Counted from the stretch's first letter, positions 1-64,000 are shown. The stretch is 64,000 nucleotides of DNA from Andalucia godoyi And28 (GCA_009859145.1 VRVR01000057.1:116259-180258), one strand, 5' to 3'. The notes: generated by a model not told the origin, from the letters alone. Program-made: numbers and translations.

Positions 1-207
1 AAACGTGTCATCGTCGTTCACATAGCAGTTGACAAGATGAACTTCCGTCTTCTGGATGCCGTACACGATCTTCGCCTCGCAGTTGTTGAATTGCTTGAAC
101 TTGATCATTTCGAGACCCCATGGCATCGTGCCGAGCGCAGCAATCAGCATGATGATCGTCGAGATCGTCAGCACTGAAATAACAGCCAAAGGTCGGTCTA
201 TCTTCAT
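1..207 (-). CDS. 5' part of a membrane/secreted protein running off the window edge (claudin/PMP22-like first TM helix possible)
   Basis: ATG at 207 opens MKIDRPLAVISVLTISTIIMLIAALGTMPWG..., a hydrophobic N-terminal helix; frame stays open to position 1. This frame is not in the ORF track. Confidence 0.45.
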   Translation of the reverse strand, partial: MKIDRPLAVISVLTISTIIMLIAALGTMPWGLEMIKFKQFNNCEAKIVYGIQKTEVHLVNCYVNDDDTF

Positions 208-817
208 CTTTCGGCAACCGCACGAGCCAATGTTTTCAAGAATGAAAAGGAAAAAAGAAAAGAAAAGAAAAGAAAAGAAAAAAGAAGATGAAACCCCCCT
301 CAACAAAAACGAACGGCGACGAAATAAAAGACGCAAAGGAGAAGAGAAAATCGGCAGGCGGAGGAACCGAGAATCAAAAGGGTAAGTGGAAATTCGGCGG
401 CGGTCATCGCTGGTGCATGGCAAGTGCAAAATGGAGTGAGAGAGAGTCAAGCATCAAGCATGAAGCATCACGTGGCGTGGTTGAAGGGGGAGAGAGCAAA
501 AAAAAACTACTGTAAAAAAAAAGAAAAAAGTAATGTCCCGCCCGCTGTATGAGCACTCTTTTCCGCCGATGTTGATTGGCAGGCTTTTTGTTTTTTCCTC
601 CGCCACTCTTCGAAAGAAGCCGTTTCCCAATCGTTTTCCTCCTCCTACCGAACACTCAATCTATCAGGCATTTTATCAAATTATAATATTCGTATTACTT
701 TTCTTTTTCTTTTTTTCTCTCTCTCTCCTTTCTATTTTTACTTCTTCTTTTCATTTTCTGTTGGTGTTCTCGTTGGTTACTGCCTTTTTTCTTTCTATTC
801 CTTCTTTTCTTACTCTG

Positions 818-818
<1 letters not shown>

Positions 819-853
<35 letters not shown>

Positions 854-860
854 GCGCGCG
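819..860. repeat. (CA)n then (CG)n microsatellite
   Basis: Directly visible. Confidence 0.9.
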
Positions 861-998
861 CACAAACTACCGCAGCTGCTTGACCTCTTTTTTCCCCCCT
901 TTTCTCTTTTACTTTCCTTTTCTTTTCAAGTACACGCTTTATTCTAGTAGGGTTTTCCCCACCCCATTTCGAATTTCGGGTCCTTTGAAAATCTCGAA

Positions 999-3900
999 AT
1001 GTCGAATCCTTTTGAACACATGTTCTTTCCGTTGAGCGAGCCGAGCACGGCCTCGAGCTCGAACACGCTAGCGTCGGTTCTTCATGCACGGGCAAGTGAC
1101 GATCTGTTTCGCGATAAGCTTTTGTACACGTTTCTGGACAGCACTGGACGCGAAGAAGCGAATCTCTCATTTTCGACATTACTTGCGTATGCGTCTTTGC
1201 TGGCGGAGGAGCTTGCACGAACGTACTCGGTGAAAGAGACGGACCGCGTCCTCATCTTGACTCCGACACACGCTGCATTTCCAGTGTCTTTCTTGGCTTG
1301 CTTGTTGGGCAAGTTTGTCGCAGTTCCTGTTGCAGTCCCTTTCGATGAGCGTGGCATTGAGCGCCTGCTGGCCATTCAAAAGGACTCGGACTCGAAGGTG
1401 GTTCTTGTAACCTCCATGATGCGACCGTTTGAAGACATGTTTGAGAACCTCACCATGGTGTATGTCGATCAGTGGATGTCGAAAATAGAGAGTGCAAAAG
1501 GAAAGGCAGTCGCCCCGGAGGAAAATGTGTTGCGTTCGCAGATTGCGCATCAGAAGATGGAGGATCTGGCGTTTTTGCAGTACTCCTCCGGCTCCACAGG
1601 AATGCCAAAGGGCGTTATGGTCGACAATTCCAATCTGACTGCAAATCACGAGATGATCAGACGTCGCTTGAACGCTACAGCGAGCGACACAATTGTTTCT
1701 TGGTGTCCTGCATATCATGATATGGGTCTCATTGGAAATGTGCTGTTTGCTGCGTACGTTGGTGCGAGACTGATTTTGCTTTCTCCCGTGGATTTCATCA
1801 GGAGACCACAGCTTTGGCCCCTGACGATCTCAAAATATAAGGGAACTATTTCTGGCGGTCCTAATTTTGGCTATGAATTGCTTGTCAGAAAGGTATCCGA
1901 TGCGGACTGGGCCAAGCTGGATTTCTCTTCTTGGAGGGCTGCATTTTCTGGAGCCGAAATGGTGAGAGCATCCACAATCCGTTCGTTCGCTGAGCGATTC
2001 GGACCCAGGGGTTTCCGCAATTCTGTGTGGTGGCCGTGCTACGGACTCGCGGAAGCGACACTCATGGTAACGGCACCAAAGCAGTTGGTGGATCCCAGGA
2101 TTCTCAAGTTTTCCGATCATCCTGACCTTGGAAAAAAGAACCCATGGATTGTGGCTGCTGACAAGGAATTTGTTTCCGTCGGAGAGATGGCAGACGGCCT
2201 TGACATTCGAATTGTGAATCCGGAGTCGTGTGTTGCCAAGGGCCCGCAAGAAGAAGGCGAAATATGGGTTTCTGGCCCGAACGTTTGCCGTGGGTATTGG
2301 AAAAAGGAGGAGCTCAATGGCGGCTTGTTCTTTGCGCAGATCGCAGGGGAAGCCTCTGGAAAGAGATACCTTCGTACCGGTGACATGGGCTTTTTCTTTG
2401 AAGACCAACTGTACATCACTGGCCGCATCAAGGACATTCTCAAGATTAATGGTGTTAACATTTTCCCAACAGATATCGAACAGGCTGCTGAGCTATCCTT
2501 CTCAGACATTCGTCCCGGTTGTTCCGCTTGCTTCGGCTATGCGCCTCCAGGACAAGGAGAACAAGCCGTCATTTTTGTGGAGCAGGCCAAGGGCGTTGCA
2601 GGGCAGTATGACGATGTCTGGTTTTCTCGTTTCCAGGCACTCATTTCTTCCAAGTTTCGTCTGCAAATGTATGCTGTAGTGGTTCTGACGGAAAGAGTGG
2701 TTCCGAAGACGTCATCGGGGAAAATTCAACGTTATGCTTGCCGGAGAATGTTTGAGGATAATATATCGCAAAACCCTGCGGTTGTTGCCATGAAGGTTTT
2801 CGCGTCAGATTCGACGAGCCGAACCGCCGTTGACAATGAAGCTTCTTCGGAGCAACCTGCGGAGAGCACGTCGTTGATCACAAATGACGATTCAGATCTT
2901 CAATCCTTCGGCCAGCGCCTGCGATCTTCGTCGTCCATTGCAGCGTTCAAAAGCGTTTTGCGCGACTGGATTGCAGCAGAATTCGCAGTCAAGCCGAATG
3001 ATATCCGTGATCGGGATAATTTTGCAACTTACGGCTTGAATTCGGCAACCGCTGTGTCCACGGCAGAGCGCTTAGGTCAGAGTCTGCAGGTGAAGCTGGG
3101 TCCGGACACGCTGTTCCAGCACTCGACGATGGACGCATTAACGTCCCATCTTGCCGCCAAATTGAGTTTGTTCGGAAAAGGTGTTCCCACAACGAGTACA
3201 GACGATGCCTCAGTGACCAAGACCGTTCTGGAGCAATCTGCAGCGCCGTCGTCTGTCGTTCAAAAGGAAATCGCAGTGGTGGGAATCAGTTTGCGACTCC
3301 CATGCGTGTCTTCTGTCTCAGACCTTTGGAAAGCCTTAATGGAAGGAAAGGAATGCCGCAATGCGGTGAAGAGGTCTCGGTTTATTGATTCAGATCCGTC
3401 GGAGGGCGACGAGTCTGTGGAAGGTTACTTCTTGGATAATATTTCAGAATTTGACCACAAGTTCTGGAAGATATCTCACGCGGAAGCCGCAATGATGGAT
3501 CCCCAGCACCGTATTCTTCTCGAACTGGCAGTGGAATGTTTGCATGACAGTGGGGCTGCAATATCGGACGTCAAGGGGCTGGACATCGGAGTGTATGTCG
3601 GGCTGTCTGGACACGAGTACTCGATCTTGACTTCTGGCTTGAAGGCACAGTCCTCAGCGCAAGCGTCCTATGTTGCAACTGGCGGATCTGGTGCCATGGC
3701 AGCCAATCGCATTTCATATTTGCTGGATCTGCACGGACCATCCATGTCTGTTGATACTGCTTGTTCATCGTCTCTGGTGGCACTGGATTTGGCTTTCCAA
3801 GACTTGCGCCAGGGGAAGACGACGTCGGCATTGGTTGCTGCCTCGAACCTCATTCTTACTCAAGGATTGTGCACCTCGTTGGAAAAGGCAGGATTTCTTG

Positions 3901-6900
3901 CTCCCGATGGTCGTTGCAAGACCTTTGATGCGTCCGCAGATGGGTATGGTCGTGCAGAGGGCGCATGCATGGTGTTGTTGAAGCCTCTTGAAGATGCCAT
4001 CCGTGAGGGAAATAGAATTTATTCTGTCGTCCTGGGAACACACTCCAATTCCAATGGTCGATCAATGAGCCAAACAGCTCCGTCGTTTGACGCACAGGTT
4101 CGCTTGATGAAGTCTGCCTACGAATCCTACGGCTTGAATCCCGCGGACGTATTTTACGTTGAAGCTCACGGCACGGGAACCAGTGCTGGCGATCCCATTG
4201 AAAGCAAAGCACTGGGCGACGTCATTGGACAAGGGAAAAATCGTCTGAGTCCGTGCATGGTTGGCTCCATCAAGTCAAACATTGGACACACGGAAGCTGC
4301 TGCAGGTCTTGCTGGTTTCATCAAGGCTTCGTTGATCGCATTCCATGGAGTAATTCCGCCCACGCTCCACGTGAAGCAGCTGAATCCTTCGATTGATTTC
4401 GGAGGGATGAATTTGAAGGTAGCTCTGCAGGTCATGCAATGCCCTGAAAATGGGCTGATCGGAATCAATTCTCTTGGTTTCGGGGGAACGAACGCGCATG
4501 CCATTTTGCGCAGAGTCAAACCATCTGAGAGGGAGAACATAGAGAAGATTCTGTCAGAATCCTTGAAGTCTCTGTCGGTGAAAGATGCTTCTGAACCGCA
4601 AGTCATGAAGTGGCGCAAAAAGTATGCGCAGGAACCGGTCCCATTGCCGATTTCCGGAATGACATCCGAAGGACTTGCTAAGTATGCAAAGAAACTGGAA
4701 GATTGGGCGACCGAGTCAGGTGTTGACTTGTTGGACGTTGCCGCTGCCTTGGCTGTCGCAGAACATTACGAGAAGCGATTTGCCCCGTTAGTCGGGTCCG
4801 TTCAAGAAATTGCAAAGGCTCGCGACGGTGTTTCTCGCAGCACCAACAACAATCAAGCCTCCCAGCTGGCTTTCGTCTTCTCAGGACAGGGTTCCGAGTG
4901 GATCGGGATGGGAAAAGCGCTCTATTTGCGGTCTCCCGTCTTCCAAAAAGCCGTGGACAATGTGGACAGCTTGCTGTCTGCAGAATTTGACATTTCCATT
5001 GCCGAAGAGCTTCTGCGTGAGCGTCCTGATGATGAGAATGAGAAATGGAATACCGACTATGCTCAGCCCCTGTTGTTTTCTGTTCAGTGGGCTCTGACGG
5101 TCCTGCTGAAAAGTCTAGAAATCACACCAACAGTCTGCGTCGGCCACTCTGCGGGAGAAATAGCGGCGGCGGCAGCTGCCGGCATTCTGGACTGGAAGCT
5201 GGCGGCCCGTCTTGCGGCTCTTCGTGGACGGTACATGAACGAATGCACTGGCAACGGAGGCATGCTTGCTGTGGAGCTGTCGGAGGAAGATGTCTCTGAC
5301 AGCGTTGGTGGAGACATGATGGCGCGTTCCGTTGTTCTTGCCACTGTCAATTCCTCCAGTTCTTGCGTGTTGTCCGGTCCGATCAAGGAACTCCAGGACA
5401 TTGAACAGGATCTTCGTTCCAAGAAAGTGCGTGTGAAATTCATTACGAAATCCTATGCGTTTCATCATCCGTCGCTGTCTTCTGCGGCTTCAAAGCTAAA
5501 GGAGCGCCTTGAGAAGGACTGCATTCTTGTTTCTGGAGTCGCGACTGCAGGATTTGTCTCAACATCGGAATTGTTCTCTGTTCAGGCTGGCGAGCGGTGT
5601 GTGCGCCTTGCTGAGCCGGCCTATTGGGCATGCCAGATCACGAATCCTGTCCGATTCCGCGACGCTGCTGTGAATTCTTTTAGTCAATTTGGCATGGATG
5701 CGTTTGTGGAGATTTCTCCGCATCCAGTGCTGCTCCCTCGTCTTGCGGAGATTGTGGAGGTGCTCTCCAATCTTCTATCTGGTACTCGTTCGATACTGGT
5801 CCTCGAAAGTCTCAAACGAGGTGGTAACGATCGAAGCAGTTTTCTGCGCGTCGTTGGGGATCTTTGGGCCGCCGGATATCCCGTGGCATGGCATCGGTTG
5901 TTTGGAGTTCCCGCGTCAAAGGTCGATAAGGTTCGCCTACCTGCGTATTCGTGGGATCGCGTCCCTTGTTGGGTAGACGGAAAGATTCAAAACGCCGTCT
6001 CAGTCGCCGGAAACGGAGGCACACATGCGTTGGGAGCGTCCTCAGTCCCTGGCGCTGACGATGTGGATCTGTCCAACACGGATGTGTCCTATTTGGCACC
6101 GATCATTGCGAGTTTGTTTGCGGAATTCATGGATATCAAGACGGATGAAATCAAGTTCGAACGTCCGCTGCAGGATTATGGCATGGATTCCCTTGCGAAG
6201 GCTCGTTTCAGGAATGTGGTTTTTGATGTGTTTGGAGTTCGTTTCCCAATGCACATTCCCCAGGAATTGATCACCATCGACTTCTTGGCAAACAACGTAT
6301 CGGAGCAATTGGGGGAGGTTGCAAAACGCGACTCTGTGCAGGTTGCACACTCCACCTCTCATGACTCCGGTTCTGCCACGTCAGCGCCAGCACAGAGTGC
6401 GGTGACTGGTCCAGTTCAAGCCAACCGCGGTCGAATTCGAATCGAAGCCGATCTGTCAGAGGATATCAAGGAATTCCAGGAGCGAATGAAGGTAATTGAC
6501 AAGTACAAGATCGAGAATCCGTTTTACCGAGTTCAAGATTCGGTTTCGGAGAACATTGCGATCATTAATGGCCGTCGTCTCGTCAATTTTTCGTGCTACA
6601 ACTACTTGGGTCTCAGCGGATCAGCGACGCTGAACGAAGCCGCAAAACAGTCCATTGATAAGTTTGGAACGTCCGTTTCGGGCTCTCGCATCCTGTCTGG
6701 AGAAAAGACGGTGCATCGTGAACTGGAGGCGGAGCTGGCGAGCTTCCTCGGATGCGAGGATGCTCTAGTTATGCTTGGTGGCCATTCGTGCAATGAATCG
6801 ACAATTGGACATATTGTTGACGCGGATTACGACCTGATTATTGCTGACGAGGCCGTCCACAATTCCATCGCAAAGGGAATGCAGTTATCAAAGTGCACGT

Positions 6901-8069
6901 ATGTGATGTTTGCGCATAACGACATGGAAGATCTGGAGGCGAAGCTCACTTTGCATCGGTATGCATACCGTCGGTGTTTGCTGGTGGTTGAAGGACTGTA
7001 CAGCATGGATGCTGACTTCCCCAACCTTTTCCAACTGGTCCGCATCAAAGACAAGTACAAGTGCATTTTGTACATTGATGAAGCTCATTCTTGTGGAGTC
7101 ATGGGCGATACGGGGCGTGGAATCACGGAGCTCTTTCCGATCAACAAGGACGATCCGTCCATTATTTTGATGGGAACGCTCAGCAAAGCACTTGGATCCT
7201 GTGGTGGATATTTAGCTGGAAAGCGAGAGGTCATCAATTATCTTCGTTACACGATTCCGGGCTTCATCTTTTCAGCGGGTATTACCCCGCCGAATACAGC
7301 GTCTGCTCTTGCAGCCGTCCGTGAATTAAAGCGCACAAACGTACGCGTTCGGAATCTGCAGTTTAATGCGCAGCGATTCGCATCTCGTGCTCTTGAGCGC
7401 AAACTGGATGTCCGATTCCGGTTCCCTTCTGGTATTGTCATGGTGCTGTTGTATGACTCGGATCGCTGTGTGGCTGTTTCGGCGATGATGTACGAGCTGG
7501 GGTATTTTGTCAATCCGGCAATATACCCTGCTGTTCCGATGGGCCAGGCTCGTTTACGGTTCTTTTTGTCGTCGCTGCATACTGAAGAGCAGATTGATCA
7601 GTGTGTCGACACTCTGGCAGAGGTGGTTCAACAAGTCTTCCAAGGATCGGAGGATGACATTCGGGAGCTTGCTGCCGGTGCACGCTCCCACCGGATGTCG
7701 CTGCGTGGCGATATGGAATCCATTTCGGCCATTGCGGTTCCTGGGGTGATTCGCCAAGGATGGCTCGTGAAGCGTGGACATCTTCGGAAGAATTGGCTGA
7801 TGCGATGGTTCCGTCTCACTCCAAAGTACTTCAGCTATGGCCCTTCTGAGCACGACCGTGCGAAGAGATCGATCCCGCTTTCTTCCATCCAGTCCGTGAC
7901 CATGCTGGACCAAGCGGTCCTTGGGCAAAAGAACTGCTTCATGGTTAATGGCGGTGGGTTTGTGTTGTACGTGTATGCATCAACCGAGCGGAGTGCCCAG
8001 GAGTGGGTCAATTCGCTGATCAAGGCAAAGCGCGAAGCGAATCTAACAGAATCCAGATGCGATCAATAG
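999..8069 (+). CDS. FAAL-ACP-KS-AT-ACP-alpha-oxoamine synthase-PH megasynthase (RedL-like hybrid PKS with C-terminal PH domain)
   Basis: FAAL motifs FLQYSSGSTGMPKG, CYGLAEATL, YLRTGDMGF, PKTSSGKIQR. ACP1 YGLNS. KS DTACSSSL, EAHGTGT, KSNIGHTE. AT GQGSEW, GHSAGE, YAFH. ACP2 YGMDSL. PLP enzyme NYLGLS, DEAHS, GTLSKALG. PH GWLVKRG..KNW..RWF and EWVNSL. Confidence 0.93.
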   Translation: MSNPFEHMFFPLSEPSTASSSNTLASVLHARASDDLFRDKLLYTFLDSTGREEANLSFSTLLAYASLLAEELARTYSVKETDRVLILTPTHAAFPVSFLACLLGKFVAVPVAVPFDERGIERLLAIQKDSDSKVVLVTSMMRPFEDMFENLTMVYVDQWMSKIESAKGKAVAPEENVLRSQIAHQKMEDLAFLQYSSGSTGMPKGVMVDNSNLTANHEMIRRRLNATASDTIVSWCPAYHDMGLIGNVLFAAYVGARLILLSPVDFIRRPQLWPLTISKYKGTISGGPNFGYELLVRKVSDADWAKLDFSSWRAAFSGAEMVRASTIRSFAERFGPRGFRNSVWWPCYGLAEATLMVTAPKQLVDPRILKFSDHPDLGKKNPWIVAADKEFVSVGEMADGLDIRIVNPESCVAKGPQEEGEIWVSGPNVCRGYWKKEELNGGLFFAQIAGEASGKRYLRTGDMGFFFEDQLYITGRIKDILKINGVNIFPTDIEQAAELSFSDIRPGCSACFGYAPPGQGEQAVIFVEQAKGVAGQYDDVWFSRFQALISSKFRLQMYAVVVLTERVVPKTSSGKIQRYACRRMFEDNISQNPAVVAMKVFASDSTSRTAVDNEASSEQPAESTSLITNDDSDLQSFGQRLRSSSSIAAFKSVLRDWIAAEFAVKPNDIRDRDNFATYGLNSATAVSTAERLGQSLQVKLGPDTLFQHSTMDALTSHLAAKLSLFGKGVPTTSTDDASVTKTVLEQSAAPSSVVQKEIAVVGISLRLPCVSSVSDLWKALMEGKECRNAVKRSRFIDSDPSEGDESVEGYFLDNISEFDHKFWKISHAEAAMMDPQHRILLELAVECLHDSGAAISDVKGLDIGVYVGLSGHEYSILTSGLKAQSSAQASYVATGGSGAMAANRISYLLDLHGPSMSVDTACSSSLVALDLAFQDLRQGKTTSALVAASNLILTQGLCTSLEKAGFLAPDGRCKTFDASADGYGRAEGACMVLLKPLEDAIREGNRIYSVVLGTHSNSNGRSMSQTAPSFDAQVRLMKSAYESYGLNPADVFYVEAHGTGTSAGDPIESKALGDVIGQGKNRLSPCMVGSIKSNIGHTEAAAGLAGFIKASLIAFHGVIPPTLHVKQLNPSIDFGGMNLKVALQVMQCPENGLIGINSLGFGGTNAHAILRRVKPSERENIEKILSESLKSLSVKDASEPQVMKWRKKYAQEPVPLPISGMTSEGLAKYAKKLEDWATESGVDLLDVAAALAVAEHYEKRFAPLVGSVQEIAKARDGVSRSTNNNQASQLAFVFSGQGSEWIGMGKALYLRSPVFQKAVDNVDSLLSAEFDISIAEELLRERPDDENEKWNTDYAQPLLFSVQWALTVLLKSLEITPTVCVGHSAGEIAAAAAAGILDWKLAARLAALRGRYMNECTGNGGMLAVELSEEDVSDSVGGDMMARSVVLATVNSSSSCVLSGPIKELQDIEQDLRSKKVRVKFITKSYAFHHPSLSSAASKLKERLEKDCILVSGVATAGFVSTSELFSVQAGERCVRLAEPAYWACQITNPVRFRDAAVNSFSQFGMDAFVEISPHPVLLPRLAEIVEVLSNLLSGTRSILVLESLKRGGNDRSSFLRVVGDLWAAGYPVAWHRLFGVPASKVDKVRLPAYSWDRVPCWVDGKIQNAVSVAGNGGTHALGASSVPGADDVDLSNTDVSYLAPIIASLFAEFMDIKTDEIKFERPLQDYGMDSLAKARFRNVVFDVFGVRFPMHIPQELITIDFLANNVSEQLGEVAKRDSVQVAHSTSHDSGSATSAPAQSAVTGPVQANRGRIRIEADLSEDIKEFQERMKVIDKYKIENPFYRVQDSVSENIAIINGRRLVNFSCYNYLGLSGSATLNEAAKQSIDKFGTSVSGSRILSGEKTVHRELEAELASFLGCEDALVMLGGHSCNESTIGHIVDADYDLIIADEAVHNSIAKGMQLSKCTYVMFAHNDMEDLEAKLTLHRYAYRRCLLVVEGLYSMDADFPNLFQLVRIKDKYKCILYIDEAHSCGVMGDTGRGITELFPINKDDPSIILMGTLSKALGSCGGYLAGKREVINYLRYTIPGFIFSAGITPPNTASALAAVRELKRTNVRVRNLQFNAQRFASRALERKLDVRFRFPSGIVMVLLYDSDRCVAVSAMMYELGYFVNPAIYPAVPMGQARLRFFLSSLHTEEQIDQCVDTLAEVVQQVFQGSEDDIRELAAGARSHRMSLRGDMESISAIAVPGVIRQGWLVKRGHLRKNWLMRWFRLTPKYFSYGPSEHDRAKRSIPLSSIQSVTMLDQAVLGQKNCFMVNGGGFVLYVYASTERSAQEWVNSLIKAKREANLTESRCDQ

Positions 8070-8211
8070 CGCATTAGAAGAGTCCCCAACGCAGCCTTTC
8101 CCCTTTCTTCTTGTTCCTCTTTTTTCTTTTTTCTTTTTTCGTTTTGTTCTTTTGTAGTCATAAACAATTCTGTGTGTGTGTGTGTGTGAGTGAGTGATGT
8201 ACAATAGAGAG

Positions 8212-9771
8212 TTAGATACTGCTGCTACCAGATTCTACAGCCTCTTCCGATTGGGGTTTGACTGCAGGGCCCGGAGTTGAAGAAGCGGCAGCGCCCAGCA
8301 GCCCTGGGATTCCGATATTCTCAGGCGCAAGTGTCTTGATTTCCTTGATGAGCAGACCCTTTTCGTCTCTGAATTGGTCATCCTCCTTTTCGACCAAGAA
8401 TCCCTCAAGAAAAGCAACCAGCCTCGTCTGATTCTTCCAAAGAATCGCCTTGATTTCTGGGGGCTTATTCGGGTTCGCAACGAAGATCTTGAACACATGG
8501 AAAGCTTCAAACTGAATATTCCTCGATTTGTCCTTGAGCAACGTCATCATGCGCTTCAGATGGTCCGGAACCGCAATGTACTTTGTCATGACCTTGAAGT
8601 TTGTTCTGTCCAACAACAGCTCTCCCAAAAGCTTGAGAGACTGTCTGCGCGTCACGTAGTTTTCACTCGAGAGCAGAGCGTTGTACCGGGTAAAGAACGT
8701 TTCGAACCGGCTAAGCATGTATTCCGCAGCTGGAGCTTTGTGTTTCGTCAATGCCTCCTTGAACGTCGCAAGCGCATCGGACTGAACGTCAAAGTTGGAT
8801 GAATCCAAGTATGGGAAAAAGAGTTCGATCCGGCCAGCCTCTGGATCCAATGGAGCCGTAAGCACGATTGTAGACAGCGAAGCAGACGATCCAGTCGATG
8901 AAAACGGGGCGCTCGGAGTCGGGGAAGAAGAAGAGGACGTCGGTGTTGAGGCAAACAGGTTCGTAGCTGACAGCTGCGACGAGAGGGACATGAGAGAATT
9001 TGACGATGGGATCGAGGACAGGTCTGCGGATTGCGACGATGAAGTGACCAGCGTAGCAAGCACAGACGGCGAGTCCATCGACGTTCCCGAGAGTGAATGT
9101 GAGAGCAGCAGCGAATGCGAGTGGGAAAGAGTTGGAGTTGAGTTTGTGGAGCTGGATGACCCAGAGCCCGAATTCGACGAGCTCAGAGATGCAAGCTGAA
9201 TATTCTTTGAGGCCTGTCCATAGATGAGGACACGCGTTTCCTCGAACAGAGGAGCGCAGGCAGTCGTTATCGGAGAAGGGGTGGTCTTGATACTAGCAAA
9301 GAACAGACGCGCGACGGAGTCCAACCGCAGAGCTTCCCGGAGCATGAGCCCGCAGTTCAGCGCGATTTCAGGGACCCGGTATCCAAGAAGCAGCAGTTCG
9401 AGGATTTCAGGATCGGCAACCTTTGACGGATTTCGCTTGGCAACAAGCGAAAACGCCTGCACAATGTCCTTGCGAGCCTCAAAAGACAGCCGAACCATGC
9501 ACTTGCACAACAGGACCAACGTGCAGCCATGCATCAATGCCTCGCCCAGCGCATCTGGGTCTTCCGTAAGCAACCCCTTGAATAGCCCAAGGTACTTGAC
9601 CAGGTCTTCCTGCGCCTTCCGCACGATCTTTGAATCTCCTGCATCCGATGACATCGTATGCACAACAGTCGTAGTCGTACTTTCGAAATTCGACACTACA
9701 ACCAGAGTTGACAGCGCGCTGCATAGCCGGTTGCACACTTCCGCCGGCGTCTTTTTGCGCCTCACAAACAT
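8212..9771 (-). CDS. CAB39: Mo25/CAB39 family scaffold with a long Ser-rich insertion
   Basis: [66 protein letters not shown]. Confidence 0.93.
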
Positions 9772-10275
9772 ATTTCCCTCTAAACTCCCCCCCCCAAAAA
9801 AAAGAATTAAATAAATAATAATAATAAAATTATTATAATGAAAATTTCCCCAAAGTAATTACAAATAATAACAACAATTCTTGCTGTTCTTTACGAGGAA
9901 AAACCAAACCACAACAACAAAGCAAGCAGATAAGGAAACAAAAGGGAAAGGCAAAAGGGAACTTACAGAAATGAGGAATCGGGCAAAATAGACTTAAAGC
10001 AGACAAGATACAAAAACCAGGTCAAAAAACAAAAAAAGCAAGCTAGGGTAAAGCTCTCATTTGCCGAGGGGGGGAAAAAAAGTCCACAATACAAATGGGC
10101 TATCACGCAGCTGTAAGACAGCGTCTGTGATTCATCTTTTCCTTCTACTACAGCAGATGGATGCAGTTTCACAGAAGGCTGGAGCGTCATGGGTTGAAGC
10201 GTGGCAGGCAATGGACAACGCATGCCGGGGTGCACATCTACTGTGTGCAGAAGGGTTCGCAGTTCGACGTTGAGA

Positions 10276-11115
10276 TCAGGGATGCATGCATAGTTCATGT
10301 TCGTTTGGGCCTCCGCAGCATCCGGATTCAATGTCACCGGCGAGATGAGGTTCGGCTCTGAGGATCTCGGCGTCCGTTGGATTCATGGCAAACGCAAGCC
10401 ACCGTTCTACAATACGATGCTTACCATTGCGATCGTAAAACACATCGCATTTTGACTGTGTCTTGACGAACATTCCGAGCGCCTCCAGGACCTCCGTGTT
10501 GAAGTCCGACTGCCAGTTCCGGAATGCAGAATCCCACTCCTCGATGTTCGCACGCATCTTCCCGCACTCTCTTCGGCAAAAGCACGGAAGTGCAACGAGA
10601 AATAACATGCACCGAGCAAGCTGGCCGCACCCCGACACACGTATCGCTCGGATGTCTTCTAATTTGGCAGCCCATTCTTCAAACACCTCGGGGGTCAGTC
10701 CATTTTCAAACAGCTCGTCGGGAATCTGAGGCTCCAGTCCAGTTCCACTGTTCGAGAAGCATCCAACAGCCTTGTAGAGCACGTTCACGCGCTTCAGCTC
10801 GCCATTCGCATACACCAGAACCTTTGGAGGAGCTTGGCGACAGCATCCACCGCGCGCACAGCAACATCCGCTCCTATGCTGCTGCTGTTCCTCCTGCTGT
10901 AGCGACACCTCGCCGGCCGACTCGCCTCCATCACCACCATCCTCATCATCACCATGCCCGTCGGCATGCTGTTTCCCGGCATGCGAAGGTGCCGGCGCAG
11001 ACGCAGACGCAGACGCAGGCGCACACTCCGCGATCGATTCATGCGCGGCGCAGTTGGCGCTAGCATCGGCCGCTCCGCACGGCTGGCCATGTTCGTCTTG
11101 CATCGCACTTGGCAT
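10276..11115 (-). CDS. Hypothetical protein; C-terminal half resembles the ERF4/Golgin-A7 (GCP16) domain
   Basis: First plausible ATG at 11115 (MPSAMQ). Segment IPDELFENGLTPEVFEEWAAKL...CFC...FNTEVLEALGMFV resembles the ERF4 pattern; family call is by eye. Confidence 0.45.
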   Translation of the reverse strand: MPSAMQDEHGQPCGAADASANCAAHESIAECAPASASASAPAPSHAGKQHADGHGDDEDGGDGGESAGEVSLQQEEQQQHRSGCCCARGGCCRQAPPKVLVYANGELKRVNVLYKAVGCFSNSGTGLEPQIPDELFENGLTPEVFEEWAAKLEDIRAIRVSGCGQLARCMLFLVALPCFCRRECGKMRANIEEWDSAFRNWQSDFNTEVLEALGMFVKTQSKCDVFYDRNGKHRIVERWLAFAMNPTDAEILRAEPHLAGDIESGCCGGPNEHELCMHP

Positions 11116-11539
11116 CGAACCGTAGCCACAATCGTAACTGCTCCCCTCCCCGTCCCTCCTTTTTCCTTTCTTCTCTCGCCATCTCTCCGTTGAGCAGAGA
11201 GTCGAGATATGCACTTACCACAACACATCCAGTTCGCAGGGGGATTCGTGCACGGACTCGGGGGAGCCAGGGGACGGACTCAAGAAACGACCGTAGAAGC
11301 AACACGTCGTCGATTCTTTTTCTCGCCCCTTCAATGCCCGCAGCTGTAGTCCATTTCGCCGACCGTCGATCAGCGCCTTGAATCTCTCTCTCTCTTTCTC
11401 TTATAGCTGGTCTTTGGGAGCTTACAAAGTTTCTCTCTATCGCGGAGGGCAAAACGAGGCATACAGGGTAAACTGCCAGAAATTCTCGCAGAAGAAAGGT
11501 AGCGCAAGAGCAAGTGAGAGAGTGACACGCAGTGCGAGG

Positions 11540-13609
11540 ATGGGAATTTTGTCAAAGCTAAGTGTGCCGAGTTTGGTTCCGGTTTCGGCTTCGAAGGCGC
11601 TGCAGTATGCTCGGGCGAACCCAAAGACAGCGCTGCTGGGACTTGCGGCGTTGGCTGGGACGGCTGCGGTGAGCTGTGCGTTGAAGTCGGCACTTGGGCC
11701 GTCGTCGAAGCGGCAGACCGCGCGGTCGAAGCCGGCTGTAAGTACGGCAGGTGCAGAAAAGAAGAAGGTGGCTGTCGACCTTCAGTTCTTGTCGCGGTTG
11801 CTGCGAATTCTAAAGATTGCGATCCCTTCGTTTGCGTCGCGCGAATCCGCAACGCTGCTGGCGCTTACCGTGCTTTTGTTTTTGCGGACAATGCTGAGTA
11901 TCCGGGTTGCAGATGTGATTGGAATGAATGCAAAGCACCTTGTGGAGCGTCGAAAGGGCGACTTCATCAAGGGTGTGCTGCGCGTTGGATTCTGGGCGGT
12001 TCCTGCGTCTGTTGTGAACGCAGGACTGCACATGGCGGAAGACCTGCTTGCGCTCTTGTTTAGAAAGAGACTGACGAACCATGTGCATCGGGTGTACTTG
12101 GACTCTGCTCGCGGTCATTCGTTCTATCATGCCGCAGGCACGGTTTCGCACGCAGATGCGCGCATTGCACAGGACATCCAGCATTTCGCAACATCGCTTG
12201 CGAATCTATACGCGAATGTGTTCAAACCGGTGCTCGACGTTGTTCTCTTCACCCACAAGCTCAGCTCGGTAGTGGGGCTTACCGGTCCAATGGCAATGGT
12301 TGCGTACTACGTCGCTTCGGGCGCGTTGCTGCGAATGGTGATGCCGAACTTTGCGAAGCTGACTGCGCAGAGACAGGCGCTGGAATCCGAATTTCGATCT
12401 GCACACTCCCATCTCATTCAGTATTCGGAAGAAGTCGCGTTTTACGGAGGCGCGTCGCGCGAACGTGCCATTCTGGACGGCCTGTTTTCACGACTGGTTG
12501 TGTTTTCTCAAAAGGTATATTCGTTGCAGTTTGGAATGGAGGTCATCAACTCGTTTCTGGTCAAGTATGGAGCGACCATGGTTGGATACGGTGTGTGTGC
12601 ACTCCCCGTGTTCTTCATTCCGTCGCTAACAAAGAAGTCCAGCCACAAGACTGCGACGGATCTTACCCAGGACTACGTGCGCAATTCACAACTTCTGATC
12701 AATCTTGCGCGCGCTATCGGTGCACTGGTCCTGCTCTACAAGAAAATCACTGCTCTTGCGGGGTACACATCCCGAGTTGCCGAGTTGCAAGAGCAGCTTG
12801 ATATTTCGCAGCTGGAGGCGGCGGCACTCAGTACGAAGCACCCAGCGTCTGGGAAGACGGACACAACGAGTTCCACGTCCACGTTTGGCCAGGTCGTCGA
12901 GGAGGTGGATGGCGAATCCATTGAATTTGCAGGTGTCGATATCTGCGCTCCGGACGGCAATCTTCTGTGCAAAAACATGTCTTTCCGAGTGACCAGAGGC
13001 ACAAATGTTGTAGTGGTCGGACCAAACGGCTGCGGAAAGTCATCGATGTTCCGTGTGCTGGGAGGCTTGTGGCCTGTTCGGCCTGCCACTGGAGTCTTGC
13101 GAAAGCCCTCTGCGTCGACAAATTCCGTCTTTTACGTTCCGCAGAAGCCGTATTTTGCAATGGGCACGCTGCGAGACCAAATCATCTATCCTCTGTCGGT
13201 GAATGACCTCAAGAACAAGGACGGAGCGAATGATGAGGACTTGCTCAAGCTCTTGGATGATGTGCAGCTCGGTTACGTCGTGCAGCGCGAAGGAGGCCTG
13301 GATGCATGCAAGGACTGGTATGCGGTACTTTCCGGTGGCGAAAAGCAGCGCATGGCAATGGCCAGATTGTATTTCCACAAGCCCAAGTTTGCGATCCTTG
13401 ACGAATGCACTTCTGCAGTGTCCGACGACATGCGCCATGCTCTGTACCGGTTGTGCCGTGACAAGGGCATCACGGTGTTTTCCGTTGCCCACCAGCGTGA
13501 ATTGTACGTTCATCACCAACGCTTGCTGCGATTCGACGGAAAGGGCAATTATGAGTGGATTGTTCTCGATGAACCGACTCTCAAACGACTCTTGGAGACT
13601 CCAAACTAG
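11540..13609 (+). CDS. ABCD: Peroxisomal ABCD-family half transporter (fatty acyl-CoA import)
   Basis: EEVAFYGG (EAA motif), Walker A GPNGCGKSS, YVPQKPY, signature LSGGEKQR, Walker B AILDECTS. Start moved to ATG 11540. Confidence 0.93.
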   Translation: MGILSKLSVPSLVPVSASKALQYARANPKTALLGLAALAGTAAVSCALKSALGPSSKRQTARSKPAVSTAGAEKKKVAVDLQFLSRLLRILKIAIPSFASRESATLLALTVLLFLRTMLSIRVADVIGMNAKHLVERRKGDFIKGVLRVGFWAVPASVVNAGLHMAEDLLALLFRKRLTNHVHRVYLDSARGHSFYHAAGTVSHADARIAQDIQHFATSLANLYANVFKPVLDVVLFTHKLSSVVGLTGPMAMVAYYVASGALLRMVMPNFAKLTAQRQALESEFRSAHSHLIQYSEEVAFYGGASRERAILDGLFSRLVVFSQKVYSLQFGMEVINSFLVKYGATMVGYGVCALPVFFIPSLTKKSSHKTATDLTQDYVRNSQLLINLARAIGALVLLYKKITALAGYTSRVAELQEQLDISQLEAAALSTKHPASGKTDTTSSTSTFGQVVEEVDGESIEFAGVDICAPDGNLLCKNMSFRVTRGTNVVVVGPNGCGKSSMFRVLGGLWPVRPATGVLRKPSASTNSVFYVPQKPYFAMGTLRDQIIYPLSVNDLKNKDGANDEDLLKLLDDVQLGYVVQREGGLDACKDWYAVLSGGEKQRMAMARLYFHKPKFAILDECTSAVSDDMRHALYRLCRDKGITVFSVAHQRELYVHHQRLLRFDGKGNYEWIVLDEPTLKRLLETPN

Positions 13610-13755
13610 CCCCAATGAAAGCGTAGGTGAAGAGATTGCATGAAGAAAAACGTGTTTGTCTGTTTAGTTTTTTTTTTTCCCTTCCCACTATATGTGTATG
13701 CTGATAAATAGCCCCAACGGTTACACCTTTGTATTCCGCGTTTCTGGCAATAAGG

Positions 13756-14409
13756 TTACTTGCCACTCTTCTTTCTTTCGATGTAGGAGCGGTAAGCTGT
13801 GACGAGTTCGTCGCGTTCCAGGCGCTCCTTTTTGCACGCTTCAAGCTCCTCCATCCTTGCCATCCATTCCTTGATGCGCGGATACTTGTCCGCCCAGTTC
13901 TCGTCGAGCTTTGCAAACTCTGACTGCAGGCAGATTCGTTCGAAAAACGGAACGAAGCAAAAGTCAGCAAGCGAGATCCTGTTTCCCAAGAAAAACGGTC
14001 CATCGATCAGCGTCTCGACCTGCGCGAGTGCCTCTTCAAAGTCCTTTTGCGTCTCCTCGGACGATTTAAACAGGTTTGCATAGAACGCATCCACAAAGTC
14101 GTTGTTGCAGATGTTGATCAGCAGACGGATTCTTCCGCGCGACTTGGCGTCTGCAGGCATCAAGTCCTTTTCAGGGTTCGGAAACGCCTCGTCCAGGTAT
14201 TCGGCGCAGATCGAGCTTTCGTACAGTGTAAATCCATCGTGCTGCAGCGCCGGGACGGTTCCACGCGGATTCACATCCACTGAAAAATACGCAGGCTTGT
14301 TCTGCAGGTCAATCTCCACACACTCATGCTCAATATCTTTGTGCGACAGCACAAGTCGTGCTCGCTCTGCAAAAGGACAGATCCGCGCAGTATACAACTT
14401 CAAAGTCAT
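13756..14409 (-). CDS. Glutathione S-transferase, omega-like
   Basis: ICPFAERARL active-site motif, VNPRGTVPAL, YESSICAEYLDEAFP, FLGNRISLADFCFVPFFER. Confidence 0.9.
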   Translation of the reverse strand: MTLKLYTARICPFAERARLVLSHKDIEHECVEIDLQNKPAYFSVDVNPRGTVPALQHDGFTLYESSICAEYLDEAFPNPEKDLMPADAKSRGRIRLLINICNNDFVDAFYANLFKSSEETQKDFEEALAQVETLIDGPFFLGNRISLADFCFVPFFERICLQSEFAKLDENWADKYPRIKEWMARMEELEACKKERLERDELVTAYRSYIERKKSGK

Positions 14410-14508
14410 CTTTCTCTTTCTCTCTTCCTTCCTCTTCAGATCGAGATCGAGTCCATAAACACAAAAGGAGAAAAACAAATAAATAAATGATAACAAAAGG
14501 AAAAAATG

Positions 14509-14509
14509 A

Positions 14510-14573
<64 letters not shown>
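14509..14573. repeat. (GAAAAC)n hexamer microsatellite in the GST 5' region
   Basis: About 10 tandem GAAAAC units. Confidence 0.9.
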
Positions 14574-15667
14574 GCAGAGGAATGCACACATGAACGACTG
14601 CGAGGCCGAGCGGAGTCTCGGAGTCAAGGCGGCATCAGCTTACTGCGGCAATATGCAGCGTACAGTTGGCGTCCATTTGCCGACGGAGGAGTGGGAAAGG
14701 GTGGGGCAGGTCCCCCCGAGCACGTCGCCACAACCACCACAGGCAGCGTTTGGACGACGGCGGTCAAACGCTGCAAGTCAAACCCACCTCCGAGCCGTCA
14801 GACGAACCCCACTAGGCATCAGCAGTAAGTTTCTGTCCAGTGCCAGAATTCTTTGACCACGCTCCCTTGGGCACGAGTGCTCGGGGGGGGGGAGGGGGAA
14901 GTGGGAGGAAGGCCAGAACTGGAGCCACTGCCGGGGAATTCGCTATCGGGAAGATGGGAAAGGACATCTGCTGGTATGCAAGTGCAGTAGTGCAGCTTCT
15001 TCAGCGGCTCTGCCTGGATGTTCAAGTGTACTTCGCGTAGGTCCGGGCAGTTGCTGGAATTGAAGAACGCTGGAGGATCCTGCTTGTGGAAACAGAGGAG
15101 AGGAAGGCCACGTCCACCTCCCCAACGGGCTGCAACGGAGAAGTCGCTCCGGATGATTAGGAGTCTCGTCGCAAATCCCCTTTCCATTCTGCTCGTGCTG
15201 CCTCTGGAGTGCACACTGCTTGGTTCGCCACAGAACATTCTGCGACTTTGCCTTTGACGTCCCTTCAAAGCAGAAGGGCAAATCGTCAACCACGGTGGTC
15301 CCTCGACCTCGCGAAGCTGGGATGCACAGACGGCCACATCAACCCTTTGTATCCCCGTGTGTACTCGGACGCGGCCCTATTTCCTCCTCTTCCTATCCCG
15401 TTCTCTTCGCTCGTCTCCCGACACCGGGGGTCCCAGTTTCCTGTTTTCTCCCGAGCCCGCGATTCGTTATCGGCCGTCAGCAAGAGTTCTTGACCTCCAA
15501 CACACGCTCTTCGTCTTGGCCGTCGTCGACCTTTTTTGTGTGCTTGTCTTTGTTTCTCTTTTATTTTATTTTATTTAAACATTTAAAGTTTTACTTTTTT
15601 CTCTGTCTTGCCGACGGACAGAAAGTAAGAAAAGAAGAAAGCAGAGAGGAGCATTCTGCAAAGAGGG

Positions 15668-15715
<48 letters not shown>
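15668..15715. repeat. (CA)n microsatellite
   Basis: Directly visible. Confidence 0.9.
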
Positions 15716-15717
<2 letters not shown>

Positions 15718-15810
15718 GACACCGAGAGACAGAGGAAACACCGGTGTACTGGGTATTGTTTGTTCATCTTCCTATTCTCATCTCTTTCCCTCTCTTCTGT
15801 TGCGAGCATC

Positions 15811-17364
15811 ATGCAGGACATTACTCCGGATCAGGTCCAGCCGACGTCCTGTGTAGCCTGTCGAAGTCTCCACAAGAAGTGCGACCGCTCGGGTCCTCCG
15901 TGTCGTCGTTGTCTGCACGGAAGCCGAGAATGCGTGTACACAGGGAAAACTCCTGGAAGGCCACCAAAAGCAACGAGGAACTCGGAGGATGGAGATCGAC
16001 GAGACAGTGAAGAATTCTACGACGACGATGGCAGCATGCAACTTCATAATCATCATCATCATCATCAGCAGCAGCAGCAGCAACAACAACAACAACAGCA
16101 ACAGCACCAACAGCACCAACAGCACCAACAGCACCAACAGCACCAACAGCACCAACAGCACCAACAGCACCAACAGCAACAGCAACACAGTAGACACACC
16201 GGGGCTAAGAAGTCGCGGATTGCAAGTGCGCCTGCAGCCTATCGAGAACGCAGCAATGGCAGTATCCGGGACTCCCACTCCAAAATGAATCCATCCAGTT
16301 CGTCTTCGACCCCATCTTCCGGCTCGGGTGCAGCGAGTTCTCGACACGGGCAAAATGCGCAGGCGTTTTACAGGAGTATCTTCAACAATCCACCGAGTAC
16401 AGATTATAGCGTTCGCCCTCCCGCGACGAGTTGCACGCCGCCGCTGCACGCAGGAATGGACGGCGTGTCATCGGCTCCATCTTCAAACTCGTCCTTCTCA
16501 TCGATGAACCACATGTTTCTTCCAATGGCACCGTACGGCCAGCTTGTAGAGAATCATCTTGCGCAGGTTCAGTTGTTGCAACGTGCCATCCAGAATGCCG
16601 TGCTTTCGCGTGCAGTGGACAGCAGTTGTCGACATATGAACTATGGCTTGGATCCTATAGACGGTCAGCACACTAACGGCAGCAACACCAATAACAGCAA
16701 CACTTGTGGAATTAGCACTCCACAGGTCCCATTCTTATCTGTTTCGCCGCAGTTGCAATTCCCTTCCTCGGATCATTCGCGAATGCCGTTACAATTTTCC
16801 TTTCCCTCTGCGGGGTTGGTGGATCTGGTGTCTTCTTCAGGCACGCCGTCCTACGATACCTCCTTTCACAGTGCAAAAATGAGGCCGACGTCGACACCAC
16901 GGAATGCAAATGCAACTGCGAATGCGAGCGCAAATGCAAATGTGAATGTGAACGCGATTGCGGAGCAGCTGCTAGCGTTCGGCTCTTCGGATCAAATGGT
17001 CAACCCATTTTGCAGCTGCCATTCCTTCTCTATCGAAACATCCGATGTTCAAAACAGCGATGCAACCACACAACATTTCGGCCAGAACAATTTGAGGGCA
17101 TCAGAGCAAGAGCCGGAGCCTCGACATCCTTCTGTGGTCGGATTGCAGTACCAAAATAGCGGCGGTGGCAGTGGCGGTGACGGGTTTCCGCTGGCTGCCG
17201 TTTCGCCATTGATTCTGCCATCGAATCTCGGTGGCAGTTCATCTGTCAGCTTGCCGTTAAGCTCTTCGTCTCTTTCATCGCAGATGTTGCCCTTTATCAC
17301 CTCTGCGCATCTCAACAACACCCCAGATTCCTCCTCCAGACTCCGAATGTATGGCCGTGGATAG
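15811..17364 (+). CDS. Zn(II)2Cys6 (GAL4-type) transcription factor with polyQ/(QQH)n and low-complexity C-terminus
   Basis: CVACRSLHKKCDRSGPPCRRCLHGSRECVY fits CX2CX6CX5-6CX2CX6C. Start at ATG 15811. Confidence 0.88.
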   Translation: MQDITPDQVQPTSCVACRSLHKKCDRSGPPCRRCLHGSRECVYTGKTPGRPPKATRNSEDGDRRDSEEFYDDDGSMQLHNHHHHHQQQQQQQQQQQQQHQQHQQHQQHQQHQQHQQHQQHQQQQQHSRHTGAKKSRIASAPAAYRERSNGSIRDSHSKMNPSSSSSTPSSGSGAASSRHGQNAQAFYRSIFNNPPSTDYSVRPPATSCTPPLHAGMDGVSSAPSSNSSFSSMNHMFLPMAPYGQLVENHLAQVQLLQRAIQNAVLSRAVDSSCRHMNYGLDPIDGQHTNGSNTNNSNTCGISTPQVPFLSVSPQLQFPSSDHSRMPLQFSFPSAGLVDLVSSSGTPSYDTSFHSAKMRPTSTPRNANATANASANANVNVNAIAEQLLAFGSSDQMVNPFCSCHSFSIETSDVQNSDATTQHFGQNNLRASEQEPEPRHPSVVGLQYQNSGGGSGGDGFPLAAVSPLILPSNLGGSSSVSLPLSSSSLSSQMLPFITSAHLNNTPDSSSRLRMYGRG

Positions 17365-18005
17365 CTCTTCAGTACGGAGAAGCGGAGGCCGCTCATCCTT
17401 GCACAACTGCCTTTTGATCCCGTTGCTTTTGCCACTCCCCAACCCGGAAAAAAAATACACAACTGCAAACACAAACAAGCAAACAAAGACCACACAAAAA
17501 GAAAAAGAGAAAAAACAACATCATCAGGTTGTGGACTTTCGAATGTTTCCTCAGAACAGCAACGTCCTCTGCTCTTCTCCAACCATGCTTGTCCAAATGT
17601 ACAAAAGTGTCGTTGACAACGTTTGAACTGTTCTTATCGTGTTTTTATTTCGTTTTCATCTTCTTGACACAATGCCATAAATCCAGTGTATGGCGGTTTC
17701 CCCCCTGGACGATTGCAATCGTACCAAATTGGAACACATGCAGTCTGTCGCAGTCGGACCAACACTGAAGCCACGGAGTTGACAGTAGTCAGCTGCCGTG
17801 CTGTGCGATCCAGTTTTGCTTGCACCGGTGAACGACCCCCCTCGTCCGCAGCCCGATCCTGATTGGCTCGACCCCCCGTGGATATTCTGAATCGTCCTGA
17901 AAGAATTGGCAGGCAACCGAATCAGTCTCCTTCTGTCCTTGTCCTGCACAGTGCACACCTCCTAAAGGCAGTACAGACAACAGACACGCTCTTAAGAAAA
18001 GGAAC

Positions 18006-19643
18006 ATGCATCATGGACATATTCTGATATGGCGAGTGACGCTGATGCTTGTTGTGTTGGTCGTTGCGAATGTTCGATGTGCGCGCGCGTTTCGCGAAGT
18101 GGACTGTTCAATGTCGCAGTTGCGGACGACAGACGGACTGGACAATTATGCGTTCGCCTATCGCAATTTCACGGACAACTCCGTCCGATCTGCGCAGTGG
18201 TCACTCATCTTTGAATCATACATTTCTCTTGCAAAAGTATCGTCTCTTGGTGCCGACCTAGCAGAGTCGCTCGTCACGATCCAGAAGATCCAGCAACGAG
18301 TGTCTCCGCCGTCTGTCAACAACTCACTTATCAAGGCGATATGGAAGGAAGAGTGGACGGACGCTGCGAACCGCGCAACTTTCTTTGCAGACCACTATGC
18401 AACCACAAATTCCTCCAAAGGCATGGCGTATATGCGTGCATGGAACTCCCTGATGACTGCAGAGCGATTTGCCAATCATCTGGATCCTGCGAACCTTGCG
18501 CTGTACCTCCAATCGGTTCAGTACTTCCACAGTGCATTCTCGTTGTTGGACATCCCTTGTTTTCCAGTCGATGTTCCTTATGTTCCTCCACACACACTGC
18601 ACGGCTACTGGTGTGTACCGCGGCTCGAGAACGGATCGCTGCCGACCAGCAGCGTCCGGGGGACGATTCTCGCTGTGAACGGTTACGATGGAAACGCAGA
18701 GTTGCTCGTGCATGAAATTGGACTCCCTGCGCTTGAGCGAGGGTATGCAGTACTGTGCATCGATGGTCCGGGTCAAGGATATGTCGCTCGGATCTCACGG
18801 CTGCTGTTTCGTCCAGACTGGGAATTTGTCATGAATTATGCAATGGATTTTGTTTTGCAGTACTCGTTCGTCGATGCGGCCAGGGTTGTGATCTGGGGCG
18901 AGAGTTTTGGAGGATATCTTGCCCCGCGAGCATTCTCCCACATGCAAGGCGTTAAGGCATGTATTGCAAACGGCGGCGTCTGGGACTTTTTGCAGTCGAT
19001 CCTGTGCGATTTGCCCGATGTGCTGCGTCATTTCTACTACACGGATCGCCAAATGTTTGATTCGATCATGGTCAGGGTTGTGGAAGAGTCGCTCAGCCTT
19101 GACTTTCTCCTTGAGTTTGGAAAGCTCGGATTCAATGCTTCGTCGTGGAGCGAACTGCTCGACAAGTTCGATGCGTACGTCCAGCAGGACATTCAGAACG
19201 TGGGCACGCGGCCCATTCTGGTATACGATCCAGTGTTCGACTCGTCGACGACGAACCAGTCGCAGATCTTCTATGCCAATCTTCCTCGTCCACTGTCTCC
19301 TTCTTCTGCAATCGCAGTGCTTCCGTACTCGTACGGCGGAGCGCTGCATTGCGGCGTCGGGTCTACTGCGGTTGTCTCTCACTTTCTACTTGACTGGCTC
19401 GAGCCATTATTTCCAGTCGTCTACACCCAAGACTCGAGCTGTCGCGTGGTGGTCGTTGCTTCCAGCGCCGATGACGATGACAGCAGAGTGTCTGCTGCGT
19501 ACAAGTCGGCAACCATTGCGCTGGCGATCACATCGGCTCTTTTGCTTGTAGGGTTCCTCGTGACGTCGCTTAAACTGCGTTCTGCAGCTTCCCAGTCCAA
19601 AGACATTCGATTCGGTACGCAGCAGCTGCTCGCAGAACAATAG
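18006..19643 (+). CDS. Signal-peptide, C-terminally membrane-anchored alpha/beta hydrolase (FrsA/2,6-dihydropseudooxynicotine hydrolase-like)
   Basis: N-terminal hydrophobic stretch, NGYDG, IDGPGQG, nucleophile WGESFGGYLAPRA, late His ALHCGVG, C-terminal TM IALAITSALLLVGFLV. Confidence 0.82.
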   Translation: MHHGHILIWRVTLMLVVLVVANVRCARAFREVDCSMSQLRTTDGLDNYAFAYRNFTDNSVRSAQWSLIFESYISLAKVSSLGADLAESLVTIQKIQQRVSPPSVNNSLIKAIWKEEWTDAANRATFFADHYATTNSSKGMAYMRAWNSLMTAERFANHLDPANLALYLQSVQYFHSAFSLLDIPCFPVDVPYVPPHTLHGYWCVPRLENGSLPTSSVRGTILAVNGYDGNAELLVHEIGLPALERGYAVLCIDGPGQGYVARISRLLFRPDWEFVMNYAMDFVLQYSFVDAARVVIWGESFGGYLAPRAFSHMQGVKACIANGGVWDFLQSILCDLPDVLRHFYYTDRQMFDSIMVRVVEESLSLDFLLEFGKLGFNASSWSELLDKFDAYVQQDIQNVGTRPILVYDPVFDSSTTNQSQIFYANLPRPLSPSSAIAVLPYSYGGALHCGVGSTAVVSHFLLDWLEPLFPVVYTQDSSCRVVVVASSADDDDSRVSAAYKSATIALAITSALLLVGFLVTSLKLRSAASQSKDIRFGTQQLLAEQ

Positions 19644-19922
19644 TGAGCATATCGCATGCACTATACTGTTGCATTGAATAAAAACAACGACTCTGTTTCT
19701 TTCTTTCTTCCCCTTCTTTTTTTCATTTTTTCATCTTGATCTTTTCACTCGCCATCATACTTGTTGTCTTGTCGCCTTGAGAACGTGCTGACGGTCCCCG
19801 ACACCACGTCGGTAAACGAGTACTGCGCTTGCCGGTGAAAGACCACCGAACCACTGGTCCTTCCCAAATCTTCCTTCCATCTTCGAAAACAGCACACTGA
19901 TCATCAGCCGCCCCGGACCATT

Positions 19923-20856
19923 TCACAGCGATGAGATGATCGTCCAGCGCAGAGAGCGAAGCCTCCATATCCGTATGCGCTGGTCTGCAGATATACAGCC
20001 CACCAAAAGGCTGCAATCAGACGGAAGAACAGCAGCTACATCGACGACTGCGTTTGCAGCGCTCGACATCCATATCGTCTGCACGCACACTTGCCGTTGA
20101 GCCACACTCGTATGCCGTCATCCAGAGGAGGTCCTGATACCACGAGCAGAGCACCGGTGTCTTGCGATGTCGCCACCGAAAGCACGGGTCCTGTGAATCC
20201 CGACAGTATCTGTACGCAGGTGCCGGTATCCGAGTCCCAAATGCGCACTGCCTTGTCTTCCAAGGCCGAAATCCCAAACCGCCCATCGGCAGACACGGCC
20301 ACCGAATTCACGGACGACGAATGCCCGCGCAGCATTCGCACGTGGGGGGCCGTCCCACCAGTCGCACTGCAAGAGCAGTCTTCAGGAGCGAATGTCTTCC
20401 ATATGCCAACCGACTTGTCAAACGACCCGTCATCACCTGCCGAATGTCCAGCATGAACCGAACTGCGTACAATGTGCCCAGAGGGCCAAAGAGCGTTCGC
20501 ACACATGTTCCGTCTGACAGACTCCAGATGCGTATGGTATCGTCTTCAGAACCAGAGGCAAGAAGCCGTCCGTCCGGCGACACAGCAACTGACACTGCAG
20601 CGGCGCTTGAGCCCGCATCGTCCACTGAGGGAGACAGCACTTTGGAAGCGTCTTTGCACCCCATTGAAAGATCGCTAAACGATATCGCGTTGGAGCTTGG
20701 GGAGTCCGTGCACAGCGATTCCTGCACTAGCACGTTTCCTACAAGCCAGCATTGCGCGTTTGCAGCCCTGCTTCACGACTCTGCCGATTCCGCTAGAATG
20801 CGGGCCAGGAGCGTCGTCGTCGTCGTCGCATCGCCGCTTCTGGTAGCACATTGCAT
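19923..20856 (-). pseudogene. WD40-repeat gene broken by several frameshifts
   Basis: WD repeats lie in three successive frames: VAVSPDGRLLASGSEDDTIRIW; GHSSSVNSVAVSADGRFGISALEDKAVRIWD; CISADQRIRIW. Frame switches near 20430 and 20085; 5' end uncertain. Confidence 0.65.
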
Positions 20857-20974
20857 TTCCGCCTGCCCTTCTTTTTTCCTCCTGCAATATCACTACTTCT
20901 TTATTCAAATCAAAAAAAAAGGTCTACGCATATTGCGCTGGTGACCGAGCGTGTGTGTTCTTTTTGTGTGTTCA

Positions 20975-21117
<143 letters not shown>

Positions 21118-21124
21118 GGAAAGA

Positions 21125-21290
21125 AGACGTAAATCATAAAGCGCCTACATTGTACACTAACCACGGATAATCATCGCTGACCACCCATAATCAATGTTGC
21201 AACCCAACAACATGCATAGCATGATTGGGAAAGGGGTAGGCCCCAACACGCCCCTCGGCATGAGCGACGTTCCCAAGATAGATGCTGCAT
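21125..21290 (-). ncRNA. Predicted omegaRNA scaffold plus guide, subfamily B copy 1
   Basis: Conserved right-end block with a GCGA-capped hairpin at 21163-21188; position matches known TnpB/Fanzor omegaRNAs. Expression not shown; boundaries approximate. Confidence 0.45.
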
Positions 21291-21461
21291 TGCATGGACA
21301 ATAACAATAAAAATAAAGAAATGAAATGAGCGTCGCTGTGCAAGAGTGCAACGCGGCGACGTATGTATAGGGATTTCATGATCAAAATGGAGCGAAACGA
21401 ATCGGGCATCGTGTGACGGAGTTGTCAAGATAGCAAAAAACACATGCGCATGGCGCGTGGC
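21142..21461 (-). mobile_element. Non-autonomous Fanzor2/IS607-like element, subfamily B, copy 1 (omegaRNA-bearing right end)
   Basis: Roughly 90% identical by eye to 43359-43675. Shares the end GTGTACAATGTAGG|CG and GGCGTGTTGGGGCCTACCCC with the TnpB-bearing copies; remnant (S)IYLGNV matches their NIYLKNAV tail. Confidence 0.75.
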
Positions 21462-21490
21462 CGAGCATCGTCGCCGCCTCTCCGACCTCG

Positions 21491-24400
21491 CTACTTTGGT
21501 ACAGCGAGCAGCCGTTCCAATTCTGCTGGACGAACGGGTTTTGTAAGGTACAGGTTCATGCCAGCCTCGAGCGCTTCTTTCTGAGTCTCGTCTCTTGAAT
21601 ATCCAGAAAGCGCAATGATGGGAACCGGGGCAATGCTCTCAGATTTCTCAATCCTTCGGATTTGGCGACATGCTTCTGTCCCAGTGAGACGAGGCATTTC
21701 GATATCGAGAAACACGAGATCTGGACGGTGTTTCTGGTACTGCTCCACAGCTTCGACGCCGTCGTCGGCAACAAAACAAGTAAAACCGCTCTTGGATAGA
21801 ATTCGCGACATGGCCTTTTGGGAAATCAAGTTATCGTCTGCGATTAGAATACGCGCCTTTGGACCGACGGCAAAAAAGCTCAGTCGGCGTGGAGTGTTGC
21901 CAGTCTTCTGGTCGGCATCGTCTGATGCTGCTTGCTGCGGAGAAGGAGGCAGCGTCGTCGCTGTCAAGGCGGTGTTGATGGAGGATGGTTGCGACAATGG
22001 AGAGGAAATTCGAGACTGCCAGTCAAACGCCGCAACAAACCGCGTTTCTCGGCCTGGGTCAGATTCGGCGGTAATAGTCCCACCCATCAGCGTTGTAAGC
22101 TCCTTGCAGATCGGGAGACCGAGGCCAGTGCTCACACCGTCAAACTTGTGGCTTCTGCTCACCTTTGAAAACTTGTCGAAGACGCCCTCCAGGTCTCCAA
22201 CGTCAAACCCGGACCCAGAATTGCTGATGGAGAACACGCATCGAGAAGTCCTCGGTTGGTTTGCGGTGGATGGAGTGGAACTAACTGAAAACACAATGTA
22301 CCCTTGAGACGGTGTGTACTTGGTCGCATTGGAAAAGAGATTGATCAAGACCTGTGTCAGCTTGACTTCATCTGTGAAAACTTCGATGTCATCTTCCAAT
22401 TGAATGCAGGGCGTAAATCTAATGTCCCCGCTTTGGAAATGCTGCTCATACATGAGGACTACGTTCTGAACAACGCGGGACAGAGGGAACCATGATTCGT
22501 GAGGAAGGAGGCCTTTCGAGCTGATTTTCGACAGCTCAATAACTTCCCCCAGAACGCTCATTTGATGATCACTGCACACTTGGATGCACTCCACGCAGTC
22601 CTCGATTAGAGCCAGACGCCCTTTGAGATCCTTCCACACGGAGCGTTGGGCGGCTTCAAGAGACGTAGACGCAGCAACAGACCGCTGCAGCAATTTGGAT
22701 TCCTCGTCGGCTAGAACTCGCTTAATGTCGCTAATGAGCTCGGACTGCTGGTGAAGACTGAACAGAGTTCCCGACACGGGATTTCGAATCTCATGGCAGA
22801 TCGTGTCAATGAAATCCTCAAGCTGGGTCTTCCTGTACTCGGCTTCCTTTGCACGTTCAAGCTGAAACTCTTCCTGTCGTTTCGACGCTGTCAGCTGCTC
22901 CTCCTCGATCCGTTTTTGCTCGGTGATGTCAGTGATGGTAAGGATAAAGCCACACGGAATATTCCGCTCGCCCAATTCCGGCATTCCCTGCACAAGCAGC
23001 CATCTCAACGGCGGGTTCATGGACTTGTTGACAATGCGATACGTCATGTGCAATGTTGCAGACTGTCCACTCTCCCACTGGCGAAGGAAATCAGTCCATT
23101 CGTCCACAGCAGCTTGTCTGTCGTCGTCAATAATCATGGACGACCACGTGGCATTCATGGTATCGACCGTGCTGCCAAACATTTTCTCGACCCACGGATT
23201 GATGTAGTTCACCCATCCAGAGCGATCGGTATGGAGGATACCGACAGGTGCAACGGAGGCCAACACGCGGAATCTCAATTCGCTTTCTGCAAGGGCTTTT
23301 TCAATTTCTTTCCTCGACACAATCTGGAGCTCCAAATTGCGGTTGGCCTCCCGGAGTTCTTCCGTACGCTTTGAAACTTCATTCTCAAGATGGAATCGCA
23401 ATCGGCCAAGTTCCAAATGGTTCTTAACACGCGCAATCAGCTCCTTCGCAGAAAAGGATGTCTTGACGATGTAGTCGTCTGCCCCCTTTTGGAGGCCCTC
23501 AATCTTCGCTTCCTCTCCGGCTCGTGCAGAAAGAATGATCACCGGAGTGGAGCATGTAAAGGGGTTCTGTCGCAATCTGCGCATCAACTCGAAGCCGTCC
23601 ATGACTGGCATCATCACATCGGATAAAATTAAATCATACTTTTTCTTTTCAGAAAGAAACAGTGCTTCCTGTCCGTTCTTCGCCAGATCCACTTTCCAGT
23701 ATCTTTTCAAGATTCCCTTGACATAACTTCGCATATCAGGATTATCGTCAGCCAAAAGAATCGTCGCATCTCCATAATCGGCGGAATCGCTCGATGCTGA
23801 ACTCGTGTCATTGTCGTCCTCACTTTGAGGAGGAGTGTCGTCCATCCACGTAGCGGCTTCTTCGACGAACGCGCCAGAAGGACGATACGTCGACACCGGC
23901 AAATCATTGTGATGGAAGGAGGAGGAGGAGTCTTCTAATGCGGGCGCGGAGTGCAGCACATTCTGTTCGGCGAGATGCGAGAACCCGAATGGAATTCTAA
24001 CTCGGAAAGTCGTTCCACAGCCCAACTCACTAGCGACATCAATCGTTCCGCCATGCAGCCGCACCAGTTCCAACGTCAGCGCAAGGCCAATACCAGAGCC
24101 CTCGTAGTTTCTACCCTTTGAATTTTCAATCCTGTGAAAGCGCTCAAACACCCGTGGCAGCTCAGGCTGTGGAATTCCTGTCCCGGAATCTGAAACTTCG
24201 AGAACAGCGCCCTTTTCATCCTCCGAAATCGACACTTGAATGAAGCCTTTGAACGTGAACTTGAAAGCGTTGCTCAACAGGTTGGCAACGATTTTTTCCC
24301 ACATCGAACGATCCACAAACACGTCTTGAGACAGTCTGGACGACAGAAGGACTCTGAAATCCAATCCAGCCTTCTCCATCAGCGGTTGAAACAGACTCGC

Positions 24401-25858
24401 AATCTCCAAAGTCATACCTGGAAGATTCGTCGGAACAAACTGGCATTGTGACCGACCGGCTTCGATGCGGGAGAAATCAAGAAGATTGTTGACCAGACGC
24501 AGCAAACGACTTCCATTACGATTAACCATCTCCATGCGCTCTCGTTGCATTCGTGCAAGCGGATTCTGGGTGTCTGCAAGAGCATCTGCAAGGGGTCCCA
24601 ACATTAGATTTAATGGTGTTCGCAGCTCGTGAGAAATATTACTGAAAAATACAGTCTTGGCATGATCGAGCTTGGCGAGTTCCTCGGCCCGGCGCGTTTC
24701 GGTTTCGAATGCCTGCACAGAAGACGCAGCAGAAGACATTTGTCCGCAAATTGACGTGCAGAAGTCCATGAAGAATTTATCCAGAGGCTTCGCTGGATTG
24801 CTTCCAAAAATACAGAAACCAACAGGCGTGTTTTGCAGAGCCGAGTACAATGGGAAAACAACAGCCTTCGTCAAGGAAACCTGCGGATACGACTCCCAGT
24901 AGCCCTTGGGAACCCGATCATATTTGGACACATCGATAACCCATCCATTTCTGGACATTGTGTGGAGACCAAACTGCCAAGGGTCCGGCCCGTGGTCTCC
25001 CATCTTACCCGCCGTCGTCTGGGCAAAGAGAACCGTCTGCGGACACAGTGGATGGACCTGGGACGGGTCAGATGAAAAGCCAGCCGACGAAACCAACGTG
25101 GCAACGTCTGCGGATCCATTGGTTTGGTAGAAGAGTGCAAACGGAAAATCGAAGTTGTTTCTCTGCACAGCAAGAATTGCATTGCAAAACACGTCCCGGA
25201 CCGTCTTGCACCTCAGCAGTCTTCCCGACAGATCGTTCTTCGTCTGCAGCCTTCTTCCTTCTACAACCCTCTCTGTGGTTTCTTGCACGGCACAGAAGAC
25301 TGCGCAGACTTTGGACTCGTTCAGACCACCGGGAGAATACGAAAACGTCTGATACGCCTCCTCTAATCCGAAATCCGATCGATTCAGCAACATCATGCGA
25401 TCCTCAAAGGACCACGATATGCCCTTTTCCATGACATCCATGAGCGACCCTTCGATCTGGTCCCACACCTCGGGCCAACACAGACGTCCCGCAACGCCGA
25501 ATGCGAGATGCGGATGTTTCGCTCTGCAAATCGCAATGTATGGATCATTGTACAAAAACACCAAACTCGGACCGGCAAACAGACACATTGGGACTCCACA
25601 TGCAAGAGTTGCGCTCACCAGCGAGCACAGAGACTTCGGCCAGCTTTCCACGGGACCAAGCGGGCTTCGCTCCCAGTCAAAGCTTCGGGCATACCGGCTT
25701 GTTTCAAAATCTCCAGGAAACACTTCATGCAGCAATCGCTCTCTCCCCGACAATCCTGGATCTTTCAGGACATCCAGCATCGCGATACTGTGCTGCGGCT
25801 TCTTACTTGCATACTCGTCCATGATGCCAGGCTGCTCTTCTTCTAATTCGGGAAACAT
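21491..25858 (-). CDS. Dual hybrid histidine kinase PAS-GAF-HisKA-HATPase-REC-PAS-HisKA-HATPase-REC
   Basis: H-boxes NISHELRTPL and TICHEIRNPV; G-boxes GSGIGLAL and STGLGLPI; receivers LSDVMMPVMDG and FLDIEMPRLTG; N-terminal DWERSPLGPVESWP motif. Confidence 0.93.
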   Translation of the reverse strand: MFPELEEEQPGIMDEYASKKPQHSIAMLDVLKDPGLSGRERLLHEVFPGDFETSRYARSFDWERSPLGPVESWPKSLCSLVSATLACGVPMCLFAGPSLVFLYNDPYIAICRAKHPHLAFGVAGRLCWPEVWDQIEGSLMDVMEKGISWSFEDRMMLLNRSDFGLEEAYQTFSYSPGGLNESKVCAVFCAVQETTERVVEGRRLQTKNDLSGRLLRCKTVRDVFCNAILAVQRNNFDFPFALFYQTNGSADVATLVSSAGFSSDPSQVHPLCPQTVLFAQTTAGKMGDHGPDPWQFGLHTMSRNGWVIDVSKYDRVPKGYWESYPQVSLTKAVVFPLYSALQNTPVGFCIFGSNPAKPLDKFFMDFCTSICGQMSSAASSVQAFETETRRAEELAKLDHAKTVFFSNISHELRTPLNLMLGPLADALADTQNPLARMQRERMEMVNRNGSRLLRLVNNLLDFSRIEAGRSQCQFVPTNLPGMTLEIASLFQPLMEKAGLDFRVLLSSRLSQDVFVDRSMWEKIVANLLSNAFKFTFKGFIQVSISEDEKGAVLEVSDSGTGIPQPELPRVFERFHRIENSKGRNYEGSGIGLALTLELVRLHGGTIDVASELGCGTTFRVRIPFGFSHLAEQNVLHSAPALEDSSSSFHHNDLPVSTYRPSGAFVEEAATWMDDTPPQSEDDNDTSSASSDSADYGDATILLADDNPDMRSYVKGILKRYWKVDLAKNGQEALFLSEKKKYDLILSDVMMPVMDGFELMRRLRQNPFTCSTPVIILSARAGEEAKIEGLQKGADDYIVKTSFSAKELIARVKNHLELGRLRFHLENEVSKRTEELREANRNLELQIVSRKEIEKALAESELRFRVLASVAPVGILHTDRSGWVNYINPWVEKMFGSTVDTMNATWSSMIIDDDRQAAVDEWTDFLRQWESGQSATLHMTYRIVNKSMNPPLRWLLVQGMPELGERNIPCGFILTITDITEQKRIEEEQLTASKRQEEFQLERAKEAEYRKTQLEDFIDTICHEIRNPVSGTLFSLHQQSELISDIKRVLADEESKLLQRSVAASTSLEAAQRSVWKDLKGRLALIEDCVECIQVCSDHQMSVLGEVIELSKISSKGLLPHESWFPLSRVVQNVVLMYEQHFQSGDIRFTPCIQLEDDIEVFTDEVKLTQVLINLFSNATKYTPSQGYIVFSVSSTPSTANQPRTSRCVFSISNSGSGFDVGDLEGVFDKFSKVSRSHKFDGVSTGLGLPICKELTTLMGGTITAESDPGRETRFVAAFDWQSRISSPLSQPSSINTALTATTLPPSPQQAASDDADQKTGNTPRRLSFFAVGPKARILIADDNLISQKAMSRILSKSGFTCFVADDGVEAVEQYQKHRPDLVFLDIEMPRLTGTEACRQIRRIEKSESIAPVPIIALSGYSRDETQKEALEAGMNLYLTKPVRPAELERLLAVPK

Positions 25859-26599
25859 TTTTTTCTTCTTTCTTTCCCTCTTCTCCTTCTTCTTCTTTCG
25901 CGACACAGAAATTAGGGAAGAAAAAAAACCCGTGATTCCGACCGCAAAAGTGCGAACAGCCAACAAAAAACGAATAGCAAAGTAAGAAAAATAAAAAAAA
26001 AATATAAAAATTGCCAGACCCTTGGGAGGTTCTGGACTTTGGAGATTGGACGGGATGTGGGGGATTGGGGCACGGAGTCTTTCGGAGTTTAGACACGAGT
26101 GGACTCGCTAAGGGGAAAGAGGAAGGAAAAAAGGACAACTGGCAATCGCGATAGTTGATAGTTCGTCTGAAACAGGTCAAGACCACCAGGGTGTGCTAGG
26201 TGACGAAACCAGCGATCACCCCCATCAGTACAAGTTGGGCAATTCGAAGGAACGAAAGGTGATGTGGCCTGTCATGTGCCATGAAGCCTGCAGCTGCCAA
26301 TTCAGGAAAGTCGTCATTGGCGTTGTGATCACATTGAACGACGCATCTTAGCATGGCCTTTGTCCGTGTCCGAACAGAAACTTCCTGCCTTCTCCGTTGC
26401 AACCGTCCTTCCGACCGTACTGCATTCCTCCGACAGCCTCTGACTTCCCTTTTCAGACATAAGCCACTCGAGAAAGAAGCGGCCATGCTCCAATTGATGC
26501 TTCGCCCAACTGCGAGCAGAGAGTTGAATTATAACAATTATTGGATTGATTTTTCTTTTCGGCTGTGCTGCAGCCAAAATCGCAAACGATTAAGCAAGC

Positions 26600-27607
26600 A
26601 TGGTGAATGCGCAAGAACTGGTGATCATCCCGAAGCTCCGAAAGGTGCTGGATTCGCTGATTGCAAAGCGCAAGCCGGCCGAAGGGCCGTTGGACGCGAC
26701 CGTCATGGCGACATTTACGACGGATGAGGTTTGTTCGCGGTATTTGCGAGCAAACGATCTTGATTATGACAAGGGGGCGAAGCAACTGTACGAAACGCTG
26801 TGTTTTCGCAGTGTGGAAAAGCCGCATTTGATCGCTGCGCAGGACGTGATGCCGAGTCTTGAGACGGGAAAAATGTTCGAGTGCGGAGCGGATCGCAGCG
26901 GTCATCCGGTTATCTATCTGCGCACGGGGCTTGATGGCGCGAGTGATTCGAGCGTCAAGATCAAGCATCTCTTGTACATCCTTGAGCACACCCTGCGCGG
27001 ATTGGAAATCCAGGCAAGAACAGGAGTTGCAACCGATGGAAAATGGGTCCTCATCATCGATTTTGGGTACTCCAAGTCGCAAAAGGCTGCCGGGAAGAAG
27101 TTCAGCATGTCGGACATCTCGGTTGGAAAGAAAATGGTCCATATACTAGGCACACACTACCCCGAGAGGCTTGCAAAGTGTGTGTTTGTGAGACCGTCCG
27201 GCGGGTTTGTGGCGTTTTGGAACCTCTTCGTCAAGCCATTCGTTGCAAAAAAGACGGTTGACAAGATGGTGTTCCTGCGCAACTTGCATACCAACTACGA
27301 CGCTTCCCAGCACGATCACGACCACGACCACGACCGCGATCATCATCTTAATCACGCCGGAAATGGCAGTGCAGAGGCTCCGCAGCAAGAAGCTGTCGCC
27401 GAGGAGCAAAAGCAAATGGAGAAACCAGAGAACATGGTGTTGAATGACAAGCAAGAGGCCGAGCAAGGAATCTTTCTGCAGCTCATTGCAAAGGAGCAGC
27501 TCCTTCGAGATTACGGTGGCGAAAAAGAGTTTCGATACTCTGTACAAAGCGTCATCAGCGACATTGAAGACCGCCAAAATCGTCTAAAGTCTCTTGCGTC
27601 GTCGTAA
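26600..27607 (+). CDS. CRAL-TRIO (Sec14-like) lipid-binding protein
   Basis: RYLRANDLD, DRSGHPVIY, WVLIIDF, ILGTHYPERLAK, FWNLFVKPF, YGG near the C-terminus. Confidence 0.88.
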   Translation: MVNAQELVIIPKLRKVLDSLIAKRKPAEGPLDATVMATFTTDEVCSRYLRANDLDYDKGAKQLYETLCFRSVEKPHLIAAQDVMPSLETGKMFECGADRSGHPVIYLRTGLDGASDSSVKIKHLLYILEHTLRGLEIQARTGVATDGKWVLIIDFGYSKSQKAAGKKFSMSDISVGKKMVHILGTHYPERLAKCVFVRPSGGFVAFWNLFVKPFVAKKTVDKMVFLRNLHTNYDASQHDHDHDHDRDHHLNHAGNGSAEAPQQEAVAEEQKQMEKPENMVLNDKQEAEQGIFLQLIAKEQLLRDYGGEKEFRYSVQSVISDIEDRQNRLKSLASS

Positions 27608-28018
27608 AAAGAAACAACAGCAAAACAGAAAAAAACAACACTGCAGCGTTGCGCAGCACACACCCACTGGGTTTCTCTTCCGCGTTTTGAAAAAAATCTG
27701 CGTCGCAGCAGACCTTTGCATGGTATGAGCAGGTTTTCGAACTTCCATTCGATTTCCACTTCTCGCCAACCTTCTGTTCCCCCCCGCCCCCCGCTCCCCG
27801 AAATCCATGGTTCGTTTGTCGGTGGTCCGATCTCTCTTCCTCTTTTTGAAAAACAAAACAAAAACGAAAACAAACGAAAAAACGGTCCCCAATCCAAATA
27901 CTCCTCGCTGCTGGCTTTTAAAAAATTCTTCTACCTTCTTGTTCTTTCTTTTCCAAAAAAAAAAAAAGAAAAAGAAAAAGAAAGCAGTGAGTAGCAGCGT
28001 CAGTCATTCTGTGAAACG

Positions 28019-28297
28019 ATGGGCCAACCAGGAAGTGAAACAAGGGAATCGCACCAACAACATCTGGAGTATGCGCATTTCTTCGGTGTTGGTGCTGCAG
28101 ACCACGAAAACTTGATGCCCGTCACCAACCTGCCGAGAAGCCTTCGATACACAAGCACCCTGCCTCCCTTGCACACTGGAACCAGTGCGAGTTCTCGAAA
28201 GCGCCGTGTTGCCCTCACAGCGACGTTTCTTCTGGTGTCCGTTCTGCTGGTTGTTGCGATTGTTGCAGCCGTGCTCGCAGCACCCACGAAGACCTGA
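28019..28297 (+). CDS. Small protein with a C-terminal TM helix
   Basis: ATG ORF after an A-rich leader, ending RKRR plus VALTATFLLVSVLLVVAIVAAVLAA. No family recognised. Confidence 0.35.
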   Translation: MGQPGSETRESHQQHLEYAHFFGVGAADHENLMPVTNLPRSLRYTSTLPPLHTGTSASSRKRRVALTATFLLVSVLLVVAIVAAVLAAPTKT

Positions 28298-28438
28298 GGT
28301 CCTCTCCACTCCCCTGTACAGATCATTACAAATCACTACAAATCCTTACAGCATCATATACGTATAAAATATAAACATAGAGATTAAAAAAACAAACGAA
28401 CGAACAAACAAAAAACAAGCACGTGTGTCACGCGACCA

Positions 28439-30697
28439 CTACCGTCTTGACACAGCTTTCTTGGGGTTCCACAGAGCTTGCAGGGTCGGAACTCCAGGTG
28501 GCGGAGCTTCTTTCAGCACTTTTGACGATACCCGAGAACGCTTTGCCGATCTCTGAGCATCCCCGAGGGTAGCAGCAGAAGTCGCAGCGACAGACTTCTT
28601 TTCTGCACGTCCGGGGACTTGAAGACTAGGAATTCCAGTTGCCCATTCAGCCTGTAGACGAAGTGCCAACGCATGGTCATCTTCGATCTGTTTGTCGACG
28701 CCTGGGGAATCGCATTGCTCACTGCCGAGAAGATGCGCTTTCCCCTCTACTTCATTCCCATTCTCATTATCGTTATCGTCACCATCATCATCGCCTGCCC
28801 CACGCCCATCGCCATTTTCAACAACACGATTCTCGTCGCCATCGTTGCCGACATCACAATGACTACGAGTGTCATCGCCGTCGTCATCACCACCGCTACC
28901 ATCATGACGGTGACGCACAACGACTGCCGGGTGTGGAGCGCCGTCTACAATGGCACTCTCCGGAGTGCCAACGGACGAAATAGGAGCAGCAGCGCGGAAA
29001 AAGTTTCGAATAGAATGACTGTCCACCTTGGACCGGTGAGCAGCATCCGAGAACGCATCGCTGAACTGGCTCACGGCGATTCCAACTCTCGTGACTCCTG
29101 CAATGCCATCAAAATCTTGGAACATCTCCTCATTACCACTGCTATTCTTGACCAAATCCGAGTTGCTGTCCACCTTCATGTCATTGATATATTCTCGCAG
29201 AAGAGACATGTACGCAGACAGGATGATCGGGTCTGCAAACGGATACAACCGGCTTATCCTCGCCTTGTCCTGTGGAAGCAGCGAATCTACATACTCGGGA
29301 ATCAGCGGTCTGGAAGCGAGGTCCTCGTGTCGTTTCGAATATGCCCCCAGATGCTTCGAGACAATGGGGAAAAACTCAAACTTGCGTGACTTTGACGGGA
29401 ACTTCACATTTCCGGATTCATACGACCCCGAATGAACATGTACACGAAATCTGGCAGTCAGGCTGGTTGCGCACTTTCTCGTTTCCGAGTAGTACTTGCA
29501 CAGCCGAAAGACCATTGCATCCACGAGGGGGATGAGGACGGCCATGACATCGTTGCTCGTCTTGATGAGCGGATATCCTTTCTCGAGCATAATCATCTTT
29601 TGATTGGTGCGTGCGACGACTGCTGAATCGTCCATTCCTCGCGCCCGGAGCCACACAAAGCGCAGCTGTTCGTCATCGACAGCTCTTTCATCGCTTCCGC
29701 GAACTCGATGTCCATACAGAGTCCGAAACGCGTCGAATTCTAAATCTTGCAGAGCAGCGATGCTGGAGAGCCCGCACTTGGCCAAGTGCCTACCAAGCTT
29801 GCCCTTCAAACCGTGGAGCGATGTCACATCCCTCATCTCCGTTTTCAAAATGCTGCAGTATGAAGCAGAGTGAATCACAGTCTGCCCACCAGGCTTTTTT
29901 AATCCAGAAGCGACTTTTGCCATCAGTTTGTTTGCAGCAATCCCAACCGAAGTCGTATACCCCAGTTTTTCATACACCCAAAGCTGCACGAACTTCATCA
30001 GCAAGGACGCGATTCCGAGGTTTGCGCTTTCTGCATCGCGGATCACGAGTACCGGATCAAACGTCATGAAGAACGGCAGTGCAACCGCCTGTGATTGAAG
30101 CCGTCCTAATCCCGCAGAGATTGATTTTTCCAAGAACGCCACTGCATTGGACGCATTGACCTGTACTAACCTCGTGATTTCTGTGAGATCCATATACGAC
30201 TCGTCGACAGAGGCTCTCTCAAAGAGAAAACCTCGATCGTCACCGTCGTCCAGGTCATGGTCATCCTCATTCTCTGCACCGTTCACACTCGCACTCGAAG
30301 ACGCAGACGCAGATTCAGACGCGTCGCTCCGAGTGGAGCGTGTGGAGATGTTGTGCCAGACATGGCGAAGCGCAGACCGGATGACGGTGAACAATCGCTC
30401 TGATTCCGTGCGATAATACTCCATTCGATTATGTCGAAGGATGATGTGCGGGCACTTTTGCACTCCGAGGTCTGCAGCATCAAATCGCTGGACGCCGTAC
30501 GGCCGCGCCTCGTAGGAAACCGCCACCAGAAAGGACCGCTGGACGACGGCCAACGGCACTGAAAGCCGCTTCGGAGGTCCGCTTCTGGAGCTGCGGTCCT
30601 CAGCGCCCGTTTCAGACAGTGGGAAGTTCTTTGGATGAAGCTGCTCTGCTTGCGCATAAAAGCAGTCGACGTCCAACAGCGCAACCACCCTGTGCAT
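28439..30697 (-). CDS. POLH: Y-family translesion DNA polymerase (eta/iota-like)
   Basis: VALLDVDCFYAQAE, AVSYEARPYGV, ERASVDESYMD, SVGIAANKLMAKVASGLKKP; C-terminal EDDHALALRLQAEW ubiquitin-binding-like motif. Eta versus iota not resolved. Confidence 0.85.
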   Translation of the reverse strand: MHRVVALLDVDCFYAQAEQLHPKNFPLSETGAEDRSSRSGPPKRLSVPLAVVQRSFLVAVSYEARPYGVQRFDAADLGVQKCPHIILRHNRMEYYRTESERLFTVIRSALRHVWHNISTRSTRSDASESASASSSASVNGAENEDDHDLDDGDDRGFLFERASVDESYMDLTEITRLVQVNASNAVAFLEKSISAGLGRLQSQAVALPFFMTFDPVLVIRDAESANLGIASLLMKFVQLWVYEKLGYTTSVGIAANKLMAKVASGLKKPGGQTVIHSASYCSILKTEMRDVTSLHGLKGKLGRHLAKCGLSSIAALQDLEFDAFRTLYGHRVRGSDERAVDDEQLRFVWLRARGMDDSAVVARTNQKMIMLEKGYPLIKTSNDVMAVLIPLVDAMVFRLCKYYSETRKCATSLTARFRVHVHSGSYESGNVKFPSKSRKFEFFPIVSKHLGAYSKRHEDLASRPLIPEYVDSLLPQDKARISRLYPFADPIILSAYMSLLREYINDMKVDSNSDLVKNSSGNEEMFQDFDGIAGVTRVGIAVSQFSDAFSDAAHRSKVDSHSIRNFFRAAAPISSVGTPESAIVDGAPHPAVVVRHRHDGSGGDDDGDDTRSHCDVGNDGDENRVVENGDGRGAGDDDGDDNDNENGNEVEGKAHLLGSEQCDSPGVDKQIEDDHALALRLQAEWATGIPSLQVPGRAEKKSVAATSAATLGDAQRSAKRSRVSSKVLKEAPPPGVPTLQALWNPKKAVSRR

Positions 30698-31078
30698 TGT
30701 CAGTCATCCAGACTGGAGGGAAGACTGAAACAAAACAAAACAAAATAACGACAACGACAACGACAACACGACAACACGATAACACGATAACACGACAACA
30801 CGACAACACGACAACACGACAACAACGAGACACGACAATTGCGAAAGTACAGTTGAGTCGACGGGTTGAGTGTGCGCTTTTGGACATCTTTTTTAAGCAT
30901 ATTCTACAGTCAGTTTTTTTGGGTTCCTTATATAGAGTACGAACGTACATTGGGGGAAGACGCGATCACAGGTGCACAGGGATGCAGGGACGCAGGCAGG
31001 CGGACGGGACAGTGATGGGGGATCTTTCTATTGCGATTTGAGAATATGGAGCGCGGGTGGAGTATTGGGGCCTGGGAG

Positions 31079-31954
31079 TCATCTTCCGAGAATGTGTTCG
31101 TCAATGTTTCGTGAAAGGAAGTCCACGACGGTGTTGTTTCTACGATGCTTGTCAAAGCTGTACGTACCAAACAAACGGTCCATAAATGTCGTGAATCCTC
31201 CGTAGTTCGTATCGCAAGTAGTGTGGTGTCTTCCGTGGGAAATGCAGCCGCAGAAAATGCCGAGCGTGAGCTTCTCGATGTTGACATCGAAGTGCGCGTG
31301 CACAAACGCACCGTAAACGACGAGCGTGGTTTGCAACGAGAGGAAGGACAGTGGATGGTGCTGCAACACGGCACCGGGCAGAATAGCGGGGATCGTCATC
31401 AGCAGCATTTCCAGCGGGTGGATGACCTGCGAATGGACGGCGACGACTGGCGTACACTGGTGGTGCACCGAGTGGACGTTCTTGTACAACCACGGAATCG
31501 CATGCAGTGCATAGTGGACCGCAAAGAACATGATATCGTACCAGAACATCTCGACTGCAAACTCGTATGCAAACTGCGAAAAGGACGGAGCGTGAGCGGG
31601 GAGCGCCATTCGGATGCCAAAGTACGGCGGGAGTGCTGCGACGAGGATCAGAACTACGCTGTTGAGCGCAAGCCATTTGAGAATAAAGCCGATGCGAAGC
31701 GACGGCATCGAGACCTCCTTCTGAGACCAGAAGTGGTGGTACAGGAACAGCGCAGTCATGACGATCGAGCTCAGGATGTACACAGTCTGCAGAAACTGCT
31801 GGATGGCAACACCGAACAAAATGTCGTTGCTGATGAACCTTTCGCTCGAGAGGAATGCCTGCCAGACGGACTCGAGAGCCGAGTCCGCTGTCTGGTGGAA
31901 CGCAGATACAATCGCATATGACGATGATGATGATGACGACGACGACAACAACAT
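31079..31954 (-). CDS. Sterol desaturase / fatty acid hydroxylase superfamily (C4-methyl oxidase or C25-hydroxylase-like)
   Basis: His boxes HYALH, HSVHH, HGRHH; LYKNVH and NYG...MDRLFGT; TM segments. Confidence 0.88.
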   Translation of the reverse strand: MLLSSSSSSSSSYAIVSAFHQTADSALESVWQAFLSSERFISNDILFGVAIQQFLQTVYILSSIVMTALFLYHHFWSQKEVSMPSLRIGFILKWLALNSVVLILVAALPPYFGIRMALPAHAPSFSQFAYEFAVEMFWYDIMFFAVHYALHAIPWLYKNVHSVHHQCTPVVAVHSQVIHPLEMLLMTIPAILPGAVLQHHPLSFLSLQTTLVVYGAFVHAHFDVNIEKLTLGIFCGCISHGRHHTTCDTNYGGFTTFMDRLFGTYSFDKHRRNNTVVDFLSRNIDEHILGR

Positions 31955-32830
31955 TCCTTTGAATTTTTTTCCTTTTCCCTTTTTTCTTCTTCTTCTTCTT
32001 ATCCTTTGACCAAGATTAACAGACAAAACAAAAGAAGAAAGGAAAAAGGAAAAAGAAAAACGACGAAGAAGAGGAAGAGAGAGGCGAAGAGAAGGAAACA
32101 CGAAACAGCGGAAAAAACGTATCGACATCAACGACGAGAGCGGCCCTTCTTTTGAGCTTTCCTCGGTTGCACACTGCACGTGTGACTGAAAGTTCCGCTG
32201 AGATGGCCTGTTGTTTTTGGTTTTTAGCCTCCGGTAGGAGCGCCAGCAGTTCGAAAATGGACTGTTGCTGGGACGCTGTTTACAAATGTCCAAATGTAGC
32301 CAACAGTCCTACGCCGCGCCGCAGCAGGACAGTCCGGCACCTTGTAAGGGGTTTGTTGGATGCAGATCGGCCCCGGTGGAGAGTCTGCTCGCATTTCCTG
32401 CTCGATTTGGTCATCCTCGTCCTGTTTCTCGATACTTTTCATGAACCATCGGTACTTCTTACAAATCTGATTGCATAAAGAACCGCATGTGCTGCGATTG
32501 CCGTTTGCCAGCATCAGCAGCTCGACTTGTAGCTTGATGAACAAGCTTTCTGTCTGCTCACACATTTTAGGGTTTATGAGGGGTACGCAATCCTCTGAGC
32601 AGCCGCATGGACAACGAAACGGGATGGATCCACCGCTCCTGCACCATGACGTTGCTGAACGGCTGATCGTCTGTGCAATGGGGGTGATCGCAACGGAGCG
32701 AATTCCTCGGTCTTCCGCGAAAACCGCGGAAAGGGATGGCACGCGCGCGAACGTTTTCTCTGTGGCATCTGCAGTTTTCGCCCCAAGCAAACAAACACCC
32801 CACAGCAACGACAAGAGAAAAAAAAAGCCG

Positions 32831-33194
32831 TTGAATAATAACACGTCATTGTCATGCATGCGGATGGAAGTATACATAAACAGACACGGTCAATACTGGC
32901 CGACACCAGCACGTTTGTTTCACAGGAATTCGTGGTACAGGGCCTCCTAGGTCCCGCAGACCTACTAAGAGACCACGTGTCACTACACCTACTGCTAGGG
33001 CCGTCAGAATCAAAAATGCACCCTTCTCAGGAACAACGTGTCACGCTGAGAAAGTGGCTCACCGATTGATCGAGATTGGGAACGGAGCGCGGAGCATTTA
33101 TCTGAAGAACGCCGTGAGGCGTGTTGGGGGCCTATCCCCTTCCCGGCAACAGGATGCACGATTGAATATGCATGTTCAGTGTACAATGTAGGCG
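32831..33194 (+). mobile_element. Internally deleted Fanzor2/IS607-TnpB element, subfamily A, copy 1
   Basis: Near-identical to 54130-54512(-). Encodes frameshifted RAVRIK-MHPSQEQRVTLRKWL (OrfB/TnpB N-terminal HTH-like) fused to PIDRDW-NGARSIYLKN (RuvC-III), then the conserved right end TGTACAATGTAGG|CG. Confidence 0.85.
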
Positions 33195-33212
33195 TTGGAA
33201 GCAGAAACGCAA
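33090..33212 (+). ncRNA. Predicted omegaRNA scaffold plus guide, subfamily A copy 1
   Basis: Block between the RuvC-III codons and the right end is conserved across copies. Function inferred from known TnpB/Fanzor biology; boundaries approximate. Confidence 0.45.
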
Positions 33213-33480
33213 TATTTCCTCTCTGTTTTGCGTTTATGAATTATTAGTACAAATGAACTGATCTGCTCGTGAGACGCATTGCTGCACATTGAAACGAAAA
33301 AGAAAAAAGAAAGAAAGAGAACAACCAGAAGTAAAAGAAAATAAACAAAAGGAAAAAAAAACCCCCCAAACAAACCACGAGTGCGCGTGTGTATGTATGT
33401 ATGTACGTGTGTGTATATGTGTGCGTGCGTGTGAAAAAAAGCGCGGGAGAGACGTTCGGCCGTTGTTTTCTCTACTTTCT

Positions 33481-34182
33481 TCATTCGGCGGCAACGGCTC
33501 TTTGCTGGACGTCTCGCCGGATTTGGTCGGATTCGCGGAGATACGAGTCTTCGTCGTGGGGAGCGGAGTGCGGGTGTTCCTGATAGAGATAGTGGGCATC
33601 CTCGGCTTCGCGGGAGTTTCCTCTTTTGGCGGACGGCTGTCGGCGCCTGGACGATGTTCGGCCTGTGGAGACCGCGCGATGTTTGGAGCCCGATGCCGAG
33701 TTTGGCGAGGTGGCAAGGACGAACGGGAGCTGGGCGATGGATTTGGCAAGCGCCTCGTTTCGTCGAAATTCCTCTTCGAGCTGCACGCGGGAATAATCGG
33801 GGCGGGTGTGCTGAATGCGATCGAGAATCCACTGGTTTTCTGCGGTGATGCGCTCTAATTCCCGACGTCGGGCAGCCCGATGCAGCCCTCCATCGCCCGC
33901 CATTCCCGGTTTTGTCATTCCTGTTTCCGAATCGGACTTTTCCAACGTCATAATATCCGTCATCCGCTGCAACAACCTCCGATTGTCACGCTCAATCGTG
34001 GCATACCGCTCCTCCTCCACCTGCGCCCGCTTCAAGTTCAGCTGCATGTGCCGAAACCGCGGCGGACTCTTGTTGTCCACAGTAGGCTTTACAGTCGACA
34101 ACTTCGCCCGATGTGCCTTGTACTGCTTTTCTTGCCATCTCTCATGCAACACACGAGACTGAATCGGTTGCGCTCGATACAT
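33481..34182 (-). CDS. CFAP97/Hemingway-domain ciliary protein
   Basis: HRAKLSTVKPTVDNKSP...KRAQVEEERYATIERDNRRLLQRM and RRRELERITAENQWILDRIQHTRPDYS. Confidence 0.85.
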   Translation of the reverse strand: MYRAQPIQSRVLHERWQEKQYKAHRAKLSTVKPTVDNKSPPRFRHMQLNLKRAQVEEERYATIERDNRRLLQRMTDIMTLEKSDSETGMTKPGMAGDGGLHRAARRRELERITAENQWILDRIQHTRPDYSRVQLEEEFRRNEALAKSIAQLPFVLATSPNSASGSKHRAVSTGRTSSRRRQPSAKRGNSREAEDAHYLYQEHPHSAPHDEDSYLRESDQIRRDVQQRAVAAE

Positions 34183-34687
34183 TCTCCTCTGATGATTTTC
34201 TGCTCTTCGAGAAGACCCACAAAAACAAAAATACCCCAAACCCCTCAAAATAACGACAACGGCAACAACGCAGGAAAGAACAGAAAAAGAAAAAAGAATC
34301 GATGAAAAAAAATAAAAATGAAACGACAAAAATCACCAATGATGAATCCAAATACCTGTGATAAACCAAATTCAGAGGAAAAAGAAGGCCAAAGAAACCC
34401 CATCAAAACCACCATAAAGAGAGGTTTCGAAGAGCAAAAGATGAAAGAGCAGAAGAAGACCGAGGGAGAAAAAACCCGTTTGTCGGAGGGGTTGTTTCTG
34501 TGATATCGTGCATGCTTTATCGTGCAGTTTCCCTCTTCCCCTCCGTCCTTTTCAGCCTCACTTGAGCTCCACTGCTGTTGTTCTCCTGCTCCTCTTCTTC
34601 TTCTTCATCCCCAGCTACAGGACGCAGACCCCAGACCCAGACAGAGACAGAGGCAGAGGCAGAGACACACAGAAGAGAAGGAGGACG

Positions 34688-35680
34688 ATGTGGCTGATCA
34701 ATGATACGTCGTCGTTTTTCCTGTATCCAGCATACGCGCCGTCCTCGTGCACCTTTTCGCTGTCGTCGTACTTTGTGCTCGTGATCGTCGTTTACAGCCT
34801 CGTGTGTGCGTCTCTGTACGTGTTGCAGCGGGCCTTGATACTACCTGTGTTTTCCCGCCTTGTGGGAGGAATCCGCCCATCGTCACATGCACAATTTCAC
34901 AGCATTCCCCGCATCCACATCCACGGACGCATCCACGAGCATCTCTATCCGCTGGATCTCGTCTATGCGCTCACGATCCCGTTCCTGACGCTCTACGCAA
35001 TGACGACACACGACACCGCTCTTGCGTCCCATCCGGTCTTTGGCCACTCGTGCCTCGCCGACACCGCCCTTCTCGCCGCCATTCCCGCTCTCCTCCTCTC
35101 TGCCCTCTCTGCCCTCTCTCCTCGGTCGTCCTTCTCCTTGTTGTCGTCCGTGTTGCCGCTGTTTACAGTAGGTGCAGTCGCGATTGCATATGCGTGGGAC
35201 GTTGGGAAATGGGTCGTCTGCGCAGCTCTTCTCGGCGAGGCAGACATTGCCATTCACATCCTCGCCGTCCTCGCCCTCTCTCTCCTCTCGCCATCTGCAG
35301 GTGCCAGACCGCGCGCCGGTGCGGGTGCGGGTGCGGGTGGGCGAGGAGTGTGGAGGTGGGCGGCGATGGTCGTCGTGTGGAGCGTGCGACTGGCTTCGTT
35401 TGTGATGCTGCGCGTCGTTCCATTCTCCGCCGCCCTCTTCCGAGCCACCGGCATCCTGTCCTTCTCCGACTCGTCCTCGTCCGACCACGATAGTCACAGC
35501 GACAGCAGATTGTGGGAGTTTGAAGCGACAGTGCGAGAGTCGGTGCCTGGATGGATGGTGTCGGTCATGGTGATCGCAGTGGCTGTGCATCTTGCACAGG
35601 GCGTCCATGTCGCCGCCCATTGGATCCAGTGCTTCCCACGCCTTTCGACCGCCGCCATCTCCAGGAAGAAGCGTCTGTAA
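34688..35680 (+). CDS. Multi-pass membrane protein, possibly divergent TLC (TRAM/LAG1/CLN8) fold
   Basis: Six or more hydrophobic segments; LLGEA and SVRL resemble TLC motifs. Family call weak. Confidence 0.5.
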   Translation: MWLINDTSSFFLYPAYAPSSCTFSLSSYFVLVIVVYSLVCASLYVLQRALILPVFSRLVGGIRPSSHAQFHSIPRIHIHGRIHEHLYPLDLVYALTIPFLTLYAMTTHDTALASHPVFGHSCLADTALLAAIPALLLSALSALSPRSSFSLLSSVLPLFTVGAVAIAYAWDVGKWVVCAALLGEADIAIHILAVLALSLLSPSAGARPRAGAGAGAGGRGVWRWAAMVVVWSVRLASFVMLRVVPFSAALFRATGILSFSDSSSSDHDSHSDSRLWEFEATVRESVPGWMVSVMVIAVAVHLAQGVHVAAHWIQCFPRLSTAAISRKKRL

Positions 35681-35872
35681 AGAAAAAAATGCAACATGGT
35701 TTCCTACTACGGTCAGCAAGGCTCTTTCTGAGGCTCATTTTGCCGGTGCTTCTAAGAGCAGGTAATCTTGCCGGCTTTTTGTCCAATCATTTTTTTTGTT
35801 TTTGTTTTGTTGTTGTTGATCGCATTGATATGTCGTTATTTGGCAGCCTAGGTACCGAGTCACGGAGTCAGA

Positions 35873-38203
35873 ATGAGTGCGGCGATACGAAGTATGGGTA
35901 CGTTGTTGCGGATAGCGTCGGATGAAGAGTGGATTGAGACTGCTGTTGGGCTTCCTCTGGTTCCGGACTCGGAACTGTTTTACAATCCGCTCGCTCAGAC
36001 GACGATCGCAGTTCCGCCACCTCTTCCGCATGCATCCGAGCTTCTTCTGCAACACGTTCCACTCACTGCTCGCAAGTCATCGTCCTCGGCAGCAGCGACG
36101 ACAAGCACCACACCGACTATCGTCTATGCGACCCAGAAGGTGTCGTTTCGCCAGTCGGCCCCTTCTCTCTCCGCTCAACCACACACTCACGGCCTCACGC
36201 ACAGCACGCATTACAGTCGGAACGGTGTAGAACAGAATGAGTTTTCAAAAATGCTAAAGAGTAGCTATGTGAGGTGTTGTTGGAGTGAGGCGGGCGGAGA
36301 GACGATGCAGGATTTGGACGATGCGGTTGCGCTGGTGATGCAGCATCTCGGAGCATGCAAGCTGCATCGCACTCGCGCAGTCCTTGGCATCGAGGCCGAG
36401 TCAACAGGCGCGACGAGTGGCAGTGCGGGTGGTGGTGGGGGCAGCAGCTGCAGTAGTAACCCGAGTATGCATGCAAGCGAGAATGGATCCATCTTGCTCG
36501 CGCATCTCTCCACTGCCTATTCGGCCACGGTCACGGCGACGACCACGTGCAGATCAGTGGATAATAAGGACGAAAGGACAAAGAACAGAAGGATGAATCG
36601 GTGGACAGGGGAAGAAGAAGAGGTGTTGGAGCAGATCGTGTCGATTGACTTTTCGGGTGGGGATGTCAGGCCGCTGGAAGATGTTATGCAGCATGGGGTC
36701 CATCTCAAACAGTGGGTAGCGTCTGCCATTGCATATACTCCGCCGTGCTTCTCAGTCCAGCATCCTCGCCCGCAATCGCTGCAGCAGTGGGGATGGGGCG
36801 CAAGAAGCAACACTGGTCGCAATGCTGCTACTCGGCATGGGAAGGGCGGTGTAGATAGAGAAGTTGATGGCAACTGTGATGGTGGTGGTGATGATGACGA
36901 CGATGAAGAAGAGCGGAAACGACTAGTGTATGGACTGTTGCTGTTCTGGCCGTACTCTACGCGCGTGCTGATGGAAGCATTGTTGCTGCTGTACGAATCT
37001 GTGCAAGAGAAGCTCAAGATGAAGAGGACGACAAGGGTGACTTTGGAGACGACGGAGACCGATGACGAGGTTGCGGCGCGACAGATTGAGCGGTTTTGGG
37101 CAGCGTGGCTTTCCCATCCCTATCTGTCCATACGAGACGCCAGTGCTGCGGACCTTGCTCGGCTTCCTGTCCACATTGCTGCGCTCTACTATGCATCGCT
37201 TCGTGCCCGTCGATCCCATTCATCCTCTTTCCCGTCCCCGTCCGCGTCCGCGTCCGCGTCCACGTTCACGTTCACGTCCTCATCATCGATGGGCAGTGGA
37301 AGTGCAGCCAAGACAACGGGGTTTTATTCTCGAGTGCTGACAAATCCGATTTCTGGACACCTGTCGCCCGTTGAACTTGCCCTGTTCGTGTTCTCATATC
37401 CCCCTCACGAATGGGCCGCGCAATTCACGCTTTTTCATCACGCGCTGTTCTGTGCGATCCAGCCCCACGAGCTCATTGGCGCGGCGTGGAACGTGTTCAA
37501 GAAGCGTTTCAAGGCTCCGAATGTTGGGCGATGCTCCACTGCGTTTAATTCGACCACCGAGTTTTGGAGGAAGTTCATGGACGGTTGCACGCTCCTTGAC
37601 GATGGACTTGCAGACGCCAGGGCGATTCTCGATGCCAACGAGCCGCTTCGAACAAGCATCTTTGAACGGACGGACCTCTCTTCCCTGTTGAGCCCCGTCG
37701 ACAACGAGGACGATGCGGACAGCGAGCAGCGGAGACACGAAGCGCCGTCGTTTGCGGCCCGTGGAACACGGTTCGTTGCGCAAGTGACACTCGCGATGTT
37801 TGGCCTTCGAAACTACTCGGGGGTCCAGGCCATGCTTTTCTGTCCCATCAAGGTGGATCCCGCAAGCACCACAGCACCGCAGATCGACGCCATTGCCAAG
37901 GTGATGTCCAACAGCGAAAATTCAAAAGCATACAGGAAAGCGCTGGCGGCATCTCTGGCCGGCACGGAACCGTACGTCCCGTTCATGGGTGTGTACCAGG
38001 GTGATCTGTTTTATCTTGACGAAAACCCAACCAAGCTGTCCGATGGCTCGCGCAACATGTTCAAAGTCTCGCGAATCACAGGCATCCTCCGCGACATTGA
38101 GAACTGCCAGGCGCGCTCCTATGCGCTTCGTGCCCACAAGAACGAGGAAATGCACATTGTTATTCGCGCCGCCATGCGCTTCTATCCACCGCCGAAAACC
38201 TAG
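35873..38203 (+). CDS. RasGEF (CDC25-domain) protein
   Basis: AAQFTLFHHALFCAIQPHEL, LRNYSGVQA, PYVPFMGVYQGDLFYLDENP, NMFK. Confidence 0.88.
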   Translation: MSAAIRSMGTLLRIASDEEWIETAVGLPLVPDSELFYNPLAQTTIAVPPPLPHASELLLQHVPLTARKSSSSAAATTSTTPTIVYATQKVSFRQSAPSLSAQPHTHGLTHSTHYSRNGVEQNEFSKMLKSSYVRCCWSEAGGETMQDLDDAVALVMQHLGACKLHRTRAVLGIEAESTGATSGSAGGGGGSSCSSNPSMHASENGSILLAHLSTAYSATVTATTTCRSVDNKDERTKNRRMNRWTGEEEEVLEQIVSIDFSGGDVRPLEDVMQHGVHLKQWVASAIAYTPPCFSVQHPRPQSLQQWGWGARSNTGRNAATRHGKGGVDREVDGNCDGGGDDDDDEEERKRLVYGLLLFWPYSTRVLMEALLLLYESVQEKLKMKRTTRVTLETTETDDEVAARQIERFWAAWLSHPYLSIRDASAADLARLPVHIAALYYASLRARRSHSSSFPSPSASASASTFTFTSSSSMGSGSAAKTTGFYSRVLTNPISGHLSPVELALFVFSYPPHEWAAQFTLFHHALFCAIQPHELIGAAWNVFKKRFKAPNVGRCSTAFNSTTEFWRKFMDGCTLLDDGLADARAILDANEPLRTSIFERTDLSSLLSPVDNEDDADSEQRRHEAPSFAARGTRFVAQVTLAMFGLRNYSGVQAMLFCPIKVDPASTTAPQIDAIAKVMSNSENSKAYRKALAASLAGTEPYVPFMGVYQGDLFYLDENPTKLSDGSRNMFKVSRITGILRDIENCQARSYALRAHKNEEMHIVIRAAMRFYPPPKT

Positions 38204-38403
38204 GCAAACGACAACCTGAAGAGCCGCTGTAGTTCCGGTTTTGCCTTTTTTTTTTTGCTTGGTGTAAAAAATGGCACCCGCTGTAAGAGCCGGAGCACGC
38301 TTTGCCAAACAGCCCGATGAAAATGGTCCGACTGGTCCTTTCCTGGTTATTTCCTCCATTTTCTCGTTCATTGTCTTCCTGTGCCTTCGTCTGTTGAAGA
38401 GTC

Positions 38404-38455
38404 CGAGTGCGAGTCCGAGTGCGAGTGCGAGTGCGAGTGCGAGTGCGAGTGCGAG
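38404..38455. repeat. (GAGTGC/GAGTCC)n hexamer repeat
   Basis: Directly visible. Confidence 0.85.
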
Positions 38456-38527
38456 TTAAGGTTAAGGAGTTGGAGTCCGATTTGGAGTTTGAGTTCAGAG
38501 GACTGAGGGTTCAGAGAAAAAGAGAGG

Positions 38528-39106
38528 ATGACGAACGCCCTGTCTTCGTTGTGGAAGTCGTATTTACAGCAGCTTTCGACGCATCCGATCCGGACAAAGT
38601 GCATTACAGGCGGTACACTTGCGGCGCTTGGCGATGCATTGGCGCAGGTGTTGCTGTCGGATGGTTCAAAGTCGTTTGACATTTCGCGATTTTTACAGCT
38701 GACGGTGTTTGGGGTGATTTGCAGACCGCCGATGCATGTTTGGTACAAGCGTCTTGACAGGGTTGTGCCCGGCTCGAATGCCGAGTCGACGCTCGCCAAG
38801 CTTGCACTGGACCAGCTGGTGTTCAACCCGGTGTTTTACGTTGCATGGTACGCATACCGCATTCTCTTGTGGGACTGGTCAAAGGGGCGAGGAAGGGGAA
38901 AGCTCGAGAAGCTTGTGCAGACGCTGCGGCAGTCGCTGTGGCCTGTGCTGATGGACAACTGGAAGGTATGGCCGGTCATTATGCTTGTATGCTTTGCGTA
39001 CGTCCCAGAGAATTTGCAGGTGCCATTCATCAACATCGTTGGGCTTCTGTGGAACATCTTCTTCTCATGGCGCGAAAACTCGGCGAAAAAGTCAAAGACG
39101 ACATAA
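38528..39106 (+). CDS. Mpv17/PMP22 family membrane protein
   Basis: YLQQLSTHPIRTKCITGG...GDALAQ, KLALDQLVF, NWKVWPVI, VP...N..GLLWN. Confidence 0.92.
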   Translation: MTNALSSLWKSYLQQLSTHPIRTKCITGGTLAALGDALAQVLLSDGSKSFDISRFLQLTVFGVICRPPMHVWYKRLDRVVPGSNAESTLAKLALDQLVFNPVFYVAWYAYRILLWDWSKGRGRGKLEKLVQTLRQSLWPVLMDNWKVWPVIMLVCFAYVPENLQVPFINIVGLLWNIFFSWRENSAKKSKTT

Positions 39107-39292
39107 TGAGTCCACGCCGTCTACCGCATCGGACAACTCTCTCTGTCTGTCTCTGTCTGTCTCTGTCTCTCTGTGTCTGTCTGTCTGTCTGTCTCCTTTT
39201 CTTTCTTTTTCTCTCTACTGCATAAAAACAAACGCACACGCACACGTACACACACATGCACGCAAGCAAACACAAATTGGTGATAGGGGAGC

Positions 39293-40117
39293 CTAGACTT
39301 TTCCTGGAGCAAGGACAATCATGGATTTTGTGCACAGCTCGACGTCTTCTTGCCAGATGCAGTCACCAAGTCTGAGATCCTGGGTGCGCAGCTTGGGAAC
39401 TCTAGGCGGCCCGAGTTTCTGCATGCGGTCATAGACGTTCTGGACGAGCGCATCAAAGGCCTCTTTGACGTTTTTTCCTGTTTTGCCGGACGTCAGGAAC
39501 CATCCAAGCAAGAGGTGTTGGCGCGTGTACGTGTCGAGGACTGCGGCCGAGGGCACGACAACCGTGTCCGCGGCCTTTGGCGAGACGTCCGAGAAATTCA
39601 CGATGAGCACCGTCGGGATGCGGGGCAGATGCTTGACCAAATGGACGATCCTGTCAATAGCCTGCATGCTCGATGCATCCGCCACAGAAAACACAAGCAC
39701 CAAGCCCGCTGCGCCGTCCATCACATCCGCAAAGTTCGTCTCGAAAAACGCCGCAGAGCAGTCCCAGAACGCCAACCGTGTCGCAAACGGCTTCTTCTCA
39801 TGCTCAAACTGCTGCACCCCGAGCCCCGACGCATACCGCAGATCCATCCCAACCGTCGGTTGTCCACCTGTCATTGCCGCCATTCTCGCTGCCGACGACG
39901 GTGACGACGACGACGATGTTGAGAATGCCGAGGATGTCGATGCCGTTGTTGCTGCTGTTGACGAGGATGACGAGGACGCCGCAGAGGCACTCAGCATCGA
40001 GAGATACCGCTGAATCAGAGCAGTCTTTCCAACAGACGCGGCGCCAAGCACCGGAATCTTGACTACATACTCGGGAACCACCACAGCTCCTCCTCCTCCT
40101 CCTTGTGTCTTTTCCAT
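39293..40117 (-). CDS. Divergent Rab-like small GTPase
   Basis: G1 GAASVGKT and G2 PTVG intact; G3 WDCSAA, G4 NFSD, G5 TSGK degenerate. Confidence 0.8.
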   Translation of the reverse strand: MEKTQGGGGGAVVVPEYVVKIPVLGAASVGKTALIQRYLSMLSASAASSSSSSTAATTASTSSAFSTSSSSSPSSAARMAAMTGGQPTVGMDLRYASGLGVQQFEHEKKPFATRLAFWDCSAAFFETNFADVMDGAAGLVLVFSVADASSMQAIDRIVHLVKHLPRIPTVLIVNFSDVSPKAADTVVVPSAAVLDTYTRQHLLLGWFLTSGKTGKNVKEAFDALVQNVYDRMQKLGPPRVPKLRTQDLRLGDCIWQEDVELCTKSMIVLAPGKV

Positions 40118-40465
40118 TCTCCACAGTCCACGATCCACGCTCCAAGTCTTCTCTGCGATTTTCCATAGTCAATCTAGACCCTCAGGCACGAGAGCTTTCT
40201 CTTCGGGAATCCATTCCCATCCGACGCACTACGGTACGACACAGGGTCCTCGTTAGCATCAAGCGCACAAGCCTCAAGCCACTTTCCCTTCCAAAGGCTT
40301 CGGAAAAGCCAGACACTCCTTTGCTCTCTTATCGACGACTGCTGTTCGTTGATCGGAAAAGAAACCTTTCCTTGTCTTTTTTGTATTTGTATTTGTTTTC
40401 CTTTTCTTATTTTGTTTTACAAAAAACTGGTGTTGTTGTGCAAGTTTTGGAAAGCAGCGAAGAGA

Positions 40466-42842
<2,377 letters not shown>

Positions 42843-43339
42843 GCTGCTAGCTTGCGCGGCACCTGCGCCGCCTCGGAAACCCCGCCCATCGAACCAGCCC
42901 TTTTCCCATTTGTTCTAGTGTCCAGTGTCCGGTGTAACAATGAAAATCAGCTGTCAAAAAACCGCCCCCCTCCGCAGTTCCTTCTCTCAGTATGTGCATC
43001 CAAATCTCTCCAAACATTTGTCTCGCATGCTGCGCCCCCCCCAAAAAAACAGATTATTTGGCGTAAAGTGACTTTTACAATCCGCACCAGCGCCCATCAT
43101 CGATTACAAGGAAATCGGTTTGTCGGTATTCGACAGCGTCTCTCATTGGGCCTCGACCTTGCACACCTACGCTGCCGCGACAACAACACCAACACCAACA
43201 ACAACCGGTAACAGCAATCTGCAGGGGAGAAAGGTCGGCCTTCATTCAACAACTGCGTCGACGACGCATGTAAAAATCAGCCATGCTGTCCGATGATATT
43301 CACAGCCATCCAGCAGACATTTGGGGTTTGGAGGATTAT

Positions 43340-43505
43340 TATATGTATGTGCGTCCATCGTCTACATTGTACACTAACCACGGATAATCATCGCTGATCA
43401 CCCGTAATCAGTGTTGCAACCCAACAACATGCATAGCGTGATTGGGAAAGGGGTAGGCCCCAACACGCCCCTCGGCATGAGCGACGCTCCTAAGATAGAT
43501 GTTGC
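43340..43505 (-). ncRNA. Predicted omegaRNA scaffold plus guide, subfamily B copy 2
   Basis: Same GCGA-capped hairpin (43380-43405) with pairing-preserving substitutions relative to copy 1; boundaries approximate. Confidence 0.45.
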
Positions 43506-43675
43506 ATTGCATGGACAATAACAATAAAAATAAAGAAATGAAATGAGCGTCGCTGTGCAAGAGTGCAACGCGGCGGCGTATGTATAGGGATTTCATGATC
43601 AAAAGCGAACGAAACGAGTCGGGCATCGTGTGACGAAGTAGCCAAGATAACAAACGCATGCGCGTGGCGCGTGGC
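43359..43675 (-). mobile_element. Non-autonomous Fanzor2/IS607-like element, subfamily B, copy 2
   Basis: Paralog of 21142-21461; remnant CNIYLRSV; end GTGTACAATGTAGA|CG. Confidence 0.75.
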
Positions 43676-43971
43676 AAAGGGGTTTTGTTTACGTGCGCTT
43701 CAGATTGCTTAAGCATATCGCAATTAGTGGAAGCGGTGGCTTTGGAAGAAGAAAGCCTTTTGAATGCGAGGAAATCTTCTCCGCGTTGCTGTTCTCTTCT
43801 CTTTTGTATTATGTGATTAAACTTATACTGGTTGTTTTGGGTTTTGCCTTTTTTTTTTTCTTTTCTTCTTGATTTCTTTTCATATTTGCTCCTATAATTC
43901 TCCTCTCCCAGGTGCGTGTGCGTGCGTGTGAGAAACAGGACAGGGAAAAGGAACAGCAAAAGAAGAGAAGG

Positions 43972-45726
43972 ATGGAAGGCAAGGCTGACGTTGACCGCAA
44001 GATCTCAGAGAGCCAGGCGTCGTATCTTTCGGACCTGAAGGCGATTTATGACGTGTCGTATGTGATTGACTCTGCTTCGGCGCTGCAGTGTTCGGACCTG
44101 TCTGACTCGGAAAAGGTGCGTGCGTACGAAGGCGTTGCGCTGTCTGCACTTCGGACGCTGGGCTCGTCGGGCGGCTCGCTACGTTCAATTCTGAACGACT
44201 CGGTGTATGCGCCGCTGTTCAAGGAGAAGTGTCAAAAGGTGGTTTTCAAGTACGACCACGAAGTTGCGACGGAGAATTCGGGGTCTTGCACAGTGCAGTT
44301 TTTCGGAGATGATGACGAGGACTCGACTCCGCGAATGGTGGTCTATTGGCTGCAAGGCGGGTTTGGGTATTCGTACACCTCTGTCGATCACATCATCCGG
44401 AACATTCTGTCATCGGAAATCAAAATGAAAAAGTTTGCAGAGGAGATCGTGCCTGCTGCGTCGGAGACCATCCAAAAGGCATTTGGACCGGGAAAGGCGT
44501 TCAAAATCGAGGTTGACACGAGATCCTTTGAGCGCGCAACTACCGATATGGACACGGCGATCCGCTACTTGACAGAGTGGAATGGTTACTACACCACTCA
44601 GAATCTGACCCGGGCAGTGTGCTCGATTGCGACGTACGAGGACGACAGAATTGTGGACGCCATTTCGGAGGATCTGAAGAAGGTGGTTTTCGCGCTGGAG
44701 CCAGGTACAGACACGGAGAAGAAGTCGTACGAAGTGGACGCAAAGCGCGGGAAGCTTACGCTCAAATTGGTCCTGGAGGCCGGGTCATCCAGCGGAATCT
44801 TTTCAGAAGAAGAGCTCAAGGCTGCCGTGATGGCCGCGGGTCTTGCAAAGCGTCCCGAACTGAGAATATTCCTTTTGGAAAGCGTTGTGTCCTCATATCG
44901 CGTGCGGTCGTGGGGCTATCTGAACGAGGTTGAAGATCTGCTTTGCAGGGGCGACTTGTTCTTCAAGGAGAATGCCGAGGAGCGGAAGGTGGTGGATTCA
45001 AAGGTCAAGTCCTCCGATCCTTCCGAGCGCGTTCTCAAAACATTTGACAAGATCATCAAAGCAAATGCAAAGGGAGACAAGGAGAAGCGACGGGTGGTCG
45101 TCACGAACAAGCACGTTGTTTCTTGTGAAATCAAAGGAGATTCCATCAAGGATTCAAATTGGAAGGTGTTTGATCTTTCATGGATCATTGCCATTGACAT
45201 CTGCGCGGTTCCCTCCAAGGTTCCCGGCCAGAGCGCTAGCTCGATGGTTCAGATCTCGTTCTCGCAAGCTCCAGAGAAGAAGAAGGGCCCGTCGCTGCCC
45301 GGAGTCAAGCTTCCGGGAGTCAAACTGCCCGGAATTCCGATGCCATCCATCAATGCGCCGTCCGTCAATCTGCCGTCCGTCAATCTGCCGTCCGTCAATC
45401 TGCCGTCCGTGAACCTGCCTTCTGTGGACCTCCCGACCATGGATCTTCCGGATCTCGGAATCAACTGGCGACGCAAGAAGGAGCCCAAGCCCAAGCGCTT
45501 CCATCCTGCGACCAAGTACGACTCCATTGCAAAGTACCAGCTTAACGTGTACCCGGACGGTCTCTCAACCGCGGAGGGAAACGCACTCATCGAAGAAATC
45601 GCGTGGTCCGTGTACGCTGCATACTCGGCCAACACCCACCGCGTCGACTACGCACCGTTCTATCTCCCAACAAAGACCGAGTACCCAGAGGGCACCACCA
45701 TCGAGGACAAGCGTCCTGCCGCGTAG
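43972..45726 (+). CDS. Uncharacterised protein: two degenerate N-terminal repeats, PH/TH1-like segment, (PSVNL)n repeats
   Basis: Long clean ORF; TFDKIIKANAKGDKEKRRVVVTNKHV resembles myosin TH1/PH-like strands; 15-nt tandem repeat at about 45358-45450. Confidence 0.7.
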   Translation: MEGKADVDRKISESQASYLSDLKAIYDVSYVIDSASALQCSDLSDSEKVRAYEGVALSALRTLGSSGGSLRSILNDSVYAPLFKEKCQKVVFKYDHEVATENSGSCTVQFFGDDDEDSTPRMVVYWLQGGFGYSYTSVDHIIRNILSSEIKMKKFAEEIVPAASETIQKAFGPGKAFKIEVDTRSFERATTDMDTAIRYLTEWNGYYTTQNLTRAVCSIATYEDDRIVDAISEDLKKVVFALEPGTDTEKKSYEVDAKRGKLTLKLVLEAGSSSGIFSEEELKAAVMAAGLAKRPELRIFLLESVVSSYRVRSWGYLNEVEDLLCRGDLFFKENAEERKVVDSKVKSSDPSERVLKTFDKIIKANAKGDKEKRRVVVTNKHVVSCEIKGDSIKDSNWKVFDLSWIIAIDICAVPSKVPGQSASSMVQISFSQAPEKKKGPSLPGVKLPGVKLPGIPMPSINAPSVNLPSVNLPSVNLPSVNLPSVDLPTMDLPDLGINWRRKKEPKPKRFHPATKYDSIAKYQLNVYPDGLSTAEGNALIEEIAWSVYAAYSANTHRVDYAPFYLPTKTEYPEGTTIEDKRPAA

Positions 45727-45791
45727 TAGTCTGTGCTGCCCCCTCCGGCATCTCGACTCTCCAATAAACCAATCCTTTTTATTACTGTATT

Positions 45792-45900
<109 letters not shown>

Positions 45901-46059
45901 GTCCTCGTCGTCTGGTGATAATGGCGAGCGTGAGCAAACAATGAGTCATCTTGTTCAACGACCGTTACTGAGACCCGTTCCGTTTGCTGATGCCGAGAAT
46001 GTGATGGAGGAGCCCGGTAGACAGCGAGTGGGAATGTCGCTGTCAGGGTCAGCGGATCG

Positions 46060-46325
46060 CTGCGCTTGTGCAATGTCAAGAGTACACGTCCAAAACGTGC
46101 GGGCGCTGCGGTGAGATCCATGCACGTCGAGGCGGAAGCAAAAAAGTGTTTGCATGTCCCGCGTGCAGCTCACCGATTGATCGAGATTGGGAACGGAGGG
46201 CGGAACATCTATCTGAAGAACGCCGTGAGGCGTGTTGGGGGCCTATCCCCTTCCCGGCAACGGGATGCAAGACTGAATATGCATGTCCATTCGTAGATAT
46301 GCATGTTCAGTGTACAATGTAGGCG
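46060..46325 (+). mobile_element. 3' fragment of Fanzor2/TnpB (zinc finger + RuvC-III + omegaRNA right end), subfamily A, copy 2
   Basis: QEYTSKTCGRCG...GGSKKVFACPAC..IDRDW then +1 shift to NGGRNIYLKN, the canonical TnpB C-terminus. Right end at 46323; 5' limit uncertain. Confidence 0.88.
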
Positions 46326-46658
46326 TGAGGAAATCGTACTTGTCCATTTGCGCATCCCGCAGGACGCAGGACATTCTTTTTACCCCGTTCTTGATTCCGC
46401 ACTGATGTGTGATGACTGATGTGAATGTAGGCGCTGCACGAGCAGTCCGTGTTCCTCAAAACGTTGTCAAGTGCCAGACATCAAAAAAGCTGTCCGTGCA
46501 TTTCCTCCCCCTCAAAGACAGATCATGAAACTGTTCGACCTCACATTGCGCCGTCGTCCTGTTGTCTTTTTCTTTTTCTTCTTGCTGCAGCTGCAGTTAT
46601 CGTTGCAGTCGTTCTTACCCAGTGATAGGTAATTGCATTCTCATCAGTGTTTAAAAAA

Positions 46659-47336
46659 ATGGCTCTTCATGATGCGTGTATTTGTGGAGACGTCGCACGA
46701 GTGCAGTCGCTTCTGGATTCTGGATGGGACGCATCACAAGTTGATTACGAATGGGAAGGCAAGACTGCTCTTCACGTAACTGCAATGGGCCAGAACGATG
46801 CAGCAGCGGCCGAGATCGTCAGGCTTCTCGTTGCAAAAGGAGTGAGTGTCAATGCAAAGAAGGCTGGATCGACGCCGTTGTACTATGCATGCGATAACGG
46901 CCTGAAGCTGACTGCGCAGGCACTGCTGGAGCTGGGCGCGGATCCGAATACGTCCAATGGCGACGAAGGAGAAACGCCGCTGTGCAAAGCGTGTTCGGAA
47001 GGCCACATGGAGCTGGTGGATGTGCTGTTGCAGGCCGGTGCGAACGTCAATCTTCCTGACAAAGCCGACCAGTCCCCGCTGATCTACGCCGTGCACGGAC
47101 GCCCCAAGCTTGCCGTCATGAAGAGGTTGATCGAGCACGGAGCCGATGTCAATCTTGGAGACTACGCAACTCCCTTGGGCTGGGCCATTGATGCAAAGTC
47201 CATCAATGCAGCTATATTGTTGCTGGACGCTGGAGCAGATCCTGCAAAGTCATGCGAACTCTTTGGAACTCCGTTGGAGCAGTGCCCCAACCCCGAAAGC
47301 GAGTTCCACCAGCTCATCTTGTCTCGACTGCAGTGA
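46659..47336 (+). CDS. Ankyrin-repeat protein
   Basis: GKTALH, GSTPLYYAC, GETPLCKAC, QSPLIYA, ATPLGWA; LL..GADPN/GANVN repeats. Confidence 0.92.
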   Translation: MALHDACICGDVARVQSLLDSGWDASQVDYEWEGKTALHVTAMGQNDAAAAEIVRLLVAKGVSVNAKKAGSTPLYYACDNGLKLTAQALLELGADPNTSNGDEGETPLCKACSEGHMELVDVLLQAGANVNLPDKADQSPLIYAVHGRPKLAVMKRLIEHGADVNLGDYATPLGWAIDAKSINAAILLLDAGADPAKSCELFGTPLEQCPNPESEFHQLILSRLQ

Positions 47337-47418
47337 GCGTTAATCATGATAATCACCATCATCATCAGCATCATCTTCTTCTTTTTTCGCCATCGCCATC
47401 GCCATCTCCTCTCTTTTA

Positions 47419-50136
47419 TCAAGAGTCCTTTCTGGTTGTTCTGCACATAAAGGAGATAATTTCCTTCTTTGCAGCGTTTTTCAGCTGGCTGCTTCCAAAT
47501 TCCAGTAAATCATCTTTCGTCTGTTCGTCCTCCATGAATTCGTCAAACCACCCAAGACTCATGACCATTTCTACGGTTTCCGGAGCGAAGAACGCCAGCT
47601 GCTGAAAGTCCATCTTCAGTCCTTTCTCGCGCTCCTTCAAAAATTCCAGCAGCAAGTCAAGACAAACAGCCCGGATTTTGGGTACCAACACATCACACTC
47701 GTTCTGCTTGCAGAATTTCACAGCGTCCCGAATGAATGGGGCCAAGAACAGGGCTGTCGCAAGGTGGTTTGAGGCAGACGAGTATCGCAGCAGGCACAGA
47801 CTGCAGTAATACATTGCCGTAGGACTTTTCCAGTGCGATATCAGCAGATTGCGGAGAAGCGTCAACATTCCACCGAGATCGAGTACTTGGGCACGAAATT
47901 TGGACCCGTGAGCAGTGAGTTTGAACAGTATGCTCGAGACACTGATTGCACAAGCAAGAGTAAGATCAGCGTCATGCAGCCGGCCGAGTTCCTTGACGAC
48001 CGTCAGCGTGCCGGCATCGATTAGAAACTGGTGGAACGCCTCTTCCTGGTCCTGCTCCGTACACCTATCCAGAAACTGCAAGACAGCGCCAAATATTGAT
48101 GCACGCTCCGCCGGGCTCGACGCAGTATTCGAAAGCGTCCACTGGCAGACGCTGGACAAGACAAAAAATGGCGGCCGGAGCTCGGTTTGTGAGCAGTACA
48201 GGTTCTGAAGCATGCAGACACAGTTCACAATCAATACGTCGTTGGTCCGTGCAACCCGCGACACCCAGTCGCAGACGTCGCTCGTGAAAGAATGACTTCG
48301 ACAGAACACTCGGAACCGCGGACTGAAGCGAGTCAGACTCTCCATCCATGTGATGATATGGCCTCCCCTGCCTTCGTCTCGCGAGCAAACGCCGAACGCG
48401 TGCACCACGAGGTCTTGGATCCGAATTGCGTCGCTGTCGGACGCATCGATGACGAGCTCTGGAAAACGTTCAGAAATTGAATGCAACATTCCAGCAACAT
48501 TCTTGCAGGATGGAGCGCTCGAAAACACGTGGGGAGGAAGCGACAGCACAACACGGAACAAGTCTGCACATGCTTCACGAGAGAGTGCGTGCCCCAGAAC
48601 CCAAAGACCACCGGTCGAAACCCTGAGGCAGCTGTCGTCGAGTTGATGGACCAGCAGCGAACGGATCAACGAGTCCACAAGCTTCGGTCTGCTGCTCACG
48701 TGGTGCAGTGCACCAGAGGATTTTGTGCAGACTTCGTACATGAACAGACATACTCTCGAAAGCACCTCCGCAGAGTCAGCAAACAAGCAAAGAGTCTTTT
48801 CAATGATGTGTGCAATTTCCGGTGATATCCGAGAAATTTCAAGGCTTCCAAAATGCTCACGATGCCGATGGATGCACAGTATGGTTGCCGACACGGCTGC
48901 GGCATCCACATCGGGTTGGCTCACAAATACACCCAGAAACCTGATGGATGCTTTCGCAAGAACCACGCTTGTCCAGCCCATCGTTTGTGCGAGGTCCAAG
49001 CCACAGAGCACCGCGGATGCATCGCAACGGTCTACCGATTGCGCGCTCAACACTTGTGCAATGCAAGACGATCCAACCTCCGCATCGAGGGCTCCAGACC
49101 TCCAGGTGTTTGTGTCCTTGCTGTTCGTGGCTAGCTCACAAGCAGTCGCCACGAGGTTTCCGCAATGTGGAAACTCGTGCAGAAGGACAGCAAACGCATC
49201 AGCCGAAATGCTCGTTTCTCCGCTGAGTTTTTGCATCCATTCTTGCAGCAGGAACTCGTCACTGTATGCATGCAACGAGTCGCAGTCGTGATCGTGGTCG
49301 AGGTCATTGTCCTCCTCCTCCTCATCATCATCAGCACAGTGGTGGAGGTGATGGTGATCACTATGGTGTCGCTGCGGTAAGAATGAAGCAGCGTACATCT
49401 TGTCGACGAGATCCATCGCCCACGATTCGGCACGGACCTTCCTGCTCCACGTGAAGGGCAGCTCGCCTTCCTCGATCCACCGCGGCAGCTTTGCAACAGG
49501 AACATTTGAAAATGGAGCCACGCCAGACGCGATCCACCCAACGATGCACGCAATTCGCTGCAATGGATGCAACAGAAAGCGCCAAAAAGACCCTGTCTCG
49601 CCCTTGCCATCGCCCTCACCCTCGCCCTCGGACCTCTTCTCATCGGATCCAGCTGCAGCCCTTGAAGCAACAAACGGGACGTACTTGCATATGCCGTTCT
49701 GAATCACCAAGCGATCCGTCGTTATGCTCTGTGCGGCGTCTATGCAGTGGCAAATGACAAATACACTTGTGATCGTCAACAGCGGATTCTCCAACGGCGC
49801 CTTGCGATGCTCGGCTGACCTTGCCATCAGCTTCCCGATCCCACCGTCCGGGACCAATGGATACACCAACATGACAGGCGGTCCACCGCCACAATCATCA
49901 TTAACATGGGCAACTGTATTATCAGAAAGTGAATCTTGGACGATCCCGAGCGGACGGAGCACCCAAGGAAGCCGCAGCATCCAGCCCGTGCGATTGTAAC
50001 AAACAGTCGTAGTAGTCCTCCGTCGGTCCACGCTGCACGGCACAACAAACATCGGCGCCGTGTCCAGATCGTATATCGGAAACCCGTGTTCTGAACGCGA
50101 CACGAACCGCAACCTCGACCCGCATATGACATTCAT
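47419..50136 (-). CDS. Large hypothetical protein; armadillo-like helical C-terminal half, possibly degenerate kinase-like N-terminus
   Basis: 905-aa open frame with helical Leu/Cys-rich repeats; VMLVYPLVPDGG weakly resembles kinase subdomain V. Confidence 0.55.
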   Translation of the reverse strand: MNVICGSRLRFVSRSEHGFPIYDLDTAPMFVVPCSVDRRRTTTTVCYNRTGWMLRLPWVLRPLGIVQDSLSDNTVAHVNDDCGGGPPVMLVYPLVPDGGIGKLMARSAEHRKAPLENPLLTITSVFVICHCIDAAQSITTDRLVIQNGICKYVPFVASRAAAGSDEKRSEGEGEGDGKGETGSFWRFLLHPLQRIACIVGWIASGVAPFSNVPVAKLPRWIEEGELPFTWSRKVRAESWAMDLVDKMYAASFLPQRHHSDHHHLHHCADDDEEEEDNDLDHDHDCDSLHAYSDEFLLQEWMQKLSGETSISADAFAVLLHEFPHCGNLVATACELATNSKDTNTWRSGALDAEVGSSCIAQVLSAQSVDRCDASAVLCGLDLAQTMGWTSVVLAKASIRFLGVFVSQPDVDAAAVSATILCIHRHREHFGSLEISRISPEIAHIIEKTLCLFADSAEVLSRVCLFMYEVCTKSSGALHHVSSRPKLVDSLIRSLLVHQLDDSCLRVSTGGLWVLGHALSREACADLFRVVLSLPPHVFSSAPSCKNVAGMLHSISERFPELVIDASDSDAIRIQDLVVHAFGVCSRDEGRGGHIITWMESLTRFSPRFRVFCRSHSFTSDVCDWVSRVARTNDVLIVNCVCMLQNLYCSQTELRPPFFVLSSVCQWTLSNTASSPAERASIFGAVLQFLDRCTEQDQEEAFHQFLIDAGTLTVVKELGRLHDADLTLACAISVSSILFKLTAHGSKFRAQVLDLGGMLTLLRNLLISHWKSPTAMYYCSLCLLRYSSASNHLATALFLAPFIRDAVKFCKQNECDVLVPKIRAVCLDLLLEFLKEREKGLKMDFQQLAFFAPETVEMVMSLGWFDEFMEDEQTKDDLLEFGSSQLKNAAKKEIISFMCRTTRKDS

Positions 50137-50435
50137 CGACGGACACCACGACCCCGCCCTCTCCTTGCTCTGCTCTCTATGCTACTATGCTGTGCATGCA
50201 GTTGCTTTGGTGGTTCTGTGCTCGAATGAAATGCACAGTTCGGAGATTTTTGTCGGGGAGATTTGTTTCCACGTTTTTCCGCTTGAGCCTTGACGGACGC
50301 GTGATGCTTCTCGGGCTGGGATCGAGGCCTTTGTTTCAGCCGTTGCGACGATTTTGGGATCGTTTTTCCGAACCAAAATCAACACAAACGAGTTACGGTT
50401 ACCGAGTGCATAGGACACGGAGCGCGGTCGACGAG

Positions 50436-52907
50436 ATGGAACCCGACGAAGAGCTTCCTTTTGACGTGGACAAGCTTGCGCGAGCGATTTTCCGAGAATA
50501 CATTGCGCGTCACAAGTACACAAAGACCAAGGATGCATTTGACATTGACGTCGTATGTCGTTTTTTTCCCCCCCTATACATCAGTAATCAATTCCGATGT
50601 TCTTCTTTTTCTCTTCCTTTTTTGCCTCCTCCTTCTTTAATTCTTGGTATTAATTGTGGCGAGTTGGATGGTTGCTTACGGTGCGGTGTGGTGTGCAATG
50701 CAATGGGATGTGGATGTGTGGAGCAGCCGAGGTCGAAGGATGACTTGAGCAGTCGGGCGGAGATGTGCCAGTTGCTGGACATTGAAGCCGAGTTTGAAGC
50801 CAAGAAGAAGAAACACGGAAAGGACATGCCGTCGTGCTTGGAGATCCTATCCGAGAAGATCATCCGCAACATCCTGAAGTCCGAGCAGGATGCCTTGATA
50901 CAGGAGCAGAGGGCAGAGGTGGAGGCCAAGAAGAAGGCCACTGCTGCATCGGTTCCGGTTCCGGTGCCAGCATCTGTGCCTGTGCCAGTTGCGGTGCCAG
51001 TTACGGCTGGGAATGCGACAGCCGGTGGGCCGGGGGCCGCGCTGCAGAAGAAGCAACTTCGGCGCGAGGACTTTTTGTGCATGCGCAAGCGATCCGAGAC
51101 GATCATGCGGCGAGATGGTGACATTGCAGGACAGCAGTTCGTCATTGACGATGTGGAGGACTGCAGGATTTGTCTGCTGGATTACTCAGCGCAGATCAGC
51201 GTGGACTTTGCAAAGAACTGCGAGATCATTATTGGGCCGTGTGAAGGATCGGTGTTCTTGCGCGACTGCGAAAACTGCACGTTTGCAATCGCGACGCGGC
51301 AGTTTCGATGCCGGGACTGCGTGAACTGCACCGTCTTTTTGTATTGCGCTACGGAGCCCATTATTGAGACATCAACAGGACTGAAGTTTGCTCCGTGGAA
51401 TGCGGCATACAAGCACCAAGGGGTGCATTTTGAAAGAGCCGGACTCGACCCAGGTGCCAGTCAATGGGACAGAATTTTCGACTTCAACAAGGACCAGGAC
51501 GTCAAAGGCACGCTTACGCATTGGGCCAAACTCGGCACTGACGATTTCAAGGTGTTTGAGTTCGACTATGGCGAGAACGTTGTCAAAGGCGGAATCACGC
51601 TCGATATGATCAACTCGGCAGAGGATGGTCTTGGGGTGGACGAGGAGGATATGGACGTTGGTGACCTTGCAGAGGAGGAAAACCTCCCGCTTCCGGACAA
51701 CGAATCGAAGCAATCTGCGGTAACCCTGGACGTGTTCTTCCAGAATGGCAATGCACAGAGCGTCGCAGATGCGGATCGTGCGCGGAAGGACACCAACAAG
51801 AACGAGAGCGAGCCTGCCGTTGCAGCGGTGCTGGAGGAGGACATTCTGGAAGTCGAGGATATCGACGAGGATGACCTTGACAATTCTCTGCCGCTTCCAG
51901 AGGACTCCGGTCTTCGACAGCAGCGAAGGATTGATCGATTTGAAAGCCACGCATTGAAACAACTCATCTTTGGACCCCAATCCAGACTGGTTCCGGATGC
52001 ATGGACACATCAAAAATTGACGGAGTTTGTTAAGCCTGTTGGAAGCATTGGAAACTGGGCGATCAATCAGGAGGAGGGAGGCCCGTGCGGAATTCTTGCT
52101 GCTGTCCAGGCGTTCGTGTTGCGAGAACTGCTGTTTGGATCGAAAAGAACGCAGCTCACGAAGGTGTCTGCTGCAGACGCGAGAAAGGCTCTTGTCAGCG
52201 CCCTTGCGTTCATTCTCGATCAGATCCGAGAATCGTCGCTCTCCTCCTCGTTTCATGTGGTGCAAGGCCGGGGTGCTGACTTCGCAGCCTATTCTGTGTT
52301 CTCGTTCTCCTCGCTGAAGGATGTTGTGGACTTTCTGGCTGCGGCACCGGATATCTGGGCACTCGAGTTTCTTCTCAGCATGATTTTGACGCGCGGCGGA
52401 CCGGACGTCATCAAGAAGGAGGACTTTGATGACCCGGGTGCCACGTTGATCGGATCGCATTCGTACGGTACTCAAGAGCTCGTCAACCTGGTACTGTTCG
52501 GTCGCGCACATTCGCAGGTTTTTGATGGTCAGGACGACTCTCACGGAATCATGCTTCGGGGATGTCCCATTCGCTCTGAAATCGGCTTTCTGACGCTACT
52601 GGAGTACTATCAGAATGTCCAAGTGGGATCCAATCTGAAGAACCCGAAACTTCCCATCTGGGTGATCTGCTCGGAGTCGCATTATTCCGTGTGCTGGTCG
52701 CATAGTGCTAAGTCTGCGGAGGCTGTTTTGGAAGAGGACGAGTTGTGGTACTATGATGGTCTTGCTCGCATGACAGAGCTTGTCCACTGGACTGTGAAAG
52801 CGAACAGCACATTTGACGGGGAATCGGATTCTCCTCTTGAAAACGTTCTCCGGACCCGGTGGACCGCAGCTGAAGTGGATTGGAACGGTGCTGATCGAAT
52901 TCTGTAA
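50436..52907 (+). CDS. MINDY4-like deubiquitinase with internal RP2/TBCC domain; exons 50436-50552 and 50727-52907
   Basis: N-terminus FREYIARHKYTKT...PRS resembles MINDY4. TBCC beta-helix QQFVIDDVEDC...GPCEGSVFLRDC...RQFRCRDC. MINDY catalytic QEEGGPCGILAAVQA and SESHYSV. Confidence 0.87.
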   Translation: MEPDEELPFDVDKLARAIFREYIARHKYTKTKDAFDIDVVCRFFPPLYISNQFRCSSFSLPFLPPPSLILGINCGELDGCLRCGVVCNAMGCGCVEQPRSKDDLSSRAEMCQLLDIEAEFEAKKKKHGKDMPSCLEILSEKIIRNILKSEQDALIQEQRAEVEAKKKATAASVPVPVPASVPVPVAVPVTAGNATAGGPGAALQKKQLRREDFLCMRKRSETIMRRDGDIAGQQFVIDDVEDCRICLLDYSAQISVDFAKNCEIIIGPCEGSVFLRDCENCTFAIATRQFRCRDCVNCTVFLYCATEPIIETSTGLKFAPWNAAYKHQGVHFERAGLDPGASQWDRIFDFNKDQDVKGTLTHWAKLGTDDFKVFEFDYGENVVKGGITLDMINSAEDGLGVDEEDMDVGDLAEEENLPLPDNESKQSAVTLDVFFQNGNAQSVADADRARKDTNKNESEPAVAAVLEEDILEVEDIDEDDLDNSLPLPEDSGLRQQRRIDRFESHALKQLIFGPQSRLVPDAWTHQKLTEFVKPVGSIGNWAINQEEGGPCGILAAVQAFVLRELLFGSKRTQLTKVSAADARKALVSALAFILDQIRESSLSSSFHVVQGRGADFAAYSVFSFSSLKDVVDFLAAAPDIWALEFLLSMILTRGGPDVIKKEDFDDPGATLIGSHSYGTQELVNLVLFGRAHSQVFDGQDDSHGIMLRGCPIRSEIGFLTLLEYYQNVQVGSNLKNPKLPIWVICSESHYSVCWSHSAKSAEAVLEEDELWYYDGLARMTELVHWTVKANSTFDGESDSPLENVLRTRWTAAEVDWNGADRIL
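50553..50726 (+). other. Spliceosomal intron (174 nt, in frame)
   Basis: GTATGT donor, T-rich interior, CAG acceptor; removal gives DIDV-PRSKDD, restoring the MINDY4-like N-terminus. Confidence 0.75.
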
Positions 52908-53094
52908 GAATCATCATTATCATTATCATCATCATCATCATCATCAGCATCAGCAGCATGCATGCATGCATGTGATGCATTCCTGCATGGGACCTGCAAA
53001 CGTATTTACAAAAGAGCAACAACAAGAGGTACTAATAAATTGGAACAGTCTCCAACAGGGAGATAAGACAGAACGCACTTGGAAGGACACAGAT

Positions 53095-53919
53095 TTATAA
53101 TTGGGGTACTGCAGTGTATCCCTCTGCCAACTTCACGGCGGGAACACCCGGCTGGCTGGAATTGGCAACGACCTGCGCCAATTGGACCAGGCTCGCAACG
53201 ACGGCGGCCGGATCCACGTACTGCGAAGTGTGCTGCAGCAGCGCCTTTTGCTTTGCAGCCATCGACAGATCGTCCAAGGAAATCAGCAACGGAGCATCAT
53301 GAAAGCCAAACAACCAGACCATAGGCACAACATGCGGGATAACGCCAAGTTCTTGCAAGTCTGGAAGCGCCCTCCAGTCTCTTGCTAAAGGATAGACAGC
53401 ATCTAGGGTTCTTGCACCCACGGTAACGTGATCGCGGTGGATCACTCCGTACTGAAAGGCTTGAAAATCCATGTACGGGTTGAATGTAAGAACCAAGTCC
53501 GGTCGGAACTCCCGGATCTGAATTGCAATCGCGCGTTTGACATCCATCGGAGGAACCGCATCCAGAGCGCCGTCTGGAAATCGCAGAAAACGGACGGAAT
53601 CGACTCCCAAAACATCGGCTGCATTAGTTTGCTCTTGCTCTCGCATCGCCGCGACAGCTCCTGGACTAGTGGTCACATCTTTTCCATACCCATGCTCTCC
53701 CGAAGTAGCCAATACGTACCGCACAAGCGTCCCTTGCTTCACCAGTTGGAAAACAAGTCCGCCGCAGATCGTCTCGATGTCGTCGGGATGCGCTGCAACG
53801 ACGAGAGTTCGATTCGACGATGGCACCGAAACAGTCGTCGCACACACACGGAACGGGACTGTGCTTCCCAGAGCAATTGCAACGGTCGCAATCAGCAGCA
53901 GGAACGCATCGTACTTCAT
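53095..53919 (-). CDS. Secreted PIG-L/LmbE-family N-acetyl-hexosamine deacetylase
   Basis: Signal peptide; VVAAHPDDIE, ATSGEHG, REQEQTNAADVLG, LRFPDGAL, HRDH. Confidence 0.9.
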   Translation of the reverse strand: MKYDAFLLLIATVAIALGSTVPFRVCATTVSVPSSNRTLVVAAHPDDIETICGGLVFQLVKQGTLVRYVLATSGEHGYGKDVTTSPGAVAAMREQEQTNAADVLGVDSVRFLRFPDGALDAVPPMDVKRAIAIQIREFRPDLVLTFNPYMDFQAFQYGVIHRDHVTVGARTLDAVYPLARDWRALPDLQELGVIPHVVPMVWLFGFHDAPLLISLDDLSMAAKQKALLQHTSQYVDPAAVVASLVQLAQVVANSSQPGVPAVKLAEGYTAVPQL

Positions 53920-54129
53920 TCTCTTTTACGGACTACCATACACAATAACCACACAAGCCTCCTAAGCTTCAACGTTCCGAGTTTCGAGTTCCCGACCCTC
54001 CTTCAATCGTCACCACGCATCATCAACAGCACATCAGTCATCACACATCAGTGCGGACTCAAGAACGGGGTAAAAAGAATGTCCTGCGTCCTGCGGGATG
54101 CGCAAATGGACAAGTACGGTTTCCTCACG

Positions 54130-54512
54130 CCTACATTGTACACTGAACATGCATATCTACGAATGGACATGCATATTCAGTCTTGCATCCCGTTGCCGGG
54201 AAGGGGATAGGCCCCCAACACGCCTCACGGCGTTCTTCAGATAAATGCTCCGCGCTCCGTTCCCAATCTCGATCAATCGGTGAGCCACTTTCTCAGCGTG
54301 ACACGTTGTTCCTGAGAAGGGTGCATTTTTGATTCTGACGGCCCTAGCAGTAGGTGTAGTGACACGTGGTCTCTTAGGAGGTCTGCGGGACCTAGGAGGC
54401 CCTGTATCACGAATTCCTGTGAAACAAAACGTGCTAGTGTCGGCCAGTATTGACCGTGTCTGTTTATGTATACTTCCATCCGCATGCATGACAATGACGT
54501 GTTATTATTCAG
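54130..54512 (-). mobile_element. Internally deleted Fanzor2/IS607-TnpB element, subfamily A, copy 3
   Basis: Same deletion junction as 32831-33194; 3' end and 100 bp beyond match 46200-46423. Confidence 0.85.
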
Positions 54513-54570
54513 CGGCAAACAGCCAAGCATAATAAAGGTCGCGTATGGAGAAACGGCATGATGGGCGTTG

Positions 54571-57500
54571 CTACTGACTAGCGTCGACGGGGGAGTGAAA
54601 CGGATGAATGTAGGCGTCGACCAAGGGCAGAATGCATTCCGCAAATTGGGCAAACGAAACGATGTCCTCGGTGCGATGGTTCATGATTGCAGAGTGGCTG
54701 AATTCAAACGCGCTTGGGATGCCCGGGTAATCATGGGGCACATCGACTGCAAATTGATGCCCAAGAAGAAACATCATTTCGCGCTGTTGCGCATTCGAGA
54801 ATCCATACAGAAGGAACGCATATCGATCAATCGCGCAAAACACGACGAGGAACGAGTGAAAAACTTGGAAAAACCGTGCATGGGCCTGCACAACATCCAG
54901 AGACAGTAATGACGACGGGTGAACTTCGGTGACGCCGAACCCGGGGGGCTTCATCTTTGGGTCTATTTCAATGAGCGTTCGCTGCATCTCCATGCATCGA
55001 GCAACCAACTGCACCATAACGGACCGCTGCATAGGAGATGCTGCGGCTTTGATGGGGAATTCCACAACTCCAACAGTGGTATAGTTGCGAAGCCCATCGT
55101 TGGATCGCCGCGTCCCCCCGCAGTGCTCGTCGAAAAACGACCGAACGGAAGAAACCATAAGACCCAGCACAAAGTAGATGTGCGGCTCGGCGTACGTGGA
55201 AAGATGTGGATACCACTCGATGCGCACCTGCTCGGTCGACACGCGACCATCTCTCGGAGTCCATGCTAGCGTCTTTTTGCAAGGGATTCCTCCAGAGAAG
55301 TCCAGAAAAAATCTGTTTCGTCTGTAGTGGAATTCACGACGTTGGATTTCTGCAATGAGAATCTTCGGGAGATGACGACGAAACCGCACAAGACTTTTTG
55401 TCATCCAGGCAGAATACAGCATGTCCGTGCTCTCTCCAAACGTGTTGCGCAGTTTCATCTGCAGATCGGCTGGTAGTTCTGAAAATCGCTGTTTTAGCCA
55501 CGCTGCAGCCTCAGAATGAGGATCAACTGGAGCAAAAACAGGATGCGCCCAGACACACAGTCGGCTTGGCAGCTCGCCGTAAATCCACCGGCCCATATCG
55601 CTGGCCTTGGATAGCGCAACCAGCACAGAAGACAGATTCGCACTCATCTTTTCAATATCCTTGCATGAATGGTGATACACGGAGTCCGGGGTCATCTGCG
55701 GCCCTCGGGAAATTTCAAACAGTGACTTCTCTCCAACACAGTCGGAAAGCGAGGAGTACACATCATAAACGCCAGTTCTGGAAGGCAGCATATCCAGAAG
55801 GCCGTGCCAATGGACCAAGTCCTGCGCGACTGGAAGCACATGCCTGAAGTCATTCGCACAACACGATACCTCTGCTGCGTCGCACAGCGGCAGTGCAATG
55901 CGAACACAGAGGCCGTTGGCATCCTCTGGCGATCTTTCGGTCACGAGAACAACTAACGAACCAGCATAGTCCGAAAATGATTTCCAGGAGGAAAAGAACA
56001 ACAAGGGCTGCGCACATAAATGCGAAAGCAGCAGTACCGGCACAGACGTCTTCGACCGCCTCGAGAACTCTGCCAACTTTAGAATTACATCTCGTTGTGG
56101 ACTCTCACGGGGGTCAGAGCCACCATCTTCTGAATACGCAACTGCTGCGGGAAAGCTGTATAGTCCAAGCACCACGTTCAGCGCACTGTTGATGCTCGAA
56201 AACGCTTGAGTGCCCATGGCGCATGGGTGGACAAGTGCAAACGAATCGTAGGGATGGGCTGATGAACCGCTGATGCAAAAGTCTCCGCTGAGCACGTCGA
56301 TCTGCTCATCTGGCATGCACAACCTGCAATGGGATATGATCCAATCTGTGGAGTATCGATGCTGAGCGCAGGCAGCAACACTTGAATGTATCATCCTTGG
56401 ATGGTCGCAAGCATAGGATGAACCGTCGTCCACTTCCGGGTCGAACTGCAATACCTGACAGGCAACCGAGTCCAGAACCTCATCAAAATTCGCATGCAAA
56501 TCTCCTGCCATCACCATCCTTGGAGAAAATTGCCACAACGAGGTCCGCGAATTGCCAAGAACAGGATGCGTGATCACGGTCACCAGAGAATCGACGTCAG
56601 CATCTCGAAATATCGAATTTTGCAGATAGATCATGTCACGAATTCTTGCGTACCGATGCAGCAATTGACGGACAAACTGCGCGTGAATGTTCGTCAGCCA
56701 GGCCGATGGCGTGACAAAGCAATACACACCGTACGCAGACAGCCGAAACAGACCGAGAACAATGAACAGATAGTACAGGTCTGCCCTCCCGTTTGTCGAT
56801 ACGCCAACGTCTCGAAAACGCATCGCAACTGTTGCATCTGGGAACACACTCGTTTCCGAGCAGCACAGCGAAGACGACTGCGCAACATACGGCGGATTTG
56901 CGAGAATAAAATCAAACAGCTTGCCGCTCCAGTGTGCAACGTCATCATTTTCTGGAACTGCAAATGGTCTCCGTGATCGCAGAATCTGCAGGGAATCGAA
57001 GCAATGCAGCTTCATGGACTTCAGGATGAACGAAAAACGCTGGGCTCGAGCTCGAACGACAAGGGGCAGCATCATAAACATGCAATTCATGCAGGCCAGC
57101 TCATGCGCACATCTGTCCCGGTCGACGCCGTAAATTTCTTCGCAAAGCTGGTCGACAACATGGCACCAGTCCACATCGATTGTTGGGAAGCGACCCATGG
57201 ATTGCACATCATGGTGAATGAACTGCACTATCGCATGGATGTAAGCACCAATGAAAACACCGGAGCCCATAGCGGGGTCGAGGAAGGAGCGTACGCAATA
57301 CCGGAACGGAGGAGTAGGATTCAGACGACGAACTGCACAACTTGCGTTTCTTGTTGAGATGTTCACCATCATCACCGCGACGCTCCTTGGAGTCATATAT
57401 TGTCCAAGAGCCCGACGCATGTTCTTCATCTGAAATTCAAGCTTTGAAGAAGGACCCACGTTCAGTGATGCGAGCAGGTCATATTCACAGCCGTGGAAAT

Positions 57501-58206
57501 CCGTCACCAAATCACAAAAGTCCGCGACAGGAAGCTCCATGTTCCTGAGAAGCCATTCGCACATAGCCAGATGTTCCGACACCAGTGTTGGTGAAATCAA
57601 GTGCTCATAGCTGTCTGCATGATCGTGGTTGTCGGCAAGAAACCGATGGATCCAGAAGAATGGGTTTGCATCGGAAACAAGAAAGGAATCCCACAGCGTG
57701 CCTCGCAGGTCCGCTTCATTTGGCGCAAGGACTCCTAGCAAGCATGCGTACCGCCTGCTTGTCTGCTGAGTAGCATGGGAAGCGAGAGTGAAGCACGCGC
57801 TGTTGAGCACGGCCATGATTACCAAGTGTCGCGCGGCGCGCGCTAGATACAGCCAGCAAGCGCCTTCGATCAGCGCTTCATGATGGGGAAGGCAACCCAG
57901 GCTGGCCAGTCCGTCCGGTGCGGTTTTTTGACCGCACCGGAGCCGGCAAAAGGACTGCAGAAGCCGGAACGACGACGCCCGGATCGTTTCGATTGGTCCC
58001 TCGTTGCATTTGAGCAAACCCGACACAACCACCACGCACTCGACAAACGCAGATGCCAGACGATCTGAGACATCCGGAACCGAACGCAGGATCCGAGTTC
58101 CCAAGGAGATCTCTGTGCAGAGCATATGAATAACTTCAATGTACCGTCTTTGCATACACTTCATCACCGCACATTTTGGCATTGCCGCCGAACGCTCCTC
58201 GCGCAT
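54571..58206 (-). CDS. Type IIG/Eco57I-TaqI-like N6-adenine DNA methyltransferase with C-terminal target-recognition domain; no nuclease domain recognised
   Basis: RRALGQYMTPRSV, motif I FLDPAMGSGVF, IYGVD, motif IV FILANPPY, DLYYLFI...CFVTPSAWL, IFRDADV; TaqI_C-like YFVLGLMVSS...EFPI. ATG at 58206; the ORF-track start is TTG. Confidence 0.85.
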   Translation of the reverse strand: MREERSAAMPKCAVMKCMQRRYIEVIHMLCTEISLGTRILRSVPDVSDRLASAFVECVVVVSGLLKCNEGPIETIRASSFRLLQSFCRLRCGQKTAPDGLASLGCLPHHEALIEGACWLYLARAARHLVIMAVLNSACFTLASHATQQTSRRYACLLGVLAPNEADLRGTLWDSFLVSDANPFFWIHRFLADNHDHADSYEHLISPTLVSEHLAMCEWLLRNMELPVADFCDLVTDFHGCEYDLLASLNVGPSSKLEFQMKNMRRALGQYMTPRSVAVMMVNISTRNASCAVRRLNPTPPFRYCVRSFLDPAMGSGVFIGAYIHAIVQFIHHDVQSMGRFPTIDVDWCHVVDQLCEEIYGVDRDRCAHELACMNCMFMMLPLVVRARAQRFSFILKSMKLHCFDSLQILRSRRPFAVPENDDVAHWSGKLFDFILANPPYVAQSSSLCCSETSVFPDATVAMRFRDVGVSTNGRADLYYLFIVLGLFRLSAYGVYCFVTPSAWLTNIHAQFVRQLLHRYARIRDMIYLQNSIFRDADVDSLVTVITHPVLGNSRTSLWQFSPRMVMAGDLHANFDEVLDSVACQVLQFDPEVDDGSSYACDHPRMIHSSVAACAQHRYSTDWIISHCRLCMPDEQIDVLSGDFCISGSSAHPYDSFALVHPCAMGTQAFSSINSALNVVLGLYSFPAAVAYSEDGGSDPRESPQRDVILKLAEFSRRSKTSVPVLLLSHLCAQPLLFFSSWKSFSDYAGSLVVLVTERSPEDANGLCVRIALPLCDAAEVSCCANDFRHVLPVAQDLVHWHGLLDMLPSRTGVYDVYSSLSDCVGEKSLFEISRGPQMTPDSVYHHSCKDIEKMSANLSSVLVALSKASDMGRWIYGELPSRLCVWAHPVFAPVDPHSEAAAWLKQRFSELPADLQMKLRNTFGESTDMLYSAWMTKSLVRFRRHLPKILIAEIQRREFHYRRNRFFLDFSGGIPCKKTLAWTPRDGRVSTEQVRIEWYPHLSTYAEPHIYFVLGLMVSSVRSFFDEHCGGTRRSNDGLRNYTTVGVVEFPIKAAASPMQRSVMVQLVARCMEMQRTLIEIDPKMKPPGFGVTEVHPSSLLSLDVVQAHARFFQVFHSFLVVFCAIDRYAFLLYGFSNAQQREMMFLLGHQFAVDVPHDYPGIPSAFEFSHSAIMNHRTEDIVSFAQFAECILPLVDAYIHPFHSPVDASQ

Positions 58207-59324
58207 TTTTCTTTCTTCCCACGTCAGCGGACAGCCTGCGCGCGCAACAAGCAAAAAAGAACTGTCCCAGAATACCAAGAAAAGAACAAGGCACTAATCC
58301 ACTACTACACCCCAAATGCGACAAGCCGTTACGCACAATGCACGCATTACAACGATTGTATTACGTTACTGTCCCTCTTTTTACGAGGAGGGGGAAAAAT
58401 GCCAAACACCGATTCGTTTGCAGAGGAGAAAGAAAGACGTTTCCTCGTGCGTGGCCGTGCTCCCACAGGCAGTGCGAAATGACTGCATCTGACGGATACC
58501 GATACCTGTCGCGAGAAACGCCTGGTCGATGCGGCGGCACGGCCGAGGCTGGCTGGGAGGATCGTTCTCCTGACGGCCGAGCGGATGCTGCAGCCGGAAA
58601 CGGATGCATTGCCAGTGCATTCATGTCCGCGCAGCAGCCTGAATTCCGCTGTCCAGAAAACACCTGCTGTACAACGCATCCAGAGGGCAGTCGATGGGCC
58701 GTCGATTTCGCACATGAATCCTCTTTGCGTCCCCGTTTTGTTTTCATTCTCTTTTTCTATTTACTTCTTACAATTAGGCCGGTCAGCTTCTTATGAGATG
58801 CATGCTTTGTTTTCATTCTGAGCATGGATCTGAACGACCGGCTGAGATAGACCAGTGAGTAAGCTATCGAACTCGCACTGATCCGTTGCTTGAATTCGCT
58901 AGTAGACACTGGGAAAAACACACCCAACTCCAAGCACACCTTACACCCTTTTGCGCATGAGAAACATTCACGATATGCACTTTACACCTTTAAAAAAAAC
59001 ACGTACTTGAGCCCCGGCATAGCTGGTTTGAGCTTGTTAGAAAGATCCCTCTATGGAGCCATGCGATGTTTTTGCCTTTGACGAAAGGTGCTGCTTGAGG
59101 GTTCGATAGATAAAGCAAAAACAGAAGACAACAGAGAGAAATGAAAAAATGTGATGAAAAATTCTACTTGACTACGGTAAGAAAATCGTATTGTTTGAAA
59201 ACGGTCGTCAGTCAGTTCACTTCAGCTCATATTTCCTCGCCACTTTCAGTTTTGTCTCTCTTCTCGCAATCATTCCTTGCAAAGGCCTTTTTTTTTTTGG
59301 AGTGTGGAGGGTGGGTCGAGCGAG

Positions 59325-59948
59325 ATGTCAGAAATGCTGCTGTCGTTTGCGAACAAGCTGCCGCTTGCGATCGCCTTTGGAGTCGGAGTCTTGTCGGCGA
59401 GTGTTTATTTTCAACGCGCTTTTGCGTGTCGCAAGCGCGTTGCAGCAGAGGACAAGGACAAGGACGAGGACGAGAACGGGAGCGGCGACGAAAGCGAGAA
59501 CGACAGCGACGACGAAGATTCGGACGCGGACGCGCACACGCTGACGAAAGGTTCGCAGAAATTGAGTGAACGCGCATCGTGGGATGGTGTTTCGGACGAC
59601 TTGAAAATGGTCTTGATTGTTCGGACAGATCTGGGGATGCAAAAGGGCAAAGCTGCTGCGCAATGTTGCCATGCGTGTCTGGCGTCGTATGAAAAGGCGA
59701 AGAAGATATGCCCAAAGACGCTTCGAGAATGGTACGAATATGGCCAGCCGAAGATCACTCTGAAAGTAGACAGCGAAGAGGCACTCGTGCAGGTGTGGGC
59801 AGAGGCAAAGGCCGCAGGGCTTCCTTGCTATCTGGTTTGCGATGCTGGCCGAACCCAGATTGCCGCAGGTTCCAAGACAGTCGTTGCCATCGGGCCCGCT
59901 CCCAATGCTGAAATCGACAAGATCACGGGATCCTTGAAGCTGTACTGA
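59325..59948 (+). CDS. PTRH2: Peptidyl-tRNA hydrolase 2 (PTH2/Bit1) with N-terminal TM anchor
   Basis: KMVLIVRTDLGMQKGKAAAQCCHA, GQPKITLK, DAGRTQIAAGSKTVVAIGP. Confidence 0.96.
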   Translation: MSEMLLSFANKLPLAIAFGVGVLSASVYFQRAFACRKRVAAEDKDKDEDENGSGDESENDSDDEDSDADAHTLTKGSQKLSERASWDGVSDDLKMVLIVRTDLGMQKGKAAAQCCHACLASYEKAKKICPKTLREWYEYGQPKITLKVDSEEALVQVWAEAKAAGLPCYLVCDAGRTQIAAGSKTVVAIGPAPNAEIDKITGSLKLY

Positions 59949-59962
59949 CGTTGGAAACGGAA

Positions 59963-60577
59963 CTACTGCTTGCCAATGGCAGTGCCGTTGTTATTATTGT
60001 TGATCATTCGCTGCAGGACAAAGAGCTCTTGTCGATGCTTCATTCGCTCCGACTCTACTTCCCCCAAAGACCTTCTCTGTAAATCCGCATATTGCTTCCT
60101 CAGTTTCTCGTTCATTCCTTTGGCCTCTTCGAGCTCCCTCTTGAGCATTTCGATCGTCTGCGACTGGTTCGACGCGGACACTTCCTGGTCTCTCACCACT
60201 CGCAAAGTGCGTTCAAAGATATCTCGGTCTCTTCGAATCTGCTCTTCCAATTCGCGAATCCGCTTGTCTCGGTCCTCCACTTGCGTGCGCAGTCTGCGGA
60301 GCCCTTCTTCGTACAGATCCCGTTGGTCAGCCTCAATGGACTTGCGGAGCGCAAGGCTTTGCTGCGCCTCCAGCTGCCGAGTCTGCACTTTCTGCTGAAG
60401 ATCGCTCTGCTGCGACAGTGCTTCACGCTGCACTTGCAGCTGCCGAGTTAGACTCTCGACTTTCAGCTGCGACGCCGCGAGTCGTTGACGATACAGCGCC
60501 ACCAGGTCCGATGTCTGATCCAGAATCAAGCCCGATGAATCATCATGATGTCCAACCACCACGTTGCTCGCGCTCAT
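59963..60577 (-). CDS. Coiled-coil protein
   Basis: Heptad-rich E/Q/R/L composition across about 200 aa. Confidence 0.65.
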   Translation of the reverse strand: MSASNVVVGHHDDSSGLILDQTSDLVALYRQRLAASQLKVESLTRQLQVQREALSQQSDLQQKVQTRQLEAQQSLALRKSIEADQRDLYEEGLRRLRTQVEDRDKRIRELEEQIRRDRDIFERTLRVVRDQEVSASNQSQTIEMLKRELEEAKGMNEKLRKQYADLQRRSLGEVESERMKHRQELFVLQRMINNNNNGTAIGKQ

Positions 60578-60738
60578 CGAGTCAATCAATCAACCAACCA
60601 AACACTCTCGCTCGTATGCAATCACACAGTATCCACCGATATGCGGAATGTTGAAAAAAGGTGTTTGGTGTTTGGTGGGGGCAGGGTGACAGTAATCACG
60701 GAGCGTCTGCCAGAGGTCGGCGTTTGTCGACTGCGACG

Positions 60739-61007
60739 AAACGGACGCTGCCTGACTGGTTCTAGCGGTGGAGTAACGCTGAATTGTACAGCCGTTAACA
60801 TTGGCATGAATTTTTCGACCTGCCGTTAACGGCAGTCAGCCTCACGGAATTATTTTGCGTAGGCTGCTTCTGAAATAACAGAATTCCTTGATTATATACA
60901 TTAATAGCGACGTTGTTGTAAGCCCCAGTAATAACGGAGGCCGTTTGAAGGGTTAACGCACCGTCTCGCTGGAAAAGTCGGACGTTAGGTTAACGTGCGT
61001 TACGTTA
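60739..61007. promoter_or_regulatory. Cluster of TAACG/CGTTA (Myb/MSA-like) motifs in a divergent promoter
   Basis: Ten TAACG/CGTTA hits in about 235 bp plus the perfect 16-bp palindrome CTGCCGTTAACGGCAG (60820-60835). Confidence 0.45.
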
Positions 61008-61193
61008 GCCCCATGACTAACTGGTTCCCCCAGCCGCCTTTTTTGGCAGTCCTGGCCCACCCAGGATTGGACCTTGTTGTGGACCTTGTTGTGGACCTTG
61101 TTGTTTGCGTTTCATTGTTCCCGACTTCTGCATGCTAACGGTCACATCTCAGGTTTTTTGTGCCGTTACTGTCGTCTCCGTTTTCAGCTGCTC

Positions 61194-62423
61194 ATGACCC
61201 GACCGACTATATTTGTGCGCTTGTGGGTGCTTGCGGTTGCTGTTGCCGTGGGTCTTGCATCGGTGACCGACACTGTGGAGGCGGGCCCAGCTTGTACTGC
61301 GTACACCTCGACCCGCTCGTGCATCGCGAATGGCTGCGGCTGGTGCCTCCAGTCCAACCAGTGTCTTGACAAGGCCAATTCTGCCTCCTGCTCATGCTCT
61401 GGGGCGTGTGCCAACTGTTTCCGAACCTTCAATGTGGCCGATGGTGGATCCTGTCCCGGATACACCTCGTGCCAGCAGTGCACGTCGGATCCTGCATGTG
61501 GCTGGAACGTGTACTCCATGTCTTGCGTGTATGGGGATCGTCTTGGTGCCTGTTTCAGCTCGCAGAACAGCCAGTGTTCCGGGAGTGCGAATCTCAACCA
61601 AACCTTTTACTGGCAGTACGGCGACTCTGTTCAGTGCCCGGTTCAGTATTCGTCCTGTGGACAATATCTTGACTGCCAGGCATGCACGTCTGATGGCGCA
61701 TGCGGGTGGAACACATACTTGAATCTGTGCACCGAGGGAAACTCGTATGGCGCGTGCTGGAGCAGCCATGACAGCTCCTGCAGCGGAACTGCAGCTGCAC
61801 AGAAGCAGTCTTACTGGCAATACGGATCCAATGCACGATGCCCTGCGAAACATTCTTCCTGCCAGCAGTACCATGACTGCCAGCTGTGCACCTCTGATCC
61901 TGCGTGTGGGTGGAATGTGTACCTCAAGACATGTGTTGACGGTAATTCGGTTGGTGCGTGTGAATCGAGCCAGGATTCGTCGTGCAGTGGTTCGGCAGCC
62001 GCAGACCGTTCGTTCTATTGGCAGTATGGGACTTCTGCAGTGTGTCCTCAGGACCATTCCAACTGTTATCGCTTTGCAGATTGTGCGACATGCACTTCGG
62101 ACAAAGCATGCGGCTGGAATACGTACCTGCAGCTTTGTACACCCGGAAACCAAATAGGGTCTTGCTTCTCATCCGAGGACTCGCAATGTTCCGGTGCGGC
62201 ATCGAAGGAACAAAAGTCGTACTGGCAGCATGGATCCTCTGCCATTTGTCCCGCAAACTCGGGCAGATGTGCAGATCATTTCGATTGTGCGTCTTGCGTT
62301 TCCGACAAGGCTTGTGGTTGGAACGGAGCCCAGTGTGTGGAGGGCAACCAGTACGGCACCTGCCAAAGTAGCCAGGCCGGAAAGACGTGGAGCTATGGCT
62401 CGTGCGCAAGCGGAGCCGCATGA
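61194..62423 (+). CDS. Secreted Cys-rich protein with six PSI-like repeats
   Basis: Signal peptide, then C..C.SD.ACGWN....C..G units; central units about 68 aa, ending YWQYG...CP. Confidence 0.85.
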   Translation: MTRPTIFVRLWVLAVAVAVGLASVTDTVEAGPACTAYTSTRSCIANGCGWCLQSNQCLDKANSASCSCSGACANCFRTFNVADGGSCPGYTSCQQCTSDPACGWNVYSMSCVYGDRLGACFSSQNSQCSGSANLNQTFYWQYGDSVQCPVQYSSCGQYLDCQACTSDGACGWNTYLNLCTEGNSYGACWSSHDSSCSGTAAAQKQSYWQYGSNARCPAKHSSCQQYHDCQLCTSDPACGWNVYLKTCVDGNSVGACESSQDSSCSGSAAADRSFYWQYGTSAVCPQDHSNCYRFADCATCTSDKACGWNTYLQLCTPGNQIGSCFSSEDSQCSGAASKEQKSYWQHGSSAICPANSGRCADHFDCASCVSDKACGWNGAQCVEGNQYGTCQSSQAGKTWSYGSCASGAA

Positions 62424-62858
62424 ATAATTACCTTTGTACACTGTAAACTGCGAGAGTGTGTCACTGAATCCAAACTACAAACTTGCGCTACTCGCGACAT
62501 CCGCTGGAACGACTGTGCTTCTACTGATCATTGTGATCTCAGCAGTTTTGAATTGCATATTTCTTGCACATTCTGAAAGTGGATGGCACAGCCGTCGCAA
62601 ATCTGCACTTCCATCACAATTTCGTTCTCGTAGTTTCTCTCTCTCTCTTTCTCCCTCTTTCGCGCGTTCCGATGCACGGTTTAACAAGTGTTGGATGCGC
62701 GCACGCCCGTTTCAGCAGGAGCGTTGGAGCACTCCTCAGCCAGAAAAAGCGTCCTGTATGCAGCTCCGCTTCTGATCCCACAGCAACCCGTAATATAGTG
62801 CTCACCAAAGCAAAGCAAAGCAAAGTTCGCTTTCTGCAACGCACGGCCCCATCGCATT

Positions 62859-63982
62859 TTAGGAGCTGCGGATATGCCGGAATGGACCCGGAGTAGTGAA
62901 TGCAGCAACCGGTTGTTCATTCCCCAGACTGAGACGAATCGTCATCAGCCCAAGCATGGGAGAAAATAGCATAAAGTCAGCGTCCTCATGCCGATTGCAG
63001 CGATACACGAGGGAAGCACCACTGGACATCCCCATTGCACCGCATCCGTGACGCGGTCGTCTCGTTTCCATGAGAATCGCACAGTGTCTCTCGAGGCAGC
63101 CGGATGCTTCCTCAGAGTTCCATGCAGATCAGATTTCAGAGTGCTCTTCTACATCCTCGACAGCCGACTGAATCGACAGCGACTGACCGTGCCCACTGAG
63201 CCCAGCCGAACAGGATGCAGGGAGTGGTGGCAGGAGGGGTTTCTTTTGTCGCTGCCGGCAGCTCCTTTGACCGTCCGCTCCCCCACCGACGCGTGGCGAT
63301 GTCTCTGGCGACAGACATGGCGGTGATGGCACACAGTGTCGCAGATACCGTGCGTGTCTCTGGTAAGAAGAGCGTGCCCTGTCTTCAGTTCTCGATGCTC
63401 GTGCAGTGTCAGCGGAAAACAATGGTGTTTTACGTGTTCTTCATGATCCGTCGGCGACTGCGACGAACCCCTTCAGTGGCACTTCCCGGACACGGAGCAG
63501 CGACACTTGCCATCGCATTCCGTGCAGCAGTACTCCAGTCCGTGGCAGCAGTCTCCGTCAAGACAGCAGTCCGGATCAGAATACGGGAAGGCGGCTGAAC
63601 GGCAGAAGGCGTCTGCTGCATCCAGGTCCTCTTTCGCAAAAGAAACGTCCCATGAAGAAAAGTCCTTTCCACGGGAAATGCGAACGGCCGCTCGGGCCGC
63701 ACATTCGAGGTCGAATGCACACTCGTCAGACACCTGCGCATGGCCCGCAGTCTTGGAGCTCAAAAGAAAGACTCCGCGGAGAGCATGTCCGTCGGGTGCA
63801 GGGTGCGATGACTGCGGTGGTGCGTCGCCGTGCAGGTTGCCAAGCAGCACTGCATGTTTGCAGCCAGCCGCATACCCCCCGGCCCGCTTCCAGGCCTTTG
63901 CGACATCAGACACGGAGGCCGCCGAGATAATTCCGACAATGCTACACAGCAGCAGCATTTGCACCGCAACGCTTGGCCTCAT
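62859..63982 (-). pseudogene. Frameshifted, probably secreted alpha/beta hydrolase (carboxylesterase-like)
   Basis: Signal peptide MRPSVAVQMLLLCSIVG, then in different frames but in family order THGICDT, LSGHGQS, GMSSGAS (GxSxG), LFSPMLG. Confidence 0.45.
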
Positions 63983-64000
63983 TCTTGGCTTTTCGAAAGC

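Follow-up and report, generated by a model that had tools for sequence, protein, structure and literature searches.

Results

Gene structure and chromosomal setting

The window, i.e., the whole 64,000-nucleotide stretch of Andalucia godoyi And28 DNA that was analysed, carries on its minus strand, at 54571-58206, one uninterrupted reading frame of 1211 codons that encodes a predicted DNA methylase (Table 1). The frame is open over 54571..58278 (1235 codons), and its first ATG, at 58206, yields the 1211-aa model, which matches the protein database entry P0001 exactly. It contains no internal stop, whereas the five alternative frames have 27-41 each, and with the codon model of the host frame 0 fitted best in all five segments of the gene, including the one that encodes the linker. 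The GC3 and codon adaptation of the gene equalled those of its neighbours and its GC content was likewise indistinguishable from theirs. Eukaryotic housekeeping genes lie on both sides within 1.1 kb in the continuous window and one neighbour matches ANDGO_07355 with 100% identity; therefore, the window is nuclear DNA of A. godoyi. An earlier reading of the sequence alone had described an ORF of about 1.2 kaa among clearly eukaryotic genes, and both statements agree with the translation, the Pfam scan of the window ORFs and the identity to ANDGO_07355.

Table 1. Features of the methylase locus with their positions in the window and the basis of each assignment
Feature	Position	Strand	Residues or motif	Basis
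Complete coding sequence	54571..58206	-	1211 aa + stop	stop codon 54571-54573
N-terminal region, lineage-specific, predicted helical	57502..58206	-	aa 1-235	no Pfam match; AlphaFold
Gamma-class SAM-dependent N6-adenine DNA methylase domain	56512..57501	-	aa 236-565	Pfam, M.TaqI alignment, pLDDT 80-95, hhalign
Motif X	57367..57405	-	GQYMTPRSVAVMM	translation; G-Q-x-x-T-P columns invariant among four eukaryotic proteins
Motif I, SAM-binding loop	57253..57282	-	LDPAMGSGVF	translation; D and G invariant in 82 sequences
Motif II, acidic residue ending strand 2	57115..57135	-	IYGVDRD	translation and alignment
Motif III	56989..57006	-	HCFDSL	translation and alignment
Motif IV, catalytic NPPY at 56887-56898	56887..56916	-	FDFILANPPY	translation; aligns to M.TaqI FDLILGNPPY
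Motifs V-VIII	56698..56784	-	ADLYYLFIVLGLFRLSAYGVYCFVTPSAW	translation; aligns to the corresponding M.TaqI stretch
Linker or insertion, lineage-specific	55732..56511	-	aa 566-825 (260 aa)	coding by codon model; low pLDDT
Target-recognition domain, TaqI_C/MTase-S type	54982..55731	-	aa 826-1075	relatives' profile, hhalign, Foldseek
C-terminal helical region	54574..54981	-	aa 1076-1211	conserved helix aligns to relatives
Conserved C-terminal helix	54796-54831	-	IDRYAFLLYGFS	translation; aligns to relatives' iD..Vy.LYgL helix
Intergenic spacer to the divergent PTH2 gene, presumed promoter region	58207..59324	.	1.1 kb	
Non-coding spacer, methylase stop to PIG-L gene	53920..54570	.		contains ORF 54157-54489 (-)

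The spacer upstream of the gene showed no ORF with a coding signature and no Rfam or family match. The downstream spacer contains a short ORF that had been proposed to be the remnant of a Fanzor gene, for which we found no support: it has neither a RuvC-like/OrfB zinc-ribbon profile nor similarity to TnpB, it matched nothing in Pfam or PHROG or, using tblastn, in phage genomes (E up to 10 in each case), and its codon score of -0.18 is that of non-coding DNA (+0.15 to +0.32 for real genes). No terminal inverted repeats or long direct repeats were found flanking the methylase gene, and no brx or other defence or restriction-like genes were recognised by Pfam in 20 of the 28 window ORFs of at least 250 aa and in several smaller ones.

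Domain organisation of the protein

Two Pfam families, Eco57I PF07669 (E 7.8e-13; 49.3 bits, cut-off 25.3) and N6_Mtase PF02384 (E 2.5e-9; 37.4 bits, cut-off 20.4), were the only ones reported on the protein at E up to 1, with no match to MT-A70 PF05063 or to the oomycete DAMT family PF10237. The methylase domain was matched to an alignment of the MetB-like eukaryote clade with an hhalign probability of 99.8%, was modelled confidently by AlphaFold (pLDDT 80-95), and could be aligned with the M.TaqI sequence through NPPY and motif VIII, which here reads CFVTPSAW. The motifs follow the order GQYMTP, DPAMGSG, GVD, FDSL, NPPY and FVTPSAW, followed by the recognition domain, and all of them are intact; N-P-P of motif IV was invariant in the 82 aligned sequences. 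The intact gamma-class order that the sequence-only reading had recognised is thus confirmed by translation and by the two Pfam families, and its position for NPPY (56887-56898) was exact, while DPAMGSG, which it had placed at 57259-57283, is indeed there but spans 57259-57279.

The same reading had proposed a TaqI_C-like target-recognition domain. Pfam TaqI_C did not match the protein; however, a profile built from 81 relatives only gave 22.5 bits (E 7.5e-7) on the C-terminal part, whereas none of 200 shuffles exceeded 0.2 bits, and structural superposition also supports the domain. The AlphaFold model, in which the recognition domain is moderately confident, superposed on CamA and M.BseCI across both the methylase and recognition domains (Foldseek; target TM-score about 0.66), with the DNA-bound orphan methylase CamA as the top match (E 3e-14, target TM-score 0.66), followed by M.BseCI and BrxX/PglX. 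Using hhalign, the recognition domain and C-terminus together matched the eukaryote-clade alignment at 92.7%. The landmarks of the domain are LFEISRGPQ, PKILIAE, YFVLGLMVSSV and VVEFPIK, its first half having been assigned from motifs that were read by eye. The usual LNS motif is MVS in the Andalucia protein, so that the nearly invariant Asn is replaced by Val.

The protein has two stretches with no relatives (aa 1-235 and aa 566-825), which together account for about 40% of its length. The N-terminal region was not matched by Pfam; comparison with the corresponding parts of 74 relatives and with the eukaryote-clade alignment revealed no homology, and AlphaFold predicted it to be all-helical with low confidence (pLDDT mostly <50); for the linker, no relatives were detected using Pfam and hhalign. 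No nuclease was detected by the Pfam family profiles and the N-terminal PD-(D/E)xK domain of the type IIG enzymes was not found, in line with the earlier statement that no nuclease was recognisable. On structure alone, the argument that there is no nuclease fold is weak because half of the residues modelled by AlphaFold, those of the N-terminus and the linker among them, have a pLDDT <50.

Relatives and phylogenetic placement

An exhaustive search revealed no orthologue of the Andalucia methylase. The closest matches were about 25-30% identical in the methylase domain only, with an additional weak match in the recognition domain, and no prokaryotic protein closer than about 30% identity was found. 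The best matches include fungal proteins of the MetB family, which are in the list of MetB homologues of Lax et al., a protein from one further eukaryote assembly and the previously unreported proteins of Diphylleia rotans and Gefionella okellyi; no other jakobid protein was among the matches. To our knowledge, only transcriptome data are available for Diphylleia and Gefionella. In plain BLAST, two prokaryote-like proteins, P0036 and P0008, scored 88 bits and the eukaryotic relatives 73-81 bits. A search of viral contigs returned only three weak, phage-like matches.

In a tree of 89 sequences, the Andalucia protein grouped with all of the eukaryotic sequences (support 87/100), and in a larger tree of 212 sequences the eukaryote clade was recovered again, with exactly this composition in 77 of the 200 bootstraps and with the Andalucia protein inside an all-eukaryote clade in 125 of them; both trees are distance (neighbour-joining) trees, the support for the clade is moderate and the grouping may partly reflect attraction between fast-evolving sequences. 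In the larger tree, the Andalucia protein did not fall within the fungal clade but was sister to the eukaryotic group. With a sequence identity of about 25% and this placement, it is a relative of the fungal MetB family rather than a member of it. The Andalucia protein and the eukaryotic set have at least eight signature residues in common (Q269, Y322, P381, R488, C496, S501, S540 and L541) that few of the presumed prokaryotic sequences carry. Both this rarity and the eukaryote-only clade depend on the labelling of the 196 tree sequences that were treated as prokaryotic, most of which are metagenome or read-archive proteins that are presumed to be prokaryotic.

A contrast of profile HMMs gave the Andalucia protein 157.5 bits with the eukaryote model and 156.1 bits with the prokaryote model. 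Of the held-out presumed prokaryotic sequences, 96 of the 97 scored lower on the eukaryote model, by at least 38 bits, the sole exception, P0243, being a mislabelled fungal (Rhizopus) member of the MetB cluster. A fungal-only HMM scored the Andalucia protein at 110 bits, compared with 156 bits for the prokaryote HMM.

Discussion

It is still debated whether eukaryotes use 6mA and by which enzymes it is written; the accepted eukaryotic writers are the MT-A70 complexes, which methylate ApT symmetrically. In this study, we describe a gene of a different kind, which is probably a resident nuclear gene of A. godoyi that encodes a single-chain, nuclease-less gamma-class (Eco57I/TaqI/CamA-type) 6mA methylase with motif-specific, strand-asymmetric marking and an origin in the eukaryotic MetB group. 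By analogy with characterised enzymes, the protein is most likely a motif-specific, one-strand 6mA writer, and sequence-specific 6mA writing is also the best inference for its role. The recognition domain of a single polypeptide would read a short DNA motif, as in M.TaqI, CamA, the MmeI-type enzymes and fungal MetB; the target adenine would be flipped into the NPPY pocket and a methyl group would be transferred to it from SAM. We propose that only one strand would be marked because the single recognition domain would read a non-palindromic site, and the product would be motif-specific, strand-asymmetric 6mA in nuclear DNA with no paired restriction activity. As for its origin, the protein may be an early-diverging member or a sister of the eukaryotic group that comprises the fungal MetB family, the Diphylleia rotans and Gefionella okellyi proteins and that of one further eukaryote assembly, a group that would itself derive from prokaryotic type IIG/IIL-like enzymes.

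The closest relative that has been characterised, MetB of Mucor lusitanicus, writes asymmetric, motif-linked 6mA, and deletion of metB led to the loss of 70-75% of the 6mA and abolished the asymmetric motif (Lax et al. 2024, PMC11258239). Fungal MetB is the only proven writer of this mark; it is reported to occur essentially only in early-diverging fungi, and its origin has been attributed to a bacterial transfer. Like MetB, the Andalucia protein is encoded by a eukaryotic nuclear gene, belongs to the PF02384/Eco57I class, falls in the range of about 1000-1200 aa and has a recognition domain and no nuclease. However, the identity between the two is about 25% and is limited to the conserved cores, whereas the fungal members are 30-42% identical among themselves over their full length; moreover, aa 1-235 and the 260-aa linker are unique to Andalucia, and it comes from a jakobid (Discoba), a group for which the MetB family is not mentioned. 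TaqI/EcoKI-group methylases with a recognition domain had already been catalogued in eukaryotes by Iyer, Zhang and Aravind (2016, PMC4738411), who found clades 5 and 6 of their Group 2 (M.EcoKI/M.TaqI) in rhizarians and basal fungi only, with at least one Reticulomyxa copy that retains a nuclease domain; jakobids, malawimonads and collodictyonids are not among the lineages listed for these clades (PMC4738411). The Andalucia protein resembles them in being a eukaryotic TaqI/EcoKI-type methylase of restriction-modification origin that is fused to an MTase-S domain. The sequence-only reading had contrasted the gene with the MT-A70 writers, and its assignment to the bacterial Eco57I/TaqI class stands, but the novelty was overstated since enzymes of this kind are known in eukaryotes (PMC4738411, PMC11258239).

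Clostridioides difficile CamA, M.BseCI and M.TaqI share the motif order, the C-terminal recognition domain and the single chain without a nuclease; in contrast, they are bacterial, have 420-580 aa and are 11-14% identical to the Andalucia protein in structural alignment. The latter has twice their length, owing to its two unique regions. The type IIG/IIL enzymes (MmeI, Eco57I) and the BREX PglX/BrxX proteins, which methylate one strand, are alike in methylase family, type of recognition domain and length, but in the Andalucia protein no PD-(D/E)xK nuclease was found, nor any detectable homology to their N-terminal helical domain. An identity as a BREX PglX was rejected (NCBIfam BREX-1 PglX, 20.7 bits, cut-off 500; no brx neighbours). 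The MT-A70 proteins (AMT1/MTA1 complex) and the oomycete DAMTs (PF10237) have the same proposed product, 6mA in nuclear DNA, but are unrelated families whose motifs are DPPW/DPPY/DPPF and whose fold is arranged differently, and methylation by AMT1 is symmetric at ApT.

A less likely alternative for the origin of the gene is that it was transferred into the jakobid lineage separately, from a prokaryote or a phage whose methylase was of type IIG/IIL, similar to BREX PglX or an orphan, and that the grouping with fungal MetB and the other protist proteins is an artefact of divergence. The plain BLAST scores, which are at least as high for P0036 and P0008 as for the eukaryotic relatives, point in this direction, as do the lower score with the fungal-only than with the prokaryote HMM, the modest bootstrap count of the exact eukaryote clade among 212 sequences and the lack of another jakobid protein among the matches; moreover, at least 13 independent eukaryotic acquisitions of such enzymes have been recognised (Iyer et al., PMC4738411). 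Against this, the eukaryote clade is present in both trees, the Andalucia protein has at least eight signature residues of the eukaryotic set that seldom occur among the presumed prokaryotic sequences, and the held-out sequences of that label fit the eukaryote HMM, relative to the prokaryote HMM, far worse than the Andalucia protein does. Since its codon usage is fully adapted, any transfer of the gene would be old. That the gene does not belong to the host at all, being bacterial contamination, part of a chimeric assembly or a gene carried by a mobile element (e.g., the proposed transposon with a Fanzor gene), is hardly credible: the domain family is overwhelmingly prokaryotic and a short TnpB-like string had been noted downstream, but eukaryotic genes lie close by on both sides within the uninterrupted window, base composition and codon usage are those of the neighbours, no prokaryotic protein exceeds about 30% identity, viral contigs offer only three weak, phage-like matches, and neither flanking repeats nor a TnpB/Fanzor signal (Pfam, PHROGs, tblastn) accompany the non-coding downstream ORF.

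Two further explanations concern the function of the protein. We consider it improbable that the fold was kept and DNA methylation lost, leaving a catalytically inactive protein that binds DNA or serves as a scaffold, or an enzyme that was retargeted to RNA or protein like PCIF1 of the same TaqI/EcoKI group. The altered LNS motif and the two large regions without relatives would fit such a loss, and several eukaryotic descendants of the group have become RNA enzymes or inactive (PMC4738411); however, inactive derivatives usually lose the SAM-binding and catalytic motifs, all of which are intact here, the recognition domain of a DNA enzyme and the C-terminal helix are retained, and MetB acts on DNA (PMC11258239). 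It is very unlikely that the protein is the modification half of a self/non-self system, in which an unlinked nuclease or 6mA-sensing partner would attack foreign (prey-bacterial or viral) DNA, unmarked or marked. Prokaryotic members of the family are mostly found in type IIG restriction-modification, BREX or MADS systems and one relative, P0133, adjoins McrBC-type genes, but the Andalucia protein has no nuclease domain, the Pfam-scanned ORFs of the window include no restriction-like gene and Mucor MetB shows no such role (PMC11258239).

An intact, host-adapted relative in a jakobid, together with those in a malawimonad and a collodictyonid, widens the range of the MetB type of enzyme. It can now be tested whether asymmetric 6mA occurs outside of fungi and whether the family is older than the scenario of a transfer into fungi assumes. 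The genome of A. godoyi is small and compact (about 20 Mb). Discoba, malawimonads, CRuMs and fungi lie on different sides of most of the proposed roots of the eukaryotes, and a single eukaryotic lineage of MetB-type methylases that extends across Discoba (Andalucia), malawimonads (Gefionella), CRuMs (Diphylleia) and early fungi is a tentative and rather unlikely idea. If it were true, motif-specific writing of 6mA on one strand would either date far back in eukaryotes or have passed from one eukaryote to another, it would not be a fungal novelty obtained from endosymbiotic bacteria, and the nuclear DNA of A. godoyi would carry the mark.

Gene integrity and conserved motifs

The sequence-only reading had proposed an intact gamma-class methylase gene in a eukaryotic chromosome, and this core observation was confirmed by the open reading frame, the Pfam matches, the motifs and the neighbouring genes. 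The open reading frame (54571..58278, minus strand) comprises 1235 open codons and its first ATG, at 58206, gives the 1211-aa product P0001, for which an identical model is present in the protein database. No internal stop was found in this frame compared to 27-41 stops in each of the other five frames over the same span, which indicates that the reading frame has been maintained. A codon model of the neighbouring genes, which was applied to five segments of P0001 (N-terminus, methylase, linker, recognition domain and C-terminus), favoured frame 0 in all five. Moreover, the GC1-3 and codon-adaptation index of the gene equal those of 16 other genes of the window, and there is no break in base composition. 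An internal duplication that was apparent by tblastn was rejected as an artefact.

The methylase domain was matched above the curated cut-offs by Pfam Eco57I PF07669 (E 7.8e-13, aa 381-557 in the numbering of the 1235-aa ORF) and N6_Mtase PF02384 (E 2.5e-9). The NCBIfam matches, to MADS2, BREX PglX and Alw26I-type methylases, were all weak and below threshold, and the PADLOC models for type II and type IIG methylases were likewise matched weakly. Among the solved structures, M.TaqI was the best sequence match, with an alignment that spans FDFILANPPY/FDLILGNPPY and CFVTPSAWL/VFVVPATWL (P0001/M.TaqI). Translation of the exact window coordinates confirmed every motif, and the positions that had been assigned to DPAMGSG and NPPY from the sequence alone were right. 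Kinship with the oomycete DAMT methylases, which belong to the unrelated family PF10237, was rejected.

Motifs of the methylase and other features of the window
Feature	Sequence or description	Position	Strand	Basis
Motif X	GQYMTPRSVAVMM	57367-57405	-	translation
Motif I	LDPAMGSGVF	57253-57282	-	translation
Motif II	IYGVDRD	57115-57135	-	translation
Motif III	HCFDSL	56989-57006	-	translation
Motif IV	FDFILANPPY	56887-56916	-	translation
Motifs V-VIII	ADLYYLFIVLGLFRLSAYGVYCFVTPSAW	56698-56784	-	translation
ORF 3' of the methylase stop		54157-54489	-
Methylase-PTH2 spacer	1.1 kb, between divergent genes	58207-59324
Direct repeat in this spacer	TTTGTTTTCATTCT, 14 nt	58737 and 58806
ANDGO_07355	TBCC and MINDY-3/4 deubiquitinase domain in one ORF	50187-52907	+
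Megasynthase	2356-aa ORF	999-8069	+	Pfam
Zn(2)-Cys(6) protein	714-aa ORF, 'fungal' binuclear cluster domain, E 2.6e-6	15220-17364	+
Hybrid histidine kinase	1491 aa; two HATPase and two receiver stretches, one PAS domain	21491-25966	-
ORF without Pfam family	905 aa, good coding signature	47419-50136	-
ORF without Pfam family	604 aa, good coding signature	43912-45726	+

Recognition domain and unique regions

Pfam TaqI_C did not match P0001, either as the whole protein or as fragments, and neither a recognition domain nor a nuclease was found by Pfam in four fragments. The TaqI_C-like recognition domain that had been claimed earlier was nevertheless borne out by other means. Several relatives gave a second weak BLAST match at about aa 1002-1106 of P0001; in the relatives themselves, the matched stretch lies at the end of the TaqI_C domain. 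A profile of 81 relatives that covered their C-terminal parts only, with P0001 left out, matched the C-terminal part of P0001 with 22.5 bits (E 7.5e-7), while the best of 200 shuffled copies reached 0.2 bits; the alignment takes in PKILI, YFVLGLMVSS, EFPI and the terminal helix IDRYAFLLYGFS. The AlphaFold2 model (82-row alignment, mean pLDDT 59.9, pTM 0.68) has high confidence in the methylase domain (blocks of 80-95) and moderate confidence in the recognition domain. Its best Foldseek match was DNA-bound CamA (E 3e-14, target TM-score of about 0.66 over about 540 residues), followed by M.BseCI and BrxX/PglX. In the LNS motif of the recognition domain, the nearly invariant Asn is replaced by Val in P0001.

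The N-terminal 235 aa had no relatives in Pfam, among the N-terminal parts of 74 relatives or among the eukaryotic relatives, and the 260-aa linker (aa 566-825) had none in Pfam or against the eukaryotic relatives. The N-terminus starts with acidic residues and was modelled as all-helical, without strands, at low confidence. An MmeI/PglX-type helical domain in this region was hinted at by MAFFT, but it was unsupported in the profile test. Because the N-terminus is without relatives and predicted to be all-helical, no nuclease is detectable by Pfam, the N-terminal profile test or the low-confidence model, in line with the earlier claim.

Relatives and phylogenetic placement

When 1.84 billion cluster representatives were searched exhaustively with HMMER, 377 proteins were returned at E <= 0.001, only three at 1e-10 and P0001 alone at 1e-30. 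All of the matches were confined to the methylase domain, at about 25-30% identity, and an orthologue was found in none of the sampled organisms. A word-index protein search with the ORF returned P0001 itself and one weak match. Several of the top matches are eukaryotic and similar in size to P0001, among them transcriptome proteins of Diphylleia rotans (1245 aa) and Gefionella okellyi (1142 aa) and a Mucoromycota/Glomeromycotina family (Gongronella, Cunninghamella, Mycotypha, Rhizopus, Calcarisporiella and Cetraspora). The fungal proteins share 30-42% mutual identity over their full length, and their accessions are among the MetB homologues that Lax et al. 2024 list in their supplement (PMC11258239). 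Another match, P0003, sits on a contig of GCA_025450795.1 beside split kinase and LRR gene fragments and is therefore considered to be eukaryotic. This eukaryote assembly is AT-rich (37% GC) and highly fragmented; its 912-aa MetB-like methylase, beside split kinase and LRR genes on contig JANRHI010042640.1 (926-3664), is the nearest relative of the proteins from Diphylleia and Gefionella. Another relative of these two proteins, 1491 aa long (Logan ERR1352903, 161-4636), adjoins an ankyrin-AAA_5 gene and a McrBC gene, in what looks like a working restriction-type neighbourhood. In Gongronella butleri, the MetB-family paralogues KAI8071771.1 (P0019) and KAI8071773.1 (P0038), and the further ones in the list of Lax et al. 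(KAI8071769, KAI8071772 and KAI8071774), are numbered consecutively and lie on the same 933-kb contig, pointing to a tandem gene cluster.

Whether P0001 shares its ancestry with the MetB-like eukaryotic group was judged from several comparisons. In a neighbour-joining tree of the methylase domain (89 sequences), all 15 eukaryotic proteins, including P0001, formed one clade with a bootstrap of 87/100. With 212 usable sequences the clade was recovered again, with P0001 as sister to 15 others; the exact clade occurred in only 77 of the 200 replicates, and P0001 lay inside an all-eukaryote clade in 125. Because 196 of the tree sequences, most of which are metagenome or read-archive proteins, were treated as prokaryotic by presumption, the reading of an eukaryote-only clade rests on this labelling. 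Eight residues of P0001 (Q269, Y322, P381, R488, C496, S501, S540 and L541) occur in nearly all sequences of the eukaryotic set but in only 0-15% of the presumed prokaryotic ones. An HMM of the eukaryote clade, which was built without P0001, scored it at 157.5 bits compared to 156.1 bits for the prokaryote model, while 96 of 97 held-out sequences scored lower on the eukaryote model by at least 38 bits (mean 168); the exception, P0243, comes from Rhizopus and belongs to a fungal MetB cluster, but was among the sequences labelled as prokaryotic. Additionally, hhalign against the eukaryote-clade alignment gave probabilities of 99.8% (methylase domain) and 92.7% (recognition domain and C-terminus, E 4.3e-7), and nothing for the N-terminus or linker. 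Against the grouping, however, the plain BLAST scores of P0001 were as high for prokaryote-like as for eukaryotic proteins, and a fungal-only HMM fitted it worse than the prokaryote HMM. On balance, these sequence comparisons make a common ancestry with the MetB-like group somewhat more likely than not; P0001 lies outside of the fungal MetB clade itself.

Comparison with known methylases and proposed mechanism

P0001 combines an intact gamma-class methylase core with the recognition domain of its family and no nuclease, and is encoded by a host-adapted chromosomal gene. Judged by these features, it is a putative, highly divergent representative of the eukaryotic N6-adenine methylases that derive from restriction-modification systems and bear a recognition domain, a type that is already known. 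Six eukaryotic clades of the M.EcoKI/M.TaqI group are known from Iyer, Zhang and Aravind 2016; two of them, from rhizarians and basal fungi, carry a fused MTase-S recognition domain (PMC4738411). The characterised example is Mucor MetB, which was named by Lax et al. and has PF02384 and an MmeI-like recognition domain. Deletion of metB removed 70-75% of 6mA, abolished the asymmetric AAA(6mA)CA motif and increased hydroxyurea sensitivity; its loss alters replication-stress tolerance, lipid content and virulence with no simple link to transcription. According to the authors, the family is confined "with some exceptions" to prokaryotes and early-diverging fungi, and they proposed bacterial transfer as its origin; Andalucia, Diphylleia and Gefionella are unmentioned in their supplements (PMC11258239). 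What is new here is the jakobid host and the unreported relatives in a malawimonad (Gefionella) and a collodictyonid (Diphylleia), which suggest a broader distribution, and possibly a greater age, of this enzyme type among eukaryotes than has been described.

By analogy with M.TaqI, CamA, MmeI and MetB, a single chain of P0001 would bind a short DNA motif via its recognition domain, flip the target adenine into the NPPY pocket and methylate its N6 with SAM as the donor. If its single recognition domain reads a non-palindromic site, probably only one strand would be marked.

Mobility, genomic neighbourhood and host

There is no visible sign that the gene belongs to a mobile element: neither terminal inverted nor long direct repeats flank it, and the window has no second copy. 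A Fanzor remnant had been proposed in the ORF 3' of the methylase stop. This ORF had no Pfam or PHROG match and no tblastn match in 50,697 phage genomes (E up to 10 in each case), and its codon score was -0.18 compared to +0.15 to +0.32 in real genes. The earlier interpretation stands in part, for a nuclease-less methylase of the restriction-modification class in a host-adapted gene, based on Pfam, motifs and codon use, but its Fanzor link is unsupported. As to relatives in giant viruses or phages, viral contigs gave no match in a protein pattern search for the methylase and three weak phage-like loci (24-25% identity) in a profile search, and the phage genome collection gave type IIG enzymes of haloarchaeal viruses (22% identity); neither source showed any sign of a viral vector.

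The surrounding genes are ordinary eukaryotic ones, as had been stated earlier: Mo25, the TBCC-MINDY3/4 protein, PTH2, a PIG-L deacetylase, a PSI-repeat protein, a Y-family polymerase, an AAA ATPase, a hybrid histidine kinase, an ABCD-type transporter, RasGEF, Ras, CRAL/TRIO, CFAP97 and a fatty-acid hydroxylase. The TBCC-MINDY protein is 100% identical to EukProt ANDGO_07355, which identifies the window as nuclear DNA of the jakobid Andalucia godoyi; the database model (765 aa) is shorter than the 906-aa ORF counted from the first ATG. The published genome is compact, with about 20 Mb and almost no introns, which agrees with the window, and the genome paper is silent on the methylase gene (PMC7050145). 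No paper tying Andalucia to 6mA or DNA methylases was found in the library that was searched. In the accessible parts of the A. godoyi mitochondrial proteome supplements, neither gene ids numbered next to those of the neighbours nor terms such as DNA methylase or restriction occur, which is weak evidence against mitochondrial targeting.

Rfam found no non-coding RNA in the window. The spacer between the methylase and PTH2, about five times the published genome mean of 217 nt, had no coding signal, Rfam match or family match. The megasynthase has the Pfam order AMP-binding, PP-binding (two matched stretches, one at aa 654-718), ketosynthase, acyltransferase, class I/II aminotransferase and C-terminal PH, a polyketide-synthase-like architecture that is unusual for a jakobid.
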